From contig OZ220474.1 in assembly GCA_965115985.1 (NCBI GenBank), positions 3,172,504 to 3,236,503 of the forward strand: a DNA stretch of 64,000 bases, written 5' to 3'. The notes beneath the pieces are model-generated. The model saw nothing but the letters and a program-made list of their open reading frames with translations. It was not told where the DNA came from and did not search any database. Shown one piece after another: positions 1-64,000 of this stretch. Both the position numbers and the translations under genes were made by a program. This stretch comes from Acidimicrobiales bacterium. GTDB taxonomy: Bacteria > Actinomycetota > Acidimicrobiia > Acidimicrobiales > Bin134. Every line of letters begins with the position of its first letter. Positions within the stretch are counted from its first letter, which is position 1.

Positions 1-1
1 C

Positions 2-490
2 GATCGCCACCGGTTGCGGATCCGGTATTTCAGCTATGGCCGGGACCAGGAATCCGATCGCGTCATCCACCCGTTCCGGGTGTTCTCGGAGATGGGCAAC
101 TGGTACGTGCAAGGACATTGCCGACTGGCCGGAGGAACCCGGGTGTTCCGGCTCGACCGGATCAAGTCGCTGGATGTTCTGGACGAACGCTTCGACCCTC
201 CCGAGGACATGAGCACGCCCTCGGTCTTCGAGGCCCGCGACACCGATCCCCGGGTGGTTCTTAGGCTGGCCCCCGAGGCTTCGTGGGTTGTCGAGCAGTA
301 CCCGCTCGACCAGCAGATGCACCTGGACGGTGGGGGGATCGAGGTCACCCTACCGGTGAGCCGAGTCGGCCGGTTGGAACGGCTGCTCCTCCAGCTCGGC
401 CCCCAGGTGGAACTGAGACACGCCGACCCGCCGGTGGCCGCCGACCAGGCTCGGCTGGCCGCCCGACGGGTTCTGACCCGGTACCGGTAG
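2..490 (+). CDS. WYL-domain transcriptional regulator, C-terminal part (PafB/PafC-like); 5' end outside window
   Basis: Frame is open from the window edge. RIRYFSYGRDQESDRVIHPFRVFSEMGNWYVQGHCRLAGGTRVFRLDRI looks like a WYL domain. TAG stop at 488-490. Confidence 0.7.
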   Translation, partial: DRHRLRIRYFSYGRDQESDRVIHPFRVFSEMGNWYVQGHCRLAGGTRVFRLDRIKSLDVLDERFDPPEDMSTPSVFEARDTDPRVVLRLAPEASWVVEQYPLDQQMHLDGGGIEVTLPVSRVGRLERLLLQLGPQVELRHADPPVAADQARLAARRVLTRYR

Positions 491-588
491 GGGTGGGCCC
501 GAACATGGACAACGAGTCGAAGTCCCGACCCCGGGGGGTAGGGGTGGGCCCGAACATGGACAACGAGTCGAAGTCCCGACCCCGGGCG
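487..588. repeat. 2 x 51-bp tandem duplication at the WYL-gene/lepB junction
   Basis: Copies at 487-537 and 538-588 are nearly identical. Copy 1 holds the TAG stop of the upstream gene. The lepB ATG at 589 abuts copy 2. In-frame ATGs at 505 and 556 lie inside the copies. Confidence 0.95.
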
Positions 589-1212
589 ATGGCCGGGACG
601 GTAGGGGTTTCGGGATACCCGGAAGAGGCGGGGGCCGACCCGGAGATCCAGTCGAAGAAGTCGGCGCTGCGGAGCGTTCTGGAGTGGGTGGTGGTGCTGG
701 GCGGGGCCCTGGTGCTGGCGCTGATTCTGCGGACGGTGCTCTTTCAGGCCTACTACATCCGCTTCACTTCGATGGAACCCACCCTGAGCAACGGTGATCG
801 GGTTTTGGTCAACAAGCTGAGCTACGACCTCCACGACGTCAACCGCGGCGATCTGGTGGTGTTCGAGCGGCCCGGAGGAGTCGGCGGCCCCCAGAACGAC
901 GACCTCATCAAACGGGTCATCGCCCTCCCCGGCGAGGTCATCACCTTCGTTGAGGGGGACGTGTACATCGACGATCAGCGGCTTTACGAGCCCTATTTGG
1001 AGTCGTCGGGCATCACCACCGGTGGAACACCGTCCGGCTGCGCGGCGATCAGGAACGGCGGTTGCCTGGTCGGGGCCGGGGACGTATTCGTGATGGGCGA
1101 CAACCGGACCAATTCCACCGACAGCCGGGCGTTCGGCCCCGTCCCCAAACACCTGATCGTGGGCCATGCCTTCCTGCGCATCTGGCCGGTGACCGAATTC
1201 GGCCGCCTCTGA
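589..1212 (+). CDS. lepB: Signal peptidase I
   Basis: SMEPTL Ser box, GDLVVF, KRVIALPGE Lys box, GDNRTNSTDSR and an N-terminal TM helix. The start is ambiguous (589, 556 or 505) because of the junction repeat. Confidence 0.85.
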   Translation: MAGTVGVSGYPEEAGADPEIQSKKSALRSVLEWVVVLGGALVLALILRTVLFQAYYIRFTSMEPTLSNGDRVLVNKLSYDLHDVNRGDLVVFERPGGVGGPQNDDLIKRVIALPGEVITFVEGDVYIDDQRLYEPYLESSGITTGGTPSGCAAIRNGGCLVGAGDVFVMGDNRTNSTDSRAFGPVPKHLIVGHAFLRIWPVTEFGRL

Positions 1213-1286
1213 GGAGCGATCCGTCCAGCCACGACGGAAAGAAACCCGTCCGGCCGAGGGGCGGCCCGGCCAATTACTTAATCTGA

Positions 1287-2213
1287 CTAATTGTGGTGGT
1301 GATCGTGGCCGTGGCCGTGATCGTCGAAGACGTGGATGACCCCATCGGAATGATCGGAGTGCTCGCCGTGGAACAGGCAGTCCTCGGCATCGCCGTGGGC
1401 CATCCTCAGACCGAAGGCCTCCTGCATGTTCTTGTTGCTCAGCACTTCGGAGGGCTTGCCCGCGGCCACCAGGCGGTTGGCCAGCAGCAGGACTTGATCG
1501 CACAGCTCGGCCTCGTCCATGTGGTGGGTGGAGATCACCACCATGCGCCCCCGGCGGCGTTCCTCGTCGATGATGCTCAGGATCGTTTCCTGGCTGGGCA
1601 TGTCCAGCCCGGTGATGGGCTCGTCCATCAGCAGTATCCGGGTGTCCCGGGCCAGAGCCTGAGCCACCAGCACCCGTTGGCGCTGGCCGCCGGACAGCTC
1701 CCCGAATTGACGGTCCTCCAGGTCGGCCACCTCCAAACGCTCGGCCGCCTCCTTGATGGACTCCCGATCCTCTCCCCTCAGCCGTTTCACCAGGCCCCGG
1801 TGGCTGTAGCGGGACATGCGCAACACGTTGGCCACGGTCACCGGCATCCACGTCCGGTTGCCGTGGTACTGGGCCACCAGTGCCACCGAATTCCTTGCCG
1901 GCATCGGGCTGATCGTGCCCGCGGACGGCCGGGTCAAACCGCTCAGCAGCCGGAGCAGGGTGGTCTTGCCCGAGCCGTTGGATCCGATGAGCGCCGTGCA
2001 GGTGCCGTACTCCAAGCAACAGTCCAAACCGGACAGGACAATGTCCCCGGTTCCGTACTTGGCCTCCACGTTCTTGAAAACGATCGTGTCCGAACCATCG
2101 ACTCCACTGCCACTCTCGACTCCGGTGGAGCCACCGCTCGTCCTGGTGGAGCTGCCACTTTCTGCCCCGGTCGAGCTGCTGCTCGTCTCGACTCCGGTGG
2201 AGCTACTGCTCAT
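1287..2213 (-). CDS. ABC transporter ATP-binding protein (metal-uptake type) with His-rich C-terminal tail
   Basis: Walker A GSNGSGKTT, signature LSGGQRQR, Walker B ILLMDEP. Tail is HVFDDHGHGHDHHHN. N-terminus is Ser/Thr/Gly-rich. Confidence 0.8.
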   Translation of the reverse strand: MSSSSTGVETSSSSTGAESGSSTRTSGGSTGVESGSGVDGSDTIVFKNVEAKYGTGDIVLSGLDCCLEYGTCTALIGSNGSGKTTLLRLLSGLTRPSAGTISPMPARNSVALVAQYHGNRTWMPVTVANVLRMSRYSHRGLVKRLRGEDRESIKEAAERLEVADLEDRQFGELSGGQRQRVLVAQALARDTRILLMDEPITGLDMPSQETILSIIDEERRRGRMVVISTHHMDEAELCDQVLLLANRLVAAGKPSEVLSNKNMQEAFGLRMAHGDAEDCLFHGEHSDHSDGVIHVFDDHGHGHDHHHN

Positions 2214-2955
2214 CGGTTAGAGGGTAGCAGTCCCGAAGGGCGTCCCTCATGCGATCCACATGGTCGCTGTAGACCGCGTCGATCCCCATGTCCAAAAGCT
2301 CCTTGAGCACTCGGGGCTGCTGGGCGTCCCAGCCGAAGCACAAAACCCCGAACCGATGGAACAGGGTGATCAGGCCCCCGGTCCAGTCGCTCTGGTGCAG
2401 GTTCACCGCGTCGATCCCGGCCTCGGCCAGCACGGCGGCCCGCCGCTCCGGCCCACCGGTCATGCGGTTCAGCCGAGTGGAGTTGCACAGGCGCACATCG
2501 GACCAGCGATCCCGCCAAGCCACCAGGGCGTCCACGTCCGGGTGGCACAGCCACAGCTTCCGCCGGAGTCGAAGACCGGTACGACGGGCGGCAGCATCCA
2601 CGCCGGCCATCACCGCGACCACGGCCTCGGGATCCTTGAGGTCGAGCGAGAGCTCGAAGTTCGCGCCGCAGGTGTCGAACAGTTCGTCCAACGTGGGGAT
2701 GTGGTCGGGCAGCTCGTCGCGGCGACAGTCGGAGATGGCCCGCCGTCGCCTCAACCGGCCCGAGCGCACCGACCCGTCGTGGTCCAGCACCACCTGCCCG
2801 TCGGCGGTGATCCACGCGTCGCTCTCCAGGCCCGTGGCTCCCATGGCCAACGCCAGGGAGAAGGCCTCCAGCGTGTTCTCCCGTTCCTGGGCTCGGGCTC
2901 CCCGGTGGGCGAACCCGGTCGGGGGTACTTGCAGGGGGGAGATCCTGGGGGGCAT
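2203..2955 (-). CDS. Glycerophosphodiester phosphodiesterase family protein
   Basis: FAHRGA..ENTLEAF..ESDAW..LDHD pattern typical of the GDPD (GlpQ/UgpQ) family. The 3' end overlaps the ABC gene start by 11 bp. Confidence 0.75.
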   Translation of the reverse strand: MPPRISPLQVPPTGFAHRGARAQERENTLEAFSLALAMGATGLESDAWITADGQVVLDHDGSVRSGRLRRRRAISDCRRDELPDHIPTLDELFDTCGANFELSLDLKDPEAVVAVMAGVDAAARRTGLRLRRKLWLCHPDVDALVAWRDRWSDVRLCNSTRLNRMTGGPERRAAVLAEAGIDAVNLHQSDWTGGLITLFHRFGVLCFGWDAQQPRVLKELLDMGIDAVYSDHVDRMRDALRDCYPLTDEQ

Positions 2956-2974
2956 TCGCGGCAGCTCCGGCTAT

Positions 2975-3106
2975 CTCGTCGAGCAGAATCATTGAGCAAA
3001 GCTAGCGGCGGCTGCTCGGTTGGGTGGGTGACACGGTGATGGCAGTCTCCTCGAACATGGCCATTGAGTGAGATCATCGAACAGAACTATCGAACAAAGC
3101 TAGCGG
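2975..3106. promoter_or_regulatory. Two diverged ~34-bp direct repeats sharing the core CAAAGCTAGCGG in the divergent GDPD/tatB promoter region
   Basis: CAAAGCTAGCGG occurs at 2997-3008 and 3095-3106 (period 98) and contains the palindrome GCTAGC. The flanks are partly similar (cgagcagaatcattgag vs cgaacagaactatcgaa). Confidence 0.4.
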
Positions 3107-3118
3107 TAACCTTCGGAT

Positions 3119-3526
3119 GTGGGGAACCTCGGATGGGCGGAGATCGCGGTGATCGCGGTGCTGGCCCTGGTGGTGCTGGGGCCGGACAAGTTGCCCGGAG
3201 CAGCCCGACAGATAGGGCAGGCCGTCCGACTGATGCGCAAGATCAGCACCGGTTTCCAGCAGGAGCTGCAAAACGCCCTGGACGAACCGGTGGAGGCCGA
3301 GGCTCGCCGTCGGGGAGAACTGGCGGTGAAGCAGGAGCAGGAAGAGGCCAAGCCGAAGCCTGAAGAGGCCGAGCGGGAACAGGAAGAGGGCGAGCAAGAG
3401 CAGGCCAAGCCGGAGCCTGAAGAGGCCGAGCGGGAACAGGCCAAGCCGGAGCCTGAAGAGGCCGAGCAGGAACAGGAAGAGGGCGAGAGGGAAGATCAAG
3501 GGGGCGAGCGGGCCCCTGAACGGTGA
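3119..3526 (+). CDS. tatB: Twin-arginine translocase TatA/TatB family protein (TatB-like) with acidic repeat tail
   Basis: The N-terminus MGNLGWAEIAVIAVLALVVLGPDKLPGAARQIGQAVRLMRK resembles the TatB TM plus amphipathic helix. GTG start. The tail has repeated AKPEPEEAEREQ units. The gene lies directly upstream of tatC. Confidence 0.7.
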   Translation: MGNLGWAEIAVIAVLALVVLGPDKLPGAARQIGQAVRLMRKISTGFQQELQNALDEPVEAEARRRGELAVKQEQEEAKPKPEEAEREQEEGEQEQAKPEPEEAEREQAKPEPEEAEQEQEEGEREDQGGERAPER

Positions 3527-4437
3527 GCGACACCAGTACGGGCCGATCCCGTTCCGGCGATGGGGATGGGGGCCGTTCCCGTTCCGGCGACGAGGGCCGA
3601 TCCCGATCCCGATCCTCCAACGGGACCATGCCCCTCATGGAGCATCTGGCCGAGCTGCGGGTGCGGATCATCAAATGCGTTCTGGCCGTGGTGGCCGGGG
3701 CCATCGTGTGCTGGGTGTTCTATCCCCAGATCCTGGATCGATTGGTCCAGCCGTACTGCGACGTGGTGCCCGAGGAGGCGGTCACCGAGGAAGCCGCCCG
3801 TCAGAACCTTTTCGGGGGATGCGAGCTGTTGGTGCTGGATCCCCTGGAACCCTTCTCGGTGCGGCTGACCGTGGCCGGGTACGGGGGGTTGACCCTGGCC
3901 GTGCCGGTGGTTCTGTGGCAGATATGGAGGTTCGTGCAACCCGGCCTCCATCGCCGGGAACGACGCTACGCCGCCGCGTTCACCACGGTCGGGGCCCTGC
4001 TCTTCGCCCTGGGAGCCGGACTGGCCTACTGGAGCATCCCCCGAGCGCTGAACTTTCTGGCCTCCATCGGGGGCGAGGATCTGGTGACCGGCTTCTCGCC
4101 GGCCAAGTACCTGTCGTTCGTGATCAAGATGATGGCCGCGTTCGGCATCGGCTTCGAGTTCCCCATCCTGCTGGTGTTCCTTCAGATCGCCGGGATCATC
4201 CACTACCGCCAACTCGTCCGGGGCCGGCGCTTCGCCATCGTCGGCATCGTGGCCCTGGTGGCGGTTATCACCCCCAGCGGGGATCCGTTCACGCTGATGG
4301 TGCTGTCGGTACCCATGTATCTGTTCTACGAGGCGGCCATCGGCTTCGGATGGCTGCGGGCCCGAAGACAACGCCGCCGAGCCGGTGGGGACCAGGCCCC
4401 GAAGAAGGCCGGCACCGGTACGACTCCGGCTTCCTAG
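3523..4437 (+). CDS. tatC: Twin-arginine translocase subunit TatC
   Basis: MPLMEHLAELRVRIIK is TatC-like and is followed by multiple TM segments. GTG 3523 overlaps the tatB stop (GTGA). ATG 3628 is an alternative start. In-frame GRSRSGD-type repeats (30/24 bp) occupy 3541-3612. Confidence 0.85.
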   Translation: MSDTSTGRSRSGDGDGGRSRSGDEGRSRSRSSNGTMPLMEHLAELRVRIIKCVLAVVAGAIVCWVFYPQILDRLVQPYCDVVPEEAVTEEAARQNLFGGCELLVLDPLEPFSVRLTVAGYGGLTLAVPVVLWQIWRFVQPGLHRRERRYAAAFTTVGALLFALGAGLAYWSIPRALNFLASIGGEDLVTGFSPAKYLSFVIKMMAAFGIGFEFPILLVFLQIAGIIHYRQLVRGRRFAIVGIVALVAVITPSGDPFTLMVLSVPMYLFYEAAIGFGWLRARRQRRRAGGDQAPKKAGTGTTPAS

Positions 4438-4477
4438 ACTGGTCCACCCATGAGGCAACCGACCCCGGAGAAGGCCG

Positions 4478-5089
4478 ATGCCGATTCGACGGGGTGAGGA
4501 TTGGGGTGAGCCCGGAGGTCTGGGACCCGATGGCGTGTTGGTGGGCAGCGATTCCGAGGCCCGAGCCCTTGTCGAGGAGGCCCGGCGGGACAACCGGCCG
4601 GTGCCCGAACTGGGTCTGCTGGGAGGCGATCTGTGCCGCACGTTGGGGGGTCGGGGCAACCCCGATGCCCTACGGTCGCCCGAGGCCTGGAGATTCGCGG
4701 TGGACGTCGGTGCCGTTCTACTGGACGGCAGGCTGTTCTGGTTCTGTGCCCACCTGGTCGCCCGGCGAAGAGGTTGGGGCGGGGAGGTGCTGGTGGCCAT
4801 GAACGCGGCGTGGCGGGGAAGCTGGAATCTGGGGCCTCGGGCTCACCCCGGTGACGGAGTGCTGGACGTCTATCACGGCCGCCTCTCGATCGGGGACCGG
4901 CTGCGAGCCCGACAACGGCTGGGCACCGGGGATCATCTGCCCCATCCCGGTATCCGCCACCATCGCGTCGGTGCCTTCCAAGCAGAGCTGGAGAAGCCGT
5001 TGATGGTGGAGTTGGACGGACGGCCGGTTCGGCGAACCTCGAACCTGTCGATCCGGGTGGAGCCGGCCGCGTTGGTCGTGGTGGTCTGA
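4478..5089 (+). CDS. Hypothetical protein
   Basis: ORF with GC3-rich codon usage consistent with coding. There is only a weak resemblance (AHPGDGVLDV) to lipid-kinase accessory domains. The function is not supported. Confidence 0.4.
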   Translation: MPIRRGEDWGEPGGLGPDGVLVGSDSEARALVEEARRDNRPVPELGLLGGDLCRTLGGRGNPDALRSPEAWRFAVDVGAVLLDGRLFWFCAHLVARRRGWGGEVLVAMNAAWRGSWNLGPRAHPGDGVLDVYHGRLSIGDRLRARQRLGTGDHLPHPGIRHHRVGAFQAELEKPLMVELDGRPVRRTSNLSIRVEPAALVVVV

Positions 5090-5219
5090 AGAGCAGGCCG
5101 TGCTCATCGTGGTGGTCTGAGGAGCTGGCCGCGTTGGTCGTGGTGGTCTGAGGAAGCGGCCGCGTTGGTCGTGGTGGTCTGAGGACGCGGCCGCGCTCAC
5201 CGTGGTGGTGAGAATCAGT
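5065..5219. repeat. 5 x 31-bp tandem repeat spanning the stop of CDS 4478-5089 and the GTG of the next CDS
   Basis: Copies start at 5065, 5096, 5127, 5158 and 5189. Each carries GTGGTGGTCTGA-like ends. The first TGA (5087-5089) terminates the upstream gene. GTG 5218 is at the end of copy 5. Confidence 0.95.
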
Positions 5220-6462
5220 GGTCCGAGCCACTGGATCGGGGCCTAAACCCACATGGGCCAGCCATGCGACAACTAGCATTCGCCCCGTGACCCCCGATGT
5301 GGCCAAGCAACGGATAGCCGCGGAGGTGGATGCCCGGGCCCCGGACCTGATCGAGGTCTCCCACCGAATCCACGAGACCCCCGAACTGTGCTTCGAGGAG
5401 CACACCGCCCACGATTTGTTGTGCTCCGCCCTGGAGGAGGCCGGGCTGGAGGTGCAACGTTCGGCCTTCGGCCTGGAGACCGCGTTCGTGGGGCGCGCCG
5501 GCCGGGGCGGCCCCCATGTGGCGGTGATCTGCGAGTACGACGCGCTGCCGGAGATCGGCCATGCGTGCGGCCACAACGTGATCGCGGCCGCGGGGTTGGG
5601 GGCCGGATTGGCGGCGGCTTCGCTGGCCGACGAACTCGGGGGCCGGGTCAGCGTCATCGGAACCCCGGCCGAGGAGGGTGGGGGAGGCAAGTGCCACATG
5701 CTCGAGCGGGACGCCTTCGCCGGGGTGGACGCGGCCATGATGATCCATCCGGCTAACCACGAACTCACCCGTATGAACGCCATCGCGGTGGAGCAGATAG
5801 AAGCCACCTACACCGGTCGGTCGGCTCATGCCGCCGCCTCTCCCCACCAGGGCCGCAACGCCCTCGACGGCGCGGTCCTCGGATACATGAACGTGGCCGC
5901 GCTCCGCCAGCACATACGACCCGACGAGCGAATCCACGGCATCTTCACCCGCTCGGGGGACAAACCCAACATCGTCCCCCACGACGCGGCCGCGCAATGG
6001 TACGTCCGTTCCCCCAAACTCGACGGCCTGGACGACCTGCGGGAACGGGTGGTGGCCTGCCTCGAGGCCGGGGCCGCCGCGGCCGGGGTCGACGTCGATT
6101 GCCGGCGCATGGCTCCCGTCTACGCCGACATGCTCGACAACCGGGTGATGCTGGGCCTCTACATGGACAACGCCGCGGCAATCGGTCGGATCGTGGACGA
6201 GCCCCGGCGGGCCGCGGTGGTGGGCAGTACCGACATGGGCAACGTCAGCTACGCGGTGCCCTCGATCCACCCCATGATCAAGGTCGCCCCCGAGCATGTG
6301 GCCATCCACTCCCCGGAGTTCGCCGACCATGCACGATCCAGCCGCGGTGATCGGGCGGTGGTGGACGGAGCGAAGCTCATGGCCATGACGGTGATCGATC
6401 TGTGGCTTCACCCCGACTCCCTGGACCGGGCCGCCGACGAGCTGGCCCGGGCCCGGAGCTGA
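5218..6462 (+). CDS. M20-family amidohydrolase/peptidase (AbgB/hippuricase-like)
   Basis: CGHNVIAAAGLGAG and GTPAEEGGGGK motifs. The exact start is uncertain (GTG 5218 or a downstream GTG). Confidence 0.8.
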   Translation: MVRATGSGPKPTWASHATTSIRPVTPDVAKQRIAAEVDARAPDLIEVSHRIHETPELCFEEHTAHDLLCSALEEAGLEVQRSAFGLETAFVGRAGRGGPHVAVICEYDALPEIGHACGHNVIAAAGLGAGLAAASLADELGGRVSVIGTPAEEGGGGKCHMLERDAFAGVDAAMMIHPANHELTRMNAIAVEQIEATYTGRSAHAAASPHQGRNALDGAVLGYMNVAALRQHIRPDERIHGIFTRSGDKPNIVPHDAAAQWYVRSPKLDGLDDLRERVVACLEAGAAAAGVDVDCRRMAPVYADMLDNRVMLGLYMDNAAAIGRIVDEPRRAAVVGSTDMGNVSYAVPSIHPMIKVAPEHVAIHSPEFADHARSSRGDRAVVDGAKLMAMTVIDLWLHPDSLDRAADELARARS

Positions 6463-6517
6463 GCACCGGAGCCGAGAAATTGCTGCCCACCGGTGAGCCG
6501 ACGTCGACCGCGATCTC

Positions 6518-6625
6518 GGGCGGCGATTTCCGATGAGCCAGTACGCATCGAGGGCGGAACGGATGGTTGGTGACAGGCCCACATCGATAGCGACCGTGGG
6601 CGGCGATTTCCGATGAGCCAGTACG
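6518..6625. repeat. Duplicated 28-bp start region (period 80 bp) upstream of the ThyX-like gene
   Basis: gggcggcgatttccgatgagccagtacg occurs at 6518-6545 and 6598-6625. The first copy opens a 27-codon ORF (6533-6616) that stops in ATGA on the real start at 6613. Confidence 0.9.
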
Positions 6626-8229
6626 TCGCCGAGCAGTTCACCACCGAGGAGGAGGACGTACTACGGCGGTACTTCACCAACCTGGATCAGCCGGTCTTCG
6701 CCCTGGTGAACCTGCCGGAGGTGGTCAAGGGGGCCCTCTTCGCCCGCTACAGCCGCTCGCCCAAATCGCTGCGCAGGCTGTTTCTGGACGAGTTCGTCGG
6801 GGAGTTGGACATAAGCGGCGACCAGACCATCGACGCCACCGTGGGCCTGAGGAGAGCCGAGGAGCTCTACGACCGGGTGTTCTTCGAGTACGGGGACGAC
6901 TCGGTGGCCCAACTGGGCGGGGTCCACCTGGCCTGCGAGCAGGCCTCCAACATCTTGACCAAGGTGCTGGAGTGGGGTCGGCTCATGTCGTATCTGGAGC
7001 AGTCCACCCGCTACATCGACTACCTGACCCGGATCGGGGGCCGCTATCGCTACTACCGCGATCCCCAGGTGGGCGAGTCGCCCCTGTCGGGACGCTACGT
7101 GAGCGACATGGACCGGATGTTCGAGGCCTACGGCCTGCTCCTGCCGACCATGACCGAGTTCTACCGCGACAACACCCCCAAGGACTCCGGGTCCTCCGAC
7201 TTCGCCTACCACCGGGCCGTCCGGGCCAAGGCGCTGGATACCGTCCGGGGGGTGCTTCCGGCGGCGACGGTGTCGAACGTGGGCATCTACGGCACCGGCC
7301 AGTCCTACGAGCTGCTGCTTCTGCGCATGCGGTCCCACGGGCTGCCGGAGGTCCGGGCGTACGCCGATCTGATGCTGACCGAGCTCCGCAAGGTGATCCC
7401 CTCCTTTTTGAAGCGGGTGGACCTGGACGACCGGGGAGTGGCCTGGAGCCACTATCTGGGCGACGTCCGGGAAACCATGGAGCTGGTGGCCGACCACCTG
7501 CTGCTCCCCGACCTGCCGGTCGATGACGCCCCGACGGTTCGCCTGGTGGACTTCGACCCGGAGGCCGAGGTCAAGATGGTGGCCTCCATGCTCTATCCCT
7601 ACACCCATTTGCCCGAGGAGCAGTTGGAGCGCGAGGTAAGGGCCATGGGCTCCGAGGACCGGCTGTCGGTGGTACGAGCCTATGTCGGGTCCCGGACCAA
7701 CCGCCGCCACAAGCCGGGTCGGGCCCTGGAGCGGCCCTTCTACCGGTTCGACGTTTTGGCCGACTACGGGGCCTTCCGGGATCTCCAGCGCCATCGCATG
7801 CTCACGCTGGAGTGGCAGAGGCTCACCCCCGGCCATGGGTTCACCCGGCCCGAGGCGGTGGACGCCGCGGGCTGCGGCCCGGTGTTCGACGAGGTCATGG
7901 AGCGGTCGGAGACCCTGTACCACCTGTTGAACCGGGACTTTTCCGAACAGGCCGCCTACGCGGTGTGCCTGGCCTACAAGGTGCGGTTCTCCATGAGCCT
8001 GAACGCCCGATCGGCCATGCATCTCATAGAACTGCGCACCACCCCCCAGGGTCACTCCGCCTACCGCAGGATCGGACAGGAGATGTGGAGGCTCATCCGG
8101 GACGAGGCCGGTCACCCGGCCATCGCGGAGATGATGAAGTTCGTCGATCTCAGCGAGGAGCCTCCCCTGGGCCGGCTGGACACCGAAAACCGCATCGAAC
8201 AAAAACGCCGAGCCGGCCGACCGGCGTGA
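6613..8229 (+). CDS. ThyX-like (thymidylate synthase complementing protein family) large two-domain protein
   Basis: ARYSRS near the N-terminus and a later LQRHRMLT recall ThyX RHR/S motifs. At 538 aa it is about twice a canonical ThyX. This is a family-level call only. Confidence 0.5.
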   Translation: MSQYVAEQFTTEEEDVLRRYFTNLDQPVFALVNLPEVVKGALFARYSRSPKSLRRLFLDEFVGELDISGDQTIDATVGLRRAEELYDRVFFEYGDDSVAQLGGVHLACEQASNILTKVLEWGRLMSYLEQSTRYIDYLTRIGGRYRYYRDPQVGESPLSGRYVSDMDRMFEAYGLLLPTMTEFYRDNTPKDSGSSDFAYHRAVRAKALDTVRGVLPAATVSNVGIYGTGQSYELLLLRMRSHGLPEVRAYADLMLTELRKVIPSFLKRVDLDDRGVAWSHYLGDVRETMELVADHLLLPDLPVDDAPTVRLVDFDPEAEVKMVASMLYPYTHLPEEQLEREVRAMGSEDRLSVVRAYVGSRTNRRHKPGRALERPFYRFDVLADYGAFRDLQRHRMLTLEWQRLTPGHGFTRPEAVDAAGCGPVFDEVMERSETLYHLLNRDFSEQAAYAVCLAYKVRFSMSLNARSAMHLIELRTTPQGHSAYRRIGQEMWRLIRDEAGHPAIAEMMKFVDLSEEPPLGRLDTENRIEQKRRAGRPA

Positions 8230-8296
8230 GTTCTCGAGGGCGTTGATCCATGCCGAGCCGGCCGACCGGCGTGAGTTCTTGAGGGCATTGATTTAT
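8207..8296. repeat. 2 x 45-bp tandem duplication at the 3' end of the ThyX-like gene
   Basis: Copies at 8207-8251 and 8252-8296. The TGA stop (8227-8229) is in copy 1 and is repeated at 8272-8274. Confidence 0.95.
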
Positions 8297-8369
8297 TGGA
8301 GCACACATTTCACCCCCGAGGTGTCTATGATCCGCGCGGGTCGAAACATTGAGGAGGGCCCAGGGGAAA

Positions 8370-8864
8370 ATGACTAACCCTGACGAACACAAGGAAGCCC
8401 CGGTGGAGGATTTCGACGAGGAAGATCTGGACGGTGATCTGGACGACGACCTCGACGGTGATCTGGATGGCGACCTCGACGACGATCTGGACGGTGATCT
8501 GGACGACGACCTCGACGACGACGAGGAGGACGATGACGAGGAAGCCGGCAACGGGTCGAACCGCGGCGGTTCGACCATGTCCGAGGATGATAACGAGGAC
8601 AAGGAGGACATAGACCCCGACAATGTGGAGGACGATCTCGACACCATCCTGAAGGATCGTCTGGCCGCGGGCGACGACGAGGACGAGGACGAGGACACCC
8701 CCGAGCCCCCGCCCGAGGCCGCGGGCCAGGTGGCCCCCAAGCGCGACAACGAATGGACCTGCGAGGGGTGTTTCCTGATCGTCAGCTCCAGCCAGTTCGG
8801 GCCTCGCGACAACCCCCGATGCCCATCGGGGGAGGAGCCCTGCCCATCGCTGGATCGGCTGTGA
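8370..8864 (+). CDS. DUF4193-like acidic protein with C-terminal Cys cluster
   Basis: Asp/Glu-rich body and C-terminal WTCEGCFLIV...RCPSGEEPC. The ATG at 8370 is preceded by gaggagg. A TTG at 8349 would give a longer ORF. Confidence 0.65.
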   Translation: MTNPDEHKEAPVEDFDEEDLDGDLDDDLDGDLDGDLDDDLDGDLDDDLDDDEEDDDEEAGNGSNRGGSTMSEDDNEDKEDIDPDNVEDDLDTILKDRLAAGDDEDEDEDTPEPPPEAAGQVAPKRDNEWTCEGCFLIVSSSQFGPRDNPRCPSGEEPCPSLDRL

Positions 8865-8934
8865 GTTCGACCGGCGACCCCGATTTGGATCGGGATCGGC
8901 TGTGAGTTCGACCGGCGACCCCGATTCGGATCGG
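8853..8934. repeat. 2 x 41-bp tandem duplication of a GTGA stop/start junction
   Basis: Copies start at 8853 and 8894. The TGA of the DUF4193 gene (8862-8864) is in copy 1. GTG 8902 of the next ORF is at the same position in copy 2. Confidence 0.95.
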
Positions 8935-9150
8935 GAGTCGTTGGACAAGCTGTTGGATGCGCTGGTGTTCGCGCCGCTGGGGCTTTTGGCCGGGCCGGCT
9001 CGATCGAACGAGGATCTGGCGGCTCGGGGCCGGCGACACCTGGAAGCCGCCAAGCTGCTGGGGCGCATGGCTCTGGATCACCCCCCGACCTCGCCCACCA
9101 CCGGCTCCAACTCCGAGCACCCACCCGCCCCGGACCCGGGCTCGAGCTGA
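8902..9150 (+). CDS. Small hypothetical protein
   Basis: 82-codon ORF bounded by junction repeats on both sides. No recognisable domain. Confidence 0.3.
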   Translation: MSSTGDPDSDRESLDKLLDALVFAPLGLLAGPARSNEDLAARGRRHLEAAKLLGRMALDHPPTSPTTGSNSEHPPAPDPGSS

Positions 9151-9281
9151 CCGGTGGGTTCGGCATCGACCTTGAGATCGTGTCCGGTAGCCCCCGACCC
9201 GGACCCGGGTTGACCGGTGGCAGTGCTTGTAGACCCTCATGCCCCCGGTAGCCCTCGACCCGGACCCGGGTTGACCGGTGG
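9128..9281. repeat. Three copies of a junction motif (cccggacccggg..TGACCGGTGG; periods 63 and 61 bp)
   Basis: TGACCGGTGG occurs at 9148-9157, 9211-9220 and 9272-9281. The first TGA ends ORF 8902-9150. The GTG in the last copy (9278) starts the GNAT gene. Confidence 0.9.
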
Positions 9282-9778
9282 GTGAGCGGCCGGTCACCGA
9301 AGCGGCCAGAACGGCCCGACCCGATGAGGTGGGTCTGGTGGCCGACTTGGCCCGCGAAGCTCGACACGAGGCTTTGCAGTACCGGGGAGGAGAGCGCTGG
9401 TTGGCCACCGAAGCAGCTCCCGAACCGCTGGAGGATCGTTTCCGAGAGTCGTTGGCCGATCCCGATGCCGTCCTGGTGGTGGGGGTGTGGGAGGAGTCGG
9501 TGGTCGGGTACGGGTGGGCCCGACGGCGGATACGCCTGGATGGATCGCCGGTGGGTCGGATCGAGGAGCTGTTCGTCGCCCCCGATGCCCGGTCGGTGGG
9601 GGTGGGGGAGTCGCTGTTCGAGGCGCTGTTGTCGTGGGCCGGCGACCAGAAACTGGTGGCCATGGACGCATTCGTGCTGCCCGGCCACCGCGCCGCCAAG
9701 AACTTCTTCGAGACCTTCCGCATGACCGCCCACGGGTTGATAATGCACACCCGGTTGGACCAGGACCGGACCGCATGA
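9278..9778 (+). CDS. GNAT family N-acetyltransferase
   Basis: IEELFVAPDARSVGVGESLFEALL is an acetyl-CoA binding-type motif. Typical size of 166 aa. Confidence 0.8.
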   Translation: MGERPVTEAARTARPDEVGLVADLAREARHEALQYRGGERWLATEAAPEPLEDRFRESLADPDAVLVVGVWEESVVGYGWARRRIRLDGSPVGRIEELFVAPDARSVGVGESLFEALLSWAGDQKLVAMDAFVLPGHRAAKNFFETFRMTAHGLIMHTRLDQDRTA

Positions 9779-9842
9779 GCGGACTAACCGGTCGCCGATG
9801 GGGACATACCCGGTTGGACCAGGACCGGACCGCATGAGCGGA
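9749..9842. repeat. Duplicated 35-bp ATGA junction (period 59 bp) between GNAT and NUDIX genes
   Basis: acccggttggaccaggaccggaccgcATGAgcgga occurs at 9749-9783 and 9808-9842. TGA 9776-9778 stops GNAT. ATG 9834 starts NUDIX. Confidence 0.95.
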
Positions 9843-10232
9843 CCGGAGCTGTGCGTGGGGGCGGTGGTGGTGCGGGAGAGTTCCATCCTGCTCATACGCC
9901 GGGGCCATCCGCCGGGGGAGGGGCGGTGGTCGGTGCCCGGCGGCAGGGTGCAACGGGGGGAGAGCCTGACCGATGCCGTCCGCCGGGAGCTACGGGAGGA
10001 AACCGGTTTGGACGGGGAGGTCGGCGAAGCCCTCGGCTGGACCGAGCTCATAGGTCGCCGCCGTCACTTCGTGGTGGTGGACTACCGGGTCACCGTGGCT
10101 CCCGATGCCCGGGCGACGGCTGGATCCGATGCCTCCGGTGCGGCTTGGGTCGCCTTCGACGATCTCGGTAACTGGGACTTGGTGGACGGCCTTCAGCAGT
10201 TCTTGGCCGACCACGAGGTCATTCCCCGGTAG
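9834..10232 (+). CDS. NUDIX hydrolase
   Basis: Nudix box GGRVQRGESLTDAVRRELREETGL. A longer ORF from 9798 exists, but ATG 9834 is the duplicated junction start. Confidence 0.85.
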   Translation: MSGPELCVGAVVVRESSILLIRRGHPPGEGRWSVPGGRVQRGESLTDAVRRELREETGLDGEVGEALGWTELIGRRRHFVVVDYRVTVAPDARATAGSDASGAAWVAFDDLGNWDLVDGLQQFLADHEVIPR

Positions 10233-10284
10233 CCGCCGGATTATTCCCCAGTAGCCACGAGGTCATTCCCCGGTAGCCGCCGGA
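10211..10284. repeat. Duplicated 30-bp convergent stop/stop junction (period 44 bp)
   Basis: ccacgaggtcattccccggtagccgccgga occurs at 10211-10240 and 10255-10284. The NUDIX TAG (10230-10232) is in copy 1. The stop of the minus-strand gene (tca 10263-10265) is in copy 2. Confidence 0.95.
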
Positions 10285-11651
10285 GTTCTGGTGCCCCGGC
10301 GCTTGCGCTTGGGGGCGGGGGAGGGCTCCACCCCGAACAGCGACGCGATATGGGGAACCCGGTTGGCCAGTTTCTTCACCTCGGTCAGCAGTTCCTGGTC
10401 GGGTTTTTCCGGTATGCCCAGGGGCTTCACCGTCCAGCGAACCGGCGAGAACGCCACCGCTCCCAGAACGGTGATCCACCGCTTGGTCGGAGTGTCGCCG
10501 GCCAACTCGGCACTGGCCGCCTCGGTCAACCGGGTGACTATGTCCTGGGGCAGGGGCACCCCCGCTTTTGGGGGCCGGGAGCTGAGCCTCAGGGCCCGGA
10601 CCATGCGACCGTCGGCCAAAGTGGCCGCCACCTCGGCCAGCCATTCGGAATGCTCCCGATCCACCCGCTCGGTGAGCTTGGCTCGCAATTCCTCGGCCAT
10701 GGCCTTGGTCTCGTCGTCGTCGGCCCCGGTTTCGGCCGCCACCACCACCGAGCGAAGGTCGCGCAAGTCGATCTCGCCCGCTCCTGCCAATGCCGCCTCC
10801 GCCCGATCCCGCCACTCCGCGGCCCGCATCCGGGGAAGCAACTTGCGAGCCACCGCCAAGAAATCCGCGGATTTGTCGGGGGTGGGTGGTTCGTCCTTGG
10901 GTGGTTTCTTGTCGGCTTCGGTCGCGGTCTTGTCGGGGGTGGGTGGTTCGTCCTTGGGTGGTTTCTTGTCGGCTTCGGTCGCGGTCTTGTCGGGGGTGGG
11001 TGGTTCGTCCTTGGGTGGTTTCTTGGCTGCCTCGGCCGCGTCGCGGGATTTTTTGCGTTGGTCCCGAAGGGCTTGCTCCACCGAGCCGATGCCGTCCCTG
11101 ACCATCTTCTCGGCGACGGGCTTCTGGTCGTCGGGCAGGCTGTCGATCACCGCTTGACGATGGACCCGGTTGGGGCGCAGGCGTCGGGGTTGGGGACGAT
11201 CATCCTCACGCCGGGGCTTGGATCGCGAGCGATCCTTTCCGTCGCCGCCATCCCTACGGCCCCGATGATCCCGGTTGTCCCGACGGTCGTCGCGGTTGCG
11301 GCGGTCGTTGCGGTCGCGGGTGTCCCTGTCCTTGCGCCCGGACACCAACCGAGTGGTGACCAGCGCCTGCTCCCGGCCCGATCCCAGTATCTCCAACGTC
11401 TCGGGCATGGGGCGCTTCTGCTTGGCTGCGAACACCTCGATGATCTCGATGCCGTCCATGTGGAACTCGGCCTCGACGGTCACCTCGTCGCCCACCTCCA
11501 CCGGGAAGGTGAGCAGGTCGCCCGGGAGGTCGCCCTTGGGTTGGCGAGCCCCGGCGGCCCGCCATGTCCAAGAACCGTCGGAACGCCGGCTGGTCAGCTC
11601 AATCTCAATCCTTCGAGACACCGGCGGCCACGCTACCGCACCGATGCCCAA
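10263..11651 (-). CDS. Hypothetical protein with Arg/Asp-rich segment and 19-aa tandem repeats
   Basis: 462-codon ORF containing an RDRNDRRNRDDRRDNRDHRGRRD stretch and KKPPKDEPPTPDKTATEAD x 2.7. No family was recognised. Confidence 0.5.
   Translation of the reverse strand: MGIGAVAWPPVSRRIEIELTSRRSDGSWTWRAAGARQPKGDLPGDLLTFPVEVGDEVTVEAEFHMDGIEIIEVFAAKQKRPMPETLEILGSGREQALVTTRLVSGRKDRDTRDRNDRRNRDDRRDNRDHRGRRDGGDGKDRSRSKPRREDDRPQPRRLRPNRVHRQAVIDSLPDDQKPVAEKMVRDGIGSVEQALRDQRKKSRDAAEAAKKPPKDEPPTPDKTATEADKKPPKDEPPTPDKTATEADKKPPKDEPPTPDKSADFLAVARKLLPRMRAAEWRDRAEAALAGAGEIDLRDLRSVVVAAETGADDDETKAMAEELRAKLTERVDREHSEWLAEVAATLADGRMVRALRLSSRPPKAGVPLPQDIVTRLTEAASAELAGDTPTKRWITVLGAVAFSPVRWTVKPLGIPEKPDQELLTEVKKLANRVPHIASLFGVEPSPAPKRKRRGTRTPAATGE
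10872..11024. repeat. In-frame 57-bp tandem repeat x 2.7 inside CDS 10263-11651
   Basis: Near-identical DNA units encode KKPPKDEPPTPDKTATEAD. The period is divisible by 3. Confidence 0.95.
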
Positions 11652-11691
11652 TCGTAGAACTGCTGACGAGTTCCGCTGCGGCGCACATCCC

Positions 11692-12063
11692 TCAGCATCG
11701 CTCCAGCACTGCGGCGGCGGGAACGGCGAACCCCCCGAGATCGACGGCGACCGTGGCCGTGGCCGGGGTGAGCCCGATGAGCACCCTGGGGGTCCAGGCG
11801 ACCCGGGCCGTCACCCGTAGAACCGAAGAGCCGGCGTTCCGGCTCACGCATCCGGCCAGAGCGGTGCCGTCGATGCGGGTGGTGTTCACCGTGTCCGAAT
11901 CGCAGCCGCGTCCGCCACAGGTGTCGATGAACCGGGCTGCGGCCCGCTCGGCCCGGACCGCGGCCAGGTTGCGGTTGGTTATCAGTTCGCCATGGTCGGC
12001 CAGCGAGCCGGTGGTCAGCGCAATCCCTATGCCCAGGGCCAACAGGACGATGGCGGTGTACAT
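11692..12063 (-). CDS. TadE-like pilus-assembly/pseudopilin protein (actinobacterial Tad-neighbourhood type)
   Basis: Short protein with the N-terminal hydrophobic helix MYTAIVLLALGIGIAL, located at the distal end of the Tad operon. Confidence 0.5.
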   Translation of the reverse strand: MYTAIVLLALGIGIALTTGSLADHGELITNRNLAAVRAERAAARFIDTCGGRGCDSDTVNTTRIDGTALAGCVSRNAGSSVLRVTARVAWTPRVLIGLTPATATVAVDLGGFAVPAAAVLERC

Positions 12064-12067
12064 CGGC

Positions 12068-12487
12068 CTAGCCGACGGGTTCGACGGCCACGGCGACGAC
12101 CCGGTCGATCACCAGCAGCTTGCCCAGATCGACCGGGCACTCGGCCACCGCGGCCACCGAGGCTCCGGCACCGGGCCGGTGGGAAGACGGAGGTTGGGAC
12201 ACCAGGCTGATGCGGAAGCCGGCATCGGTCTGGTCGCAGACCCCGGCGGTGGCGGCCCGCCCGGACTGCTCCACGGTGGCCACCACCTCGCGCCACCGGG
12301 GCCGGGCCGACGGCTCGGCCCCGGAAGCAGTGGAGTCGGTCAGGGCATCGGCGGCGTAGGCCGCCGCGGTTTCCGCGAACGTCGAGGTCCGGTGGTTGGC
12401 CGCTCCCAACGTTCCCGCGGCGTTGAGCACCACCAAGCCCAGCACCATTACCGGCAGGATGAGCAAGAAGGCGATGGCGTCGCTCAT
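12068..12487 (-). CDS. TadE-like protein
   Basis: N-terminal AIAFLLILPVMVLGLVVL resembles a TadE-domain helix. Operon context. Confidence 0.55.
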   Translation of the reverse strand: MSDAIAFLLILPVMVLGLVVLNAAGTLGAANHRTSTFAETAAAYAADALTDSTASGAEPSARPRWREVVATVEQSGRAATAGVCDQTDAGFRISLVSQPPSSHRPGAGASVAAVAECPVDLGKLLVIDRVVAVAVEPVG

Positions 12488-12495
12488 CGGGGTCT

Positions 12496-12592
12496 CCTCT
12501 GCGTGACCCGGCTCAGCGCAACTCGGCTCAGCACGATCCGGCTCCCCTCTGCGTGACCCGGCTCAGCGCAAATCGGCTCAGCATGATCCGGG
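12496..12592. repeat. 2 x 50-bp tandem duplication at a stop/start junction inside the Tad operon
   Basis: Copies start at 12496 and 12546. The stop of CDS 12578-12979 (tca 12578-12580) is in copy 2 and is repeated at 12528-12530. The next gene starts at 12487. Confidence 0.95.
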
Positions 12593-12979
12593 GACGCTCA
12601 GGGCTACGGTGCCGGCCACCGAGTGGCAGGCGGTGGCGGTGGTGTTGAGCACGGATCCCCGAGTGTCCAGCGGGGCGGTGGTCACCGCGACGATCAGGTT
12701 GCAGGCATCGGCGTGGACCTCGACGGCCACCGGCTGCACCGCCAGATGCTCGATTCGGCTCAGGGCGGCCTGGGAGGCAGCGGCCACTGCCTCGGGCGGG
12801 GGGTCGGACCGGCACTGCCAACCGGCCGCGGAGGCGGCCTGGGCCGCAGCCGCGGCCGCCGACTGGGCCGCGGCCCCGGTGGACAGCTTGGTGACATGGC
12901 TCACGTACAAACCGGTGATCAGAGCCAGAAGGAGCATCAGCAGAACCGAGGTGCGCAACACCACCAGAGAGTCGGCCAT
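12578..12979 (-). CDS. TadE/TadG-like pseudopilin candidate
   Basis: N-terminal hydrophobic helix VLLMLLLALITGLYV. Small secreted-type protein in the Tad operon. Confidence 0.45.
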   Translation of the reverse strand: MADSLVVLRTSVLLMLLLALITGLYVSHVTKLSTGAAAQSAAAAAAQAASAAGWQCRSDPPPEAVAAASQAALSRIEHLAVQPVAVEVHADACNLIVAVTTAPLDTRGSVLNTTATACHSVAGTVALSVPGSC

Positions 12980-12988
12980 GGGTGGTTA

Positions 12989-13213
12989 CTACTTGTCGCC
13001 GCAACTTCCGGAATCGTCGTCGCCCTTCCAAGTGCCTTTCACCGCATCGCACAACACCTTGCTGGTGATCTTGGTCTTGTCGATGTTCTCGGTGCCGTCC
13101 ACTCCGGCCTTGGGAGCGTTGGAGCTGAGTTGGGCGTAGACGATGATGGCCACGATGGCGGCGGCGGCGATGCCGACGACGATCAGGATCATCTGGACGA
13201 TGGCTGACTGCAT
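12989..13213 (-). CDS. Small pilin-like protein in the Flp position, without a leader peptide
   Basis: 74 aa starting MQSAIVQMILIVVGIAAAAIVAIIVYAQL. ggag lies 8 nt upstream of the ATG and an in-frame stop lies 14 codons upstream. It is located between the TadC-like and TadE-like genes. Confidence 0.45.
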   Translation of the reverse strand: MQSAIVQMILIVVGIAAAAIVAIIVYAQLSSNAPKAGVDGTENIDKTKITSKVLCDAVKGTWKGDDDSGSCGDK

Positions 13214-13252
13214 GATTGGGTTCTCCAGTAAAAGCGGGGCTGCCGGTGGGCT

Positions 13253-13981
13253 TCAGATCACGAAGATCACGGCAGCCATGACGGTGAGACCAGCGATGGC
13301 AGACACGAGAGTGACTGTGGTTCCTATGGCCCGGCCGAGCTGGTCGATGGCCAGGCGCTTCTCGGACTCCAGGGTCCGGATGGATCGGGACAGGGACTTG
13401 TCCAGCAGGTCCGAGGAAGCCGCCCCGGCCCGCTCGGCGGCCACCACCGAACTCAGCAATGGCTCGGTGGGTGATCCGGCGATGACCGCGGTTACCGCGG
13501 GCAGCGGGTCCCGGCCCACCTCCAGGGCTCCCCCTATGGCTCCCCGAGCCACGGTGAACGCCCGACCGGTCACCGTCAGGGCGGCGTTGACCGCGGCGGC
13601 GTTGATGGGCTGGCCCGACGCGGTGAGCAACCGCAGCTTGCGCATCCACTCGAGCATCTTGTGATCCCGCTCGCCGCGGTAGGCGGCCGCGGCCATGAAC
13701 CGGATCGCCGCCGGTGCCCCCTGCGGCAGCCAGGTCCCGGCGATCACCGCCACGGCCAGACCCCCGGCCCCACCGAACAGCCCCCAGCCCACCGAACCCC
13801 CGATGACCACGGCGGCGGCCGACAGGCCCCATCCGGCCACAAAAACCCGGTTGGGCGACCATCCCATTGCCGAGGCCTGAACCATGGCTCGACCCCCGGC
13901 CCGAGGAGCGGTCAGCAACAGCAGGGCGATGGCCACAACCCCCGACAGCCCGGCCAGCGCCATCATCGGGCGGCCTGCCAT
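13253..13981 (-). CDS. tadC: Type II secretion system F-family protein (TadC-like)
   Basis: Polytopic membrane protein immediately downstream of the TadB-like gene, with T2SS-F-like loop segments. Confidence 0.6.
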   Translation of the reverse strand: MAGRPMMALAGLSGVVAIALLLLTAPRAGGRAMVQASAMGWSPNRVFVAGWGLSAAAVVIGGSVGWGLFGGAGGLAVAVIAGTWLPQGAPAAIRFMAAAAYRGERDHKMLEWMRKLRLLTASGQPINAAAVNAALTVTGRAFTVARGAIGGALEVGRDPLPAVTAVIAGSPTEPLLSSVVAAERAGAASSDLLDKSLSRSIRTLESEKRLAIDQLGRAIGTTVTLVSAIAGLTVMAAVIFVI

Positions 13982-14244
13982 GCCGGGGCGTGTACCCGGG
14001 TGCAGAGTGCCGCGGTCAACACCGCCAATAGCATCATTGGGCGGCCTGCCATGCCGGGGCGTGTACCCGGGTGCAGAGTGCCGCGGTCAACACCGCCAAT
14101 AGCATCATTGGGCGGCCCGCCATGCCGGGGCGAGCACCCGGGTACAGAGTGCCGCGGTCAACACCGCCAATAGCATCATTGGGCGGCCCGCCATGCCGGG
14201 GCGAGCACCCGGGTACAGAGTGCCGCGGTCAACACCGCCAATAG
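13961..14244. repeat. 4 x 71-bp tandem repeat of the tadB-stop/tadC-start overlap
   Basis: Copies start at 13961, 14032, 14103 and 14174. Each unit holds both a TadC-type ATG (MAGRPMM) and the TadB-type TGA about 16 nt downstream. The real tadC start is in copy 1 (13981). The real tadB stop is in copy 4 (14176-14178). Confidence 0.97.
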
Positions 14245-15000
14245 CAGCAGGAGTTGCTGGCCGGCCGTCGAGGCCAGCCAGGCTCCCACGTCCCGGGCGG
14301 CAAAGCCGGTGATGGCCATCATGGCGACCGCCATCACCACCGTGGCCGCGATCTGGGGCATGAGAGCAGCCACGTGGCGATGGAAGTGGCGAGCGGTTTC
14401 GGCGGCCTCGGCGGCCTCGTCGGCCAGGACGCCGGCCAGGGTCACCCACTGCGAGCCCCCGTGGAAAGCCTCGGCCAGCATCGTGGTCACCATCTCGGCC
14501 AACGGGCGCTTGATGGTGGCCGCGAACCGGCTGGCCGCTTCCACCAGCCCCCCGGTCTCGCACTCCGCGGCCATCCGCCGGGCGGCGACTCCCACCCGAC
14601 CCGAAACCAGCGGCGCGGCATCGATGACCGCCTGAACCACCGTCGGAGCCACCAGAGCCTGGTTGGCCAGCGCGCCGGCGAGCTGGGCCAGCTCGTCGGT
14701 CTCCTTAAGGGCGCGACGTGAACGGGCCTGCACGGCGAACGCCCATGCACACACCCCGGCCAGCACGGCCGCCCCCATCCCCGTGGCCACCCCGACCAGA
14801 ACCAGTCCGGCAACGAACCCGGTGATCACCACCGAGGCGGCAATCACCGGGCCGAACCAGGACGATCCCCCTCGGGGCCGTGAGAGAACCGCCATTCCGC
14901 CGAGCCGGAGCACCGAGCGACCTCCTGTCGGGGTCGGCCACCCGATCACCGCGCACAGCGCGAGCCCGGCCACTGCGACCACCAGGATCCGAGCAGTCAT
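14176..15000 (-). CDS. tadB: Type II secretion system F-family protein (TadB-like)
   Basis: Membrane protein. ATG 15000 overlaps the CpaF stop (ATGA). The longer ORF in the track (to 16005) is an alternative-frame extension through cpaF. Confidence 0.6.
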   Translation of the reverse strand: MTARILVVAVAGLALCAVIGWPTPTGGRSVLRLGGMAVLSRPRGGSSWFGPVIAASVVITGFVAGLVLVGVATGMGAAVLAGVCAWAFAVQARSRRALKETDELAQLAGALANQALVAPTVVQAVIDAAPLVSGRVGVAARRMAAECETGGLVEAASRFAATIKRPLAEMVTTMLAEAFHGGSQWVTLAGVLADEAAEAAETARHFHRHVAALMPQIAATVVMAVAMMAITGFAARDVGAWLASTAGQQLLLLLAVLTAALCTRVLAPAWRAAQ

Positions 15001-16754
15001 GGTTTTCCTGCCGCGGGAACCGTGGCCCGGCCCCTTGAGCCCGTGGGGATCATCGTCTCGTTCGTTCGGGTTCCCGGCCCAGGGATACGTTCCTGTGAGC
15101 CCGTGGGGATCATCGTCTCGTTCGTTCGGGTTCCCGGCCCAGGGATACGTTCCCGTGAGCCCGTGGGGATCATCGACTGTCGGTTGGGGGGTGGTTCCCG
15201 GCCGTCGGCCGACCGGAGCTCGATGCCCACCGACCGGTACAACTGCTCGGCCTGGCCGTGGGGCCAGCCCACCGGGGCGGCCCACCGCCGACCGGGTTGG
15301 CGTGTCCACAGGCATCGGGTGGTGATGGTGTCGTGCTCGTCGTCGTAGCTGACGATCTGGGTGACGTCGGAGATCACCCGCTCCCCCTGCTCGTTGCGAC
15401 CCATCCACACCAAAAGATGAACGGCTATGGCGATCTGCTGGCGGGCGAACCGGGGATCGGCCCCCTCGCTGCACGCGTAGGACACCAGCTTGGCCAGCAC
15501 CCCCGGCCCCGGCTGGCTGTGGAGGGTGACCAGGCAGCCGTTGAGTCCACTGCTCATGGCGTCCAGCAACGCCAGGGTGCCCTCGCCCCGGGTCTCGCCG
15601 ATCACCAGCTTGGACGAGTTGGCCCGCTTGGCGTCCCGGATGTGGTCGCTCATGGTCAGCTTGCCCACCCCGTCGTTGTTGGCGTCCCGGGTGAGCCGCT
15701 CGAAGCTGTTGGGATGTATGCCGTACTGGGCCAGGCGCAGCTCGGGGGTGTCCTCGATGGTGTCGATCCTCTCCGAGCCGTCCACGGTGGCCAGCAGGGC
15801 CTGGCACAACGTGGTTTTCCCACCCCCCATGGCGGCGGCGATCACCACGTTGGCCCTGACCGGGCCGGACACCGCGCCCACCAGGATCCTCCTCAACTGC
15901 GGGCCGGCGACGTCGAGGGCCTCGAGGGAGGCCTTGCCGGCCATGTTCGACCTGAGGACCATCGTGGGGGGATGGCACATGAACGCCTCGGCGTGGAGCC
16001 GCCACCGATCACCGAGGCGGATGTCCAGGCGGCTGTCCAGCACGTCGAACCGCTGGGGGTGCCCGCCGGAAAAGCTGGCCAGTTGCCGAGCCGTCTCTAT
16101 CAGTTCGTCGTCGGAGGCGAACGGCGAGTCCCGGCGCTCCCGCTGCCCCTCGGAGCGGTGGACGATCATGCACTCGCCTCCCCTGATCTGGAACTCCTCG
16201 ACCCCGGGTTCGTCCAGCAGGTCGGACAGCCGACTCTGCGCGGCCTGCGAGGCCGACCAGAGATGGGTCTCGCGGTCGAGAGGATCGAGCCGGCGGGGGG
16301 CGACCGCCGCCCACACCAGCCGCCGTCCGAGGCGGCGAAGCCGGCGAAGGTGCCCCCGGGCCGGTTCCGGGGGCACCCACAGGGTGAAGACCCGCTCTCG
16401 GCGGGCATTGTCCAGTTCGGGTTGTTCATCGGACACCACCACCGACACGATCGGGGTGGACCGACGCGGCCCGCTGTCCAGCCGGAGCTGGGAACGCACG
16501 TCGGTGCTGTCGGCCGAGGTGATCCACAGCACCGCGGCCGCCGAGGCGATGGCCGATTCCAGACGAACCGCCGGCTCGTCGTCGTCCAGCGACAGCACCG
16601 TGGGATGACCGGCCGCCGACGCCCGGTCGATCTCCGCCGAAGAGGCGGCCAGCACCACGTCGGCCGCCGCGGCGGTCATCCCGTCCAGCACCCCATCCAG
16701 CACCCGTTGGGCGGCCTCGACTCCGAGCAGACGATCGCGAACCGCCAGCAGCAT
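14997..16754 (-). CDS. tadA: CpaF/TadA-family secretion ATPase with ~190-aa N-terminal extension and repeated C-terminal tail
   Basis: Walker A AAMGGGKTT, VIGETRGEG box, LTLHSQ-type His box region. 585 aa. Confidence 0.9.
   Translation of the reverse strand: MLLAVRDRLLGVEAAQRVLDGVLDGMTAAAADVVLAASSAEIDRASAAGHPTVLSLDDDEPAVRLESAIASAAAVLWITSADSTDVRSQLRLDSGPRRSTPIVSVVVSDEQPELDNARRERVFTLWVPPEPARGHLRRLRRLGRRLVWAAVAPRRLDPLDRETHLWSASQAAQSRLSDLLDEPGVEEFQIRGGECMIVHRSEGQRERRDSPFASDDELIETARQLASFSGGHPQRFDVLDSRLDIRLGDRWRLHAEAFMCHPPTMVLRSNMAGKASLEALDVAGPQLRRILVGAVSGPVRANVVIAAAMGGGKTTLCQALLATVDGSERIDTIEDTPELRLAQYGIHPNSFERLTRDANNDGVGKLTMSDHIRDAKRANSSKLVIGETRGEGTLALLDAMSSGLNGCLVTLHSQPGPGVLAKLVSYACSEGADPRFARQQIAIAVHLLVWMGRNEQGERVISDVTQIVSYDDEHDTITTRCLWTRQPGRRWAAPVGWPHGQAEQLYRSVGIELRSADGREPPPNRQSMIPTGSRERIPGPGTRTNETMIPTGSQERIPGPGTRTNETMIPTGSRGRATVPAAGKP
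15037..15176. repeat. In-frame 60-bp tandem repeat x 2.3 in the 3' end of tadA
   Basis: Units start at 15037, 15097 and 15157 and encode MIPTGS(R/Q)ERIPGPGTRTNET. The period is divisible by 3. Confidence 0.95.
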
Positions 16755-16871
16755 TAGTTGCCCCCCTCGACTCCGAGCAGACGATCGCGAACCACCGGCA
16801 GCATTAGTTGCCCCCCTCGACTCCGAGCAGACGATCGCGGACCGCCGGCAGCATTAGTTGCCCCCCTCGAC
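16716..16871. repeat. 3 x 50-bp tandem repeat of a TAATG stop/start junction (cpaB-like/tadA)
   Basis: Copies start at 16716, 16766 and 16816, with a partial copy at 16866. The tadA ATG (16754) is in the copy nearest tadA. The upstream gene stop (tta 16854-16856) is in the copy nearest that gene. Confidence 0.97.
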
Positions 16872-17546
16872 CGGGCATCCGATATCGCCGGGTCCACAGA
16901 GCACCAGCGGATCATCCTGGTAGACCTCGAACTCGCACAGGGGCCAACCCGCGGGGGGAGACTCCCATATCCACCACTGCTCGTCGGCCAAAACGGCGGC
17001 CAATTCCGGGTCGGCCTCCACCGTCACCCCGGAATCGCCGGCCTCGGTTCCGGCAGCCACCAGGTTGACCAGGGCGACAGCACAGCCCCCGGGGGTGGCC
17101 GCGAACACTGCCCGGGCCCCCGCGTACGGCCCGTCACCGGACCACATCTCGTGATTGGCCCCGATCCGTATCAACGTCGTGCGGCGGTTGTCCTCATCGG
17201 GTCGGGGGCGCAGCATCGCCGGCGACACCAGGGTGCCCTCGGGCACATCGGTGGTGGCCACGGTACCGTCCAGCTCCGGCTGGGTGATGAAGAGCCCGGC
17301 CAGGTCGGCGGGCACGCTCACGGTGGCGTGCCCCCCGGGGGGATACCCCTCGACCCATCGCTCGACGGTTGCCACCACCGGGACCTCGACTGGACCTTCG
17401 TCGTTGTCGGACAGGGCGAGAATGGTGACCACGGTGATGACCAGCACCGTCCCCGCGGCCATCAGCCGCCACCGGAAACTCACCGGCCAATCCGCCGGCG
17501 ACCATTGGTCCTTTTCCGGGCGGGTCACCATGTGGTCACCTGCCAT
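16854..17546 (-). CDS. CpaB/RcpC-like (SAF-domain) pilus assembly protein candidate
   Basis: N-terminal TM segment LMAAGTVLVITVVTILAL followed by a TDVPEGTLVSPAML SAF-like segment. It lies directly upstream of tadA. The start is 17546 or 17531. Confidence 0.5.
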   Translation of the reverse strand: MAGDHMVTRPEKDQWSPADWPVSFRWRLMAAGTVLVITVVTILALSDNDEGPVEVPVVATVERWVEGYPPGGHATVSVPADLAGLFITQPELDGTVATTDVPEGTLVSPAMLRPRPDEDNRRTTLIRIGANHEMWSGDGPYAGARAVFAATPGGCAVALVNLVAAGTEAGDSGVTVEADPELAAVLADEQWWIWESPPAGWPLCEFEVYQDDPLVLCGPGDIGCPVEGGN

Positions 17547-17613
17547 TGGTCCTTTTCCGGGCGGGTCACCATGTGGTCACCTGCCATTGGTCCTTTTCCG
17601 GGCGGGTCACCAT
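17502..17613. repeat. 2.7 x 41-bp tandem repeat of an ATGGTGA stop/start junction
   Basis: Copies start at 17502, 17543 and 17584. The stop of the 615-aa gene (tca 17607-17609) is in the copy nearest that gene. The cpaB-like starts are in the distal copies. Confidence 0.95.
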
Positions 17614-19454
17614 ATCGTTACCCGTTCGGTCAGATAGTCGTTGGGCTCGCGGAACCAGGACAGATCCTCGGCCAGAACCTCGGTGTGGCGATGGCCCTGT
17701 TCGGAGGTGTATTCGACTTTTAGCTGCCACTCCCAGAAGCCACGCCGAGGAATCACCCACCGACATTTCCCGTAACGTTCCCGCCAATCGGTGGACAGGG
17801 ACAGCACCCCGCCGGTGGGCACGGTCCAGGGGGGCAGTTCCTGGGGCGAGCACCAGACGGTTGCCGGATCGGCCGAGGGGAACGCCGTTCGGAACCATTG
17901 CTTGCGCTGCTGATCCATTCGATCCCATAAATCGGCGGCAGCCCGGGCGGTATCGGCCGCGGCCGTGTTCCCCGGTGATCGCAGTTCGGCCAGCTCGGAA
18001 GCTACGTAGGGGAGCAATTCCCGCAACGACACCCCCACTGCGGTCGCGGTCCACCAGCACCCGTTCACCGGGTTGTCCAGCACATCGAGCGTCGCTCCCG
18101 GTTGCAGGGCCGTCCAGTGACGGACGGGGTTGCCGGGCCCGGAGGCCGCGGTCAAGAACAGTTGCCCACCGGGAACCTCCGGGTGGTGATGGTCGGTGAA
18201 GCCGCCGGCGTAGGGAACAATCGACTCCCACCGCACCCGTTCCCGCAGCGACGTCCGGGTTTGGTCGGTCCACCCCGACGAGCAGACCTTCTCCTCGTCC
18301 TTCTCCGTCGGGGGCGGCGGCAGGTATGGACGAGGAGTGGAAGTCGGGGGCGGAGGGGGCGGCGGCAGATACGGACGAGGAGTGGAAGTGGGTGGCGGAG
18401 GGGGCGGCGGCAGATACGGACGGGGGGTGGAAGTGGGTGGCGGAGGGGGCGGCGGCAGATATGGGCGGGGAGTGGGAGGTGGTGGCGGGGGAGGGGGTGT
18501 CGGAGTTGGGCAGGTCTTGGACATGGTTGCGTGTCTGGGGTGGGGGCCGACCCAGTACAAGGTCCGACCCGCCCTGCCCACGCACGACGGCTCCGATCCT
18601 GATTCCCGCAAGCAGGTGCTGCTGTGGCCGAAGTGCTTGTGGAACCCCGCCGAACAACCAGGATCAGGTGGCGGTGTCGGCGGCGGGGGAGGGGGTGTCG
18701 GAGTTGGGCAGGTCTTGGACATGGTTGCGTGTCTGGGGTGGGGGCCGACCCAGTACAAGGTCCGACCCGCCCTGCCCACGCACGACGGCTCCGACCCCGA
18801 TTCCCGCAAGCAGGTGCTGCTGTGGCCGAAGTGCTTGTGGAACCCCGCCGAACAACCAGGATCAGGTGGTGGTGTCGGCGGCGGAGGTGGTGTGGGGGTC
18901 GGCAGGGCCCGGCAGGTTTTGGACATGGTTGCGTGTCTGGGGTGGGGGCCGACCCAGTACAAGGTCCGACCCGCCCTGCCCACGCACGACGGCTCCGACC
19001 CCGATTCCCGCAAGCAGGTATTGCTATGGCCGAAGTGCTTGTGCAATCCCGCCGAACAACCAGGATCGGGCTTTTGTTGCATGGTGTATCGCCAGAAGTA
19101 CGTCCTCGGTGTCCACCAGTGGCTCCCGGCGGGAAACTCGTACCATGCTCCGGGCGTGTTGGACGCGGGCGGGCTGTGTCCGCACCCCTCGCTGGTACTG
19201 TGAACCACGCAGGTGCTGGAGCGAGCACCCCCGGTGGGCCGTGGGCCATAAGGCGTCCCGGCATACTCGATGAACCGGTTGGTGTGGGTGTACTCGTGGA
19301 TCACTCGCACTCGAGCGGTCCAGCACCACTCACCCACGGATGCGCCGGCGCACGGGGGGAAGTTGAAATTGAACTTCATGTCCGCGGCCACCGGCGCAGC
19401 GACGAATGGCGGGGCCAGCAGGGAGATGACGACGACCGTGACGATCACCCTCAT
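17607..19454 (-). CDS. Secreted Cys/His-rich repeat protein of unknown function
   Basis: Signal peptide MRVIVTVVVISLLAPPFVAAPVAA from ATG 19454. It has three 66-68 aa modules, four 15-aa Pro-rich units and a C-terminal domain of about 230 aa. A longer ORF to 19598 runs through an intergenic repeat. Confidence 0.6.
   Translation of the reverse strand: MRVIVTVVVISLLAPPFVAAPVAADMKFNFNFPPCAGASVGEWCWTARVRVIHEYTHTNRFIEYAGTPYGPRPTGGARSSTCVVHSTSEGCGHSPPASNTPGAWYEFPAGSHWWTPRTYFWRYTMQQKPDPGCSAGLHKHFGHSNTCLRESGSEPSCVGRAGRTLYWVGPHPRHATMSKTCRALPTPTPPPPPTPPPDPGCSAGFHKHFGHSSTCLRESGSEPSCVGRAGRTLYWVGPHPRHATMSKTCPTPTPPPPPPTPPPDPGCSAGFHKHFGHSSTCLRESGSEPSCVGRAGRTLYWVGPHPRHATMSKTCPTPTPPPPPPPPTPRPYLPPPPPPPTSTPRPYLPPPPPPPTSTPRPYLPPPPPPPTSTPRPYLPPPPTEKDEEKVCSSGWTDQTRTSLRERVRWESIVPYAGGFTDHHHPEVPGGQLFLTAASGPGNPVRHWTALQPGATLDVLDNPVNGCWWTATAVGVSLRELLPYVASELAELRSPGNTAAADTARAAADLWDRMDQQRKQWFRTAFPSADPATVWCSPQELPPWTVPTGGVLSLSTDWRERYGKCRWVIPRRGFWEWQLKVEYTSEQGHRHTEVLAEDLSWFREPNDYLTERVTIW
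18309..18473. repeat. In-frame 45-bp repeat x 3.7 (TPRPYLPPPPPPPTS)
   Basis: Coordinates were derived from protein residues 376-430 of ORF 17607-19598. Confidence 0.9.
18474..19067. repeat. In-frame 198/204-bp repeat x 3 (Cys4/His-rich module)
   Basis: The module DPGCSAG(F/L)HKHFGHS(S/N)TCLRESGSEPSCVGRAGRTLYWVGPHPRHATMSKTC plus a Pro/Thr linker is repeated, nearly identical at DNA level. Confidence 0.95.
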
Positions 19455-19466
19455 GACCCGCCTGCC

Positions 19467-19564
19467 TTGGGCATCGCCACCATCGGGGTTGACGCGAGTC
19501 CGAGTCGACCAGGGCGGCGATTCGGCCGTCCTTTGGGCATCGCCACCATCGGGGTTGACGCGAG
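19467..19564. repeat. Duplicated 31-bp segment (period 66 bp) between the lipoprotein gene and the repeat-protein gene
   Basis: ttgggcatcgccaccatcggggttgacgcgag occurs at 19467-19498 and 19533-19564. Confidence 0.9.
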
Positions 19565-19584
19565 CGACGGCCACGTCCGTAGGG

Positions 19585-20568
19585 TCAACACGTCCCATTG
19601 GTGTTCACCCCCACGTGCTGTTGCAATCCGGGCACTGCTCCCGGAGCCTCGGCATTGAGAACCGCGTTCAGGACCCAGTGCTCGGCGCACAACCGGGTCG
19701 TTCCCGGAACCGCCAGATGGGCGGCCAGATCGGCCTCGAACAGCGGACAGGTATCGGTGGCGATGGTCTCCGACGGGGAGTGCCCCTTGAGTTCCAAGCC
19801 CCGGAGCACGACGTCGCGGCACTTCTCGGCGAAGGAACGCCCATCGAGGGGGGTCGGATTCCCGATGGTGGGACACTGGGTCCAGGAGTTGCCCTCCCCA
19901 TCGACCACGTCGTAATCGTCGGAGTACGCCCGCTGTACGCACCCGCGATCGGCACCGTAACGCTGCACAGCGTGCTCCATCAGACCGGCGCTGGTCGTGC
20001 AGCCCAGCACGGCCTGTGACGCCCGTACCTCCTGTGGCCACGACGAGGACAGCGACGGGTCGGCGTGGTGATTGACGCACCGGCTCATCCAGTCCTCGGC
20101 CTCCGGGGGCGGCGGGATCACCCGGAACCCGCCCAGTTCTTCGGCGGTGGCGGGTCGCAGTACCCGGTACTCACCGGGAGAGGTCTCGGTCCACGCGCTT
20201 TCCAGCGACTCGGGGGGCGAGTGGTATTCCCCGCCGGAGCTCCCGCCCTCATCGGTGGCACCGGGAGCGACGTCCTTCCAGTCGGGATCCGACTCCGGCG
20301 GACCGGAGGCGGGGGAGTGGTCGTGGGAGTGGTGGTCGGCCGAGCTCGAAGCGTTGTCGATGCCGGTGTGAGCGTCCGCTCCCGCCCCGTCCAGCAATTC
20401 CTGGTCGGGCGACATCAGCAACACCGCCGCCGTCTCCTGATCCCCGACCGATGAGCTCCCGGACGAGTCTGCACCGGGCCCGCCGCAGCCCGCCAGCACC
20501 AGCACAACCATCACCCAGGCTCGGCAGATGGCACCCATACGTCCGCTCCGTTCGAGATGTTTCGACAA
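19585..20568 (-). CDS. Lipoprotein, Cys-rich, unknown function
   Basis: Lipobox VLVLAGC after a basic N-terminus. It has a His-rich stretch ADHHSHDHS and 12 further Cys residues. An alternative start is Met11 (20538). Confidence 0.6.
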   Translation of the reverse strand: MSKHLERSGRMGAICRAWVMVVLVLAGCGGPGADSSGSSSVGDQETAAVLLMSPDQELLDGAGADAHTGIDNASSSADHHSHDHSPASGPPESDPDWKDVAPGATDEGGSSGGEYHSPPESLESAWTETSPGEYRVLRPATAEELGGFRVIPPPPEAEDWMSRCVNHHADPSLSSSWPQEVRASQAVLGCTTSAGLMEHAVQRYGADRGCVQRAYSDDYDVVDGEGNSWTQCPTIGNPTPLDGRSFAEKCRDVVLRGLELKGHSPSETIATDTCPLFEADLAAHLAVPGTTRLCAEHWVLNAVLNAEAPGAVPGLQQHVGVNTNGTC

Positions 20569-20745
20569 GGGCCGATGGGGCCGATAACTCTGGCGCTAGC
20601 CAGTGGGAGCACCCTAGCTCTCCAACTTTCAGATGTCAACAGCTATTTTCAATAAATTTTTTTATTTCTGAGCAAGGTCTCGGGACGTCGCCCCCAGCAT
20701 CAACGCCGACGGTGCCTTGATCGCACTACGCTCGAACCACCCGGT

Positions 20746-21168
20746 ATGGACAGCACCGTCTCCAAGTTCGACTCGGCCCGCATGGCTCGACAGCGAACTC
20801 GCGACACCGGGCCCGAGATGGTGCTGCGACGAGAGCTTCATCGCCGGGGCCTGCGCTATCGGGTGAGCTACCCGGTTCCGGGGAATCCGAGGAGGTCGAT
20901 CGACATCGCGTTCGTCAAGCCTCGCCTGGCCGTCTTCGTGGACGGCTGCTTCTGGCACGGCTGCCCCACCCACGGAACATGGCCGACCAACAACGCCGAA
21001 TGGTGGAGGAACAAGATCGAGAGGAACCGCAGGCGCGACACCGACACCGATCGCCTCCTTCGAGAGGACGGCTGGGAGCCCCTGCGCTTCTGGGAGCACG
21101 AGGTCGCCGCCGCCGCCGACCGCGTCCAGGCCGCCTATATCCAACGCCTCCGGGCGATCCGCCCATAG
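20746..21168 (+). CDS. vsr: Very short patch repair endonuclease
   Basis: TGPEMVLRRELHRRGLRYRV, IDIAF..AVFVDGCFWHGCP, and the WW-RNKIERNRRRD pattern typical of Vsr. Confidence 0.9.
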   Translation: MDSTVSKFDSARMARQRTRDTGPEMVLRRELHRRGLRYRVSYPVPGNPRRSIDIAFVKPRLAVFVDGCFWHGCPTHGTWPTNNAEWWRNKIERNRRRDTDTDRLLREDGWEPLRFWEHEVAAAADRVQAAYIQRLRAIRP

Positions 21169-21180
21169 GCTCTCGGACGG

Positions 21181-21314
21181 CCATGCCCCGCACCATCCGC
21201 CCATGAGCTCCCGAACAGCCATGCCCCGCACCATCCGCCCATGAGCTCCCGAACAGCCATGCCCCGCACCATCCGCCCATGAGCTCCCGAACAGCCATGC
21301 CCCGCACCATCCGC
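21181..21314. repeat. 3.5 x 38-bp tandem repeat at the vsr/dcm junction
   Basis: Copies start at 21181, 21219 and 21257, with a partial copy at 21295. Each carries atccgcccATGAgc. A more diverged copy at about 21143-21180 supplies the vsr stop (TAG 21166-21168). Confidence 0.95.
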
Positions 21315-22400
21315 TCGATCGACCTGTTCGCCGGAGCGGGTGGCTTGTCGCTGGGGTTCGAACTGGCCAACGAGGAACTGATGGGCATCGGCTTCGAGCC
21401 GGTTTTTGCCGTCGAGCACGATCCCGCGGCCGCCCTGACCTACAAGACCAACTTCGGGGTGGGGGTGTACGACGGTGACATCGAGGGATTGGATCCGATC
21501 ATCTACCCGAACGCGGAGATCGTCATCGGTGGTCCTCCCTGCCAGGGCTTTTCCCCACTCGGTCGCGACCGTGACGACAAGTCCCGTACCCGGTTGAATG
21601 CGCTTTGGGAGCACTATCTAGCTGCGGTGGAGCAAGTGAAGCCGCTGGCTTTCGTGATCGAGAACGTCCCCGAGTTCCAAAAATCCTCCGAGTTCGACGA
21701 ACTGCGCCGGCGGATGGCATCGCACCGCCTGCTTCGGGAGTACGGATACGGGTTCGGGGTGCTGAACGCGGCGGACTACGGGGTGCCCCAAAGCAGGCGT
21801 CGGGGCATCTTCCTCGCGGTAAGAGGCCGAGAGGTTCCCTGGCCTCCACCACCCACCCATGGCCACGGCTCCATCGGACAAGAACCGGTCAGGACGGTGC
21901 GGGATGCCATTGGGGATTTACCACCTGTACCCACCACCGACCGACCAGCCATGAGAGACGGTTTTCAGGATCTGCACATTCGCCGGAACCCTCGCCCGAC
22001 GTCACTGGAGCGGTATCGAGCCATTCCCGAGGGAGGCAACCGGTTCGACCTCCAGCGGAATCGTCCCGACCTGACCCCGGCGTGCTGGGCCAACAAGCCA
22101 ACCGGCACCACCGACGTCATGGGCAGGCTCTGGTGGGACCGGCCGAGCTTCACCATCCGCACCGAGTTCTACAAGCCCGAGAAAGGTCGATATCTGCACC
22201 CCTGCGAAGACCGCCCCATAACTCACCGCGAGGCCGCCCGCCTCCAAACCTTCCCCGACCCGTTCATCTTCGAGGGTACCAAGATCGAGATCGCCCGCCA
22301 GATCGGCAACGCCGTACCCCCTCTACTGGCCAAGGCCATCGCTCTTCACACTGCAAAACTTCTTGTTTCAAAAAGCGACATAAAATTTGTCGCTTTTTGA
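21279..22400 (+). CDS. dcm: DNA (cytosine-5)-methyltransferase
   Basis: Motif I DLFAGAGG, motif IV GGPPCQGFS, motif VI FVIENV, QSRRRGIF, motif X GNAVPPLLA. The start is 21279 or in-frame 21297 (MPRTIRSIDLF). Confidence 0.92.
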   Translation: MSSRTAMPRTIRSIDLFAGAGGLSLGFELANEELMGIGFEPVFAVEHDPAAALTYKTNFGVGVYDGDIEGLDPIIYPNAEIVIGGPPCQGFSPLGRDRDDKSRTRLNALWEHYLAAVEQVKPLAFVIENVPEFQKSSEFDELRRRMASHRLLREYGYGFGVLNAADYGVPQSRRRGIFLAVRGREVPWPPPPTHGHGSIGQEPVRTVRDAIGDLPPVPTTDRPAMRDGFQDLHIRRNPRPTSLERYRAIPEGGNRFDLQRNRPDLTPACWANKPTGTTDVMGRLWWDRPSFTIRTEFYKPEKGRYLHPCEDRPITHREAARLQTFPDPFIFEGTKIEIARQIGNAVPPLLAKAIALHTAKLLVSKSDIKFVAF

Positions 22401-22773
22401 AAGGGTTTTTAGACACATTCGTGATTCTCATCATCCTGTAGTGTTGTATATCAACAACTATAGATTTGGCTGGGATGAGGTCAAACAAATTTTATTGGTT
22501 CCAATAATAGGGTGGTCCCCTCTTTTTATATTTTATCTGTTTGTATTGCGGTCTCGATTAGCTATATTTTTAGGTGGCTGTGTTCTTCTAGTTGGATATC
22601 CGACTACCGTAGAACTGGTCAATTCAAGTATGGATGAAAGTAGCACGGCAGCAATTGGGTTCTTCTCAATTCCGTACTTTATTATATTGCCATCCCTTAT
22701 CTTGGTGGCAATCCTGGATGCTCTTGTGAAGTGGGCTATCTCCAAATGGATGAGTCCACGACACCCTCACTGA
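22387..22773 (+). CDS. Small membrane protein candidate (AT-rich ORF)
   Basis: About 3 predicted TM helices and no ATG start (TTG/GTG only). The 3' end runs into an IS fragment, so it may be a remnant. Confidence 0.3.
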   Translation: MSLFERVFRHIRDSHHPVVLYINNYRFGWDEVKQILLVPIIGWSPLFIFYLFVLRSRLAIFLGGCVLLVGYPTTVELVNSSMDESSTAAIGFFSIPYFIILPSLILVAILDALVKWAISKWMSPRHPH

Positions 22774-22986
22774 CTTCTTTGATCTCCACGCCGATGCTTT
22801 GGAACCACAGGCGGGCTTGCTCGAAGAAGCCGACCAGCGTGTCAGCAGTCTGGTCGTTGAGGGCCTCGACGTAGGCGACGCGGCTGTGGTCGTCCTTCGT
22901 CGGGGTGCGCGTCGGGTACCGCCGGGGCCGCGACGAGCGATCCCACAACACAATGACACCGGAGGCTCACCCAAAAGCCTCAACAA
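22772..22986 (-). pseudogene. IS481-family transposase fragment
   Basis: DDHSRVAYVEALNDQTADTLVGFFEQARLWFQSIGVEIKEV matches the DDE-core region pattern of IS481-type transposases. It is truncated on both sides and frame-broken. Confidence 0.5.
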
Positions 22987-23050
22987 CGTCCATGGACGTT
23001 ACATCAGGCTGCTACGCTGAAGTGGCGATCGTTGAGGAGGGAGGTGTCTG

Positions 23051-24229
23051 ATGAGCGCCGAGACGCTTGTTCCGTCGTATGAGGATGCTGAGCGGGCGGC
23101 ACGCGTTCTGGTCGAGGAGCATGGTGTGGGGTCGGTGGTGCTGTTCGGATCGGTCGCCAACGGCACCGCTAGGGAGGGCAGCGACATAGACATGGTGGCC
23201 GTGTACGACGATCTGGACTACCGGTTCCGCTACGAGCGTTCCAGAGAGTTGGCGGCGGCGGCTCGTGCGCATGCAGGCTGCGAAGTGGATGTGAGGGTGA
23301 CGGACCGCCCGGAGTGGAAGCACCGCACCGAGGTCGTGCGCAATTCGTTCGAGAGCGGAATAGCGGATTCCGCGGTGGTGCTGGTTGACCATCCTCCAGG
23401 TGAAGTCAACTGGGACAAGGAGATAGGCATGCCGGACTCGGAGCAAAGAGAGATCGACCGCCGGTTGAACGACATCCGAAAAGAGCTAGAAGAAATCAAC
23501 AGCCGGTACGTAGCTACGCCTGAGGAGGTTGAGCTTCCATCAACTGACCTGCTTTGGTCTTTGCGGCGACAAGACCGTTTGATAGCTGTTTGTGCTCATG
23601 GAGCTATGGTTGTGGAGCACGGGTTGAAGGCTTTGCTGGCAATGTACAGTGTACCTCCCCCTCGCACTCATTCCGCAACTGAACTGCTGGATATTATTGA
23701 TCAACGACTGGACAACGTTCGCCTTGAAATACCTAGGAGCATGCTGAGGCAAATAGGAACATGGAGACAAGCGGGAACATATGGTGAAACTTTCTACGAA
23801 ATGAATATATCAATAGAAGAATTAAAAGAATTAGCTGCTCAATATTCAGCTATATCAATATCCATTACACGACAAGTAGTAAAGGAATATTCCCAACGCT
23901 ATACTACTCCTGGAAAATATGTTGACCCCCTGATTTACACTTGCGAGAAACTGGAAAAAACAAGAACAGAGCGCGATCTACTCTCAGGTAGCGTTACTGC
24001 AACACGCAAACGGCTTCGTTTGCCTCGAAGGTCCACCAGTTGCATGGCCTTGGCTACCGGTAGAGAGGCCTCCGTCTCTTCGAGCTCGACCTCCACGATC
24101 TTCGGCTCCGATGCCGGCTCGGGCGGTGGGGTGAATTCGGGAGGAGGTAGGGCATCAGGCATGCCTCGACATTACCAAGGCGGCCGGGCCTTGCCTTCTC
24201 TGATAGCGTTGAGAATATATGTTATGTAA
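23051..24229 (+). CDS. Nucleotidyltransferase-domain / HEPN-domain fusion protein
   Basis: The N-terminal segment VVLFGSVANGTAREGSDIDMVAV is a minimal NTase GS..DxD motif. The middle segment AHGAMVVEHGLKALLAMYSVPPPRTHSATELLDII is a HEPN-like helix pair. The last ~80 codons are low-complexity, so the true stop is uncertain. Confidence 0.6.
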   Translation: MSAETLVPSYEDAERAARVLVEEHGVGSVVLFGSVANGTAREGSDIDMVAVYDDLDYRFRYERSRELAAAARAHAGCEVDVRVTDRPEWKHRTEVVRNSFESGIADSAVVLVDHPPGEVNWDKEIGMPDSEQREIDRRLNDIRKELEEINSRYVATPEEVELPSTDLLWSLRRQDRLIAVCAHGAMVVEHGLKALLAMYSVPPPRTHSATELLDIIDQRLDNVRLEIPRSMLRQIGTWRQAGTYGETFYEMNISIEELKELAAQYSAISISITRQVVKEYSQRYTTPGKYVDPLIYTCEKLEKTRTERDLLSGSVTATRKRLRLPRRSTSCMALATGREASVSSSSTSTIFGSDAGSGGGVNSGGGRASGMPRHYQGGRALPSLIALRIYVM

Positions 24230-24360
24230 AGTTAATGCCGACCGGGTTCCGCTCAGGGTTGGTACTCGTGCAGAGCCGGCGGCCATCTGTTGGACCGGAT
24301 CGTGATCATGGAGTTCCCCCGGTTTGGTGGACAGGTTGTTTTGCTGGATTGTAGTGGTGT

Positions 24361-25230
24361 TCATGCGGCTTGGTGGTGGGTGTAGACCTGGGCGGGGGTG
24401 CGGTGGCCCAGTGAGCTGTGGTGGCGTTGGCGGTTGTAGAACACCTCGATGTAGTCGAACAGGATCGTCCGCAGTTGCGCGTGGCAGAGACGCTCCCAGG
24501 GGCCGTGGATGTGGCGGATTTCTTTTTTGAGGGTGGCCCAGAACGATTCCATGGCGGCGTTGTCGTAGCAATCTCCAACGGTTCCCCAGGAGCCGACGAG
24601 GCCGTCCTGGGCGAGGCGGTCGCCGAACGCCATGGAGGTGTATTGGGTTCCGTGGTCGCTGTGGTGCACCAGCCCGGCGCCGGGTCGGCGGCGGGCGATG
24701 GCCATGGCCAAGGCGTCGACGACCAATTCGGTGGTTTGGTGCTCGGCGATGGACCAGCCCACCAGGCTGCGGTCGCAGAGGTCCAGGATTCCCGCCAGGT
24801 GGACTTTGGTGTCGGCGCAACCGAACGAGCCTATGTCGGCCACCCATTTGCGGTCGGGCACCTCGGCGGTGAAGTCCCGGTCCAAAAGATCGGCGGCGGG
24901 CACCGTTTTGGTGCCGGGATCGTGGCGGCGACGGGGGGAACACGCCCCCACCAGCCGGTTCGCTCGCATCAGGCGGGCCACCCGGTTGCGGCCCACGCGG
25001 CGGCCGCGGTGGCGGAGCTGCTCGTGGACCCTCGGGGAGCCGTAGGTGCGTCTCGAGGTCTGGTGGATCTCGCGGATCTCGACCAAAAGCTTGGTGTCGG
25101 AGGTCTCACGCTTGGAGGGGCGTCTTTTGGCCCAGGCGTAGAACCCCGAGCGGCACACCCCGGTGACGCGGCACAAATCGGTGACCCGGTACTCGGCTCG
25201 GTGATCCGGGACGAACCGGTAGCCGATCAC
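24361..25230 (-). CDS. IS3-family transposase OrfB (DDE integrase domain)
   Basis: rve-type pattern: WVADI...H(S)D(H)G.QYTS....NAAMESFWATLKKE. It overlaps orfA as expected for frameshift fusion. Confidence 0.9.
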   Translation of the reverse strand: MIGYRFVPDHRAEYRVTDLCRVTGVCRSGFYAWAKRRPSKRETSDTKLLVEIREIHQTSRRTYGSPRVHEQLRHRGRRVGRNRVARLMRANRLVGACSPRRRHDPGTKTVPAADLLDRDFTAEVPDRKWVADIGSFGCADTKVHLAGILDLCDRSLVGWSIAEHQTTELVVDALAMAIARRRPGAGLVHHSDHGTQYTSMAFGDRLAQDGLVGSWGTVGDCYDNAAMESFWATLKKEIRHIHGPWERLCHAQLRTILFDYIEVFYNRQRHHSSLGHRTPAQVYTHHQAA

Positions 25231-25523
25231 CGGTTCGTCTCCCTCGCGAAATACGCGGCCGCCTTCCCCAGGATCTCCAGATCGATCTCCTGCTGGGCCA
25301 CCCGTCTGCGCAACCTTTTCAACTCCTCGCGCTCGGACACGCTCAACGCCTCGGGATCGGCCGCTCGCTCGCGCTGCTCACGATCGGCGGTGACCCAGTT
25401 CCACAGCGTTGCCTCGCTGATCCCCAACGACCGGGCCACCCCCGCAACAGAGCGACCCGACGACACCGCCAACGCCACAGCCTCACGACGAAACTCAGGC
25501 GGATACTTCGACACACGACCCAT
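25227..25523 (-). CDS. IS3-family transposase OrfA (HTH)
   Basis: MGRVSKYPPEFRREAVALAV...SIS(E)ATLWNWV is a typical IS3 OrfA. The start is placed at Met34 of the ORF so that it lies inside the IR. Confidence 0.85.
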   Translation of the reverse strand: MGRVSKYPPEFRREAVALAVSSGRSVAGVARSLGISEATLWNWVTADREQRERAADPEALSVSEREELKRLRRRVAQQEIDLEILGKAAAYFARETNR

Positions 25524-25747
25524 ACGGGCCTCCTTCCCCAGGGACCGAACCCCCATAATCAGATGTCCACCAAACCGGGGCAACTCCATCACATCGAGAA
25601 CAAACTCCAATCGGGTGTTCATCGCTTTGGTTGGGTTTCGCTAGTTCTTTTGCCCGGACGATGTGTCCGGGGACCGGTGGGTTCCAGTTTTGTGCTGTTC
25701 GGGTGGGGTTGAGAGGTTCTGGTGGGTCGAGGATGTAGGGTGGCGGG

Positions 25748-26140
25748 ATGGGAAGTCGTCGGGTCGTGAAGGTGCTGGAGCTTCCGGAGGATATGGCGCA
25801 CTTCAAGTTCCGGCACGGGTACCATCGTCCGGTGGTCCAGTTCATCATGGACTGGAACGACCAGCCGGAGCGGCGCGTGGAGATGCTCTGCGGAGGGAAG
25901 GAACCCGTAGGTAAGGTTCCCAGTGATCTGGTGCTCATCGCTGCGGTCGTCCACGGCCTGTGCGACCGGGACGGGATTGCGGTGCCCGAGTGGGTGGCGT
26001 CTCATCGTCTTCGACCCCCGATCACGATGTCTCGTCAACCGGCGGACTCGGAGTGGGGTCGGTGGGTCGTGTCTCAGGCACCACCCGTCTGTTTCGAACA
26101 CGGGGTCTTCTTCGAGGCCGAGATGCTGTCGGCCACGTGA
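25748..26140 (+). CDS. Hypothetical protein, upstream partner of an NTase-like gene (possible antitoxin)
   Basis: 130-codon ORF whose TGA overlaps the GTG of the next gene (GTGA at 26137-26140). No domain was recognised. Confidence 0.4.
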   Translation: MGSRRVVKVLELPEDMAHFKFRHGYHRPVVQFIMDWNDQPERRVEMLCGGKEPVGKVPSDLVLIAAVVHGLCDRDGIAVPEWVASHRLRPPITMSRQPADSEWGRWVVSQAPPVCFEHGVFFEAEMLSAT

Positions 26141-26751
26141 GTGGTACGGAGGAGAAGTACTTCGACTCCGACCGGCTGATCGAGCTGCTCGGTAAGGTCG
26201 ATGCCCAACTGGGAGACGGTGAACCGATACGGGTCGTGGCCTGCGGGGGAGCGGTGCTGGCCTTGAGGTACGACTTTCGCATCACCAACGATGTCGACAT
26301 CATTTCGGAGCCATTCCCCGACGAACTTAAACAGGCGGCGAGGGCGGTGGCGGAGCGTCACGGCCTTCAGGATCAATGGGTCAACGATGCCGCCAAGATC
26401 TCGATTCCGAAACTCGCACCTCGGTTCGAGACGATCTACCAGGGTCGAAGACTGGAGGTTCTGAGTCCCGGCCCTCGCTTCTTGTTGGCCATGAAGCTGG
26501 CCGCAGGCAGAGACCGTGACCTGGAAGACGCCATACTGCTGGTGAGAGAAATAGGGTACAGCAGCATCGAGGACGTTCTGAACCTGGTCGAGACGGCCTG
26601 GGGACACACGCATTTCTCAATGTCGGTGGAGTACTTCACCCGGCAGGTCTACGAACTCGCCCAGCAGGAACAGCCCCATCTGCCGTCGGAGGCCCCCCAC
26701 GGATTCACCTCACGCCCGGATCCCGGCACCGGGCTAGACACCGGCCCGTAG
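26137..26751 (+). CDS. AbiEii/DUF6036-like nucleotidyltransferase-fold protein (possible toxin)
   Basis: VVACGGAVLALRYDFRITNDVDII is a GG..x..R.T.DxD pattern like AbiEii-type NTases. About 204 aa from GTG 26137. The track ORF from 25960 overlaps the upstream gene. Confidence 0.5.
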   Translation: MSGTEEKYFDSDRLIELLGKVDAQLGDGEPIRVVACGGAVLALRYDFRITNDVDIISEPFPDELKQAARAVAERHGLQDQWVNDAAKISIPKLAPRFETIYQGRRLEVLSPGPRFLLAMKLAAGRDRDLEDAILLVREIGYSSIEDVLNLVETAWGHTHFSMSVEYFTRQVYELAQQEQPHLPSEAPHGFTSRPDPGTGLDTGP

Positions 26752-26774
26752 ACCATTCGTCATCGCCTGGCCCG

Positions 26775-26791
26775 CCCCCCCCCCCCCCCCC
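26775..26791 (+). repeat. C17 homopolymer tract at the right edge of the accessory island
   Basis: 17 consecutive C residues read directly from the sequence, followed by an AT-rich 60 bp. Confidence 0.9.
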
Positions 26792-26867
26792 GAACCGGTG
26801 GCCATCTGTTTAGGGGAGGGAATAATGTGTCTAATATGCATTGAGAGTTATTAGAGGTTGTCAGCAG

Positions 26868-27581
26868 CTATAGAGCGGCGCGGCCGGTGCTGAGGCCGCC
26901 GTCCACGTAGATGACTTGGCCGGTCACGTAGCGGGCGTCGTTGGAGGCCAGGAATCCCACTACGTCGGCGATGTCGTCGGGGCGGCCGGTTCTGCCCAGT
27001 GGCACGGCCCGGGCCCTTTGTTCGCCCCGTTCGCCCTCGTGGTTCTTCCTGGTGCCCTCGGTGAGAATCGTTCCCGGGCCGACGGCGTTGGCTCGGATGC
27101 CTTTGGGGCCCAATTCGAGTGCGGTCTGGCGGGTGAAGCTCTCCACTCCGGCCTTGGACGCCGGGTAGATGCCCACTCCCGGTGAGTTGGTGTACACCGC
27201 GCTCGACGACAGGTTCACGATGGCGGCCCCCGGTCCCATCAACGGAACCAGCGCCTGAGTGCAATGAAACGTTCCCATCAGGTTCACCTGCAACACCCTC
27301 TGCACATCCTCGGGGGTCATGGAGTCCATGTCGGAAAAGATCCAGATGCCGGCGTTGTTCACCAGCACGTCCACCCGATCCAGGGACTCGGCCAACGTGG
27401 CCACCGAATCGGGGTCGGAAACGTCGCACCGCCGCCACCGGCCACCGAGCATTGCCGCGGTGGCCGCGGCGGTGTCGGGGTTCTGGTCGACCGCGACGAC
27501 CTCGTGGCCATCGGCCGCCAAACGCTGCGAGATCGCCCGCCCGAGTCCCTGACCGGCTCCGGTCACCACTGCTGTTCCCAT
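26868..27581 (-). CDS. SDR-family oxidoreductase
   Basis: MGTAVVTGAGQGLG Rossmann motif and YPASKAGV catalytic motif. The start is placed at Met80 of the track ORF. Confidence 0.85.
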   Translation of the reverse strand: MGTAVVTGAGQGLGRAISQRLAADGHEVVAVDQNPDTAAATAAMLGGRWRRCDVSDPDSVATLAESLDRVDVLVNNAGIWIFSDMDSMTPEDVQRVLQVNLMGTFHCTQALVPLMGPGAAIVNLSSSAVYTNSPGVGIYPASKAGVESFTRQTALELGPKGIRANAVGPGTILTEGTRKNHEGERGEQRARAVPLGRTGRPDDIADVVGFLASNDARYVTGQVIYVDGGLSTGRAAL

Positions 27582-27628
27582 GATCCCAGCATGGCAGATC
27601 GCTCCCGGCGGGTTGCTACAGTCCCGCC

Positions 27629-28837
27629 GTGCATCACCAGCATCATTCCTACCGCTGGGTGATGCTTGGCGCTCTGTGGGCGGTGTACTTCTCCTTCGGC
27701 CTGACGGTTTTCTCCATGGCCCCACTGGTGGAGACCGTCCGCGAAGACCTCCAAATGAGCAAGGGAGCCATGGGAAGCGTGCTGGGGGCCTGGCCGCTGG
27801 TGTACCTGGTGGCGGCACTCCCCTCGGGCACCCTGGTGGACCGGCTGGGACTGCGCCGGTCGCTGGCCATGGCCACGGTGATCATCTCGGCCTCCGCGCT
27901 GTTGCGGTCGATCGCCGGCAGCTTCGTCGGAATGTTCGGGGCGGTGGCGGTGTTCGGGCTCGGTGGCCCGCTGGTGTCGGTGGGAGCCCCCAAGCTGATC
28001 AGCGTGTGGTTCGACGACCGGGAACGGGCCCTGGCCATGGGCATAACCATGACCGCGCCGGCCATCGGCGGAGTACTCCCCCTCACCACCGCCAACAGCG
28101 TGTTGATGCCCGCCTTCGACCAGAGTTGGCGGGCGACACTGATGGTGTACGCCCTGATCACGATCGCGGTGATCGCCATCTGGCTGGCGGCTGCCGTGGC
28201 GGGTGGGCGGATCGCTCCCGGCATCGACGGCAACATCGACCCCGCTCCCGGGTTCTCCGGCGCATGGGACCTGCTGAACCGCCGAGCGGTGAGGATCATG
28301 CTGGTAATGGCCGTGGGGATGTTCTTCTACAACCATTCCCTCAACGGGTGGCTGCCCACGATAATCGAGGATCAGGGATTCTCCAGCTCGGGGGCCGGTT
28401 ATCTGGCCGGCACGGTGACGGCCCTGGGCATCATCGGGGCGCTTGTCGGGCCGCGATCAATACCCGAGAACAGTCGGATCGCGGTTCTGGCCCTGACGTT
28501 CGCGCTGTTCGGCGGGGCCACCATCCTGCTCGAGGCCGGGATCAGGCCGACCACCTTCATCGGACTGACCCTCATAGGCCTGAGCAAGGGGCTGGCGGTG
28601 CCCATCGCCCTGCTGGTGATGATGCAGCTCCCCGGTGTCACCCAACGCAACATGGGAGCAGCCGGAGGGCTGTTCTTCACCGCGGGCGAGGCCGGGGGCG
28701 TGACCGGCCCGATCCTGTTCGGCGTCCTGTCCGATTTCGGAGGCTCCACCGCCGGATTGGTGCTGCTTACCGCGGTGACCGTGGCCACCGCGGTGCTGGC
28801 CCTGGGGCTCCGCTCGGAAATGAGCCGCTCCCCCTAG
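27629..28837 (+). CDS. MFS transporter
   Basis: About 12 hydrophobic segments and an MFS-type loop motif LVDRLGLRRS. GTG start, with an alternative ATG at 27662. Confidence 0.8.
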   Translation: MHHQHHSYRWVMLGALWAVYFSFGLTVFSMAPLVETVREDLQMSKGAMGSVLGAWPLVYLVAALPSGTLVDRLGLRRSLAMATVIISASALLRSIAGSFVGMFGAVAVFGLGGPLVSVGAPKLISVWFDDRERALAMGITMTAPAIGGVLPLTTANSVLMPAFDQSWRATLMVYALITIAVIAIWLAAAVAGGRIAPGIDGNIDPAPGFSGAWDLLNRRAVRIMLVMAVGMFFYNHSLNGWLPTIIEDQGFSSSGAGYLAGTVTALGIIGALVGPRSIPENSRIAVLALTFALFGGATILLEAGIRPTTFIGLTLIGLSKGLAVPIALLVMMQLPGVTQRNMGAAGGLFFTAGEAGGVTGPILFGVLSDFGGSTAGLVLLTAVTVATAVLALGLRSEMSRSP

Positions 28838-28865
28838 TTGGTGGTGCTTCGGGTTCGGGCTGGGA

Positions 28866-31800
28866 CTAGGCGGTTGTGGTTGTGGTTCGGGTTAGGGCGG
28901 TGCAGGCGTCGTTGGCGAGGTCTGCGGGGTTGTCGCCGTGGTTGGCGTTGGCGAGGCGGCGGCATTCCTCGGCGAGTTCACGGTCGAATTGCTGGGGGTG
29001 GGTGGCGGCGAGGGTGTCGCCGGCTTTTTGGCGGGCTATGGCTTCGCGACGGGAGTAGGGCAAAGAGCACGTGTCGGCGACGCCGTCGCCGTCGGAGTCC
29101 AATGGGTAGGTGGTGGGTCCGCCGAGGGATTGGTTGGCGCAGTAGGAGGGGCCGGTGATGGTTCCCGAGTAGTAGGGCCCGCCGTCGTCGATGGGCGGGT
29201 ATCCGGGTGCGGCGAGGGCGTCGCCGCCGCAGGGTTCGTCGCCTTCGAGGGTGGCGCAGGCGGCGTTGACCAGTTTCCGGTATTGGTCGGGGTGGCGGTT
29301 GGCGAGGTTGGTGATCGCGTTCTGGCGGGCGATGGCTTCTCGGCGGGTGTAGGGCAAAGAGCAGGTGTCGGCGGTGCCGTCGCCGTCGGCGTCGAGGGCG
29401 AACAGGCGGGCACCGCCCAGGGATAGGTCGGCGCAGAACCTCGGCCCGGTGACGGTCCCGGAGTAGTAGTCGTCGCCGACCGTCGATGCCTCGGTGGGGG
29501 TCACTTCCTCGGAGACGGTGATCGCACCGTCTCCGACCGTGTTTTGGGCTCTCACCGCAAAAATGTAGGCGACGGTGCCGGTACCGCTGTCGAGGCCGGT
29601 CAAAGTGACGGTCGAAGCGTCGGCGGCCATCGTGGTCCACTCCCCCCAGTCGCCGACGCCGATGCGGGTGCGGTGCTGCCAGGCGTTGATCGCCGAACCC
29701 CCGTCACCCGTGGAGGTCCACGCCAGGGTGATCTGCCCGTCGCCGGCGGTCACGGTGAGTTCCGGGGCGGACGGCACCTTGGCGGGGGTGGCGGACTCGG
29801 CGGCGACCGCGCCGGTGCCGGCGGTGTTGGTGGCTCGAACCTCGAAGGTGTAAGCGACCCCGTTTTCCAGGTTCGGTATTGGCATACCGGTGGCGTCGGC
29901 GGCCATCGTCACCCATTCGCCGCCCGTGGTGCGTACTTGCCAGGCGGTGATCGGCGAACCCCCGTCACCGGTCGAGGCCCATACCAGGGCCACCATCGAA
30001 TCACCGGCCGTCGCGGCCAGTTCCGGGGCGGGTGGTGCTCCTGCCGGGGTGGCTTCGGCGGTGCCGGTCGCGCCGGGTCCGACGTCGTTAACGGCTCGCA
30101 CCTCGAAGGTGTAGGCAACACCGTTGGTCAGGTTGGGTACCGCCATGGTGGTCGTGGTCGGGTCGGCCACGACCACCCATTGGCCGCCGGTGGTGCGGTG
30201 TTGCCAGGCGGTGATCGGCGAGCCCCCGTCGCCGGTGGACGCCCATACCAGGGTCACCATCGCGTCGGCGGCCGTGGCGGTCACCGTCGGTGCCGCCGGC
30301 ACCGTGGCCGGGGTGGCCGACACGCTACCCGCGGGGCCCTCGCCGATGGCGTTGGTGGCTCGCACCTCGAAGGTGTAGGTGACGCCGTTGGTCAGGTTCT
30401 CGACGACGTGGCCGCTGCCGGCCACAGTGGTCCATCTTCCGAACTCGGTGTCGTCGGTTCTGGTTCGGTATTGCCAACCGGTGGTCTCCGACGCCCAGGT
30501 CGCCTCGCCGGGCGCGCCCGGGGTGCCGGGGGTCCACGACAGGGTTACTTCGCCGTCGCCGCGGGTGGCGCCCACCGATTCGGGGGCGGGCGGCACCGCA
30601 GAGGGTGTCACCGATTCGGACGCGAACGCGCCGCCCTTGATCTGCGGGTTGGCGGTGGTGGCGCGAACCTCGAACCGGTAAGCGATCCCGTTCGACAGGT
30701 CGCCCACGGTGTGGGTCGCGGTGGTGACGGTGCTGTCGGCGATGTTGGTCCATGAGCCGTAGCCGCCGTCGCCCTGGCGTTGGCGGTACTCCCAGCCGAC
30801 GATGGTGCTGCCCGCCGAACCAGCAGCGGTCCACGACAACACCACTCGGGCGTCGCCGGCGGTGGCGACCAGGGTGCCCGGAGCCGGCGGGCCGATCGGG
30901 GTCACCGCCGAGGTCTCAAAATGGGGGCCCGGCCCGTAAGCGTTACGGGCCCGGACTTGGAACGTGTAGGTGCGCCCGTTCACCAGGTTGCGCACCACCG
31001 CCCCGGTTTCCGCGGATGGTCTGGTGGCGGTGTCCGCGGTGGGGGCGACGGTGGTGCCCAGGGTCTCCCACGCGTCATAAACCCCGCCGGTGGTCTTTTT
31101 GCGTACTTCGTAGGCGACGACCCGGTTCAGGTTCAGTCCGGGTTGGGCGGGTTTGGCGACCCTGATCGTCGCTTCGCCGTCGCCGGCTTCCACCAGTGCC
31201 CGCACCGGAGCGCTGGGCGGGCGACCCGGGGTGGTTGGTAGTGCTTCGGCGGCGGCACCTGCGCCGATGGCGTTGCGGGCTCTTACTCGGAACGTGTAGG
31301 AGGTGCCGTTGGCCAACGCGGTGTCGTCGGCGGCGCCGGCGACGGCGAATTTCGTCACCGTCGCCGTGGTGGTGGCGGCGTGGCCACCGTCCACTTTTTG
31401 CCAATCGCCGGGGGCGTCGCAACCAGTGGTGGTCTCGCAGTACTCCCAACCGGTGATCGCCGGGCCGCCGTCGCCCGCGGAGACCCACGACAACACCACG
31501 CTGCGGTCGCCGCCTTTTGCGGTCAAATTCAGCGGGGCGGGCGGGGCCACCCCCGGTGTCGCCGGGCGGCGCGACTCGATGATCTGCCCGTACCACGGAC
31601 TCTCGTGGTCGGTGTTGTTGGTCGCCCTGACCCTGAATCGGTAGGCGACGCCGTTGTCCAAGCCGTCGACCACGTAACCATCCGACGCGCCGCCCGCGAA
31701 TTGTTCGCCGACGCCGATCGCCGTCCACGGCTGCCACGCTGCGTCGCCCACCCGATGGGAGTACTCCCACACCGTGTCGGCGTAGGTGCCCTCGTCGTCG

Positions 31801-34800
31801 GTGGTCGCGGCCACGAACGCGCCCCCCGCCGACGGTTTGTACTGAAGCTTCAACGTGGCTCGACTCGTGCCCGGCTCCACGTTCAGATAAGGGGGCTCGT
31901 TGGAACTATCGGGGTTGGCTGCACCGGGGAACGGCGGAGCCCCCCAGACGAACCTCAACTCGCCATGTGTACCTGCGCCGAGCCGGTTGACGTGACGCAA
32001 CCTGATGGTGTACTCGGTGCCGAGTTTTTTGGTTACGTCGTGGAAGGGTTTCCAACCGACGGGATTGTCGTCGCCGTCGAAGCGATGCCAGGTGCTCCAC
32101 GGCCCGTCGCCGGTTCTGAACGAGTACTCGTCCCTCAAGCGATCCGGACTGTCGTCGGCGTTGTCGAGCCTGTCGCGGTAAACGTGAAAAACCGCCTCCG
32201 CCCCCGCCGTTTTGGGGTCGGCGGAGTACCCGGCGTGGATGAAACCATCGGGTGAGCGCGGGACGTGGGCCTCGATGCGGGCATGGGCCACCGCGGAGGG
32301 CAGGCCCCCGGTGTTCGCGTCGTCGTCGGAGCGGTGGAAGGCGTTCAACGCCCGCACCACGATGTAGAAATCTCGGTTGTCCTCGAAGTAAGCGACGCCG
32401 TCGGGCAACCCGTCGGCGTTCGGGGGGCGGGGTATCGTCACCGAAGCAGTCGCCGCGCACTCCGGTGTCGTTGTCGCGTCGCAGATCGTTTTCCAGTCGG
32501 TGGAGCTCGCCAACGCGGTGGTGGTCTTGTCCAGTTTGTACTGCCATTTCGTCACCGGGGAGCCGCCGTCGCCGCCGGCCGCCCACGTGATCGTGATGCG
32601 GCCCTCACCGGATTCCGCGTCGTAGGCCGGGGTCAGCGTCACGTTGGTGGGAGCGGCGGGTCTTTGGCCGGGGTAGTGGTCCTTCGTGGTCTGCGCATAG
32701 GCGCCGCCGCCGGTGGCGTTGGTCGCCCGCACCCGGAACCCGTAAGCGGTGCCCGCGGTCAAGCCCGACACCATATAGGTTTGTTCGTCGGTGGCGGTGA
32801 TGCTCGCGCCACCGGTGCCGTCGCTGGTGGCGGTCACCGGGATCGCCTTCCACTCGCCCCACTGGCCGCCGGCGGCTTTTTGGGAGTATTCGTAGCGAAC
32901 GATGGGGGAGCCGCCGTTGTTCAGTTCCCCGCTCGTGTCGAGGGGGGGAGTCCAGCTCAGCGTCACCGAGTCCTTGCCCGGCGTGCCCGCCAAAGCGGTG
33001 GGCGCGCCGGGAACGTCGCCGGGGTTCACATCCGCGCTGGTGGCCGGGGTGCCCGCACCGTTTTTGTTGGTCGCTCTCACCTGGAAACGGTAAACCCACT
33101 CGTTCGCCAAACCCACCACCACATAACCCCGAGTAGCCGCGCTGCTGGCGGGAACCGCCGTCCACCGATCACCATCGACAAAAGCCGGAATGGTGGAACC
33201 CTCGGCCGCGCCCTTGTAGCGGTATTGCCAGCCGACGATGGGCGAGCCGCCGTCGCCGCCGGGTTGCCACGACAGCTCCACCGACCCGCTCGAGGGCGTC
33301 GCTTCCAATCCTCGGGCCCGGCCGGGCACGCCCGAGGCCACCACCCCGGTCGCTTGCGAGTGGGGGCCCGCACCGTTCGCGTTGACCGCTCGTACCCGGA
33401 ACCCGTAAACCGTGCCGTTGCTCAAACCGGTGACGGTGTGGGAGTCGTAGGCGTTGTACTCGCCGCTGGTGAAATCCAAGAACCCCGAAGCTGCCACCAT
33501 GATCGTCCACCCCGACCAGTCCCCATCACCAGTTTTGCGGGACGACTCGTAACGCAACACCGGCGAAAAACCGTTCGCCTCGACCGCCGCGTCCCTGCCG
33601 TCGGCCACCTTCGACCACGACAACGTGACCTGCGAATCCCCCGCCACCGCCTCGAAATTGGCGGGAGCCGCCGGAACCGACGACACCCGGCCCGCGTCGG
33701 GGAACGCGAGCGCCGCCCCGGCGACGCCGTCGGCGTCCACCGCCCGCACCTCGAACCCGTAGCGTTTGCCGACCGTCAAACCCGTCACCGTGTGGGTCGT
33801 GGTACGACCGTCGCTGCCGGGAACCGGCAACCAGCTCGACACCGTCGCGTCCTTGTCGCCGACCACCCAGAACGAGTACTCGTAGCGCACCACCGGAACA
33901 CCACCGGAACCCGAAGCGGGACCCCACCGCAACGTCACCGAACCATCACCAACGACCACCGCAGGCACCACCGAAACAGGAGCACCCGGCCCACCACCAA
34001 CCACCACAGTCGCAGTCGCAGTAGGCGTAGGCGTAGGCGTAGGCGTGGGGGTGGCAGTCGCAGTCGCAGTCGCAGTGGCAGTGGGAGTGGCAGTGGGCGT
34101 GGCAGTGGGAGTGGCAGTGGGAGTGGCAGTGGGCGTGGCAGTGGGAGTGGCAGTGGGAGTGGCAGTGGGAGTGGCAGTGGGAGTGGCAGTAGTCGTGAAA
34201 TCGGTCCGCACCTCGACGCCGGCAGTGGTCGTGCAGGCAGTGTTGACCCCGACGACACCCACCTTGTAACCCCTGGAAGCGACCAGATTGGAGAAAGTAT
34301 GGGTCTTGGCAGTTACAGGGACATCGTCACCGAATTTAACACCCGCAGAAGTGTAAATGCGAAGTATATAACTCACCGTCGCACAAGAACCAGCAGGCCC
34401 GGCCTGCCAAGTAACAACAGCATCCCAAGTATCATTACCAGAATTATGAGCAGGAGCCACCACAACATTAGTCACCGGACTCGGCCTCGTCTGAGCAGGC
34501 GTAGCAGTCGCAGTAGGCGTAGCAGTAGGCGTAGGTGTAGCAGTAGCAGTAGGCGTAGGTGTAGCAGCAGGATCAGCACTAGTAGTAAAGCTGGAAACCA
34601 CTATTTCTCCATTACTCGGGGAACATGACGGGTTGACCGAACGGACACCAACTCGGTACGAGGTGGAAGCACTCAAGCCGGAATGAGAATGAGACCTAGA
34701 CATCACAGTTCTAAGACTTCCGCTTACTATACTATTACCCGAAGAACCCCTATACACCCAAGCAAGCCAACGACTAGCTTCGCACCCGCTCGCCGACAAA

Positions 34801-34979
34801 TCCCAAGTAAAACTAACGGAATTATGAGTAGTAGTAACCTGAATATTGGTGGGCACCTTCGGAGCACCTTGGGCGGTCGCTTTTCCAGGAGCCAGGCCGA
34901 CGTCCGCGGCCACCAAGCCCGCGGCCACCAAACCGACTACGACCAGCAACCCCCAACCGGAGAACCTACGCCTACCCAC
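28866..34979 (-). CDS. Giant secreted fibronectin type III repeat protein (2037 aa)
   Basis: Signal/TM-like N-terminus followed by about 17 FN3-like units (recurrent LSW....GGSPI..W.Y......W..........V.GL.NG..Y.F.VRA.N..G.G). It has a Pro/Thr linker and two C-terminal DxDGDG modules. GTG start at 34979. Confidence 0.85.
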   Translation of the reverse strand: MGRRRFSGWGLLVVVGLVAAGLVAADVGLAPGKATAQGAPKVPTNIQVTTTHNSVSFTWDLSASGCEASRWLAWVYRGSSGNSIVSGSLRTVMSRSHSHSGLSASTSYRVGVRSVNPSCSPSNGEIVVSSFTTSADPAATPTPTATATPTPTATPTATATPAQTRPSPVTNVVVAPAHNSGNDTWDAVVTWQAGPAGSCATVSYILRIYTSAGVKFGDDVPVTAKTHTFSNLVASRGYKVGVVGVNTACTTTAGVEVRTDFTTTATPTATPTATPTATPTATPTATPTATPTATPTATPTATATATATATPTPTPTPTPTATATVVVGGGPGAPVSVVPAVVVGDGSVTLRWGPASGSGGVPVVRYEYSFWVVGDKDATVSSWLPVPGSDGRTTTHTVTGLTVGKRYGFEVRAVDADGVAGAALAFPDAGRVSSVPAAPANFEAVAGDSQVTLSWSKVADGRDAAVEANGFSPVLRYESSRKTGDGDWSGWTIMVAASGFLDFTSGEYNAYDSHTVTGLSNGTVYGFRVRAVNANGAGPHSQATGVVASGVPGRARGLEATPSSGSVELSWQPGGDGGSPIVGWQYRYKGAAEGSTIPAFVDGDRWTAVPASSAATRGYVVVGLANEWVYRFQVRATNKNGAGTPATSADVNPGDVPGAPTALAGTPGKDSVTLSWTPPLDTSGELNNGGSPIVRYEYSQKAAGGQWGEWKAIPVTATSDGTGGASITATDEQTYMVSGLTAGTAYGFRVRATNATGGGAYAQTTKDHYPGQRPAAPTNVTLTPAYDAESGEGRITITWAAGGDGGSPVTKWQYKLDKTTTALASSTDWKTICDATTTPECAATASVTIPRPPNADGLPDGVAYFEDNRDFYIVVRALNAFHRSDDDANTGGLPSAVAHARIEAHVPRSPDGFIHAGYSADPKTAGAEAVFHVYRDRLDNADDSPDRLRDEYSFRTGDGPWSTWHRFDGDDNPVGWKPFHDVTKKLGTEYTIRLRHVNRLGAGTHGELRFVWGAPPFPGAANPDSSNEPPYLNVEPGTSRATLKLQYKPSAGGAFVAATTDDEGTYADTVWEYSHRVGDAAWQPWTAIGVGEQFAGGASDGYVVDGLDNGVAYRFRVRATNNTDHESPWYGQIIESRRPATPGVAPPAPLNLTAKGGDRSVVLSWVSAGDGGPAITGWEYCETTTGCDAPGDWQKVDGGHAATTTATVTKFAVAGAADDTALANGTSYTFRVRARNAIGAGAAAEALPTTPGRPPSAPVRALVEAGDGEATIRVAKPAQPGLNLNRVVAYEVRKKTTGGVYDAWETLGTTVAPTADTATRPSAETGAVVRNLVNGRTYTFQVRARNAYGPGPHFETSAVTPIGPPAPGTLVATAGDARVVLSWTAAGSAGSTIVGWEYRQRQGDGGYGSWTNIADSTVTTATHTVGDLSNGIAYRFEVRATTANPQIKGGAFASESVTPSAVPPAPESVGATRGDGEVTLSWTPGTPGAPGEATWASETTGWQYRTRTDDTEFGRWTTVAGSGHVVENLTNGVTYTFEVRATNAIGEGPAGSVSATPATVPAAPTVTATAADAMVTLVWASTGDGGSPITAWQHRTTGGQWVVVADPTTTTMAVPNLTNGVAYTFEVRAVNDVGPGATGTAEATPAGAPPAPELAATAGDSMVALVWASTGDGGSPITAWQVRTTGGEWVTMAADATGMPIPNLENGVAYTFEVRATNTAGTGAVAAESATPAKVPSAPELTVTAGDGQITLAWTSTGDGGSAINAWQHRTRIGVGDWGEWTTMAADASTVTLTGLDSGTGTVAYIFAVRAQNTVGDGAITVSEEVTPTEASTVGDDYYSGTVTGPRFCADLSLGGARLFALDADGDGTADTCSLPYTRREAIARQNAITNLANRHPDQYRKLVNAACATLEGDEPCGGDALAAPGYPPIDDGGPYYSGTITGPSYCANQSLGGPTTYPLDSDGDGVADTCSLPYSRREAIARQKAGDTLAATHPQQFDRELAEECRRLANANHGDNPADLANDACTALTRTTTTTA
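34008..34193. repeat. Coding microsatellite (12-bp/6-bp units) encoding a (TPTA)n/(TA)n/(TP)n linker
   Basis: Residues 263-324 of the 2037-aa protein. Highly regular ggcagtgggagt-type units are visible on the plus strand. Confidence 0.9.
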
Positions 34980-34994
34980 ACCAGCAACCCTTTT

Positions 34995-35010
34995 GGGGGG
35001 GGGGGGGGGG
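34995..35010 (-). repeat. G16 on the plus strand (C16 on the coding strand), 15 nt upstream of the GTG start of the 2037-aa gene
   Basis: The run length is confirmed by two plus-strand ORF translations crossing it (five GGG codons plus one g). Confidence 0.95.
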
Positions 35011-35223
35011 CGAAGCGATCATCGCGGCCCTGGACCGCGAACCACTACCATGCATCATCGAGCACCTCTCAAGCACATGGCCCGACCCGCACAAGGATCG
35101 GAACCAACACAACCAGCATCAAGCCCCGAACAGTAACCAACCCCTCAACCCCAAACAAGTATTTCCTCGGGGGTGGTGCCCCTCGGGAGGAGATCCAGGT
35201 GGTCGGCACGAAGCCCCTGGGAA

Positions 35224-37494
35224 CTACGCGCCGCGGCCGGCGATGAGCTGTTGCAGGGCGTCCTCGTCGCCCACCAGCTCCGACACCAATCCCTCGTCCA
35301 CGTCGGCCACGATTATCTCCCCCACCTCGTCGGACACCGATGTGAAAAAGCCCAGCTCCTTCATGCCCGCGGTCTGGCGGTAGTTGTCGTCGGTGGGGGT
35401 CAAATACTGGACCGACACCGCGTTGTAGCGCCGAATCAAGTACAGGTGCATCAGTGCCATCAGCCGCTTGCGGCGTAGAGCCGGGCTGTGGGTGTTCTGG
35501 TCCCGTACCGACAGGATGGCCCTCCCCCGCCGATCGTGCAGCACCCCGAACACCACATTGGCCAAGTCCTTGTCGCCGCTGAGCACCACCAGTTGGAGAA
35601 CCTCGGAACCCGCGGTGTAGGGCCGCAGTCTCACCTTGAGGTCGGCATCAACGTGGTTGTGCAGGGCCCACCGTTGCAACCATGCTTCCAGCTCCCGGGT
35701 GGGCACCTCGGTCTGGACGAGGTGCTGGAACTGGGTGGAGCCCTTGCCCATGGCCCGGGTGGTGGCGGTGCGCCCGGAACTGGCCATGAGCGCGGCGTCC
35801 AGACGGGGGCCGCCCACCAGGGTTTGCGGGGTCCGGTAGGGGGAGTCCACCAGGCGGAACCTCCGCTGGAGCCGGGCCAGGGCCAGCATCCCGTCCTGTT
35901 GGAGGGAGGCGGCGAACTCCTCGCCGGCCATGCCGTCCACCTGGTGGCCGCCGTAGGTGATGAAGTTGAAGACGAACCCCATCCGGCCCAGTTCGGCGGG
36001 GAACTCCCGCATCTCGTCCTCGCTCATCCCGGTGGTGTCCCAGTTGAACGACGGCGACAGGTTGTAGGCCAGCATCTTGTCGGGATGCACCGCGTGGATG
36101 GCCTCGGCGAACTCCCGGGCGTCGTTCAGGTCGGCGGTCTTGGTCTCCATCCACAACAGGTCGCAGAACGGGGCCACCGCCAGCGACTTGGCCACCGCGT
36201 AGGGTATGCCGCCCTGCACCTGGTAGTAGCCCTCGGTGGTCCGGGCCACCTCGGGATCCCAGGTCACGTCGAGGCCGAGCTCGGTGGCTCGGGACCGGGC
36301 GGTGGCGGTGTCGACGCCGGCGGCGAAGCCCAGCCACTCCCCCACTCCCATGTCGAAGGTCTCCCCCTCCGATGATCGCAGCGCCAACTGGTCGGCCACC
36401 GCCTGGGGATAGGTGGCCAGCCCCGCGGCTCGGTGCCAGGCCTCGGCCAGGGCGTCGGAGACCCGGTCCACCGCCTCGTCGGGCCGAGGATCGGGCGACG
36501 CGTGGTAGGCCACCATGGCCTTCTCGATCTCCCGACCGACCCCCGACTGGTCGAGCCAGGCCGAGGCCCGGCCATAGCGGCTCTCGGGCACCGCGTACAG
36601 AAGATGACCGTTGACCCCTTCCACCCCGGCCTCGGCGAGACGGCGCAGCACGGCCAGATAGGCATCCTTGTACGAGGGAACCGACGGCTGGGTGGCCCCC
36701 ATGATGAACGGCTGGTCGCGCTCGTCGGTGCCGCCGTCCAACAGGTTGGCCGCCTCGGCGTCGGTGCGGGCCACGATGATGCCGGCCACCCCCATCACGT
36801 CGAGCTGGAACCGGGCCGCGTTGAGCCGCTTGATCTGCTCGTCGCACGGCACCAGCACCTTGCCGCCCTGGTGGCCGCACTTCTTGAGCCCCGGCTTCTG
36901 GTCCTCGATGTGATAGCCCGGTACCCCGGCCTCCACGAAACGGCGGATCAGATTGCGGACATGAGGATCACCGCCGTGACCGGTATCGGCGTCGGCGATG
37001 ATCGTGGGGGTGAAATCGACGATGGGAGTGGTCTGGCGTTCCGCAGCGCTCATCCGGGAGCGGGCGAACCGCTGGTTCCGGTCGGCGGTCAAAAGGGCCC
37101 GCACCAACCCGGCCGCCTCGTCGGGCACCATGCTCAACGGATAGCTGGCCAGGTCGGGGCCGGGATCCTCGTGCCGGGCCCCCTTGGCCGACGTGGCCCA
37201 TCCCCCCAGGTATATGCCCTCGATCCCCGCCCGCTTCATGGCCACCGCCTGGCCCGGCGAGTACGGACCGAACGTGGAGATGCACCGCCCCTGGTCGAAG
37301 AGCTCCCTCAACCGACTGTGGAAGCGCTCGGCCGCCACCCGGGCCACGGGGTGGTCCTGGGCGATCACCCCCCGCTGCTCCACCACCTGGCGGGCCGAGT
37401 ACAGGCGGGTCACCCCCTCGAAACGGGACGAGGCCATCCACTCCCGGGTGGATTCGACCTCGGCATCGAACGAACCGGCAGCGTTGACGGTCAT
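35224..37494 (-). CDS. aceA: Isocitrate lyase, long (ICL2/AceAb-type, 756 aa)
   Basis: ICL signature KKCGHQGGK. The N-terminal [28 protein letters not shown] is typical of ICL. An extra internal/C-terminal domain gives the ~750 aa length. Confidence 0.9.
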
Positions 37495-37587
37495 GCTGAT
37501 ACCTCATCTGGTGTGAGACGAAAGATTGACCGCCGACACTAGCAACCGCGCCTCTGCCTCGATCCTCATTTATCGATTTATCGGGGG

Positions 37588-37733
37588 TTCCCTCTCGCCT
37601 TCGGCCTCCGCCCTCCCGGCTGTCCGATGATGGGAGCACGAGCTTCCCTCTCGCCTTCGGCCTCCGCCCTCCCGGCTGTCCGATGATGGGAGCACGAGCT
37701 TCCCCCTCGCCTTCGGCCTCCGCCCCGTGGGGT
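37588..37733. repeat. 2.6 x 56-bp tandem repeat in the divergent aceA/glcB intergenic region
   Basis: Copies start at 37588, 37644 and 37700 and are near-identical. Confidence 0.95.
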
Positions 37734-37747
37734 CGTAGCCTGAAGCG

Positions 37748-39997
37748 GTGCCCGAGACCTATCGGACGTTGGGAAGACTCGAAGTGGCCGACCCCCTGGC
37801 GGCCTTCGTCGACGACCGGCTGGCTCCGGGAACCGGGGTGGGTCCCGAGCAGTTCTGGCCGGCTTTCGAGCAGGTGGTGGCCGGCTTCGGGCCGAGAGTG
37901 CGGGCCGCCCTCGACGAGCGAGACCGCTTGCAGGCCCGAATCGATGCCTGGTATCGGAGTCGCGGGCCGCACCCGGAAGAACCGGAGGAGGCGGCCGCCT
38001 TCCTGCGTTCGATCGGCTACCTGGTGGACGATCCCGGGCCGGTGTCGGTCACCACCACGGGGGTCGATCCCGAGATCGCCTCCACGGCCGGGCCGCAACT
38101 GGTGGTACCGGTGGACAACGCCCGCTACGCCCTCAACGCCGCCAACGCCCGCTGGGGCAGCCTGTACGACGCCTTCTACGGCACCGACGCCATCGATGAA
38201 TCGGGGGGCGCGGGCCGGGCCGGGCCGTACAACCCGGTGCGGGGCCGGAGGGTGATCGACCGGGTTCGCGAGCTGCTGGACGCCCACGTTCCCCTGGGGC
38301 GCGGATCCCACTCCGAATCGGTGGCCTATGCGGTTGACGATGGTGGGCTACGGGTGGAGATGGCCGACGGAACCACCACGGGGTTGGCCGATGCCGGGCA
38401 GTTCACCGGCCACACCGGAGAGGCCGACGCTCCCACCACGGTGCTGCTGAAAAAGCACGGGCTCGAATTGGAGCTGGTGATCGACCGCCACCACCGCATC
38501 GGTCGCGACGATCCCGCAGGCATCGCCGACGTGATGATGGAATCGGCCCTAACCACCATCATGGACCTGGAGGACTCGGTGGCCGCGGTGGACGCCGACG
38601 ACAAGACCCGGGCCTACGCCAACTGGCTGGGGCTGATGCAGCGCAACCTCACCGCATCGTTCACCAAGGACGGTCGGTCCCTCACCCGCAGTCTGGCCGC
38701 CGACACCACGGCCACCGATCCGTCGGGCCGGACGAGAACGGTGCGCCGCCGAAGCGTCATGTTGATCCGCAGCGTGGGCCTGCACATGGAAACCGACATG
38801 GTGCGCCTTAACGGCCGGCCCGTTCCCGAGACAATCGTCGATGTGGCCATGGCCGCCTGGTGCGCCCTCCACGACCTGGCGGGGGGCGGCTCGCACCGCA
38901 ACAGCCTCACCGGATCGGCCTACATCGTGATGCCCAAGCTGCACGGCCCCCACGAGACTGCGTTGGTGCGCGACCTGTTCGCCTCGGTCGAGACCGTGGT
39001 GGGGATGGCTCCCAACACTTTGAAGATGGGGATCATGGACGAGGAGCGCCGCACGTCGCTCAACCTGGCCGCCTGCATCGCCGAGGCCTCCGAGCGGGTG
39101 GCGTTCATCAATACCGGGTTCCTCGACCGCACCGGCGACGACATCCACACCACCATGGAGGCCGGTCCGATGATTCCCAAGGCGGACATCAAGTCGTGCC
39201 GGTGGCTGACCGCCTACGAGGAGGCCAACGTGGCTGCCGGGCTGGCCATGGAGCTGCCGGGGCGTGCCCAGATCGGCAAGGGCATGTGGGCCCGACCCGA
39301 CGACATGGCCGCGATGCTGGAGGACAAGGCCGACCATCCACGTTCGGGGGCGTCCACCGCGTGGGTGCCCTCCCCCACCGCGGCCACCCTCCACGCGCTC
39401 CACTATCTGGACAACGATGTGGCCGCCCGCCAAAAGGAGCTGACCCCACCGGCTGCCGACCGGGCCGCCGTCCGGGCTGTCGCCGAGTGCTCCGCCGCCC
39501 CCCCGGCCGCCGCCGATAGGGCCGCCGCCGTCCGGGCCATGCTCACCCCCGCGGTGCCGGCTCCCGACCGCCGCATCTCCCCCGCCGAGATCCAGCGGGA
39601 GCTGGACAACAACGCCCAGAGCATCCTGGGCTACGTGACCCGGTGGGTGGGTCAGGGCGTGGGCTGCTCCAAGGTGCCCGACATCAACGGCGTCGCCCTC
39701 ATGGAGGACCGGGCCACGCTGCGGATTTCCTCGCAGCACATCGCCAACTGGCTCCACCACGGTCTGCTGTCCGAGCACCAGGTGGTCGAGACCATGCGAC
39801 GGATGGCCTCGGTGGTCGACGGCCAGAACTCCGACGACCCCGACTACGAGCCCATGATCAAGAATTTCCCCACCAGTATCCCGTTCAACGCCGCCCTGGC
39901 GTTGGTTCTGGAGGGTCGAGATCAACCCAACGGCTACACCGAAGCAATCCTCACCACCCACCGCCGCCGTCAAAAGGCCTCCCAGCAGGCCAAATGA
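37748..39997 (+). CDS. glcB: Malate synthase G
   Basis: About 750 aa. The N-terminal LEVADPLAAFVDDRLAPGTGVGPEQFW and overall length are typical of GlcB. GTG start. Confidence 0.9.
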   Translation: MPETYRTLGRLEVADPLAAFVDDRLAPGTGVGPEQFWPAFEQVVAGFGPRVRAALDERDRLQARIDAWYRSRGPHPEEPEEAAAFLRSIGYLVDDPGPVSVTTTGVDPEIASTAGPQLVVPVDNARYALNAANARWGSLYDAFYGTDAIDESGGAGRAGPYNPVRGRRVIDRVRELLDAHVPLGRGSHSESVAYAVDDGGLRVEMADGTTTGLADAGQFTGHTGEADAPTTVLLKKHGLELELVIDRHHRIGRDDPAGIADVMMESALTTIMDLEDSVAAVDADDKTRAYANWLGLMQRNLTASFTKDGRSLTRSLAADTTATDPSGRTRTVRRRSVMLIRSVGLHMETDMVRLNGRPVPETIVDVAMAAWCALHDLAGGGSHRNSLTGSAYIVMPKLHGPHETALVRDLFASVETVVGMAPNTLKMGIMDEERRTSLNLAACIAEASERVAFINTGFLDRTGDDIHTTMEAGPMIPKADIKSCRWLTAYEEANVAAGLAMELPGRAQIGKGMWARPDDMAAMLEDKADHPRSGASTAWVPSPTAATLHALHYLDNDVAARQKELTPPAADRAAVRAVAECSAAPPAAADRAAAVRAMLTPAVPAPDRRISPAEIQRELDNNAQSILGYVTRWVGQGVGCSKVPDINGVALMEDRATLRISSQHIANWLHHGLLSEHQVVETMRRMASVVDGQNSDDPDYEPMIKNFPTSIPFNAALALVLEGRDQPNGYTEAILTTHRRRQKASQQAK

Positions 39998-40009
39998 GCT
40001 AGGGCAAGC

Positions 40010-40198
40010 CCCAGGGCGTCCTCGGTCCATTCGATCTCGGGGACATGCTGATCGGCCAGCGTGGCCGCCGCCCGACCCATCAGCCCAGGGCGTCCTCGGT
40101 CCATTCGATCTCGGGGACATGCTGATCGGCCAGCGTGGCCGCCGCCCGACCCATCAGCCCAGGGCGTCCTCGGTCCATTCGATCTCGGGGACATGCTG
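40010..40198. repeat. 2.5 x 74-bp tandem repeat between glcB and the sulfotransferase gene
   Basis: Copies start at 40010, 40084 and 40158. Each contains ggacATGCTG. The last, partial copy provides ATG 40193. Confidence 0.95.
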
Positions 40199-41509
40199 GG
40201 CCATGGCGACATGGTACGGACGACATGGTACGGGGGTAGCCTGCGGGGCGTGAGCAACCGTCCGGCCCCCATTCGCATAGATGACCTGGCAAACCCGGTG
40301 CTTGCCCCGGAGATAGCACGGATGATGGAGCAGACCGCTCCGATGGCCGAAAAGATCGAGTTGAGCCCCGAGGCCGTGCTGGCCGAGGCCACCGCCCGGA
40401 CCGGGCTCGGTGATTTCGGACCCGACGGATTCCGGGCCCCGCTCGAGGTGTTGTGCCGGGCCCTGGACGTCGAGGCCGACCTCTCCCCCATGGGTCGGGT
40501 GAGCAGCTTCAACCAACTGAGCGGTTTCGCGGCCAACCGTTTGCGGATCGAGCAGTACGTCAAGGACCATCCCGACGCTCTCGAGGTGCCCATAAGCCGA
40601 CCCATCGTGATCGCCGGGCTGCCCCGCACCGGCACCACCCATCTGCACAACCTCGTCTCCGCCGACCCCGGGTTGCGCTCGCTGCCCTGGTGGGAGGCCC
40701 TGGAGCCGGTTCCTCCTCCCGAGGAGGCCGGAACCACCGAAGGTCGCATCGAACGGGCCCGGGGCGGGCTGGTGATCCACAACACGGCCCTGCCCCACTA
40801 CGACCGCATGCACGAGATGACCTGGGATCACGTCCACGAGGAGATCCACCTGCTGGGCATCGATTTCTCCACCATGTTGTTCGACTGCACGGCGGTGATG
40901 CCCTCGTGGCGGGCGTACTACCAGCAGCACGACCAGACCCCCCACTACCAGTACCTCAAGCGAATTCTCCAGGTGCTCACCCACCAGCGCCCGCCCCGGG
41001 AGCGCTGGGTGCTCAAGTCCCCCCAGCACCTCGAACAGATAGGGCCGCTGATGAACGTCCTCGGCGACGCCACCGTGGTGTTCACCCACCGCGATCCAGT
41101 GTCGATCACCGCCTCGTTCGCCACCATGATCTGTTACTCGGCCCGCATGAGCGCCACCCATCCGGTGGACGTCCACGGCATCGGCCAATGGTGGGCCCGA
41201 CTGATCGAGGACATGCTCCGGGCCTGCACCGCCGACCGGAACCTGGTGCCCCCGGAACAGTCCATGGACGTGTTGTTCCACGAGTTCATGGCCGACGACG
41301 TGGCCACGGTGGAGCGCATCTACGAGCTGGCCGACCGATCCTTCACCCCCCGGGTGAGGGCGGCCATGGACGGGTACATGGCGGACCATCCCCGGGGCAG
41401 GCACGGCCGGGTGATCTACGACCTGGCCGACTTCGGCATCGATCCCGCCGAACGCCGCCAATCGCTCGGCTTCTACACCGACCGGTTCGCGGTGGAGTTG
41501 GAGTCCTGA
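40193..41509 (+). CDS. Sulfotransferase family protein
   Basis: PAPS-binding 5'-PSB loop IAGLPRTGTTHLHNLV and the TGLGDFG region. The start is uncertain (ATG 40193 in the last repeat copy, or ATG 40322). Confidence 0.75.
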   Translation: MLGHGDMVRTTWYGGSLRGVSNRPAPIRIDDLANPVLAPEIARMMEQTAPMAEKIELSPEAVLAEATARTGLGDFGPDGFRAPLEVLCRALDVEADLSPMGRVSSFNQLSGFAANRLRIEQYVKDHPDALEVPISRPIVIAGLPRTGTTHLHNLVSADPGLRSLPWWEALEPVPPPEEAGTTEGRIERARGGLVIHNTALPHYDRMHEMTWDHVHEEIHLLGIDFSTMLFDCTAVMPSWRAYYQQHDQTPHYQYLKRILQVLTHQRPPRERWVLKSPQHLEQIGPLMNVLGDATVVFTHRDPVSITASFATMICYSARMSATHPVDVHGIGQWWARLIEDMLRACTADRNLVPPEQSMDVLFHEFMADDVATVERIYELADRSFTPRVRAAMDGYMADHPRGRHGRVIYDLADFGIDPAERRQSLGFYTDRFAVELES

Positions 41510-41679
41510 CCGCGCCGAGCAAGCGGTGGAGTTGGAGTCCTGACCGCGCCGGGCAAGCGGTGGAGTTGGAGTCCTGACCGCGCCGGGCAAGCGGTGGAGT
41601 TGGAGTCCTGACCGCGCCGGGCAAGCGGTGGTGCTGGAGTCCTGACCGCGCCGGGCAAGCGGTGGTGCTGGAGTCCTAG
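41491..41679. repeat. 5.5 x 34-bp tandem repeat between convergent genes
   Basis: Copies start at 41491, 41525, 41559, 41593, 41627 and 41661. The sulfotransferase TGA (41507-41509) is in copy 1. The stop of the minus-strand thioesterase gene (41680-41682) abuts the last partial copy. Confidence 0.97.
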
Positions 41680-42348
41680 CTACAAATCGTCGATTAGCTG
41701 GCGGTTGGCCCGCACGAAGATGCCCTCGGCGGTGGCGGTCACTGCTCCGTCGTGAACCATCTCGCCGGATACGTACAATTTCCGCCCCTCGCTGCCGGCG
41801 GGCCAGGCCCGCAGGGCGATGTCGCTCATCAACGGCGTGGGCCGCCGGTAGACCACCTTCAGCGTGCCGGTGTAGCCGCCCCGGTCGTTGACCACGTTGA
41901 CCACTCCCAGCAGCTCGTCGAACACCTTGGCGATGATCCCCCCGTGGACCAGGCCCGGCGGGCCGGCGTAGACCGCGGACAGGTTCATCCGCCCGTGAAC
42001 CTCGGTGCCCTCCACCCAGAACTCCGCCGGGGGCGACACCGGGTTCAACCGCCCGATGATGGGGCTGTAGGGGAAGAACGTCATCGGGTCGTGGGACTCG
42101 AACCCGGCCTCCAGATCGCCCATGACCCCTTGGCGGTGGTGTCCCTCCACCTGCTCGGCCTCCACCAGGGCTGCGGCCTGTTCCAAAAGATCGGTGGCTC
42201 GGGCGACGGCGTCGCCGGTGACCGCAGTGACCCGCACCGCGTTCAACACCCGGCGGGCGGCCCCGGCCAGGGCCAACCGCTCGGCCCCGACCCCGTAGTC
42301 GGGGCCCGAAGCCGCGCTGGGGGCCTCCCAGAGAGGTGGCTCGCTCAA
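41680..42348 (-). CDS. PaaI-type hotdog-fold thioesterase
   Basis: GLVHGGIIAKVFDELLG motif. TTG start inferred from the ORF track. Confidence 0.65.
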   Translation of the reverse strand: MSEPPLWEAPSAASGPDYGVGAERLALAGAARRVLNAVRVTAVTGDAVARATDLLEQAAALVEAEQVEGHHRQGVMGDLEAGFESHDPMTFFPYSPIIGRLNPVSPPAEFWVEGTEVHGRMNLSAVYAGPPGLVHGGIIAKVFDELLGVVNVVNDRGGYTGTLKVVYRRPTPLMSDIALRAWPAGSEGRKLYVSGEMVHDGAVTATAEGIFVRANRQLIDDL

Positions 42349-42402
42349 ACGACTACCAGCACGGGGGACTCAAGGAACCGAGGGGCTCGATGAACCGATA
42401 AA

Positions 42403-42558
42403 GCCGAGGGCTCGGGGACTCGATGAAACTGGGCTCAGGAACCGAGGACTCAAGGAACTGGGGACTCGAGGGGCCGAGGGCTCGGGGACTCGATGAAACT
42501 GGGCTCAGGAACCGAGGACTCAAGGAACTGGGGACTCGAGGGGCCGAGGGCTCGGGGG
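42403..42558. repeat. 2.2 x 70-bp tandem repeat between the SDR stop and the thioesterase start
   Basis: Copies start at 42403, 42473 and 42543, with additional diverged similarity at 42364-42402. Confidence 0.95.
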
Positions 42559-42570
42559 CTGGCAGGGCCG

Positions 42571-43368
42571 TCAATCGGAGTCGTAACCGTAATCGACCAC
42601 GAAGTCGGTGCCCGGCAGCCCCGGCGTGACCATCCCCGCTCGCCAGCCGCCGTCCACGCTCAGCTCGGCCCCGGTCACGTACGACGCCTCGTCGCCGGCC
42701 AGGAACAGGGCGGCGTGGGCGATCTCGACCGGCTCGCCGATGCGGGGGATGGCCTGGAACTGGTACGGCTCCTTCTCGGCCCGGGGATCGTTGGTGGGGT
42801 TGCCCATCGGAGTGTTGACCCCGCCGGGGTGGATGGAGTTGACCCGGATGTCGAACCGCCCCCACTCGATGGCCGCGGTCTTGGTCATGCCCCGAATGGC
42901 CGACTTGGAGGCGGTGTAGCTGATGAGTCCGTTCTTGGACTGGAGGCCGTCGATGGAGCTGATGTTCACGATCGAGCCGCCACCCGCCATCCTCATGGGG
43001 GCCAGCACCGCCTTCATCCCCAGGAACGTACCCACCTGGTTTACATTGATCACCTTCATGTAATCGTCGAGGGTGGTGTCCTCGATGGCCGCGGGCATGA
43101 TGATGGCCGCGTTGTTCACCAGAACCCGGAGCGAGCCCATGGCGGTGGCGGTGGCCACCGCCGCGGCCCAGTCGGCCTCGCGGGACACGTCCAGATGCAC
43201 GTAGCGGGCCCGGTCGCCGATGTCGGCCGCCACTTGCTCGCCCTCCTGGTCGAGGACGTCGCCCAGCACCACCTTGGCCCCCTCGGAGGCGAACAGCCGA
43301 GCCTCGGCCTCGCCCTGCCCCCGGGCTGCTCCGGTGATGATCGCTACCTTGCCGTCCAAACGTCCCAT
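42571..43368 (-). CDS. SDR-family oxidoreductase (hydroxysteroid dehydrogenase-like)
   Basis: ITGAARGQG Rossmann motif and YTASKSAIRG catalytic motif. Confidence 0.85.
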   Translation of the reverse strand: MGRLDGKVAIITGAARGQGEAEARLFASEGAKVVLGDVLDQEGEQVAADIGDRARYVHLDVSREADWAAAVATATAMGSLRVLVNNAAIIMPAAIEDTTLDDYMKVINVNQVGTFLGMKAVLAPMRMAGGGSIVNISSIDGLQSKNGLISYTASKSAIRGMTKTAAIEWGRFDIRVNSIHPGGVNTPMGNPTNDPRAEKEPYQFQAIPRIGEPVEIAHAALFLAGDEASYVTGAELSVDGGWRAGMVTPGLPGTDFVVDYGYDSD

Positions 43369-43485
43369 CGTGACGAGATCTCCTTAGGTATCGAGGTATG
43401 GGCCCACGGCTCCCCGCGGCGGCCGAGCCATCACCCTAGCTGCCCCCATCGAAGCCACCCCAACCTGGGCCGGCCGCAGCCGCGG

Positions 43486-43637
43486 CCCGCAGCCGGCCTA
43501 CGAAGCCACTCGGGGCCTTACCGGCCGGTCGCTCATTCGTACAGTGCCCCGCAACCGGCCTACGAGGCCACTCGGGGCCTTACCGGCCGGTCGCTCATTC
43601 GTACAGTGCCCCGCAGCCGGCCTACGAAGCCACCCCC
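43486..43637. repeat. 2.5 x 62-bp tandem repeat carrying the DUF2236-gene stop
   Basis: Copies start at 43486, 43548 and 43610. The stop (cta 43622-43624) is in the copy nearest the gene and is repeated in the others. Confidence 0.95.
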
Positions 43638-44521
43638 GGTCGTTCGTCGCGAAACAGCCGTGGGTCGTAAGGAGCACCGCACCGATCCAGCGCCGCCTGC
43701 CAGGCCGGACTGTTCTTCATCACCCGGCGCAGTCCCAGTATCAGAGCAGTGCCGGCCACTCGGGCCCCGGGCACCGCCACCACCCCCAGAACCGAGGCGA
43801 GCTCGCGGGGGATGATGGTGACCGCTCCGTTCATCAGCACCTGATAGCCCGCTCGCTGGGCCGGAGGAATCGGGGGTCTCCGCAGAAATCCGATCGCATT
43901 TCGCATCCCCGGACTGGGGGCCAACCCGGGATGTCCGGTTATCCAGGCTCGCAGGTCGGCCGCAGTTGTCGGCAGCGGATCGGCTCCCAGCAACTCCCCC
44001 ACCCTCGTCTGCTCCGTCACGAACCGGTCGGCCTCCCCCACGGTCAGGCGACCTCCGAAACGCTGGTAGGCCTCCAGGAAGGAGTCGGTGAGGGTGTTGT
44101 GAACCCAGGCGGCCAACTCCGGGGTGGACGCACTGTAGGGCCGTCCCCGGTGCGATGTACCGCTCACCCCGCCGTGGGCCGACCTGACCTTGTCGATGGC
44201 CTCCTTCACTTCGGGCATCGCCCCGTAGGTGGCGGTGGTCACGTAGAACGACGTTCGACTGAGTCGGCCGAGCGGGTCGTCCCGGTAGCGGCTGTGATCC
44301 TCGACCCCGGCCACGACCTCGGGGTGGGCGGCCTGGATCAGAAGGGCTCGGATGCCGCCGACGAACACGCTGACGTCGCCGATCACCCGCCAACTGATCG
44401 AATCGGGACCGCACAGCCCTGGATCACCCTCGAACTCGCCGGTGCGCAGCAACGGGATTTCGTCGTGGGCGAACATCCCCCTCACCGAGTCGATGACCCG
44501 AGTTCTGGCCCGATGGAACAT
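43622..44521 (-). CDS. DUF2236 (MpaB/rubber-oxygenase-like) family protein
   Basis: GGIRALLIQAAHPEVVAGVEDHSRYRDDPLGRLSRT pattern typical of the DUF2236 family. Confidence 0.65.
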   Translation of the reverse strand: MFHRARTRVIDSVRGMFAHDEIPLLRTGEFEGDPGLCGPDSISWRVIGDVSVFVGGIRALLIQAAHPEVVAGVEDHSRYRDDPLGRLSRTSFYVTTATYGAMPEVKEAIDKVRSAHGGVSGTSHRGRPYSASTPELAAWVHNTLTDSFLEAYQRFGGRLTVGEADRFVTEQTRVGELLGADPLPTTAADLRAWITGHPGLAPSPGMRNAIGFLRRPPIPPAQRAGYQVLMNGAVTIIPRELASVLGVVAVPGARVAGTALILGLRRVMKNSPAWQAALDRCGAPYDPRLFRDERPGVAS

Positions 44522-44538
44522 GACCGAACCACCCTACC

Positions 44539-44656
44539 GTCACCCTCGAACCCCCCGGAATCGCGAATGAACGCCCCCACCCCCCGGTCGTCCCTGCGGT
44601 CGCCGTCACCCTCGAACCCCCCGGAATCGCGAATGAACGCCCCCACCCCCCGGTCG
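44539..44656. repeat. 1.8 x 66-bp tandem repeat in the divergent DUF2236/SMP-30 intergenic region
   Basis: Copies start at 44539 and 44605. Each contains an ATG (44566 and 44633). ATG 44633 is in frame with the SMP-30 gene. Confidence 0.95.
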
Positions 44657-44671
44657 CTATTGTCCTCCGGC

Positions 44672-45523
44672 ATGGAGATGCTTGCCCGGCCGGAGCCGTT
44701 CCTCGGTGGGATCGATTTCGGCGAAGGCCCCCGATGGCACGACGGTCGCCTTTGGTACTCGGACTTCTACCAGCAGACCGTCAACGCCGTGTCGCTGGAC
44801 GGCACGGTGGAGGTGATCGTCGATGTGCCGGGCCAGCCGTCGGGGTTGGGGTGGATGCCCGACGGTGACCTGCTGGTGGTGTCGATGCTGGATCGGCGAG
44901 TGCTGCGCTACGACGGGATCGTCCTTCGAGAACACGCCGATCTCTCGGCGGTGGCCACCTCCCATTGCAACGACATGACCGTGGACGGCGAGGGGCGGGC
45001 CTACGTGGGCAACTTCGGTTTCGACCTGCACGAGGGCGAGGACGTGGCCCCGGCCACGCTGGGGCTGGTGCAACCCGACGGCACCGTGGAGGTCTCGGTC
45101 GGGGGGTTGCTGTTTCCCAACGGGGCGGTGATCACCCCCGACGGCACCAGGTTCATCGTGGGCGAGAGCTTCGCGAGCCAGTTCACCGTGTTCGACATAG
45201 GAGCCGACGGTCGGCTGGGGAACCGACGGCCATGGGCGGCGGTGCCGGGAACCATCCCCGATGGTTGCTGCTACGACGTCGAGGGAGGCATCTGGTACGC
45301 CGACGCGGTGGGGCGCGCCGCCCAGCGGGTGATCGAGGGAGGGGAGATCACCCATCGGGTGGAGACCGAGCAGAACTGCTTCGCAGTCATGCTGGGGGGC
45401 GACGACCGTCGTACCCTGTTCCTGCTCACCGCACCGGGGTCCCATCCCGACGAGGTGAGGGGCCGGGGCCAGGCCCGGATAGAAACCGTCCCGGTGGATA
45501 TTCCCGGTGCCGGGCTGCCCTAG
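44672..45523 (+). CDS. SMP-30/gluconolactonase/LRE-family protein
   Basis: GEGPRWHDGRLWYSD, beta-propeller-like repeats and PDG(C/T) segments. An alternative start is 44633. Confidence 0.75.
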   Translation: MEMLARPEPFLGGIDFGEGPRWHDGRLWYSDFYQQTVNAVSLDGTVEVIVDVPGQPSGLGWMPDGDLLVVSMLDRRVLRYDGIVLREHADLSAVATSHCNDMTVDGEGRAYVGNFGFDLHEGEDVAPATLGLVQPDGTVEVSVGGLLFPNGAVITPDGTRFIVGESFASQFTVFDIGADGRLGNRRPWAAVPGTIPDGCCYDVEGGIWYADAVGRAAQRVIEGGEITHRVETEQNCFAVMLGGDDRRTLFLLTAPGSHPDEVRGRGQARIETVPVDIPGAGLP

Positions 45524-45600
45524 GAGGGCCGGGCCGCCCCCAGCCGGAGACCCCCGGCAAACAAGGGTGGGCAGAAGTATCGAGCAACGGCAGGAGTCAA

Positions 45601-45701
45601 AGGAGAGGAATATGAGATTCTCGGAAAAGGTGGCCCGCAAGGACGTCCTGGAGAACGGCCAACTCGGGGAGGCATCATGAGATTCTCGGGGAAGGTGGCC
45701 C
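45601..45701. repeat. Duplicated RBS+start region (period 65 bp) of the SDR gene
   Basis: ATGAGATTCTCGG(A/G)(A/G)AAGGTGGCCC occurs at 45612 and 45677, each preceded by a ggag-type RBS. The first copy opens a 22-codon ORF (45612-45680) ending in ATGA on the real start. Confidence 0.9.
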
Positions 45702-46435
45702 TGGTCACCGGGGCCGGGTCGGGAATCGGCCAGGCCACTGCGGCCCGGCTGGTGGGCGAGGGAGCGGTCGTGGTGGGCAGCGACGTCAGTTCGTCCGGCC
45801 TGGAGGAGACCGCGGGGATGATCGATGGGATGGTCGATGGAGCCGGGGGTTTCCATCCGGTGGTGTCCGACGTGCGCTCCCGGGAGGCCTGCCATGAGTT
45901 GGTGGCCTCGACCGTGGCCGAGCACGGGCAACTGGACGTGCTGTGCAACATCGCCGGGTTGGCCCGGAGCCATCGAGTGGGCGATGTGGATCAAGGCACC
46001 TGGGATCTGATCATGGAGGTGAACGTGGGCGGGGTGTTCTGGATGTCGCAGGCCGCGCTCCCCCACCTGGAGGCCTCCGGGGGGTGCATCGTGAACATGG
46101 CCTCCAACGCCGGGCAGATCGGGCAGGCCTACACCGTGCCCTACTGCGCCAGCAAGGGAGCGGTGATCTTGATGACCAAGGCCATGGCCATGGAGACCAT
46201 CCGCACCTCGGTGAGGATCAACGCCGTCGCTCCGGGTGGGGTGGACACCAACCTGGTGACGTCCTTCGGGTTTCCCGACGACCCGGACATGGAGCTGATG
46301 GGGCGATACATGGGCTTTCGAGGAATGGCCCAGGCCGACGACATCGCCTCGGCGGTGGCCTACCTGGCCTCCCCCGAGGCCCACCGCATCCACGGAGCGG
46401 TCCTGAACGTCGATGCCGGCTTGACCGCCGGATGA
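45677..46435 (+). CDS. SDR-family oxidoreductase
   Basis: VTGAGSGIG Rossmann motif and YCASKGAV catalytic motif. Confidence 0.85.
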   Translation: MRFSGKVALVTGAGSGIGQATAARLVGEGAVVVGSDVSSSGLEETAGMIDGMVDGAGGFHPVVSDVRSREACHELVASTVAEHGQLDVLCNIAGLARSHRVGDVDQGTWDLIMEVNVGGVFWMSQAALPHLEASGGCIVNMASNAGQIGQAYTVPYCASKGAVILMTKAMAMETIRTSVRINAVAPGGVDTNLVTSFGFPDDPDMELMGRYMGFRGMAQADDIASAVAYLASPEAHRIHGAVLNVDAGLTAG

Positions 46436-46595
46436 GCTGGGGTCCTGAACGTCGATGCCGGCTTGACCGCCGGATGAGCTGGGGTCCTGAACGTCGATGC
46501 CGGCTTGACCGCCGGATGAGCTGGGATCCTGCCGGTCGCCGGGTGTTGGTCACCGGATGAGCTGGGATCCCGCCGGTCGCCGGGTGCTGGTCACC
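46400..46595. repeat. Nested tandem duplications (3 x 42 bp, then 2 x 41 bp) around an ATGA junction between two SDR genes
   Basis: ggATGAgctggg occurs at 46430, 46472, 46514 and 46555. The first TGA (46433-46435) stops SDR 1. The last ATG (46557) starts SDR 2. Confidence 0.97.
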
Positions 46596-47348
46596 GGGGC
46601 CTCGTCGGGCATCGGGGCCGCCCTGGCGGTGGAGTTGGGCCGGGGCGGAGCCTTCGTGGGCCTGGCCGCCCGCCGGGGCGACCGCCTCCAGCAGGTTCTG
46701 TCCGAGGTACGGGCCGCGGGCGGCGACGGCTGCTGGTGGACGCTCGACCTGGCCGATCTCGACGAGGTGGCCCCCTTCGCGGCGCGGGCCTGGGCGGAGA
46801 TGGGCCCCATCGACGTGCTGGTCAACAACGCGGGTGCTCCTCGACGACGGTCGATGAAGAGGCTCACCCCCGAGGAGCTGGACGAGACGTTGGCAGTGAA
46901 CTTCACCGGCTCGGCCCGGCTCACCCTGGCTCTTTTGCCCCACATGCTGGAGCGGGACTCCGGGGACATCGTGAACGTGTCGTCCATGGGCACCCAGTCG
47001 ATGGCCTTCAGAACCGGGGCCTACGGCGCGGCCAAGGCCGCCATCAACCTGTTCACCGAGGGCCTGTACATGGATCTGGCCGGAACCGGTGTCCGGGCTC
47101 ATCTGTTCGTCCCCGGCAGCACCGCCACCGAGTTCTCCACCCCCAAACCGGGCAACGACCGCCCGTTCCCCCAGCCCGAAGGGGCTTCCATGGACCCGGT
47201 GGACGTGGCCCGAGCCCTGATCGCCAAACTGGGCACCGACGACTTCGAGGGCTTCGCCGCCCCCGATCTCGAAAAAACCGCCCAAGCCAAACGCTCCGAC
47301 CCCAACCACTACCTGACACAAATGCTCAACCACCTCTCCCGACGCTAA
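46557..47348 (+). CDS. SDR-family oxidoreductase
   Basis: VTGASSGIGAA Rossmann motif and YGAAKAAI catalytic motif. Confidence 0.85.
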   Translation: MSWDPAGRRVLVTGASSGIGAALAVELGRGGAFVGLAARRGDRLQQVLSEVRAAGGDGCWWTLDLADLDEVAPFAARAWAEMGPIDVLVNNAGAPRRRSMKRLTPEELDETLAVNFTGSARLTLALLPHMLERDSGDIVNVSSMGTQSMAFRTGAYGAAKAAINLFTEGLYMDLAGTGVRAHLFVPGSTATEFSTPKPGNDRPFPQPEGASMDPVDVARALIAKLGTDDFEGFAAPDLEKTAQAKRSDPNHYLTQMLNHLSRR

Positions 47349-47461
47349 GCCTTCATCATAGAGGTTATGGGGGTTAGGTAATGCGTGATGCCGCTTTTTA
47401 TGGACATACCACTGAGTTAGATTCTTGATATTTTATACATCCGTCACTAGGCAAATAAAAG

Positions 47462-48343
47462 CTAGAATGTGAGCAATAGGCGATCTGATACTTGTTCATC
47501 CTCGAGTGTCTCTCCACCACGCTGAAACCTCCGCAATTGAGAGACTCCACAATTAACAAAAGCCTCGCGTTCGAATAATCCATCCGGAAGCTCAAACTCA
47601 ATAGTTCGTTGTCCAGACTTTTTAGTTCCATCAATACTGAGCAAGACAGCTACACCTCGGTCTTTGCATTCGCTAATTACATGGACCAGACGATCCAGTT
47701 TAAAGGTCTGTGCGCCATATAGTATTGCTTGAGTATCGCTATACGGAGGATCGCAGTATACGACATCTCCAGCCTTAGTTTGGCTCATTGCTTCTTCAAA
47801 ATCACAATTGGTGAAGGTTGTACCAGATACTCGTCTCGTCCAAATATCGACACGATTATCAAAAGAAGCTGGAGTAACCGGATTATGCGGTCCGCACGGT
47901 GTAGACATGTAACCATCCGCTTGCCTGAAACGAACGACCCCTCCGTAGCAGGAACGCGTCAGAAATAAAAAATCAGCAGCGTTTGGCTCTGTGTTGTAAG
48001 AGGTCTTGATGTCCTCATAAACCTCTAGTTTATTTCCTGCTTCCATTCGATTCCAGCGCTCACGATACCAATTCTTCAAAGTCTCTGGGTCTATTCGGAG
48101 TGTCTTCCATATATCAATAAGCGGTTTGAAAGCGTCCGACCCGTAACCAACCTCTGGTGCCAGTGTCCCAAGAACTGCGCCACTGCCCAAGAATGGTTCA
48201 TGATAAGCATTCCTGTCCTCAGGGAAGTAAGAGACGATCTCATGGGCAAAGCGCTGCTTGTTTCCGATCCACTTCAGTAGTTGTGTCTTGAACGGCCGGA
48301 TCGCTGGGCGAACGTCGTCGATGTGGAAAGCGAGTTGATGCAT
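47462..48343 (-). CDS. Dam-like (D12 class) N6-adenine DNA methyltransferase
   Basis: LLKWIGNKQRF, motif I EPFLGSGAVLG, motif IV CDPPY. AT-rich gene. The ATG at 48343 is preferred over the TTG at 48373. Confidence 0.85.
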   Translation of the reverse strand: MHQLAFHIDDVRPAIRPFKTQLLKWIGNKQRFAHEIVSYFPEDRNAYHEPFLGSGAVLGTLAPEVGYGSDAFKPLIDIWKTLRIDPETLKNWYRERWNRMEAGNKLEVYEDIKTSYNTEPNAADFLFLTRSCYGGVVRFRQADGYMSTPCGPHNPVTPASFDNRVDIWTRRVSGTTFTNCDFEEAMSQTKAGDVVYCDPPYSDTQAILYGAQTFKLDRLVHVISECKDRGVAVLLSIDGTKKSGQRTIEFELPDGLFEREAFVNCGVSQLRRFQRGGETLEDEQVSDRLLLTF

Positions 48344-48406
48344 GTTCCCGAACCTAGCCGAGCAGTGCGACAACGATGGTGTCCACTCCGTTTAGAGAGC
48401 GACTCC

Positions 48407-48431
48407 CTGGTCATCGTAGCACGATGACCAG
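48407..48431. promoter_or_regulatory. Perfect 11-bp inverted repeat with 3-nt spacer upstream of the methylase gene
   Basis: ctggtcatcgt-agc-acgatgaccag was read directly from the sequence. It could be an operator or a hairpin. The function is unknown. Confidence 0.4.
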
Positions 48432-48463
48432 GCACGATGGCCGATGCATTGTCAGCGGCGACC

Positions 48464-48600
48464 TGGTGTGGCCCCGGTTTGGTGGGCACCTGATTCAGGG
48501 TGTGGGTGCTGTGACCTGGAGGGAGGATGTCCGTGTGGGTCGTGCGTCCGAGTGCTCGTCGGGGTTCCATCGAGGGACGGCTGGTCAGGCGGCTTCGCTT
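48464..48600 (+). mobile_element. Remnant of an IS3-family element (terminal IR plus 5' orfA region)
   Basis: tggtgtggccccggtttggtgggcacctgatt resembles the IR of the intact IS at 24309-25588. The following sequence resembles its orfA start (GTGGGTCGTGCGTCCGAG vs ATGGGTCGTGTGTCGAAG). No transposase body follows. Confidence 0.5.
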
Positions 48601-48753
48601 GTCAGCACCGGGAGTCTCGTTCGATGCGAGCAAACTGCCTGGTAGAAGCACACGCCCGCCGCTGCTGGTCTCGAAGTGCCAGCAGGGTGGATGGTCCAAT
48701 GAACCAAAGAATCCTGAATTGGGATATCTTAGAATCGGGTCTAGACAAAGGGC

Positions 48754-48993
48754 GTGGAGAAAAGCATCGGAACCGCAGAGCATGCCGCGCTGGCAGCTTT
48801 GCTCCGAAGGCTGCGGGTCGAAGCTGGACTTCGACAATCCGAACTCGCAGAACTTCTTGAGGAACCTCAGTCCTTCGTCAGCAAGTACGAGTCGGGTGAG
48901 CACCGACTTGATCTAGTGGAGTTAAGGACAATTGCGCTTCACTTGGGTCTGGATATCATCGAACTATCACGCAAGTTTGAGAGATCTTTGTGA
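48754..48993 (+). CDS. XRE-family HTH protein, controller (C) protein candidate of the R-M cassette
   Basis: LRRLRVEAGLRQSELAELL..SFVSKYESGEHRLDLVEL is an HTH_3 pattern. 79 aa. Its stop overlaps the GTG of the downstream endonuclease candidate (GTGA). Confidence 0.7.
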   Translation: MEKSIGTAEHAALAALLRRLRVEAGLRQSELAELLEEPQSFVSKYESGEHRLDLVELRTIALHLGLDIIELSRKFERSL

Positions 48994-49811
48994 AACCACA
49001 CGATGAGTTTTTCAACCGAGAGAAGAGTTTCTGGGCGCACGTGCGTGCTATCAGCGAAACAGTTGGCTATACCAAGCGTGGGAGTGGGCTAGTAAAGGCT
49101 CCAACGGAGAATGAAATAAAAAGTGCTCTAGACAAGCGCGGTCTAGATGGGTCACGCACTTTATATAATGGCCTAGCTTTGGATTTGTACGCTTACTTCC
49201 AATATCGATCGAAAGTTCTAAATGAGGAGGTTGAAGGGCTCCTGATGGATGCTGATGAAGCAGAGAAACTGTTTGAAGAGCAGCACAATCTGCTGAGTCC
49301 AACCTGTCCAATCCCGATGAATAAACAAAAGGGCAAGATGAAAAAGCCAGCGTTTCTGACAGGACTTGTCAATATGCTTGTGGAAGCACATATCAATGGA
49401 ATGCCTTGCGACTATGATCCACGCTCCCTAACAACATTTACCAAAGACGGGGCACCACTTAGGACGCTCGCGAGACGTGTCGACGGTGCGTTTCCTTCTA
49501 CAGTTAATCCAAAGGCTATTTGGGAGATCAAAGAGTACTACTACACCACTACGTTCGGGAGCAGAGTTGCAGATGGTGTTTATGAGACTCTACTGGACGG
49601 AATGGAACTCGAAGAACTTCGGATGAACGAGGGCGTTAAGGTTCATCACTACTTGATGGTTGATAGTTACTACACGTGGTGGGAGTGTGGACGATCCTAT
49701 CTTTGCAGAATAATAGATATGCTTAATATGGGTCTTGTAGATGAAGTTCTTTTTGGCCGAGAGGTTGTGTCAGAACTGCCCCGTATCGTCCGTGGGTGGC
49801 TCACGGAATAA
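48990..49811 (+). CDS. Type II restriction endonuclease candidate (PD-(D/E)XK-like)
   Basis: AT-rich 273-codon ORF. VDGAFPS..x10..WEIKEY fits a D...(D/E)xK core. It is translationally coupled to the HTH gene and divergent from the methylase. No specific family was recognised. Confidence 0.5.
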   Translation: MKPHDEFFNREKSFWAHVRAISETVGYTKRGSGLVKAPTENEIKSALDKRGLDGSRTLYNGLALDLYAYFQYRSKVLNEEVEGLLMDADEAEKLFEEQHNLLSPTCPIPMNKQKGKMKKPAFLTGLVNMLVEAHINGMPCDYDPRSLTTFTKDGAPLRTLARRVDGAFPSTVNPKAIWEIKEYYYTTTFGSRVADGVYETLLDGMELEELRMNEGVKVHHYLMVDSYYTWWECGRSYLCRIIDMLNMGLVDEVLFGREVVSELPRIVRGWLTE

Positions 49812-49833
49812 CTGTCCAAATATCCACCTCTTG

Positions 49834-51195
49834 TCACCAGTCGATTCTTGAGAATGTGCGGCCGGGGAACAGGTTCACCACGGGCTTCCAGAGGTGTTCC
49901 AGGCGCCGGGCTCGGCGAGCCAGATAGCGGAGCACTTCGACCTCGTGGTCGGGCCCCCAGGACTTGATGGCTTGGTCCAACTCCATCAATCCATCCTTGA
50001 GGGTGGTGGCCCGTCGGCCGGTCAGGGTGGCGATCTCGTCCAACTCGACCTCGGCCAGCCGGGGGCCGAGTTGGGTTCGGCGGTCGAGGCACTCCACCAA
50101 TAATCCGGCGTGCTCCAGGCGGTGGCGGGGAAAGTCGCCGACCACTGCGGGCAGCACCTCGTCGCGCAGGTTGGCGGCTATCACCCCCTCGAGAGAGGGC
50201 ATCGTCTCGACCTCGGGCAACTCGGGGCGCTCCAGCTCGGTTCCCATGGCGTCGGCGAGCGCCTCGCAGGTGGCCCGTTCGCAGATGTAGCGGTAGGCCC
50301 GGTTCATGCCGTTGGGCATCTGGGGGTCGTTGATCTCGGTGATTCGGGCCAGCGACACGATGGAGCGCACGAACTGCTGCACCCGGTAGTAGCGCACCGA
50401 GTCGAGACGCACCGGGAAACCCGACAGCTCCTCGTAGCGGCGAAACACCGGGCCGAGGCCCTCCTCGGGGGTCGAGGGGCAGTAGAACTCCCGGGCGCAT
50501 ATGTTGCCCAGATCCTCCATCGGATCGCCGAAATGGGCCCACTCCCAGTCCACGATGGCGCTCACTCGGCCCTGGTGGAACATGAAGTTGGCCGGTCCGG
50601 TGTCGCCCTGCAACAGACACACCCGGTCGAGGTGCTCGGGCACGTGGTTCCTCAGCCACTGGAGCGAGAACGTGTACAGCGGATCGACCACCATGTCGTC
50701 GAGGAACCGTTCCACGAACTCGACCTCGCCCAACGCGCACTCCGCCGAAGTGGTGGGAACGGCCATGTGGTCGAGACCCAGCGAGTCGGGGGCCAGCGAG
50801 TGGAGCAGAACCAACTGCTGCACGAAATCCTCCAACACCGTGGCCTGCTCCTCGGGATCGGCGTTGTCCAGGTCGGCCCGGCCCACCATCCGCTCGTGCA
50901 GTGCGGCCTGGAGCTGCTCGTTCCAGGCGCATATGGCGGGCACCTTCAACCCGGACTCGGCCAGTGCCGTCTGCACCTTGGCCTCGTGCTTCACCGAGTG
51001 GGTGCCGCTGCCGTCGCCCTCGCGATCCAGCCGCAGGAAGTACTCGGCCACCGAATCATCGGGACGGGTGACGTCCACCACCCAGGCCTCCCGCCGGGCG
51101 ATGTGGCGCTCCAGCCGGGTGATCCGGCCGCCTCCCGCCTCGGCGATCCAGTCGGTCGTCCCGTCGGGCAGATCGTGATTCAACTCTTCGGCCAT
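49834..51195 (-). CDS. Phosphotransferase (APH/choline-kinase-like) family protein
   Basis: LLQGDTGPANFMF and IVDWEWAHFGDPMEDL motifs (Brenner and DxD-type). Confidence 0.8.
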   Translation of the reverse strand: MAEELNHDLPDGTTDWIAEAGGGRITRLERHIARREAWVVDVTRPDDSVAEYFLRLDREGDGSGTHSVKHEAKVQTALAESGLKVPAICAWNEQLQAALHERMVGRADLDNADPEEQATVLEDFVQQLVLLHSLAPDSLGLDHMAVPTTSAECALGEVEFVERFLDDMVVDPLYTFSLQWLRNHVPEHLDRVCLLQGDTGPANFMFHQGRVSAIVDWEWAHFGDPMEDLGNICAREFYCPSTPEEGLGPVFRRYEELSGFPVRLDSVRYYRVQQFVRSIVSLARITEINDPQMPNGMNRAYRYICERATCEALADAMGTELERPELPEVETMPSLEGVIAANLRDEVLPAVVGDFPRHRLEHAGLLVECLDRRTQLGPRLAEVELDEIATLTGRRATTLKDGLMELDQAIKSWGPDHEVEVLRYLARRARRLEHLWKPVVNLFPGRTFSRIDW

Positions 51196-51224
51196 CCCGA
51201 TGGCTTACCACAGCGATTACCGGG

Positions 51225-52448
51225 TTAGCCGACGGCGAAATCCGGGTTGGGGGTGAACGTGAGCGGCAGCGAGGTCAGGCCCCGGGTGTAGACCCCGGTT
51301 TCGACCTGCTGGTAGCCATCGGCGTAGGCGATGTCGTCCATGGCGTCCAGCAGGGCGTCCATGGCCACGGTGAGCTCGGCCCGGGCCAGCATCGACCCCA
51401 CGCAGAAATGGCGGCCCAGTGCGAACGCGGTGTGGTTGGCCGCGGCGGTGAACGCCTTGTCGAACTCCAGGTCGGAGCGGTGGATGTCGAACCGGTCGGG
51501 TTCGCCGAACACCTCGGGATCCCGGTTGGCCGAACCCAAAAGCAGCTCAAGGGTACGACCCGCCTCCACCGTGCCCCCGGAGAACTCCACGTCCTCCTCG
51601 GTGTGGCGCATGATCATCTGCACCGGCCCGGTGTAGCGCAGCGTCTCGGCGAAGGCCCGGCCGATGAGTTGACGGTCGGCCCGCACCTCGGCCATCTGGT
51701 CGGGGTTGTCCAGCAGGTTCCGCATGGTCAGGGTGATGGCCTTCTCGGTGGTCTCTCCGCCGGCGGTCAGCAAAAGACTGCAAAACCCCCGAATGTCATC
51801 GTCGCTCATCCGGACACCGTCGAACTCCTTGGTCACCATGGCGGTGAGCAGGTCGTCGCCGGGGTTGGCCCGCCGCTCGGCGATCTTGGGCATCAGGTAC
51901 TCCCCCATCTCCTTTCGAGCCGCCATCCCCCGCCGGTTCTTCTCCTCGTCACCGGTGATGTTGGAGACGAAATCCATGATCATCGTGTACCACTGGTGGA
52001 ATTGGGGCACGTCCTCCATGGGCAGGTCGAGGAGCTGCACGATCACCCCGATCGGGTAGTAGGTGCTGAATCGGCGGCACAGATCCACCTCTCCGTCGGC
52101 CAGGAACTCGGCGATCTGGCTGCGGGCCGCCCTGGTGATGGCGGGCACGATGCTCTGCTCCAGGTAGCTGCCCCGAAAGATCGGGTTGACGATGCCCCGG
52201 TAGGAGGAGTGCTCCTTGCCCTCCATCTGGAGGATGGTGCGACCGTGGACCGGCTCGGTCTGCCACTCGTAGTTGCGGCTCGAAACCTTGGGGTTGCGGA
52301 AGGCTCCGGCCACGTCCTCGTAGCGGCTGATCACGTAGGCCTGGGTGCCCTCGTGCCACATCACCGGGTACTCGTTGCGAAGCACCTCGTAGTGCGGATA
52401 GGGGTCGGCATCGTACTGGGGGGACAAGATGTCAGGAGCAGCAGTCAT
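51225..52448 (-). CDS. Cytochrome P450
   Basis: Heme loop FALGRHFCVGSMLA, ETLR K-helix motif, AGGETT I-helix. The start is placed at Met104 of the track ORF (MTAAPDILSPQYDADPYPHY). Confidence 0.9.
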   Translation of the reverse strand: MTAAPDILSPQYDADPYPHYEVLRNEYPVMWHEGTQAYVISRYEDVAGAFRNPKVSSRNYEWQTEPVHGRTILQMEGKEHSSYRGIVNPIFRGSYLEQSIVPAITRAARSQIAEFLADGEVDLCRRFSTYYPIGVIVQLLDLPMEDVPQFHQWYTMIMDFVSNITGDEEKNRRGMAARKEMGEYLMPKIAERRANPGDDLLTAMVTKEFDGVRMSDDDIRGFCSLLLTAGGETTEKAITLTMRNLLDNPDQMAEVRADRQLIGRAFAETLRYTGPVQMIMRHTEEDVEFSGGTVEAGRTLELLLGSANRDPEVFGEPDRFDIHRSDLEFDKAFTAAANHTAFALGRHFCVGSMLARAELTVAMDALLDAMDDIAYADGYQQVETGVYTRGLTSLPLTFTPNPDFAVG

Positions 52449-52569
52449 GATCCATATAATATGACGGTTGATGACACTCCGACCGATCGTGCCGGCCGTG
52501 CAAGCGCGATCCGAAGCAGGCCACTTCATGTCCTCTGCCCAGCCCACCATTCTCTGGAGGCGGCTATGA

Positions 52570-52588
52570 CCCCCCCCCCCCCCCCCCC
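52570..52588 (+). repeat. C19 homopolymer tract upstream of the ~3631-aa gene
   Basis: 19 consecutive C residues, 6 nt before the TTG at 52595 and 39 nt before the ATG at 52628. Confidence 0.9.
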
Positions 52589-52627
52589 AATCAATTGCGG
52601 TTGTCAAGCTCGAGTCCGAGGCGACGA

Positions 52628-55600
52628 ATGGTTCGGAATAACCGAACCATCGCTCGCGAGGCACTGTCGCCTTCGCGGTTCCTGGCGCTTGCCGTTGCCT
52701 TCCTGCTGGTGCTGACGGTGACCCACGCCGTGTATTCGCCCGAACCCGCCACAGCACAAGCCGCGGTGCCGGTACTCACGGGCACCCCGGCCAATGCCCA
52801 GGTGGCCCTGTCCTGGGTCTACCCCACCGACCCCAACATCACCAACTGGCAGTATCAACAGAAGAAAGATGCGGCGGTCTACGGCGATTGGAGCGACATC
52901 GACGGCTCTGACGCCGGCACCCGCGGCCACACGATCACGGGCCTTACCAATGGCGCGGTCTACGGCTTTCGTGTTCGTCCTGTGATCGGAAGCACCCCCG
53001 GCACCGCATCCAGAGAGATCACGGCCACCCCGCGTGGTATCCCCTCTGCTGCGACAGGCCTCACCGCCACGCCCGGTGACGGGCAGATAACTCTGTCGTG
53101 GGACAGGCACCCGGATGCCAGCATCTCAGGCTGGGAGTTTTGGTACAAGCCGACGGATCTCTACCAGGGGGGCAGCTGGGCACCCATAGCTGGTTCTGAT
53201 GCCACCACCACCAGCCACGCGGTCACTGGCTTGACCAACGGAAGGGAATACGTCTTCCAGATTCGTGCCGCCAACCGGATTGGTCGCGGACCCATATCAG
53301 CAGAGGTCAAGGCCACGCCCGTAGCCGCCCGGCCCGCTGCGCCGACCGGTGTCACCGCGACTGCGGGCCATCAGCAGGTGAGCTTGTCGTGGAGCGACCC
53401 TGGCCAACCCAGCATCACCCGCTGGCAATATCAACAAAATGACGGTACCGGCTACGGCTCGTGGACGAACATGGCCGACTCCACTGCGACAACCACCAGC
53501 TATACGGTGACGTCCCTCACCAATGGCACTGCCTACAAGTTCAAGGTCCGTGCGGTGAATGACAGGGGGGCCGGTACCCCATCAGCAGAGGTTACAGCCA
53601 CGCCAACACTCCCTCCGCCTGCCAGACCTACGGGTTTTCGAGCTTTGGGATCGGGTCCTATAACGAATCCTGTCACCGGCTACTATGCGGGTCGGCTGAC
53701 GTTTTATTGGGATAATCCAAATGATCCCACGATCACCAAGCGGCAGTATTACGAGCATGACTTTGGAAGAAGGTGGATAGATCTAGCCAATTCCGGTGCT
53801 GATACCACAAGTGCTTCGATTCGAGTGAGCGCAGGTATTGGATTGCCATACAGTATTCGTGCCTGCAACATGGCAGGATGTGGTGCATCTACTGCTCGAA
53901 CTGGCTTTGTCAGGCCGAATCGACGGGATCCAAGGCCGGCGAAGCCGACCGGCCTTACCGCTACTGAAGTGGGTGATGGATTTGTGACATTGTCTTGGGA
54001 CAACCTGGGGGATTCCGGCATCGGCTATTGGCATGTTCGGTGGTGGGTGGTTGGGAGCAGTCGCCCGAACTGGGATGCAAGCCTTTCCCAGGTAGCCAGG
54101 GTTGATGGCGCAACCAATACCACCTATAAGGTGGAGCGTTTGACGAGTAATGAGGAGTACGAATTTCAGATCAGGGCGTACTATTCCTCGGGAAACAAGG
54201 CGAACATTCAGGACTCGGATACGATACGTGCTACTCCGATATCGGCACCTGGTATACCCGGCGGGTTTCGTGCCATAGGTGGGGATACGCAGGTTACTTT
54301 GTCATGGAACAAACACAGAAGTTCTGGTATCACCCGGTGGGAATATCAGCAAAGGAAAGAACCAAGTGGAACGGGCAAGTTTGGTGACTGGATTCCCATC
54401 CCAGGTTCCGATACTGCTACCACCAGTCACACTGTAACCGGTCTTCAGCAAGGAGGCACATACACCTTCAAAGTTCGTGCTGTGAACCGTATCGGCAATG
54501 GTCTAGCCTCAGCAGAGCGTACCACTGTCGCTGAGACAGATGCAGAGGTGCCTTGCAGGGTAGTCCTTTCGGACGCTTTGGGTAGCAATATTAGGAGCGG
54601 TCAAATACGGGTTAGTTTTGACATACTTGTTCCGGAAAACTGCGGGAAGATCACCTTTTTTGATTATCAAGCCAAGACTCTCAGCCAAGACTGGGACGAT
54701 GTGAACTGGCAGCCTGTGACCAATTTCAATGGAGATGATTTCGAGAATATGCCGACCTTTCAAGTACGTAAAAACGCCGCAGAGTCAGATGTATCAGTAA
54801 CTTCCCCCCAGAATTTGGATGTACGCATTCGGGCAGAAAACTTAGGCGCGCTTGAGGAGGGTCCGCCCTCTGATCCAGTGCGGATTTGGGCTGGGGATGC
54901 TCCGGCTGTTACCGGACTCAGGGCGGCAGGCAACGATAGGTCGGTCACCTTGTTTTGGGACCCCAAGCCTGACCGGGGCGTTATACATTGGGAATACGGA
55001 TACAAGCCTGATGGTGGGAATTGGTCAACTGATGTGCAGCTAGATGCTAAAGCCTCCATGACTCGGGTCTCCGGTCTGGCCAATGGAACCGAATACACGT
55101 TCCGTTTGCGGTCCCAGTCAGGGTATAATGGCGTGAAGAGCGATTGGGTTGAAACCACAGCCATACCAACAGTTACACCGCTCGGTGTTACGGTTTCTGA
55201 GTCTGAGTTGACCGTGGCGGAGGGCAGCAGTGGCACCTACACGGTCAAGTTGAACGCCGCCCCGTCTGACGATGTAACAGTTTCGATAATCGGGTCCTCT
55301 GGCGATGTGACGGTGAGTCCTCCCAGTCTGACGTTTACCACCAACAACTTCAACAGTGTGCAAACGGTGACAGTTTCGGCAGCCAAGGACGATGATGCAA
55401 TCATTGACCCTCCGGTGACTTTGACGCACAGTGCCTCTGGAGGGAGTTATAGCTTTGTGGATATCGGTTCTGTATTGGTGAAGGTCACAGACAGGGACAC
55501 CGCTGGTGTTACGGTTTCCGAGTCTGAGTTGACTGTACGGGAAGGCACCAGTCAGACCTACACCGTGAAACTTGATACACGAGCCCAGGAGAATGTGACG

Positions 55601-58600
55601 GTTTCGATAAGCGGAGCCTCTGGTGATGTGACCGTGTCACCTGAGAAACTGTTCTTTACCACCAGTAACTTCAACACTGCCCAGACGGTGACTGTGGCAG
55701 TTGGAAGTGACTCGGATTCGGTTGACGATCCGCCGGTTACTTTGACACACGCCGCATCCGGAGGAGATTACGGCGGCGTGAGCATTGACTCACTGACGGT
55801 GAATATCACTGACTCCAATCCACCTGCGGCACCAACAGGTCTGACGGCAACGTCAGGTGATACGAGCGTTGATTTGTCGTGGAACGATCCCAGCGACCCA
55901 AAAATCACCAGTTGGCAATTTCAGTACAAACCCGATGGCGGTAGCTACGGTGGATGGGCGGGGATTGCCAACTCTGGTGCCTCCACCACCACTCACACAG
56001 TCACGGGCCTGACCAACTACACGGAATACACCTTCCAGGTTCGCGCCGTCAGTGCCAATGGCGAAAGCGATCCCTCCAACGAAGCTACGGCAACGCCGAA
56101 GGCACCACCACCCGCAGCACCAACCGGCTTGACCGCCACTCCCGGTGACGGAGAGGTTACTTTGGGTTGGACCAACCCCAGCAATGCCAGCATCACCCGC
56201 TACGAGTATCAGCAGAAGATCGGTACCGGTAACTACGGTGCATGGACGGCGATTGCCAGCTCTGGTGCCTCCACCATCAGTCACACGGTTGCATCCTTGA
56301 CGAACGGCACTACTTACGCCTTCAAAATTCGAGCGGTGAACTCCACCGGCAATGGTGCAGCCTCAGCCGAGGCAACCGCCAGGCCGCTACCGCCTCTACC
56401 TGCAGCACCGACCGGCTTTACAGCTAATCCTCGCGATGGATCGGTACTGCTGCTTTGGTCTGATCCAGGTAATGCCAGCATAACGGGTTATGAGTTTCAG
56501 TTGAAGATGGGCAATAACTATGGCCCGGAGTGGGCACCGATTTCAGGCTCTGATGCGCTTACTACCGAACACATAGTCCCAAACTTGAAAAACGGTACTG
56601 CCTATACATTCAGAATCCGAGCGGTGAATCTGGCCGGCAAGGGTGCGCCTTCCGCCGATTCGACCGCGACCCCAATACCTGTGCCCGAAAGTCCTAGGAA
56701 ATTCGAGACTATTGGAAGTGATGAGCGGGTGACCTTGTATTGGGCTAATCCGAAGGATCCCACGATCACGAAGTGGCAGTATCGATACAGACTTTGGACT
56801 CTTCAGATCCCCGGTTTTCAGAGTCCGCCGAACCCTTTTGGCGCATGGACGGATATGAGTGGCTCTGATGCCACCACTACAAGCTTCGCGGTTACGGGAT
56901 TGACTAGCGGTACATTTTATGATTTCCAAATTCGTGCCGTTAACGTCGCCGGTGACGGCTTAGCTTCTAAAGTACTTACGGAAGCGGCAATCGCTAAGCC
57001 GGCTAGGCCGAGCGGCCTTACCGCTACTCCAGGTGATGGACAGGTGACCCTGTCTTGGGACGATCCTAAGGATACCAAGATCAGTCATTACCTTTTAAGG
57101 TACAAGGCCCCCACTGATTTTATTCATCCACCATGGGTTGAGAGCCATGCGCAGGTATTCAAGGTTGACGGCGCAACTGCTGTCACTTATACTGTGACAG
57201 GTTTGAACAATGGTACGACCTATGACTTCCAAATTGTGGCGTACCACATATCAACACCGGGCACTGCGTCGAAGTCGGTGCGTGTTGCTCCCGTGTCACC
57301 GGCACCGGCCAAACCCACTGGTTTGACGGCCACGGCTGGTGTGAGATCAGCGATGTTGTCTTGGACTGATCCCAATGACGATTCGATAACCATCTATGAG
57401 TACCGTCAAAGGAAAGGCAGCGATAGTTGGGGTGGCTGGACTCTGATTCCTGGTTCGGGTGCTGAGACTACGTCTCACACGGTGTCTGGCTTGGATTATA
57501 CCGATGATTACCGGTTCCGGATACGAGCCAAAGGCACCACCGGCAATAGCCCAGCATCAGAGGTAGTAACAGTCGCGCCCGCTTTCGGCACCCTGAGCAT
57601 TGCTGATGTGTCAGCAGATGAAGGCGGCACGTTCACCTTTACCGCGATGGTCAGTGCTGCGCCTCCTGAGAACCTGGATTTCAAGTATACTGTCACGGCA
57701 GAAACTGGTGATACGGCTATACCTGGTACGGACTTCACGGCAGTAACCATTGCAACCGCGGCCCGCATAAATGCCACCGAGACCAGCACCACTATCACAG
57801 TGACAGTTAACGATGACGGCGTGGTTGAACCTGATGAGACGTTCACGGTCACTCTTTCGGACGTGCCGGAAAGCATAATTTTGGCCGATGTAACCGCGCA
57901 GGGCACGATCACCAATGACGACAACACGCCGGTGCTGACTGCGATTGACAACTTCACGATCAAACGTGGTCAAACGGTTGACATAACAGCTTCTGCCACT
58001 GATGTGGATGCCTCTGATGCGATCACTTACTTGTGGGCGCGTAAGGCTGGTGAGACTCCTGCGGCACCTGCTGGGATCACTCTTGGCCAAGCACAGTTGA
58101 CGTTCACGCCGACGGCACTAGGAGCTTACACGTACACGGTTACCGCGTCAGACAACCACGGTAACGAGACTACTGAAGAAGTGATTATTACCGTGGTCGA
58201 GGCTGCCACAGTGTCAAAGTCCAGCATCGAACTCACTGAAGGTGCTAATGGCACGTACACGGTGAAGTTGAACTCCGTGCCGAGCGGTGATGTGACGATC
58301 ACGGTTGGTGGGGCCACTTCTGATGTGACGGTGGACAAGTCCTCGTTGACGTTCACCACATTGAACTGGAGTTCGGCTCAGACGGTCACGGTCACCACAG
58401 AGGCGGATGAGGACACCACCGACGAAACGGTCACGTTGACCCACACCGCTTCGGGTGGTGGCTACGTCTCGGCAACCATCGCATCCGTGAGGGTTTCGGT
58501 GACCGATACGACGCCTACCTTCCAGCTCCTCACTGATCCGGCTGATGTGACCGAGGGAGATAACATCAGCCTCACGGTCACGTCGGACATGTCGCTTACG

Positions 58601-61600
58601 GGAACCAAGCAAGTAACCCTGACACTGGCCGCGAGATCATCGAGCACTTTTGATGCTGATGATATTCCAGGCACTCTAGGCCCCAGATCCTTCTCAGCCA
58701 ACTTTGGGAGCAATCCCAGCAAAACCGGAACCATATCAATTCCTACCAGCAGCGACTCGGACACCGAAGGTACGGAAGCCTACCGAATCACCCTCAATGA
58801 AGGGACCGGTTACGCGGCGGGCACGGATAAAAGAGCAGACGGCAACTTGCTCGACCTGGCTCCTCCTCCGACCATCAATTTGAGTGTTGGTGATGTGTCG
58901 GCTTTGGAGGATGGGACGTTCACGTTCACTGTGACGGCTAATCCGATACCGACTGAGGGGATCAGTTTCAAGTACAAGGTGACCGCCGAGACCACCGATA
59001 CCGCTACCGCTACCGATGACTTCACCGCGGTGACCACTGCTACGGCCAAGACCATCGCAGCCAACACTGCTACTACGACGATTGTTGTCACGGTCGTGGA
59101 CGACGACCTGGACGAAAAAAACGAGACATTCACAGTGACCTTGTCCGACCCGTCCGACGGCGTTACCATCAGTGATGCGACTGCTACGGGTACCATTAAT
59201 GACAACGATAATTCGCCGGTGTTGACCGCGATTGATGATGATACCTTGTACTTGGGTCAGCAAGTCGATATCAGAGCGACGGCCACTGACGCCGATGCCG
59301 ACACGATCACTTACACGTGGGCGCGCAAGGCCGGTGAAACTCCTGCGTTGCCTGGTGGTACTGCTTTGAGTGATAGGCGTTTGCGGTTCACTCCTACCGC
59401 TACGGGCACCTACACGATGACGGTCACCGCATCCGACGGTAACGGCAACTCCGCCACCGAGGAAGTGGTGATAACCGTTATCAACGCGGCCACCGTGTCG
59501 AAGTCCGCGTTGACCGTCGAGGAAGGCAGCACCGGCAGCTACACGGTGAAACTCAACGCCGAACCCACCGGTAATGTGACCGTCACCGTTGGTGGTGTTT
59601 CGGGTGATGTGACGGTGGACAAGTCCTCGTTGACTTTTACCACGACCGATTATGCCACTGCTCAAACGGTGATGGTGACCGCTGCTGGTGATGAGGACAC
59701 CACCACCGATCCGACCGTGACCTTGACCCACACCGCTTCGGGTGGTGGCTATGGTTCCGCGACGATCACGTCGGTAGTGGTAACTGTCACGGAGAACACG
59801 CCGACGCTTACATTGGGAAATAATCCTGCCGCGGTGACCGAGGGCGACAATATTTCTCTGACCGTCACGTCGGACCGATCCCTGACGGGAACTCTCCAAG
59901 TCTCGCTCACGCTGGCCGATCGAGGATCCAGCGGATTCGACGCTGCTGACATCGCCGGCTCCTTGGGTCCACGAAACTTCACCGCCACCTTCGGCAACAC
60001 TGCTTCCACCACCGGGACAATCACCATCGCAACCAACACCGACACCAACGACGAAGGCGCAGAAACCTACACCATCACCCTGAACGACGGCACCGGCTAC
60101 GCCATCGGCACGGACACCACCGCCGAAGGAACCATAAACGACCCCACCCCAACACCCACCCCCACCCCCACCCCAACACCCACTCCTGTTCCTACGGTGT
60201 CGTTGAGCATTGCTGATGTGTCGGCTTCGGAGGATGGGACGTTCACGTTCACTGTGACGGCCAATCCGATACCGACTGAGGGGATCAGTTTCAAGTACAA
60301 GGTGACCGCCGAAACCACCGATACCGCTACCGCTACCGATGACTTCACCGCGGTGACCACTGCTACGGCCAAGACCATCGCAGCTAACACCGCCACCACG
60401 ACAATCACTGTAGTGGTGGTGGACGACGAGCTGGATGAAAAAAACGAGACGTTCACGGTGACTCTGTCGGACCCGTCCGATGGTGTGATTATTGGTGATG
60501 CGACTGCCACGGGTACCATCAACGACAACGATAATTCGCCGGTGTTGACTGCGATTGATGACGACACCTTGTATTTGGGCCAGCAAGTCGATATCAGGGC
60601 GACGGCCACCGATGCGGATGCCGACACGATCACTTACACGTGGACGCGCAAGGCCAGTGAAACTCCTGCGTTGCCTGGTGGCACTACTTTGAGTGATAGG
60701 CGTTTGCGGTTCACTCCTACCGCTACGGGCACATACACGATGACGGTCACCGCATCGGATGGCAGCGGCAACTCCGCCACCGAGGAAGTGGTGATAACCG
60801 TTATAAACGCGGCCACGGTGTCGAAGTCCGCGTTGACCGTCGAGGAAGGCAGCACCGGCAGCTACACGGTGAAACTCAACGCCGAACCCACCGGTAATGT
60901 GACCGTCACCCTTGGTGGTACGACCAGCGATGTGACGGTGGACAAGTCCTCGTTGACGTTTACTACCTCGAATTGGAGTGCGGCTCAGACAATCGTGGTT
61001 ACCGCAGAGGCGGATGAGGACACCACCGACGAAACTGTCACGTTGACCCACACCGCTTCTGGTGGTGGCTACGCCTCGGCGACGATTGCGTCCATAAGCG
61101 TTTCGACGACCGATACTACGCCCACTTTCCAGCTTCTCACCGATCCGGCTGATGTGACCGAGGGTGGCAGCATCAGCCTGACCGTCACGTCGGACATGTC
61201 GCTTACGGGAACCAAACAGGTGAGTTTGACGTTGGCGGCGAGGTCGTCGAGTACTTTCACTGCTGCTGATATCGTAGGGACACTAGGGCCCAGGTCCTTC
61301 TCGGCTGATTTTGGTAGTACTCCCAGCAAAACTGGAACCATCTCGATTGCTACGAGTAGCGATTCGGCCACCGAGGGTACGGAAGCCTACCGGATCACCT
61401 TGAACGATGGTGCGGGTTATGCACTGGGTATGGATAAAAGAGCAGACGGCAATCTGCTCGACCCGACCCCTACTCCGACCATTAATTTGAGCATTGCTGA
61501 TGTGTCGGCTTCGGAGGATGGTACGTTCACGTTCACGGTCACGGCCAGTCCGATACCGACTGAGGGGATCAGTTTCAAGTACAAGGTGACCGCCGAAACC

Positions 61601-63523
61601 ACCGATACCGCTACCGCTACCGATGACTTCACCGCGGTGACCACTGCTACGGCCAAGACCATCGCTGCCAACACCGCCACCACGACGATTGTTGTCACGG
61701 TCGTGGACGACGACCTGGACGAGAAGAACGAGACGTTCACGGTGACCTTGTCCGACCCGTCCGACGGCGTTACCATTAGTGATGCGACTGCTACGGGTAC
61801 CATTAATGACAACGATAATTCGCCGGTGTTGGTTTCCATCGAAGACGACACCTTGTACCTGGGTCAGCAAGTCGATATCAGAGCGACGGCCACCGATGCG
61901 GATGCCGACACGATCACTTACACGTGGGCGCGCAAGGCCGGTGAAACTCCTGCGTTGCCTGGTGGTACTGCTTTGAGTGATAGGCGTTTGCGGTTCACTC
62001 CTACCGCTACGGGCACCTACACGATGACGGTCACCGCATCCGACGGTAACGGCAACTCCGCCACCGAGGAAGTGGTGATAACCGTTATCAACGCGGCCAC
62101 CGTGTCGAAGTCCGCGTTGACCGTCGAGGAAGGCAGCACCGGCAGCTACACGGTGAAACTCAACGCCGAACCCACCGGTAATGTGACCGTCACCGTTGGT
62201 GGTGTTTCGGGTGATGTGACGGTGGACAAGTCCTCGTTGACTTTTACCACGACCGATTATGCCACTGCTCAAACGGTGATGGTGACCGCTGCTGGTGATG
62301 AGGACACCACCACCGATCCGACCGTGACCTTGACCCACACCGCTTCGGGTGGTGGCTATGGTTCCGCGACGATCACGTCGGTAGTGGTAACTGTCACGGA
62401 GAACACGCCGACGCTTACATTGGGAAATAATCCTGCCGCGGTGACCGAGGGCGACAATATTTCTCTGACCGTCACGTCGGACCGATCCCTGACGGGAACT
62501 CTCCAAGTCTCGCTCACGCTGGCCGATCGAGGATCCAGCGGATTCGACGCTGCTGACATCGCCGGCTCCTTGGGTCCACGAAACTTCACCGCCACCTTCG
62601 GCAACACTGCTTCCACCACCGGGACAATCACCATCGCAACCAACACCGACACCAACGACGAAGGCGCAGAAACCTACACCATCACCCTGAACGACGGCAC
62701 CGGCTACGCCATCGGCACGGACACCACCGCCGAAGGAACCATAAACGACCCCACCCCAACACCCACCCCCACCCCCACCCCAACACCCACTCCTTCGCCA
62801 CAAAGTCCACCTGGAACCATGCCCAGCACGCCTACGGGAGTGACCGCCACTGTGGGTGACACCGAGGTCACCATCTCCTGGTCCAGCGGCGGCACCGGCA
62901 ATGGCGGCACCTGCGCCTCCGACAAGTACTACGTCACCGTCTACGACGCCACCCAGCAGCTCTTCCCCGCGGTGGCCGAGTCGCTGCCCATGATCAGCGG
63001 CACGAGTTGGTACATAGACGAACTCACACCCAGCACCCGCTACTACGTCGAAGTGGAAGCCTGGGGCGATGCCTGCGAAGAGTACTCCGAAGAACTCGGC
63101 ACCGCGTTCTTCACCACCAACGCATCCTCCAGCACCGGCGACCCCAGTGCTCCCGTCCCTCGTAAAAAACGCGCCCCCGCCCCCGTCAGAGACCTGGAGG
63201 TGGACACCAGTACCAGCGGGCAGATAACCATCACCTGGAAAAAACCCATCGACATCGGCACCAATCGCAGCAAACGCTGCGCCTACACTGCCGAAGCCTC
63301 CGACCACGCCGACCTTTCCATCGAATACAATTACCTCGTCGAAAACCTCTACTCCGGCACCGACATCACCGACTCATACTTCACATCCAACGCGGCCACC
63401 CTGTCCAAAACCATTACCGGCATACCCACGGGAACCGGCCACCGCCTACGAGTAACGGTAACCGCCTACTCCGAACAATGCGGCTATTGGTCCAACTCCA
63501 GCGACCACACATGGTGGTCTTGA
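52628..63523 (+). CDS. Giant secreted FN3 / Calx-beta / cadherin-like / Ig-like repeat protein (~3631 aa)
   Basis: The signal peptide is MVRNNRTIAREALSPSRFLALAVAFLLVLTVTHA. Many FN3 units follow, up to about 57.5 kb. Then come four ~430-aa super-modules, each with a Calx-beta-like segment (TAETTDTATATDDFTAV...DDDLDEKNETFTVTL), a cadherin-like segment and Ig-like segments. Two Cys-containing FN3-like units close the protein. A TTG at 52595 is an alternative start. Confidence 0.85.
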   Translation: MVRNNRTIAREALSPSRFLALAVAFLLVLTVTHAVYSPEPATAQAAVPVLTGTPANAQVALSWVYPTDPNITNWQYQQKKDAAVYGDWSDIDGSDAGTRGHTITGLTNGAVYGFRVRPVIGSTPGTASREITATPRGIPSAATGLTATPGDGQITLSWDRHPDASISGWEFWYKPTDLYQGGSWAPIAGSDATTTSHAVTGLTNGREYVFQIRAANRIGRGPISAEVKATPVAARPAAPTGVTATAGHQQVSLSWSDPGQPSITRWQYQQNDGTGYGSWTNMADSTATTTSYTVTSLTNGTAYKFKVRAVNDRGAGTPSAEVTATPTLPPPARPTGFRALGSGPITNPVTGYYAGRLTFYWDNPNDPTITKRQYYEHDFGRRWIDLANSGADTTSASIRVSAGIGLPYSIRACNMAGCGASTARTGFVRPNRRDPRPAKPTGLTATEVGDGFVTLSWDNLGDSGIGYWHVRWWVVGSSRPNWDASLSQVARVDGATNTTYKVERLTSNEEYEFQIRAYYSSGNKANIQDSDTIRATPISAPGIPGGFRAIGGDTQVTLSWNKHRSSGITRWEYQQRKEPSGTGKFGDWIPIPGSDTATTSHTVTGLQQGGTYTFKVRAVNRIGNGLASAERTTVAETDAEVPCRVVLSDALGSNIRSGQIRVSFDILVPENCGKITFFDYQAKTLSQDWDDVNWQPVTNFNGDDFENMPTFQVRKNAAESDVSVTSPQNLDVRIRAENLGALEEGPPSDPVRIWAGDAPAVTGLRAAGNDRSVTLFWDPKPDRGVIHWEYGYKPDGGNWSTDVQLDAKASMTRVSGLANGTEYTFRLRSQSGYNGVKSDWVETTAIPTVTPLGVTVSESELTVAEGSSGTYTVKLNAAPSDDVTVSIIGSSGDVTVSPPSLTFTTNNFNSVQTVTVSAAKDDDAIIDPPVTLTHSASGGSYSFVDIGSVLVKVTDRDTAGVTVSESELTVREGTSQTYTVKLDTRAQENVTVSISGASGDVTVSPEKLFFTTSNFNTAQTVTVAVGSDSDSVDDPPVTLTHAASGGDYGGVSIDSLTVNITDSNPPAAPTGLTATSGDTSVDLSWNDPSDPKITSWQFQYKPDGGSYGGWAGIANSGASTTTHTVTGLTNYTEYTFQVRAVSANGESDPSNEATATPKAPPPAAPTGLTATPGDGEVTLGWTNPSNASITRYEYQQKIGTGNYGAWTAIASSGASTISHTVASLTNGTTYAFKIRAVNSTGNGAASAEATARPLPPLPAAPTGFTANPRDGSVLLLWSDPGNASITGYEFQLKMGNNYGPEWAPISGSDALTTEHIVPNLKNGTAYTFRIRAVNLAGKGAPSADSTATPIPVPESPRKFETIGSDERVTLYWANPKDPTITKWQYRYRLWTLQIPGFQSPPNPFGAWTDMSGSDATTTSFAVTGLTSGTFYDFQIRAVNVAGDGLASKVLTEAAIAKPARPSGLTATPGDGQVTLSWDDPKDTKISHYLLRYKAPTDFIHPPWVESHAQVFKVDGATAVTYTVTGLNNGTTYDFQIVAYHISTPGTASKSVRVAPVSPAPAKPTGLTATAGVRSAMLSWTDPNDDSITIYEYRQRKGSDSWGGWTLIPGSGAETTSHTVSGLDYTDDYRFRIRAKGTTGNSPASEVVTVAPAFGTLSIADVSADEGGTFTFTAMVSAAPPENLDFKYTVTAETGDTAIPGTDFTAVTIATAARINATETSTTITVTVNDDGVVEPDETFTVTLSDVPESIILADVTAQGTITNDDNTPVLTAIDNFTIKRGQTVDITASATDVDASDAITYLWARKAGETPAAPAGITLGQAQLTFTPTALGAYTYTVTASDNHGNETTEEVIITVVEAATVSKSSIELTEGANGTYTVKLNSVPSGDVTITVGGATSDVTVDKSSLTFTTLNWSSAQTVTVTTEADEDTTDETVTLTHTASGGGYVSATIASVRVSVTDTTPTFQLLTDPADVTEGDNISLTVTSDMSLTGTKQVTLTLAARSSSTFDADDIPGTLGPRSFSANFGSNPSKTGTISIPTSSDSDTEGTEAYRITLNEGTGYAAGTDKRADGNLLDLAPPPTINLSVGDVSALEDGTFTFTVTANPIPTEGISFKYKVTAETTDTATATDDFTAVTTATAKTIAANTATTTIVVTVVDDDLDEKNETFTVTLSDPSDGVTISDATATGTINDNDNSPVLTAIDDDTLYLGQQVDIRATATDADADTITYTWARKAGETPALPGGTALSDRRLRFTPTATGTYTMTVTASDGNGNSATEEVVITVINAATVSKSALTVEEGSTGSYTVKLNAEPTGNVTVTVGGVSGDVTVDKSSLTFTTTDYATAQTVMVTAAGDEDTTTDPTVTLTHTASGGGYGSATITSVVVTVTENTPTLTLGNNPAAVTEGDNISLTVTSDRSLTGTLQVSLTLADRGSSGFDAADIAGSLGPRNFTATFGNTASTTGTITIATNTDTNDEGAETYTITLNDGTGYAIGTDTTAEGTINDPTPTPTPTPTPTPTPVPTVSLSIADVSASEDGTFTFTVTANPIPTEGISFKYKVTAETTDTATATDDFTAVTTATAKTIAANTATTTITVVVVDDELDEKNETFTVTLSDPSDGVIIGDATATGTINDNDNSPVLTAIDDDTLYLGQQVDIRATATDADADTITYTWTRKASETPALPGGTTLSDRRLRFTPTATGTYTMTVTASDGSGNSATEEVVITVINAATVSKSALTVEEGSTGSYTVKLNAEPTGNVTVTLGGTTSDVTVDKSSLTFTTSNWSAAQTIVVTAEADEDTTDETVTLTHTASGGGYASATIASISVSTTDTTPTFQLLTDPADVTEGGSISLTVTSDMSLTGTKQVSLTLAARSSSTFTAADIVGTLGPRSFSADFGSTPSKTGTISIATSSDSATEGTEAYRITLNDGAGYALGMDKRADGNLLDPTPTPTINLSIADVSASEDGTFTFTVTASPIPTEGISFKYKVTAETTDTATATDDFTAVTTATAKTIAANTATTTIVVTVVDDDLDEKNETFTVTLSDPSDGVTISDATATGTINDNDNSPVLVSIEDDTLYLGQQVDIRATATDADADTITYTWARKAGETPALPGGTALSDRRLRFTPTATGTYTMTVTASDGNGNSATEEVVITVINAATVSKSALTVEEGSTGSYTVKLNAEPTGNVTVTVGGVSGDVTVDKSSLTFTTTDYATAQTVMVTAAGDEDTTTDPTVTLTHTASGGGYGSATITSVVVTVTENTPTLTLGNNPAAVTEGDNISLTVTSDRSLTGTLQVSLTLADRGSSGFDAADIAGSLGPRNFTATFGNTASTTGTITIATNTDTNDEGAETYTITLNDGTGYAIGTDTTAEGTINDPTPTPTPTPTPTPTPSPQSPPGTMPSTPTGVTATVGDTEVTISWSSGGTGNGGTCASDKYYVTVYDATQQLFPAVAESLPMISGTSWYIDELTPSTRYYVEVEAWGDACEEYSEELGTAFFTTNASSSTGDPSAPVPRKKRAPAPVRDLEVDTSTSGQITITWKKPIDIGTNRSKRCAYTAEASDHADLSIEYNYLVENLYSGTDITDSYFTSNAATLSKTITGIPTGTGHRLRVTVTAYSEQCGYWSNSSDHTWWS
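57593..62809. repeat. Four ~1.3-kb coding super-repeats (1287, 1323, 1284, 1323 bp) forming a 2607-bp higher-order repeat
   Basis: Unit starts at 57593, 58880, 60203 and 61487. Antisense ORFs 59749-60048 and 62356-62655 translate identically (offset 2607). Units 2 and 4 are identical over roughly 300 aa. Confidence 0.95.
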
Positions 63524-63569
63524 TAAACCAAACCACGGCTAAACCAAACCAACGACTAAACGGAAACCC

Positions 63570-64000
63570 ATGAGCAAAACCACCCCACCGGAACAGACAA
63601 CCCCACTGTCCAAGACGACCTCGTTGGAACAGGCCGTAGCGTCGATTCCCGACGGGGCCACGGTGGCCATCGGTGGGTTGTCGATGAACAGCGCCCCCAT
63701 GGCTCTGGTGCGTGAGTTGGTGCGCCAGGAGAAGAAGGACTTGAGCTTGGTGGCCATCGTGGCCGGTATGGCGGTGGACTGGCTGGTGGCCGGGGGCTGC
63801 GTGCGCCGAGTGATCTCCGGGCTGGTCAGCTTCGAGGGACTGGGCCTGGCTCCCAATTTCAGGGCCGCGGTGCAGTCGGGCCGGGTGGATATAGAGGAAT
63901 ACAGCGAACACCTGCTGATCTGTCGGCTTCAGGCCCAGAGCTACGACCTGCCGTTCGTGCCCACCAGGGCCGGGCTGGGCACCGACGTCCTCGGCCTGCA
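63570..64000 (+). CDS. CoA-transferase subunit A family protein (3' end outside window)
   Basis: Own translation gives MSKTTPPEQTTPLSKTTSLEQAVASIPDGATVAIGGLSMNSAPMALVRELVRQEKKDLSLVAI..., a typical family I CoA-transferase alpha N-terminus. The frame is open to the window end. Confidence 0.7.
   Translation, partial: MSKTTPPEQTTPLSKTTSLEQAVASIPDGATVAIGGLSMNSAPMALVRELVRQEKKDLSLVAIVAGMAVDWLVAGGCVRRVISGLVSFEGLGLAPNFRAAVQSGRVDIEEYSEHLLICRLQAQSYDLPFVPTRAGLGTDVLGL

What the first reader, a model, noticed from the sequence alone, without database searches (positions are those of the whole stretch)
34995..35010. C16 tract (coding-strand sense) 15 nt upstream of the GTG start of the 2037-aa FN3 protein
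This is a second giant secreted FN3 protein, on the opposite strand and 17 kb away. It has the same feature: a long poly-C run just 5' of its start, followed by AAAAGGGTTGCTGGT and then GTG. Two unrelated loci sharing this arrangement argues for function (coordinated or stochastic switching of surface proteins) rather than accident.
Basis: partly seen in the sequence, partly recalled or inferred. Interest (0 to 1): 0.7.

Follow-up and report, generated by a model that had tools for sequence, protein, structure and literature searches.

The report
Frameshift-prone poly-C switch in adhesin gene
A run of 16 C's sits just inside the start of a giant surface-protein gene of an uncultured sponge-symbiont bacterium and most likely acts as a slippage-prone on/off switch, a known trick of host-associated bacteria that I did not find described for sponge symbionts.

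Summary
The C16 tract is real: G16 at 34995-35010 on the + strand, 15 nt before GTG 34979 on the - strand. It is far beyond chance. The window comes from a relative of the sponge symbiont 'Ca. Poriferisocius' (Acidimicrobiia).

Homologous FN3 genes in related genomes show that the family's native start lies upstream of the tract. That start has a conserved Shine-Dalgarno site (GAGGTGYT..ATG) and a short basic peptide, then an S/T codon, then the C-run. The run is read as poly-Pro in the signal-peptide n-region.

In the window, ATG 35058 followed by C15 or C18 gives a 2063/2064-aa preprotein. The assembled C16 gives a 28-aa peptide. The second giant FN3 gene behaves the same way: ATG 52566 with C19 is OFF, and C17 or C20 is ON.

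Homologous genes in other genomes carry C8, C13, C14, C14 and C16 at that site, and an unrelated FN3/LRR gene carries C32 near its 5' end. Some are in frame and some are not. One tract-free paralog reads straight through.

The best reading is a translational phase-variation (contingency) locus, as in Cutibacterium acnes adhesins. No read-level length variation could be tested. The tract could instead act from the 5'-UTR of a GTG-started gene.

Verdict: a new member of a known kind, of moderate interest.

The parts
34995..35010 (-). C16 homopolymer on the coding strand, read as Pro codons in the native frame. This is the proposed slippage site.
35065..35070 (-). Shine-Dalgarno-like GAGAGG, 6 nt before ATG 35058. 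It belongs to a GAGGTGCT block shared with the leaders of homologous genes.
   Evidence: Compare L088 gcGAGGTGCTgaaATG, L086 GGAGGTGTTTCTGATG and GAGGGGTGTTCTCATG.
35011..35058 (-). Proposed native start (ATG 35058-35056, second ATG 35055-35053, third ATG 35022-35020) plus 16 pre-tract codons, MMHGSGSRSRAAMIAS.
   Evidence: The peptide aligns with MAKRSRIRSST, MPKRSRTMSTT and MPKRIGTQS of homologs.
34972..35058 (-). The 28-codon out-of-frame ORF produced in the assembled C16 state (MMHGSGSRSRAAMIASPPPPPQKGCWCG*). Its TAG stop lies 5 nt after the first base of GTG 34979.
34977..34979 (-). GTG: first start codon of the ORF as assembled. In homologs it is a conserved Val codon (GTGGGTAGGCG is identical in L086 gB). 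It is a possible internal or re-initiation start.
28866..34979 (-). 2037-codon FN3 protein ORF with a signal peptide, Cys-containing FN3-like domains, PT linkers, 9 or more fn3 domains, and no LPXTG motif. GC3 is 0.78, against about 0.87-0.90 in neighbouring genes.
28838..35223 (-). Lineage-specific insertion (FN3 gene plus its leader) between the isocitrate lyase gene and the MFS/SDR genes. In 11 related genomes these are adjacent, about 20 nt apart in most (about 160 nt in L001).
52570..52588 (+). Sister C19 tract in the second giant FN3 gene.
52556..52568 (+). GGAGG (52556-52560), a 5-nt spacer, then ATG 52566-52568, immediately 5' of the C19 tract. C17 or C20 gives a 3651/3652-aa ORF; C19 gives 49 aa.
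52595..63523 (+). 3642-codon FN3/Calx-beta/PKD/He_PIG ORF. GC is 56.8% and GC3 is 0.63. The internal ATG at 52628 lies in a 9-bp hairpin stem.
26775..26791 (+). Orphan C17 tract between the 3' ends of a DUF6036 gene and an SDR gene, at the edge of a strain-specific defence island. It is the same class of tract but its role is unexplained.

Best explanation
The C16 tract is a hypermutable homopolymer inside the 5' end of the FN3 gene's native reading frame.

Translation normally starts at the SD-preceded ATG at 35058. It reads 16 codons (MMHGSGSRSRAAMIAS), then the C-run as 5-6 prolines, then KRVAGVGRRRFSGWGLLVVV.., which is the rest of the signal peptide.

Slipped-strand mispairing during replication adds or removes C's:
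- C15 or C18 keeps the frame and gives a 2063/2064-aa secreted FN3 protein (ON).
- C16 or C17 ends translation after 28 or 40 codons (OFF).

As assembled, both giant FN3 genes in the window are in an OFF length. Any residual expression would have to come from the internal GTG 34979 or ATG 52628.

The result would be heritable but reversible cell-to-cell variation in which giant host-facing surface proteins a sponge symbiont displays.

Shown:
- the tract and its non-randomness;
- the frame arithmetic;
- homology of the leader, including the SD, the ATG and the pre-tract peptide;
- different tract lengths and frame states in homologs;
- a tract-free paralog that reads through.

Inferred:
- that length changes occur at high rate in the population;
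- that they switch expression;
- the biological role.
For: 1. Frame test.
- From ATG 35058, C15/C18 gives 2063/2064 aa, while C13/14/16/17/19 give 27-40 aa.
- From ATG 52566, C17/C20 gives 3651/3652 aa, while C19 gives 49 aa.

2. Homologous FN3 genes found with the N-terminal 135 aa carry a C-run at the same place.
- L085 has three tandem paralogs with GGAAGGAGtcatactATGTCTA-Cn. C14 and C8 are in frame and were called as MSTPPPPENS.. and MSTPPENS... The third has C16 with ATG changed to ATAG.
- L086 has two paralogs with SD-ATG, then MAKRSRIRSST / MPKRSRTMSTT, then C13 / C14. Both are out of frame and need C12 or C15.

3. The tract-free paralog P0284 (L088) has the same SD block (GAGGTGCT) and reads MPKRIGTQSPSLMVWKR..GWSLLLV without interruption. 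The upstream start is therefore the family's native start.

4. The 6.1-kb and 10.9-kb ORFs downstream of the tracts are intact. These are not decaying pseudogenes.

5. The same lineage uses long G/C tracts as frame switches elsewhere. A GHKL-like first gene of a defence-like cassette carries G19, C17, G11, C11 (all out of frame) or G15 (in frame) at one codon position in five genomes.

6. Run lengths are bimodal, so the long tracts form a special class.

7. There is a close precedent in another actinobacterium. In C. acnes PPA2127, a C-tract in the 5' end causes frameshifts and the start codon is mutated in some strains (PMC3224659).
Against: - GTG 34979 alone gives a textbook signal peptide (MGRRRFSGWGLLVVV..) and is preceded by AAAGGG. 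Gene calls on homologs start there (P0268, MRRRRFALWG..), so the tract could lie in the 5'-UTR.
- Of the 7 genes whose frame was tested from an upstream ATG (6 family members plus the unrelated L087), 3 are in frame. This is about the 1/3 expected if frame did not matter.
- In L086 the 24 nt between the tract and the GTG are identical in the two paralogs, although the coding sequence differs. This hints at a non-coding regulatory element.
- No same-locus strain comparison or read data was available, so hypermutability is inferred, not shown.
- The window's source assembly and its sequencing technology are unknown. If it comes from long reads, homopolymer length error could mean the true length is C15 (ON).
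- For C. acnes, tract variation was reported to track clades rather than switch actively (PMC4746626).
Confidence: 0.62

Rival explanations
1. 5'-UTR or promoter-type switch. The gene really starts at GTG 34979 (and at ATG 52628 for the sister gene). The tract, 15 nt upstream and abutting the SD, changes transcription or translation initiation when its length changes. It could do this through spacing, or through where the short upstream ORF stops relative to the start. With C16, that upstream ORF stops 5 nt after the GTG, which would allow termination-reinitiation.
For: - The signal peptide from the GTG is typical, and the GTG is conserved.
- The upstream ORF's stop overlaps the GTG in the C16 state.
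- The post-tract 24 nt are identical in the L086 paralogs.
- An intergenic example exists in L014: C17 lies 159 nt upstream of a lipoprotein gene, and no tract length fuses the frames.
- C. acnes PPA1880 was interpreted this way (PMC3224659).
Against: - No sigma-70-like hexamers flank the tract, and 15 nt leaves no room for a -10 element plus a leader.
- The leader RNA is not unusually structured (z = +0.8 and -1.3).
- The SD, the ATG and the pre-tract peptide are conserved across genomes, and the tract-free paralog reads through.
- In the sister gene, the internal ATG 52628 sits in a 9-bp stem.
Confidence: 0.22
2. RNA-level slippage acting as a 'dimmer'. On a run of 16-32 C's, RNA polymerase itself slips. 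Every cell then makes a mix of mRNA frames and expresses the protein at a reduced level whatever the DNA length. The tract would set the level rather than switch ON/OFF.
For: - The tracts are much longer (16, 19, 32 nt) than classical phase-variation tracts.
- Most alleles are out of frame, yet their ORFs are intact.
Against: - No transcript data are available.
- Slippage is documented mainly for A/T runs.
- This mechanism does not exclude DNA-level switching.
Confidence: 0.1
3. Not functional: an assembly or sequencing artefact, or a mutational scar in a dying gene.
For: Homopolymer length is error-prone in sequencing. Both genes read as frameshifted relative to the upstream ATG.
Against: - The tract sits at homologous positions in independent assemblies, whose record names suggest different assemblers.
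- The ORFs of 2037 and 3642 codons downstream are intact.
- Only 0.10 matches are expected by chance, against 19 observed at 3 loci.
Confidence: 0.04

Closest known systems
Cutibacterium (Propionibacterium) acnes putative adhesins PPA2127/DsA1 and PPA1880 (PMC3224659; PMC4746626)
   Same: - The organism is also an actinobacterium.
[quoted passage not shown]
- The proteins are secreted and carry PT repeats.
- Length change causes a frameshift and premature stop.
- Some alleles have a mutated start codon, as in L085 g1 (ATG changed to ATAG).
- Intergenic tracts between convergent 3' ends also occur there.
   Different: - The class (Acidimicrobiia versus Propionibacteriales) and the host (marine sponge versus human skin) differ.
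- The proteins here are giant FN3 arrays with no LPXTG motif, and homology to DsA1 was not tested.
- The tracts here reach 19 nt, and 32 nt in L087.
- In C. acnes, tract variation tracked clades, suggesting slow change.
Classical contingency loci of Neisseria, Haemophilus, Campylobacter and Helicobacter, with intragenic poly-G/C (e.g. hmbR/hpuAB, pgtA, Cj1295; PMC3786947, PMC2193922, PMC3068675, PMC5084427)
   Same: A homopolymer near the 5' end of a surface or host-interaction gene. A change of +/-1 nt switches the frame. Several independent loci occur per genome.
   Different: Those are Gram-negative pathogens, and their tracts are shorter as far as I recall (about 8-14 nt; from memory, those papers were not opened here). 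Switching has been shown experimentally there and not here.
Promoter-spacer homopolymers (C. acnes PPA1880, PMC3224659; from my own knowledge, not checked here: Bordetella fim poly-C, Neisseria porA/opc)
   Same: A G/C tract upstream of a surface-protein gene whose length tunes expression.
   Different: Those tracts lie between or upstream of the -35 and -10 elements. Here no such hexamers flank the tract, and an SD-ATG reads into it.
Mycobacterium tuberculosis complex homopolymer phase variants (glpK 7C and others; PMC10334774, 10.1101/717272)
   Same: Reversible frameshifts at C/G runs in an actinobacterium.
   Different: The runs are short (about 7-9 nt) and lie in metabolic or regulatory genes, not in leader-embedded tracts of surface proteins.
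Phase-variable restriction-modification and defence genes (phasevarions; my own knowledge)
   Same: This applies to the side observation: a G/C tract in the first gene of a defence-like cassette with a C5 methyltransferase.
   Different: The tract-bearing gene is a GHKL-like protein that hits PADLOC candidate PDC-M33A, not the methyltransferase or a specificity subunit.

Membership tests
Translational (intragenic) homopolymer phase-variation / contingency locus | Homopolymer far longer than base composition predicts | tested here: met
   C16. 19 C12 matches (3 loci) against 0.10 expected. Run-length spectrum is bimodal.
Translational (intragenic) homopolymer phase-variation / contingency locus | Tract lies inside the ORF near its 5' end, so that +/-1 nt toggles full-length versus truncated product | tested here: met
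   From ATG 35058, C15/C18 gives 2063/2064 aa and C16 gives 28 aa. The start is assigned by homology of the SD, ATG and pre-tract peptide, and from the tract-free paralog. It has not been determined experimentally.
Translational (intragenic) homopolymer phase-variation / contingency locus | Tract length polymorphic at the same locus among close strains or within a population | tested here: inconclusive
   Lengths differ among paralogs and homologs in other genomes: C8, C13, C14, C14, C16 at the homologous site, C19 in the sister gene and C32 in an unrelated FN3/LRR gene. No ortholog of this exact gene was found and no reads were available. Two contigs from one sample carrying the defence gene both had G11.
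Translational (intragenic) homopolymer phase-variation / contingency locus | Reversible high-frequency ON/OFF switching of expression | not testable with these tools
   Needs read-level, transcript or reporter data.
Translational (intragenic) homopolymer phase-variation / contingency locus | OFF alleles keep an intact downstream ORF, and the gene class is surface or host-interaction | tested here: met
   Open frames of 2037 and 3642 codons, with signal peptides and FN3/Calx-beta/PKD domains.
Transcriptional phase variation by a promoter-spacer homopolymer | Tract located between or just upstream of the -35 and -10 elements of the gene's promoter | tested here: not met
   No sigma-70-like hexamer pair lies around the tract on either strand. 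The tract ends 15 nt from the GTG. Caveat: actinobacterial promoters are poorly captured by this scan.
C. acnes DsA1/PPA2127-type adhesin family | Sequence homology to DsA1 and dermatan-sulphate binding | not tested
   Only the architecture was compared (5' C-tract, PT repeats; PMC3224659). No LPXTG motif is present in either window protein.

The most novel reading that the evidence does not exclude
Sponge-symbiotic Acidimicrobiia run a lineage-wide contingency system. Unusually long G/C tracts (11-32 nt) have arisen repeatedly, and independently as G or as C, at the first permissive codons of two gene classes: host-facing eukaryotic-like (FN3/LRR) surface proteins and phage-defence genes. At these lengths the tracts may work by both DNA and RNA-polymerase slippage. 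Each cell lineage would then sample a different surface and defence repertoire inside the sponge. This would be a route to evading host phagocytosis and phage that I did not find described for sponge symbionts.
Probability: 0.4. Interest if true: 0.68.

Novelty: new member of a known kind. Interest (0 to 1): 0.52.

Why it matters
Sponge symbionts are known to be enriched in eukaryotic-like proteins (fn3, Calx-beta, LRR) and in defence systems (PMC11706023). How their expression is controlled in these uncultured bacteria is unknown.

A slippage switch built into the start of such genes would mean that symbiont populations are phenotypically mixed for host-facing surface proteins and for phage defence. 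This is directly testable from existing deep metagenomes by counting tract lengths per read.

There is also a practical point. Gene callers mis-start or split these genes. L001's defence gene is annotated as a 592-aa fragment, and the window's FN3 gene reads from an internal GTG. Catalogues of eukaryotic-like proteins and defence genes in such genomes are therefore distorted.

The held literature did not link sponge symbionts with phase variation or homopolymers.

Tried and rejected
- Exact-sequence look-ups of the ICL and FN3 proteins found nothing on record.
- A word-indexed search with the FN3-2037 N-terminus gave no hit. This is probably uninformative: listed hits never exceeded about 1.75 times the query length (my inference).
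- The same search with the FN3-3642 N-terminus returned only generic FN3 arrays and no N-terminal ortholog.
- Two JGI metagenome scans, one with the window N-terminus and one with the L085 paralog alignment, found nothing.
- Rfam and tRNA scans of the window found nothing.
- Promoter and terminator scans around all three tracts found nothing near the two FN3 tracts. One weak site lies next to the orphan C17.
- Leader RNA folding was not more stable than shuffles, so a structured riboregulator is rejected.
- I tested whether the orphan C17 is a relic of the tract-bearing defence gene seen at the syntenic spot in L001. tblastn found no remnant.
- I considered that G versus C at the same codon position of the defence gene means a dedicated tract-writing mechanism. 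I rejected this as unnecessary, because tract-free relatives have short Gly or Pro codons in that loop (e.g. ..TSPPDFEL....GGSEPF..). Independent expansion is therefore enough.
- I considered poly-C as the end of a mobile insertion. The tract lies 213 nt inside the insertion boundary, and in homologs it lies within the gene, so this was rejected.

Full report
**Observation**

The + strand carries G16 at 34995-35010. On the coding (-) strand this reads C16, then AAAAGGGTTGCTGGT, then GTG at 34979. That GTG is the first possible start of a 2037-codon ORF, 28866-34979. Pfam finds 9 fn3 stretches in this ORF.

The window (64.3% GC) has only three homopolymers longer than 7 nt:
- C17 at 26775-26791;
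- this G16;
- C19 at 52570-52588, just before the 3642-codon FN3/Calx-beta/PKD ORF 52595-63523.

A C12 pattern matches 19 times, all inside these three loci. The mean in 100 dinucleotide-preserving shuffles is 0.10.

**Source organism and context**

The neighbouring isocitrate lyase (35224-37494, -) is 92% identical to that of a complete 'Candidatus Poriferisocius sp.' MAG (L001). Synteny with about a dozen sponge-associated Acidimicrobiia MAGs runs over more than 20 kb.

In eleven of the fifteen closest loci (L001-L005, L007-L011, L015), the lyase gene is followed directly by the MFS and SDR genes (window 26862-28837). The gap is about 20 nt in most of them and about 160 nt in L001. The FN3 gene with its leader (28838-35223) is therefore a lineage-specific insertion.

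Both giant FN3 genes have atypical composition. Their GC3 is 0.78 and 0.63, against 0.87-0.90 for neighbouring genes.

**Long tracts are a class of their own in this clade**

Counts were taken over about 415 kb: the window plus 18 of the 19 related loci (L082, a second contig of L081's locus in the same sample, was left out). G/C runs number 166, 14, 1 and 1 for lengths 6, 7, 8 and 9. A gap follows. Then there are ten runs of 11, 11, 11, 15, 16, 17, 17, 17, 19 and 19 nt.

Tracts occur in assemblies whose record names suggest different assemblers: L013 has a SPAdes-style name, others have long-read-assembler-style names. This argues against an artefact.

**What the tract does to reading frames**

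An SD-like GAGAGG (35070-35065) lies 6 nt before ATG 35058. From that ATG the frame reads MMHGSGSRSRAAMIAS and enters the tract as prolines.
- With C16 it stops after 28 codons, 5 nt past the GTG.
- With C15 or C18 it continues as ..PPPPPKRVAGVGRRRFSGWGLLVVV.. into a 2063/2064-aa protein.

The sister gene is built the same way: GGAGG, 5 nt, ATG 52566, one A, then C19.
- C19 gives 49 aa.
- C17 or C20 gives 3651/3652 aa.

**Comparative evidence for the native start**

An exhaustive profile search with the first 135 residues found close N-terminal homologs. Their contigs were fetched.

L085 (67.6% GC) has three tandem FN3 paralogs with the leader GGAAGGAGtcatactATGTCTA-Cn-GAAAAT:
- C14 and C8 are in frame and were called as MSTPPPPENSQRRRR..WGLLVVAGLV and MSTPPENS...
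- The third has C16 and ATAG in place of ATG, so it was called from a downstream ATG.

L086 comes from the same sponge sample as L001. It has two paralogs:
- SD-ATG MAKRSRIRSST-C13;
- SD-ATG MPKRSRTMSTT-C14.

Both are out of frame and need C12 or C15. Both are followed by GTG(G/C)GTAGGCG. In gB this block (GTGGGTAGGCG) is identical to the window's sequence at 34979.

A further paralog, P0284 (L088), has no homopolymer. It has the same SD block (GAGGTGCT) and reads MPKRIGTQSPSLMVWKR..GWSLLLV without interruption.

DNA and protein alignments place four features in register across the family:
- the window's SD;
- its RSR motif;
- the S/T codon before the run;
- the RRF..WG.L.V core.

The family's native start is therefore upstream of the tract. 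The tract is a poly-Pro stretch in the n-region of the signal peptide.

A separate FN3/LRR gene (L087) carries C32 in the same kind of position.

**Independent support from a different gene**

In L001, L013, L081/L082, L083 and L084, the first gene of a four-gene defence-like cassette carries a tract at one codon position, after the ..QNSWDAA.. motif. The cassette consists of:
- a GHKL-like protein that hits PADLOC candidate PDC-M33A;
- an unknown protein;
- a DUF6339 protein;
- a C5 DNA methyltransferase.

The tracts are G19, C17, G11 and C11, all out of frame with the gene split or truncated in annotation, and G15, in frame as ..NGGGGGQ...

Tract-free relatives have one or two Gly or Pro codons in that loop. 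G-runs and C-runs therefore appear to have expanded independently. In this clade, long G/C runs behave as frame switches.

**Mechanism proposed**

Replication slippage at the C-run toggles the gene between an in-frame state and two out-of-frame states. This gives stochastic, heritable and reversible expression of giant secreted FN3 proteins.

The anatomy, the frame arithmetic, and the homology and length diversity among homologs are shown. Actual hypermutability, the effect on expression and the biological role are inferred.

**Rival explanations**

1. The tract lies in the 5'-UTR of a GTG-started gene.
   - For: the typical signal peptide from the GTG, the conserved GTG, the upstream-ORF stop overlapping the GTG, and the 24 identical post-tract nucleotides in the L086 paralogs. 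Also, only 3 of the 7 genes frame-tested from an upstream ATG (six family members plus L087) are in frame, close to the 1/3 expected by chance.
   - For: an intergenic tract does exist in L014, where C17 lies 159 nt before a PT-rich lipoprotein gene and no length fuses the frames.
   - Against: the conserved upstream initiation region and the read-through paralog. No promoter hexamers flank the tract. There is no significant leader structure.
2. RNA-polymerase slippage on such long runs could make expression independent of DNA length.
3. An artefact or a pseudogene is unlikely (see the observation and context sections above).

**Comparison with what is known**

The closest precedent is in C. 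acnes.
- PPA2127/DsA1 has a 5' cytosine tract whose length change causes a frameshift, and some strains have a mutated start codon.
- PPA1880 has a G11/13/15 tract that has been read either as a promoter spacer or as the N-terminus.
- Both are PT-repeat surface proteins (PMC3224659).
- 54 polymorphic, almost exclusively G/C, tracts are known species-wide, including some between convergent 3' ends (PMC4746626).

Mechanistically this is the classical contingency locus of Neisseria, Campylobacter and Haemophilus.

What is new here:
- the host group (uncultured sponge-symbiotic Acidimicrobiia);
- the cargo (giant eukaryotic-like FN3 proteins, known to be enriched in such symbionts; PMC11706023);
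- the tract lengths (16-32 nt);
- the parallel use of tracts in a defence cassette.

Searches of the held literature found no paper linking sponge symbionts with phase variation or homopolymers.

**Limits**

- No ortholog of this exact gene and no reads were available.
- The exact tract length in a metagenome consensus may be off by one, so the ON/OFF state of the window's two genes is provisional.
- The orphan C17 at 26775-26791 is unexplained.

**Verdict**

This is a real feature and very probably a slippage switch. It is best read as intragenic rather than upstream. It is a new member of a known kind, of moderate interest.

Noticed in passing
window 26775-26791 (+): A third long tract, C17, lies 23 nt after the stop of a DUF6036 nucleotidyltransferase ORF and 77 nt before the stop of a convergent SDR gene. 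This is exactly at the edge of a strain-specific defence island (20658-26861: Vsr, C5 methylase, MNT/HEPN, IS3). A weak sigma-70-like site (26799-26826) and an SD plus 9-codon ORF (MCLICIESY) follow it. No long ORF can be fused at any tract length.
   Followed up: partly
L001 15940-15958; L013 4430-4446; L081 10005-10015; L083 9983-9993; L084 3171-3185: A conserved four-gene defence-like cassette (GHKL-like protein hitting PADLOC PDC-M33A, an unknown protein, DUF6339, C5 DNA methylase) carries a G or C tract (G19, C17, G11, C11, G15) at one codon position of its first gene. Four of the five are out of frame, and public annotation shows truncated fragments.
   Followed up: yes
L087 6128-6159: A C32 tract lies inside the 5' end of an FN3/LRR secreted-protein gene (P0343). 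It sits between an MTRTDRRRFP-type N-terminus and a second signal-peptide-like segment, and is in frame as assembled.
   Followed up: partly
L014 14795-14811: C17 lies 159 nt upstream of a PT-rich lipoprotein gene in a 49%-GC relative. Stops in all frames between the tract and the ATG make this an intergenic (transcriptional or UTR) type of tract.
   Followed up: yes
window 37588-46597: Seven near-perfect tandem repeats (periods 34-74 nt, 2.1-5.6 copies, 95-100% identity) lie at successive gene boundaries after the isocitrate lyase / malate synthase genes. This is unusual for a bacterial chromosome.
   Followed up: no
window 52625-52652 (+): A perfect 9-bp inverted repeat, ATGGTTCGG-aataa-CCGAACCAT, encloses the internal ATG 52628 of the 3642-codon FN3 ORF. 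It would sequester that candidate start codon in a hairpin.
   Followed up: partly
window 52455-52460 (+): A perfect TATAAT hexamer lies about 105 nt upstream of ATG 52566 in a 64%-GC genome. It is a candidate -10 element for the FN3-3642 transcript.
   Followed up: no
window 57000-63000 (+): FN3-3642 contains three roughly 440-aa near-identical internal modules (Calx-beta / He_PIG / PKD / Big_9). Its GC content is 56.8%, far below the surrounding genome, which suggests recent internal amplification and foreign origin.
   Followed up: partly
L083 1236-1246: A second C11 tract in the same locus lies in the intergenic region between a SnoaL-like gene and the lgt gene.
   Followed up: no

Follow-up and report, generated by a model that had tools for sequence, protein, structure and literature searches.

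Structure of the SDR1/SDR2 junction

The 64-kb stretch of Acidimicrobiales DNA analysed here (the window) contains two short-chain dehydrogenase/reductase genes, SDR1 and SDR2, whose ends are embedded in a pair of nested tandem arrays. The features of this region, in order of position, are as follows.

45612..45701, + strand: older duplication of the SDR1 start, ATGAGATTCTCGG(A/G)(A/G)AAGGTGGCCC at 45612 and 45677, spacing 65
45677..46435, + strand: SDR1, short-chain dehydrogenase/reductase, 252 aa (Pfam adh_short, 1.8e-50)
46399..46531, + strand: 42-bp tandem array, three identical units (TRF: period 42, 3.2 copies, 98%)
46432..46560, + strand: bridging (relay) ORF of 42 codons, MSWGPERRCRLDRRMSWGPERRCRLDRRMSWDPAGRRVLVTG and stop, with an ATGA overlap at both ends
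46512..46597, + strand: 41-bp tandem array, two units, 46512-46552 and 46553-46593 (TRF: period 41, 2.1 copies, 95%)
46557..47348, + strand: SDR2, short-chain dehydrogenase/reductase, 263 aa (Pfam adh_short, 8.9e-50), beginning at the fourth ATGA copy

Both proteins combine the adh_short domain with the N-terminal TGxxxGxG pattern, present as VTGAGSGIG and VTGASSGIG, and SDR1 is 100% identical to protein P0001 on a 3.37-Mb contig. Within the window there are exactly four copies of the motif GGATGAGCTGGG, which lie at 46430, 46472, 46514 and 46555. The units at 46400-46441, 46442-46483 and 46484-46525 are all identical, and the two 41-bp units differ by two C/T exchanges, both synonymous in the SDR2 frame; copy number across 46400-46597 is that of a single assembly. 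Each 42-bp unit consists of the final 11 codons of SDR1, ATGA and the next 6 nt, and each 41-bp unit of CCGG, ATGA and the initial 12 codons of SDR2. The third 42-mer overlaps the first 41-mer by 14 nt (CCGGATGAGCTGGG). Short direct repeats mark the edges of both arrays: the 42-bp array is bounded by an imperfect microhomology, GGTCCTG (46399) and GATCCTG (46525), matching at 6/7 positions, and the 41-bp array by the four nucleotides CCGG at 46512, 46553 and 46594.

The initial annotation had described four copies of the motif at these positions, three 42-bp and two 41-bp copies, and at least two independent duplication events, and in each respect the sequence agrees with it. The junction is a nested pair of tandem duplications that requires at least two events and probably took three. 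SDR1 also ends at the first TGA copy (46433-46435), as had been proposed, and SDR2 is full-length solely from the last ATG, those at 46432, 46474 and 46516 being out of its frame; its N-terminus (MSWDP..RVLVTGASSGIG) is supported by orthologues. The two genes, lying 121 nt apart, have no direct stop/start overlap of the -4 or -1 type in the window.

A point absent from the initial annotation is that the three upstream ATG copies (46432, 46474 and 46516) lie in a common frame, 42 being divisible by three. The last step is 41 nt, which equals 2 modulo 3, and this frame therefore meets the TGA of the fourth ATGA. The bridging ORF thus shares an ATGA with each neighbour: its ATG lies over the SDR1 stop at 46432 and its TGA over the SDR2 start at 46557, and SDR1, the bridging ORF and SDR2 remain chained through ATGA overlaps. 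We infer that ribosomes finishing SDR1 could reinitiate on the bridging ORF and then on SDR2. The bridging ORF matched no Pfam family, and no terminator-like or promoter-like site was found in the SDR1/SDR2 spacer, whose RNA folds no better than shuffled sequence (z = -0.2). Searches in and near the SDR array found no Rfam family or tRNA. Exact-protein look-ups with SDR1, SDR2 and P0001 gave no match, and when metagenomes were scanned for a junction pattern of 27 nt there were 0 matches. A similar small reading frame precedes SDR1 itself: it runs for 22 codons, at 45612-45680, and its TGA shares bases with the true ATG of SDR1 at 45677.

The single overlap is the ancestral state

The closest relatives of SDR1 (75-84% identity) are found in Candidatus Poriferisocius and other sponge-associated Acidimicrobiia. 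SDR1 and SDR2 share a single ATGA overlap in 25 of 26 species-level orthologous loci, as well as in L091 and L092, and the flanks are near-identical (..accgcaggATGAgctgggatcc..). Comparison with orthologous SDR pairs, which had been suggested together with the initial annotation, places one ATGA overlap in 26 of 27 species loci of the Candidatus Poriferisocius clade. Because the related loci share this one overlap, the multi-copy junction is derived. The spacing has moved from -4, the value in 24/24 array-free species, to +121 in the window, a gain of 2 × 42 + 41 = 125 nt.

The sole exception among the related loci is OZ241383.1, in which the junction reads ATGA, 76 nt, ATGA. The step here is 80 nt, again 2 modulo 3, and the spacer forms an ORF of 27 codons, which terminates on the SDR2 ATG and includes an in-frame 21-bp duplication. 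Other spacers of the window are also enlarged: the one between hyp224 and SDR265 measures 222 nt as against 21-25 nt in 20 species, and the one between SGL and SDR1 measures 153 nt (median in relatives, 29 nt).

A burst of local duplications

The SDR junction taken alone is an ordinary tandem duplication; what gives it interest is the genome-wide burst to which it belongs and the chains of relay ORFs described below. The window holds 36 local direct repeats, whereas three shuffles in blocks of 12 nt each gave 0, and the repeats at the SDR junction are far beyond chance. About 23 of the 36 lie at gene ends or between genes and 13 inside genes. Counting TRF arrays with a period of at least 20 and a match of at least 85%, we found 21 in window positions 1-47400 (0.44 per kb) and 2 in 382 kb from other loci of the clade (0.005 per kb), a set in which complete long-read genomes are represented, as is the closest relative found, whose CpaF is 89% identical. 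The density in the window is thus about 85 times that in the relatives. Two of the closest relatives, OZ241383.1 and OZ241836.1 (SDR1 identity 82-83%), have about 0.15 arrays per kb. The burst is therefore specific to this sponge-symbiont genome, with a weaker form in these two relatives, and most gene junctions in a 47-kb stretch have been inflated by locus-derived duplications of 30-80 bp.

Comparison with relatives shows that the array units are copies of local orthologous gene ends. When the units of 26 arrays were compared with one another, no similarity between loci was detected except for the 13 nt that the two SDR arrays have in common. Because the units copy local gene ends and nothing is common across loci, the arrays do not form a dispersed element family. 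Insertion of a mobile family of the MIRU or REP kind at the SDR junction would be suggested by the 41-42-bp unit, the operon-internal site and the overlapping small ORF, all of which resemble MIRUs as these are portrayed in PMC12548453. The SDR units, however, copy the SDR1 3' end and the SDR2 5' end seen in 26 related loci, and the dissimilarity of the 26 array units refutes a common family; we give this possibility practically no weight.

The arrays differ between genomes at corresponding sites. The intergenic region at the sulfotransferase 3' end carries an array of 34 bp here, of 28 bp in L001 and of 67 bp in L005, and a 63-bp in-gene array of a relative has 4.4 copies in one and 3.4 in the other of two 98%-identical contigs. 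Four arrays of OZ241383.1 are, base for base, the same in independent assemblies from other sequencing runs and samples, and two independent assemblies of the OZ241383.1 locus end within a 48-bp array. These data bear on the concern that the repeats arose during assembly or library preparation, which is prompted by the single assembly of the source genome in the collections searched. An artefact, however, would not respect reading frames, and all 13 in-gene arrays have periods divisible by three, with no gene disrupted. Nor would it carry diverged copies, or keep orthologue-supported gene boundaries through the placement of stops and starts, and independent assemblies recover the corresponding arrays of OZ241383.1. 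We therefore consider an artefact very improbable. A literature search found nothing on repeats in Candidatus Poriferisocius genomes, and nothing on junction-spanning local duplications in bacteria or on such a pattern in a bacterial chromosome.

Chains of relay ORFs at overlapping gene junctions

Gene boundaries were assigned from orthologues, since calling by GC3 only is too noisy in this high-GC genome. SDR1/SDR2 and seven further junctions of the window show the relay pattern, in which every start copy but the last begins a short ORF that terminates on the following copy. The arrays and duplicates at these other junctions are listed below.

6518..6625, + strand: Thy1 start duplicate, spacing 80 bp, ATGAGCCAGTACG at 6533 and 6613, at the M20/Thy1 junction (-4 overlap in relatives L087 and L090)
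8852..8936, + strand: 41-bp array, 2.1 copies, at the h161/h81 GTGA junction (-4 overlap in relative L087)
9749..9843, + strand: acetyltransferase/NUDIX ATGA junction duplicate, spacing 59 bp (ATGA at 9775 and 9834)
13961..14246, - strand: 71-bp array, 4 copies, at the geneD/geneE (Tad locus) ATGATG junction (geneE start 13966)
16715..16871, - strand: 50-bp array, 3.1 copies, at the geneC/CpaF junction, TAATG here and TGATG in relatives (CpaF start 16754)
17502..17613, - strand: 41-bp array, 2.7 copies, at the geneB/geneC ATGGTGA (-7) junction (geneC start 17531, in the last copy)
21157..21314, + strand: 38-bp array, 4.2 copies, at the vsr/dcm junction, ATGA (dcm ATG 21279)

Arrays at ancestrally overlapping junctions have a uniform layout, in which the upstream gene ends in the first copy and the orthologue-supported downstream start lies in the last. 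In the array at 8852, for instance, the orthologues place the h81 start in the second copy, on the GTG at 8902. M20 and Thy1 overlap (-4) in both L087 and L090 and are +150 nt apart in the window, and a 27-codon ORF ends on the true Thy1 start at 6613. The acetyltransferase/NUDIX duplicate likewise yields a relay ORF of 20 codons, terminating on 9834, the true start of NUDIX. Chains are formed by 24-codon relay ORFs at geneD/geneE, by 16-codon relay ORFs at geneC/CpaF, and by 13-codon relay ORFs at vsr/dcm, where the chain runs up to the dcm ATG (21279), a pattern read without an orthologue. The relay chains are thus a fact of the sequence. Two further arrays were considered and rejected as start-containing. 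The 74-bp array at 40010 had been a candidate for the sulfotransferase start, and comparison with L009 traced it to a lost divergent gene, whose 5' end supplied the array; the sulfotransferase itself probably begins at a conserved GTG close to 40248. At the 12496 array, the orthologue-supported start, 12487, falls outside the array.

The geometry follows from the period. For overlaps of -1, -4 and -7 the frame of the stop is offset by +1 from that of the start, and with a period of 2 modulo 3 ribosomes from a start copy would therefore read the duplicated upstream 3' end in its own frame to its own stop. At ancestrally overlapping junctions the period is 2 modulo 3 in eight of nine cases, 0 in one and 1 in none, which against a null of 1/3 gives P = 0.001 for the eight; among the remaining boundary arrays, 6/14 are at 2 modulo 3. 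An initial reading of this result as strong selection for 2 modulo 3 was weakened once we computed a null from the availability of microhomology. When junction-spanning microhomology pairs (k = 4-8, 30-80 nt apart) were counted in array-free relatives, 47-67% of them had a spacing of 2 modulo 3. Short exact matches between the 3' end of a gene and the 5' end of its successor are commoner in the same codon phase in this high-GC3 clade, which at an overlapping junction translates into a distance of 2 modulo 3. Against this null the excess has p ~0.02-0.07, and since the null already reaches 47-67%, selection for translational coupling is unproven.

It is nevertheless conceivable that junction duplications that keep the stop/start chain survive preferentially, and so preserve coupling by termination and reinitiation, in the manner suggested for the ORFs of mycobacterial MIRUs. 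This would add to the slippage and selection proposed below and would not exclude them, and it would cover periods of 2 modulo 3 at overlaps of -1, -4 and -7, or of 0 modulo 3 with an open frame. Several observations agree with it. The proportion at 2 modulo 3 is higher at overlapping junctions than at other boundaries (8/9 against 6/14), and each of the upstream start copies begins a reading frame that closes at the following start. The 80-nt ATGA-to-ATGA relay ORF in the SDR spacer of OZ241383.1 has accepted a 21-bp duplication that is in frame, and the -4 overlap of the SDR pair is conserved in all 24 array-free species. In E. coli and Haloferax, coupling by termination and reinitiation is almost entirely lost with an untranslated spacer of ~20 nt (PMC10666635), and an untranslated gap of 121 nt would therefore break it. 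On the other side stand the microhomology null, which leaves only p ~0.02-0.07, and the fact that the idea was formed post hoc on n = 9. We thus put it forward tentatively, as a possible contribution.

A more far-reaching proposal would be that a mutator state for tandem duplication, present in this bacterium and more weakly in two relatives, is currently building intergenic DNA from gene ends, and that at formerly overlapping junctions only those duplications are kept that form chains of mini-ORFs and relay coupling. We consider this doubtful. If true, it would describe a locally generated, non-mobile counterpart of the MIRU and a route by which compact operons gain spacers and small ORFs. 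The burst offers a natural experiment in three respects: the birth of intergenic DNA and small ORFs from coding sequence, the reading-frame filtering of structural mutations by selection, and the question of whether translational coupling can be relayed via junk ORFs.

Probable selective retention of duplications at gene ends

The initial annotation had left two explanations side by side, namely that junctions are hot spots or that duplications there are preferentially retained. Array periods distinguish sharply between positions. All 13 in-gene arrays have periods divisible by three, compared with 5 of 23 boundary arrays (Fisher p = 7e-6), and when fn3 domain repeats are excluded the in-gene figure is 9/9 and the contrast persists (Fisher p = 7e-5). 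The in-gene arrays sit in tolerant segments, which are acidic, low-complexity, disordered or terminal. Randomly placed duplications of comparable size in a compact relative would be expected to touch a gene boundary in ~10-11% of cases, whereas the short-period arrays of the window do so in ~23/32 (23 boundary and 9 in-gene, again excluding fn3 domain repeats).

A duplication spanning a gene end would leave each gene complete, with the stop taken from the first copy and the start from the last. Such duplications would escape the purifying selection that removes frameshifting duplications and most in-frame ones inside genes, and this escape would explain why arrays accumulate at junctions. We therefore favour selective retention, which fits the distribution of the arrays; an extra hot spot is not required. 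Retention is the part of the earlier alternative that is upheld, both by the divisible-by-three contrast and by the boundary excess.

True mutational hot spots at junctions, caused for instance by the termination of transcription or translation, by replication-transcription conflicts or by local structure, would instead attribute the excess to the input rate. The independent arrays of differing periods at the sulfotransferase 3' intergenic region in three genomes would fit this, as would the two different duplications at the SDR junction. The divisible-by-three contrast, however, is a signature of selection that suffices for the observed distribution, in-gene arrays do occur in tolerant, disordered or terminal segments, and the array borders show no common motif and no unusual structure. 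Double hits, too, are expected at the observed array density: ~23 boundary arrays over ~45 junctions should leave ~4 junctions doubly hit by chance. The double event at the SDR junction, which had been taken as the clearest evidence for a hot spot or for retention, therefore does not by itself argue for a hot spot. In view of this, we consider junction-specific hot spots unlikely.

Mechanism and order of events

The reading that we prefer, and consider likely, is microhomology-mediated replication slippage from a single ancestral ATGA overlap, filtered by selection, in a lineage with a very high duplication rate. Slippage itself we infer from the form of the copies, which are head-to-tail repeats of a sequence that is single-copy in 26 related loci. 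Microhomology, the hallmark of such slippage (compare PMC8639346), is present at the borders of both SDR arrays; many other array borders are obscured by later divergence. The ancestral SDR1/SDR2 junction would have been a single 4-bp ATGA overlap. The first step was probably the duplication of a 41-bp segment bounded by CCGG, and it was probably followed by two duplications of a 42-bp segment with GGTCCTG/GGATCCTG at its borders, for a total of +125 bp. This order is suggested by the divergence of the 41-bp copies (two substitutions) and the identity of the 42-bp copies; it relies solely on copy divergence, which homogenisation of the array could distort.

Many arrays have large non-integer remainders, in an A-B-A form that simple slippage does not predict. 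At the 17502 array the missing B is a diverged original copy, which points to an old duplication that diverged and was then duplicated again. Templated copying of the A-B-A filler within the window was rejected, as no other match was present on either strand with up to 5 mismatches.

The SDR array could also be imagined as an adaptive switch of variable copy number (VNTR) that would tune SDR2 expression or make it phase-variable. The three identical 42-bp copies, hence recent or homogenised, would suit such a role, and so would the change from 4.4 to 3.4 copies in the relative's 63-bp in-gene array between 98%-identical contigs. Similar arrays, however, are found at dozens of unrelated junctions, so that the SDR operon is not singled out, and the four OZ241383.1 arrays are invariant across independent samples. 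An adaptive switch therefore seems improbable to us.

Comparison with known systems

At the level of the genome, the nearest counterpart is the tandem repeats of Borgs (PMC9879509); the mechanism matches microhomology-mediated tandem duplication, and the ORF geometry at the junction is MIRU-like. As in Borgs, there are many arrays unique to their loci and near-absent from relatives, and units within ORFs are all divisible by three (13/13 here), as are a minority of the intergenic ones (5/23 at boundaries here). In Borgs, partial repeats flank the arrays, and copy number varies within populations. In contrast to the A-rich, perfect repeats of these archaeal linear elements, the arrays described here have ~67% G+C (core region 65-70%) and lie in a bacterial Acidimicrobiia chromosome. 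Several of them are only 82-97% identical, and many extend across stop/start junctions, where they give rise to relay ORFs.

Microhomology-mediated tandem duplications (MTDs) by replication slippage have been mapped genome-wide in Schizosaccharomyces pombe (PMC8639346). The SDR arrays share with them the head-to-tail local duplication between short direct repeats (CCGG and GGTCCTG/GATCCTG here). The likeness extends to longer microhomologies favouring frame-preserving outcomes and to existing arrays being prone to copy-number change. The duplications in the window differ in that they are fixed, number tens per 50 kb, lie in a bacterial chromosome, are concentrated at gene ends and reflect a lineage-specific increase in rate.

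According to the accounts of MIRU-VNTR (Supply et al. 1997) given in PMC12548453 and PMC3635867, the ORF of the repeat overlaps the flanking genes (-4) and a role in coupling has been proposed. As far as these accounts describe the family, the SDR junction corresponds to it in having tandem units of 40-100 bp between co-directional operon genes of an actinobacterium, and an ORF (46432-46560) whose start and stop overlap the flanking stop and start. MIRUs, however, are presented there as a dispersed family thought to be mobile, whereas the units here derive from their own locus and do not constitute a family. The hosts differ as well, Acidimicrobiia here and Mycobacterium in those accounts.

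The ancestral SDR1/SDR2 pair is a textbook -4 overlap of the kind known from coupled ATGA/TGATG gene pairs (PMC6728339, PMC10666635), and this geometry has been kept in each copy. Unlike such pairs, the SDR genes are now 121 nt apart, and coupling would have to pass through the 42-codon ORF. For annotation in array-rich genomes, the correct start is the one in the last copy and the correct stop the one in the first. Such arrays also affect assembly: short-read assemblies of the relative OZ241383.1 ended within one of them.

In-frame and intergenic tandem arrays

Tandem duplications of the window also lie within reading frames. A 12-bp in-frame duplication (45815-45840) brings SDR1, the first of two adjacent short-chain dehydrogenase/reductase genes, to 252 aa as against 248. 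In the array-bearing relative OZ241836.1, a separate 36-bp in-frame duplication (locus L005, 10115-10184) falls in the same loop, and the encoded protein has 260 aa. The two independent duplications suggest that this loop is tolerant of insertions.

Two genes of the Tad locus, both on the minus strand, are similarly affected. The product of geneB (17607-19598, minus strand) has 663 aa, compared to 511 aa in the closest relative, and this greater length is due to two in-frame arrays, of 45 bp × 4 and 198 bp × 2.9. The geneB of that relative carries a 63-bp array of its own, which differs in copy number (4.4 versus 3.4) between two contigs that are 98% identical. In CpaF, the Tad pilus ATPase, a 60-bp × 2.3 in-frame duplication is located near the C-terminus (15036-15175, minus strand), and the protein comprises 585 aa; its counterpart has 542 aa in the majority of relatives, and that of the closest relative found has 512 aa.

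Between genes, an ATGA array lies exactly at the junction of vsr and dcm:

20746-21168, Vsr very-short-patch endonuclease gene
21157-21314, ATGA array, 38 bp × 4.2
21279-22400, C5 cytosine methyltransferase gene

Another array of the window is perfect:

40010-40198, perfect array, 74 bp × 2.6

Comparison with the relative L009 showed that its units derive from a minus-strand gene, of which they copy the 5′ end (MAQHVPEIEWTEDAL); this gene is intact beside the sulfotransferase gene in L009 and has been lost in the window. A conserved GTG near 40248 is probably the true sulfotransferase start.

For OZ241383.1, another array-bearing relative, independent assemblies from other runs terminate at or near tandem arrays (L001, 11563-11695; L088, 15872-16001). 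Two of these (L002 and L004) end at 11606, within a 48-bp array, and a further one (L089) ends near a 60-bp array.

Low-GC islands

Arrays are nearly absent from two low-GC islands of the window (47400-49830 and 22000-27500), in which the G+C content falls to about 52-53%, compared to 65-70% in the core. The former separates SDR2 from the APH gene, and these two are neighbours in relatives. The islands contain the following features:

47462-48373, minus strand, D12 N6-adenine methyltransferase (island 47400-49830)
48990-49811, DUF7690/DUF7687 protein (island 47400-49830)
23051-24229, nucleotidyltransferase/HEPN protein (island 22000-27500)
24361-25230, minus strand, IS3-type transposase (island 22000-27500)
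25960-26751, AbiEii-like protein (island 22000-27500)

Homopolymer tracts and giant surface proteins

Long homopolymer tracts and two giant genes were also noted:

52570-52588, C19 tract
52595-63523, plus strand, giant fn3/PKD/Calx-beta surface protein, 3642 aa, likely start with signal peptide
34995-35010, G16 tract on the plus strand (C16 on the coding strand)
28866-34979, minus strand, giant fn3/PKD/Calx-beta surface protein, 2037 aa, likely start with signal peptide
about 26775-26791, C17 tract

In both giant genes, a long tract is located 15-40 nt upstream of the likely start. Each of these tracts is closely preceded by an ATG which, given the tract length in the assembly, is one base out of frame, and the tracts may act in phase variation. 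Within the giant fn3 gene, TRF rows at 58981-62790 repeat every ~2607 bp (60142 and 62749; 58994, 60317 and 61601), a recurrence that indicates a large internal duplication.

Follow-up and report, generated by a model that had tools for sequence, protein, structure and literature searches.

Does the run of 19 cytosines before a gene for a giant secreted protein in this genome act as a slipped-strand switch on that gene? We addressed this question in the whole 64,000-nt stretch of DNA that contains the run (hereafter, the window) and in related loci from other genomes.

The C19 tract, its gene and its start signals

The tract, named T1, occupies plus-strand positions 52570-52588 and consists of 19 uninterrupted C residues with an A on either side (...GGCTATGA-C19-AATCAATTGCGG...). 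It is thus a pure homopolymer of the sort that characterizes contingency loci, where runs are pure and about 8 nt or longer. The original prediction held that a run of 19 C is far beyond chance, and the counts bear this out: C runs of at least 19 nt are expected 1.7e-5 times in the window if bases are independent and 3.2e-5 times under a first-order Markov model (about 3e-5). The window has a G+C content of 64.3% and contains no N. Its homopolymers reach a maximum of 7 nt for all four bases, save for three outliers, namely C17 (26775-26791), G16 (34995-35010) and T1 itself. The length of T1 was read from the consensus assembly of a metagenome-assembled genome, where 19 may be 18 or 20; the tract as such is a genuine feature of the assembly and is unlikely to be an artefact. 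A pattern scan of JGI metagenomes with the flank of T1 returned no match.

Downstream of T1 lies a plus-strand open reading frame (52628-63523) for a 3631-aa secreted protein, here called giant-1. Its product contains 12 fn3 and four Calx-beta domains, He_PIG/PKD/Big_9 domains and PT linkers, and the gene holds four tandem modules of ~1.3 kb each. The N-terminus is signal-peptide-like and ends in ...PATAQA; the N-terminal peptide MTPPPPPPNQLR... is to be set against a predicted mature start of AVPVLTG.... The homopolymer therefore does sit, as proposed, at the 5' end of a giant surface-type gene, a secreted FN3/Calx-beta ORF of the class in which slipped-strand switching is expected. Its placement was also described correctly: from the end of T1 it is 39 nt to ATG 52628 and 6 nt to TTG 52595, and the tract lies between giant-1 and a divergent cytochrome P450 gene (51228-52448, minus strand; Pfam p450, E=2.7e-32).

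The P450 gene is a core gene, as is the CoA-transferase gene on the other side of giant-1 (63570-64000, plus strand). The best P450 matches in GTDB species representatives (87-95% at the amino acid level, 29 loci) come from metagenome-assembled genomes named Candidatus Poriferisocius, Acidimicrobiales or 'Sva0996'. Judged from this genus name and from a published study of sponge-symbiotic Acidimicrobiia (PMC11706023), the host appears to be a sponge symbiont, Ca. Poriferisocius, of the class Acidimicrobiia. That study describes such symbionts as enriched in defence systems and in eukaryotic-like proteins of the FN3 and Calx-beta types (PMC11706023).

A search anchored on the P450 gene yielded 48 loci, 29 of them Poriferisocius-like, and the giant gene was present in none. 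In all 29 related loci, the P450 gene is directly divergent from the CoA-transferase gene at a distance of 52-70 nt, with no giant gene between them. BLASTN against the closest relative at this locus (L001) aligned positions 51219-52473 and 63611-64000, two blocks that are separated by 31 nt in the relative. The window thus carries an 11.1-kb lineage-specific insertion (52474-63610), whose right edge is marked by the CoA-transferase gene and which consists of 96 nt, the C19 tract, 39 nt, giant-1 and 87 nt. Its G+C content is 53-61%, as against ~67% for the backbone, and no integrase or transposase accompanies it. Because T1 lies 96 nt inside the insertion, it either came with giant-1 or arose in that gene's own 5' region. 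T1 as a regulator of the P450 gene was rejected, since relatives without the tract keep the same leaderless-looking P450 start (TATTAT 7 nt ahead of the ATG) and the same 52-70-nt intergenic region.

The original prediction remarked in passing that use of a start further upstream would make the tract frame-determining, and this turned out to be the stronger reading. A Shine-Dalgarno-like GGAGG (52556-52560) is followed, after a 5-nt spacer, by an ATG (52566-52568) that abuts T1 (ATG-A-C19) and that had been missed. A second Shine-Dalgarno-like sequence, GAGG (52618-52621), stands 6 nt ahead of ATG 52628, so that the order from 5' to 3' is GGAGG, 5 nt, ATG 52566, A, C19, 29 nt, GAGG, 6 nt and ATG 52628. 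When tract length was varied in silico, three outcomes were obtained, all of which hold for ribosomes that start at the putative ATG 52566. With C17, C20 or C23, the frame of ATG 52566 joins the giant ORF to give a product of 3651-3652 aa (MTPPPPPPNQLRLSSSSPRRRMVRNN...) that begins MTPPPPPP. With C18 or C21, the frame ends at TAA 52639-52641, 11 nt past ATG 52628. With C19, the state of the assembly, or C22, it runs for 49 codons out of frame across ATG 52628; at C19 this leader ORF (52566-52715) encodes 49 aa (MTPPPPPPINCG...) and stops at TGA 52713-52715.

We found that start signals of this kind are scarce. GGAGG-ATG pairs occur 15 times in the whole window, counting both strands, which makes the chance of finding one within 50 nt ~0.6%; pairs of GGAG or GAGG with ATG occur at 6.7e-4 per nt per strand, which corresponds to a 3.3% chance within 50 nt. 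Of the nine plus-strand GGAGG-ATG pairs, two adjoin long tracts, namely ATG 52566 before T1 and ATG 26825, 33 nt after the C17 tract. Shine-Dalgarno-ATG signals beside the tracts thus exceed background.

The annotated start has features of its own. An inverted repeat with 16-nt arms surrounds ATG 52628 (52621-52657); it is unique in the window, where none is expected by chance. At its core is a perfect 9-bp palindrome (ATGGTTCGG-AATAA-CCGAACCAT, 52628-52650), the first half of which begins with ATG 52628. In the predicted fold of the leader RNA, ATG 52628 lies within the stem and the poly-C is unpaired; the fold z-scores are unremarkable. The repeat would act either as an operator or as a hairpin in which the annotated start codon is sequestered. 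No known RNA family (Rfam) was detected in the window, and the 26 nt preceding GGAGG (52530-52555) are C-rich and G-poor.

Scans for promoters and terminators near the tracts gave nothing usable. No sigma-70-like promoter was found in 52300-52800 at the threshold of a consensus scan, which is a weak test in a host whose promoters are uncharacterised, and no TANNNT hexamer was seen on inspection directly 3' of T1. A homopolymer switch within a promoter spacer, of the type found at B. pertussis fim and N. meningitidis opc/porA, was set aside with the same caution about the scan and the host's promoters, because no -35 or activator element and no -10 element were placed around T1.

Long tracts elsewhere in the window and in relatives

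The second tract, T2, is C16 on the minus strand (G16 on the plus strand; 34995-35010). It lies 214 nt past the stop codon of an isocitrate lyase gene and 15 nt before GTG 34979, the start of a gene for a 2037-aa secreted FN3 protein (giant-2; 28866-34979, minus strand). Giant-2 likewise has PT linkers, and it begins with a signal peptide (MGRRRFSGWGLLVVV...KATAQG). Together with T2, it makes up a 6.4-kb insertion (28833-35233) between the isocitrate lyase gene and an MFS gene; in 10 of 10 related isocitrate lyase loci, the order is isocitrate lyase, MFS and SDR with no giant-2 between them. A protein database search for orthologues of the giant-1 or giant-2 N-terminus returned only generic FN3 proteins (at most 58% identity) or nothing, and two of the loci with FN3 matches (L049 and L050) contain no long runs. 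Giant-1 and giant-2 are the only giant signal-peptide FN3 genes in the window, and each lies directly 3' of a tract (two of the three tracts).

An upstream start is again present at T2, where an ATG-ATG preceded by GAGAGG (35053-35058, minus strand) stands 48 nt upstream of the tract. In the present C16 state, the ATG-ATG frame ends at TAG 34974-34972, overlapping the GTG start (GTGGGTAG). In silico, this frame joins giant-2 with C15 or C18 and overruns the GTG start with C17. The frame computation thus indicates that, for giant-1 and giant-2 alike, a single C more or less alters the predicted product. The annotated starts, ATG 52628 with its own GAGG and GTG 34979 with its own AAGG, yield signal peptides of normal length. 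N-terminally extended giant proteins would instead have unusually long signal peptides of ~65 aa, and no Tat or extended-signal motif was found in the hypothetical extensions.

The third tract, T3 (C17; 26775-26791, plus strand), lies 24 nt past the stop codon of a gene for a DUF6036/AbiEii-like nucleotidyltransferase. The site is the margin of a small defence island (C5 methylase, NTase-HEPN), and 72-76 nt separate it from the junction with the core SDR gene. T3 is followed by GGAGG (26815-26819) and ATG 26825, which opens a 9-codon ORF, but it is situated between convergent genes and lacks a target gene. The search for intrinsic terminators after the DUF6036 gene and the isocitrate lyase gene was negative.

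In 814 kb of Poriferisocius-like loci, G/C runs of 7 nt occur 36 times and runs of 8 and 9 nt once each, after which comes a single G19. Run lengths are thus bimodal across 878 kb, at 9 nt or less or at 16 nt or more, with none between. T1-T3 are not the tail of a background distribution, because they measure 16-19 nt against a maximum of 7 nt for other runs in the window and of 9 nt, apart from the one G19, in relatives.

The G19 lies in L051 (15940-15958), the closest relative, in which isocitrate lyase is 92% identical, and it occupies the same SDR-methylase island hot spot. L051 is an independent assembly from another sample, on a contig at 194x. Here the run is intragenic: ATG 15730 opens 70 codons (...LLVREAIQNSWDAARERYISDN) that lead into GGGGGG (Gly6), and the gene is split at G19, with the remaining ~600 codons in another frame. 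Joined at G18, the product is 673 aa long and matches PDC-M33A, a candidate defence protein of PADLOC, across the junction (residues 50-206, E=2.2e-8). The neighbouring genes encode DUF6339, two C5 methylases and NaeI. By its sequence, G19 resembles a textbook intragenic contingency tract in a candidate defence gene, which either stands in the wrong frame or carries a one-base error in its called length. The L051 flank had no match in JGI metagenomes.

No motif, flank or mobile element is shared among the four tracts, and since their flanking sequences are unrelated, they arose independently. The genes concerned are of the classes in which contingency loci typically occur, surface or defence genes at several loci, with giants at T1 and T2, a defence gene in L051 and three tracts in 64 kb. 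Of the three tracts whose frame could be tested (T1, T2 and L051), none keeps the upstream start in frame with the gene. These states fit an OFF phase; they fit errors in consensus length, or upstream ATGs that are not used, equally well.

Proposed mechanism and rival explanations

On balance, we favour the view that T1 is a slipped-strand contingency locus that acts on frame or initiation in the region where translation starts on a giant secreted FN3/Calx-beta gene gained by horizontal transfer. The fate of a ribosome that initiates upstream would be set by tract length, with three outcomes. With C17, C20 or C23, it would read straight into the giant ORF; with C18 or C21, it would stop just past ATG 52628, a geometry that should favour termination-reinitiation; and with C19 or C22, it would traverse ATG 52628 in another frame, presumably blocking the annotated start. 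If buried in the hairpin, ATG 52628 may be a start that needs an upstream ribosome to open it. Slippage climbs steeply with run length, and on established knowledge replication slippage would be expected to alter the length of this tract often. NucS mismatch repair, which leaves 1-2-bp indels unrepaired in M. smegmatis (PMC11551767), would presumably do the same here, so that cells making much, little or no protein would be mixed in the symbiont population. The locus would in this way determine how much of a giant host-facing protein is made, and possibly with which N-terminus, mainly through the frame of the leader or extended ORF; an effect at the transcription level, through promoter spacing or the leader RNA, may add to the translational effect or replace it. 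The recurrence of a tract at giant-2 (C16) and the G19 of L051 suggest that this clade has a few contingency loci, which act on surface and defence functions.

A bolder version of this proposal is a three-state translational switch, in which the length of T1 modulo 3 directs ribosomes on a poly-proline leader ORF to fusion, to reinitiation at the hairpin-masked start or to occlusion. The poly-C-headed module would then move with giant eukaryotic-like genes as single-gene cassettes between sponge symbionts, and T3 would be an orphaned module. We regard this full scheme as a long shot.

The contingency reading has to be weighed against four others. T1 could be a neutral by-product of slippage expansion in dispensable acquired DNA, in which case giant-1 would be translated from ATG 52628 regardless, or not be needed at all, and the tract would be hypermutable without being a selected switch. 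Every tract does lie in accessory or inserted DNA, T3 has nothing obvious to regulate between its convergent genes, no frame-testable tract is in frame with its upstream start, and the annotated starts combine their own Shine-Dalgarno sequences with normal signal peptides. Neutrality would also suit the precedent of C. acnes, in which tracts are clade-bound and change slowly (PMC4746626). Neutral expansion sits poorly, however, with the purity of the tracts and with a bimodal length distribution that has nothing between 9 and 16 nt in 878 kb; strong Shine-Dalgarno-ATG signals adjoin the tracts far more often than chance allows, the window has just two giant secreted genes and each is preceded by one of the three tracts, and surface and defence genes are the classic contingency classes. 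We therefore judge neutrality unlikely. A spurious homopolymer or a mis-join introduced by sequencing or assembly is scarcely credible. The sequence comes from a metagenome-assembled genome, long homopolymers are easily miscounted in a consensus, and poly-G artefacts do exist in public assemblies, as at the L032 contig end (G43, G24 and G74). T1 is unlike those contig-end runs: it is internal, which speaks against a poly-G artefact of two-colour chemistry, and it has collinear conserved genes on both sides and no N. Moreover, the three tracts differ in length and flanks, their placement by Shine-Dalgarno sequences and start codons is biologically coherent, and an independent 194x assembly contains a G19 that encodes Gly6 with a defence-family match across it.

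Two further readings place the function of the tract in nucleic acid itself. Poly(C) is the classic strongest activator of the Rho ATPase, consecutive prolines stall ribosomes, and long homopolymers provoke transcriptional slippage. T1 could be an RNA-level element: a Rho-loading (rut-like) site or attenuator, a poly-proline leader (MTPPPPPP) with EF-P-dependent stalling, or a site of RNA-polymerase slippage that gives a fixed mixture of frames per cell. Consistent with this, in each of the window's three tracts the C strand is the sense strand of the adjacent transcribed gene or genes, T3 and T2 lie 24 and 214 nt past stop codons where no intrinsic terminator was found, and the poly-C of T1 is predicted to be single-stranded behind a C-rich, G-poor segment. 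A shared orientation of three tracts carries merely the weight of a 1-in-8 chance, though, and the L051 tract is sense-strand G and plainly intragenic. There was neither an Rfam match nor a remarkable fold z-score, nor any sign of termination or stalling. An RNA-level role is distinctly unlikely in our estimate, and it is compatible with DNA slippage, not exclusive of it; tracts of 16-19 nt are long enough for RNA-polymerase slippage, by which a DNA-encoded ON/OFF state would be blurred. Very improbable is a role in DNA structure or recombination, in which a G-quadruplex or i-motif would stall replication and favour recombination, the tracts being acquisition scars or hot spots at cassette edges. 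The parallel is the pilE G-quadruplex, which drives pilin variation in Neisseria. All three tracts in the window are 72-223 nt from a junction between core and lineage-specific DNA, all tracts reach 15 nt or more, the inferred minimum for an intramolecular G-quadruplex with 1-nt loops, and the four tandem 1.3-kb modules of giant-1 could recombine. Yet nearness to a junction is trivial for T1 and T2, which stand at the 5' ends of single-gene insertions, and T1 is 96 nt inside its insertion, off the breakpoint. The L051 tract is in mid-gene, the flanks are unrelated, and we found neither silent donor copies nor a neighbouring integrase or transposase.

Known homopolymer switches and significance

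Intragenic poly-G/C contingency loci are well known in Neisseria, Haemophilus, Campylobacter and Helicobacter; examples are a tract in the pilC signal-peptide region and phase-variable restriction-modification genes. As predicted for the loci described here, the run follows the start codon or lies in early coding sequence, a change of one nucleotide in either direction toggles the frame, surface and restriction or defence genes are the targets, and there are several loci per genome. The G19 in the L051 defence gene matches this intragenic pattern exactly. Tracts of the Neisseria type are usually 8-14 nt long and their switching has been shown experimentally; T1 further differs in having a second in-frame start 3' of the tract, so OFF may be incomplete. 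Phase-variable repeats of Neisseria are also cited in work on Gardnerella (PMC11287997).

The original prediction knew of homopolymer switching as no common mechanism in high-GC Gram-positive bacteria. This premise of rarity fails, because homopolymer-linked variation has been documented in C. acnes (PMC4746626), in mycobacteria, namely M. tuberculosis (PMC10334774), and in Gardnerella (PMC11287997). C. acnes is likewise a member of the Actinomycetota, and its tracts, at the dermatan-sulphate adhesin and other genes, are almost exclusively G/C; adhesin genes carry them in the 5' UTR or within the coding sequence (PMC4746626). As here, 5' UTR and early coding tracts belong to putative PT-repeat surface proteins; two thirds of the tracts precede a gene and some follow one (PMC4746626). 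Lengths in C. acnes are distributed by clade, from which the authors infer slow change and not active switching (PMC4746626). In contrast to this clade-bound variation, we have one genome per locus, and the targets are FN3 giants of 2037-3631 aa carried as single-gene insertions in a sponge symbiont.

In M. tuberculosis, reversible frameshifts in G/C runs provide adaptive phase variation (PMC10334774; bioRxiv 10.1101/717272). The M. tuberculosis complex probably shares with the present case an actinobacterial setting that lacks MutSL and in which NucS spares 1-2-bp indels, but its tracts (glpK 7C, ESX-1-associated genes, frd) are ~7-9 nt long and lie in metabolic or secretion genes, not 5' of giant adhesin-like genes. 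In Bordetella pertussis, the poly(C) of the fim3 promoter ranges from 11 to 16 nt within a single culture, and a gain or loss of one C shifts Fim3 output (PMC10172299). The fim2/fim3 tracts are like T1 in that a long pure C run (11-16) stands just upstream of a gene for a surface structure. They differ in setting the distance from the BvgA~P site to the RNA-polymerase site, whereas no promoter or activator was placed at T1. T1 is, moreover, longer (19 nt), actinobacterial and preceded by a Shine-Dalgarno-ATG, and for it an effect on frame is at least as likely.

The switching mechanism itself is therefore already known, including in Actinobacteria (Cutibacterium acnes, Mycobacterium and Gardnerella). 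What is new is the uncultured sponge-symbiont host, the giant FN3/Calx-beta targets carried as single-gene cassettes, the length of 16-19 nt and possibly a three-state logic of the leader ORF. Literature searches found no description of switching by slippery tracts in sponge symbionts. Gene callers will mis-start or split genes of this kind, and consensus tract lengths in metagenome-assembled genomes mask heterogeneity within the population.

The FN3/Calx-beta proteins and defence systems of sponge symbionts are thought to mediate host recognition, escape from phagocytosis and phage resistance (PMC11706023). If genes of these classes sit behind hypermutable tracts, a clonal population would keep yielding varied surface and defence states, a form of bet-hedging like that of pathogens. 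Should the three-state switch prove true, output would be graded and not binary, and sponge symbionts would have a previously unrecognised route to diversify their host-facing surface.

Start codon, repeats and flanks of giant-1

The C19 tract (52570-52588) lies upstream of giant-1, the gene for a 3631-aa secreted FN3/Calx-beta protein (52628-63523). The annotated start codon of giant-1 is enclosed by a palindrome (ATGGTTCGG AATAA CCGAACCAT; within 52621-52657) whose 9-bp arms match perfectly around a 5-nt loop and which occurs only once in the window. This palindrome could form an RNA hairpin that masks the start, or it could be a repressor operator. Further into the gene (57569-62750), we found four tandem modules of ~1.29-1.32 kb each, composed of Calx-beta/He_PIG/PKD units and sharing 60-93% DNA identity with one another. 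These modules are a substrate for length change by recombination.

Giant-1 and its C19 tract sit on an 11-kb insertion (52474-63610) between a P450 gene and a CoA-transferase gene. The divergent P450 gene (51228-52448, minus strand) appears to be leaderless from its 5' sequence, both in the window (52449-52470) and in 29 related loci: a TACTAT motif is conserved 7 nt upstream of the ATG in these 29 loci and reads TATTAT in the window. The sequence at the expected -35 position of the P450 gene has been replaced by the insertion. At the other end, the N-terminus of the CoA-transferase (63570-63640) is ~12 aa longer than in relatives. The extra residues derive from an imperfect local duplication (MSKTTPPEQTTPLSKTTSLEQA vs MSKITPLEQA in relatives) located exactly at the right-hand edge of the insertion. 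Adjoining the P450 region, a patch of low GC content (~52%; 47462-49811) encodes a Dam-type N6-adenine methyltransferase and a DUF7690/DUF7687 protein, and is probably a restriction-modification island.

The C16 and C17 tracts

On the minus strand, a C16 tract (34995-35010) is found 15 nt upstream of the GTG start codon of giant-2 (28866-34979), which encodes a secreted FN3 protein of 2037 aa. Giant-2 and its tract form a 6.4-kb insertion, flanked by isocitrate lyase on one side and an MFS gene on the other, that was missing from all 10 related loci compared. A frame opened by GAGAGG-ATGATG upstream of the tract joins the giant-2 ORF at tract lengths of C15 or C18.

Convergent genes flank the C17 tract (26775-26791; region 26775-26854), which is located at the border of a defence island. 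The tract is followed 23 nt downstream by GGAGG and then by an ATG at 26825, which opens an ORF of only 9 codons (MCLICIESY). C17 may represent either a 'poly-C + start' module that has become orphaned or a 3' element.

Assembly quality

Runs of G43, G24 and G74 were present in an Illumina contig from Trujillonella humicola (L032:15376-15518) and are a typical poly-G sequencing artefact; these runs lie at the contig end, whereas the tracts under study are internal. Independent assemblies of low coverage (4-14x; L054/L055/L056 and L057/L058) encode identical isocitrate lyase proteins, and their gene calls disagree, with several genes split or merged, which suggests consensus indel errors. Frame states from such low-coverage MAGs should therefore be read with caution.

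An island hot spot shared with the closest relative

Comparison of the window (21279-27818) with the closest relative, the Poriferisocius-like L051 (13760-22271), identified a hot spot for islands, bounded by a conserved C5 DNA methylase on one side and the SDR gene on the other. In the window it holds NTase-HEPN, a 408-aa unknown ORF and DUF6036/AbiEii-like genes, while in L051 it holds a coiled-coil repeat protein, a gene containing a G19 tract, DUF6339, a methylase and NaeI. The G19 tract (L051:15940-15958, contig ctg6961_194x_c) is intragenic and divides its gene (L051:15730-17752) between two frames. Joining these at G18 yields a 673-aa product, and a PADLOC match to PDC-M33A spans the junction. 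DUF6339, two C5 methylases and NaeI adjoin this gene. Also in L051, the gene at 14654-15328 consists mostly of a 33-nt repeat (VESRFDMVDSRFEK) present in ~11 copies and encodes a transmembrane segment at its end; its product, encoded beside the defence island, is potentially another length-variable surface protein.
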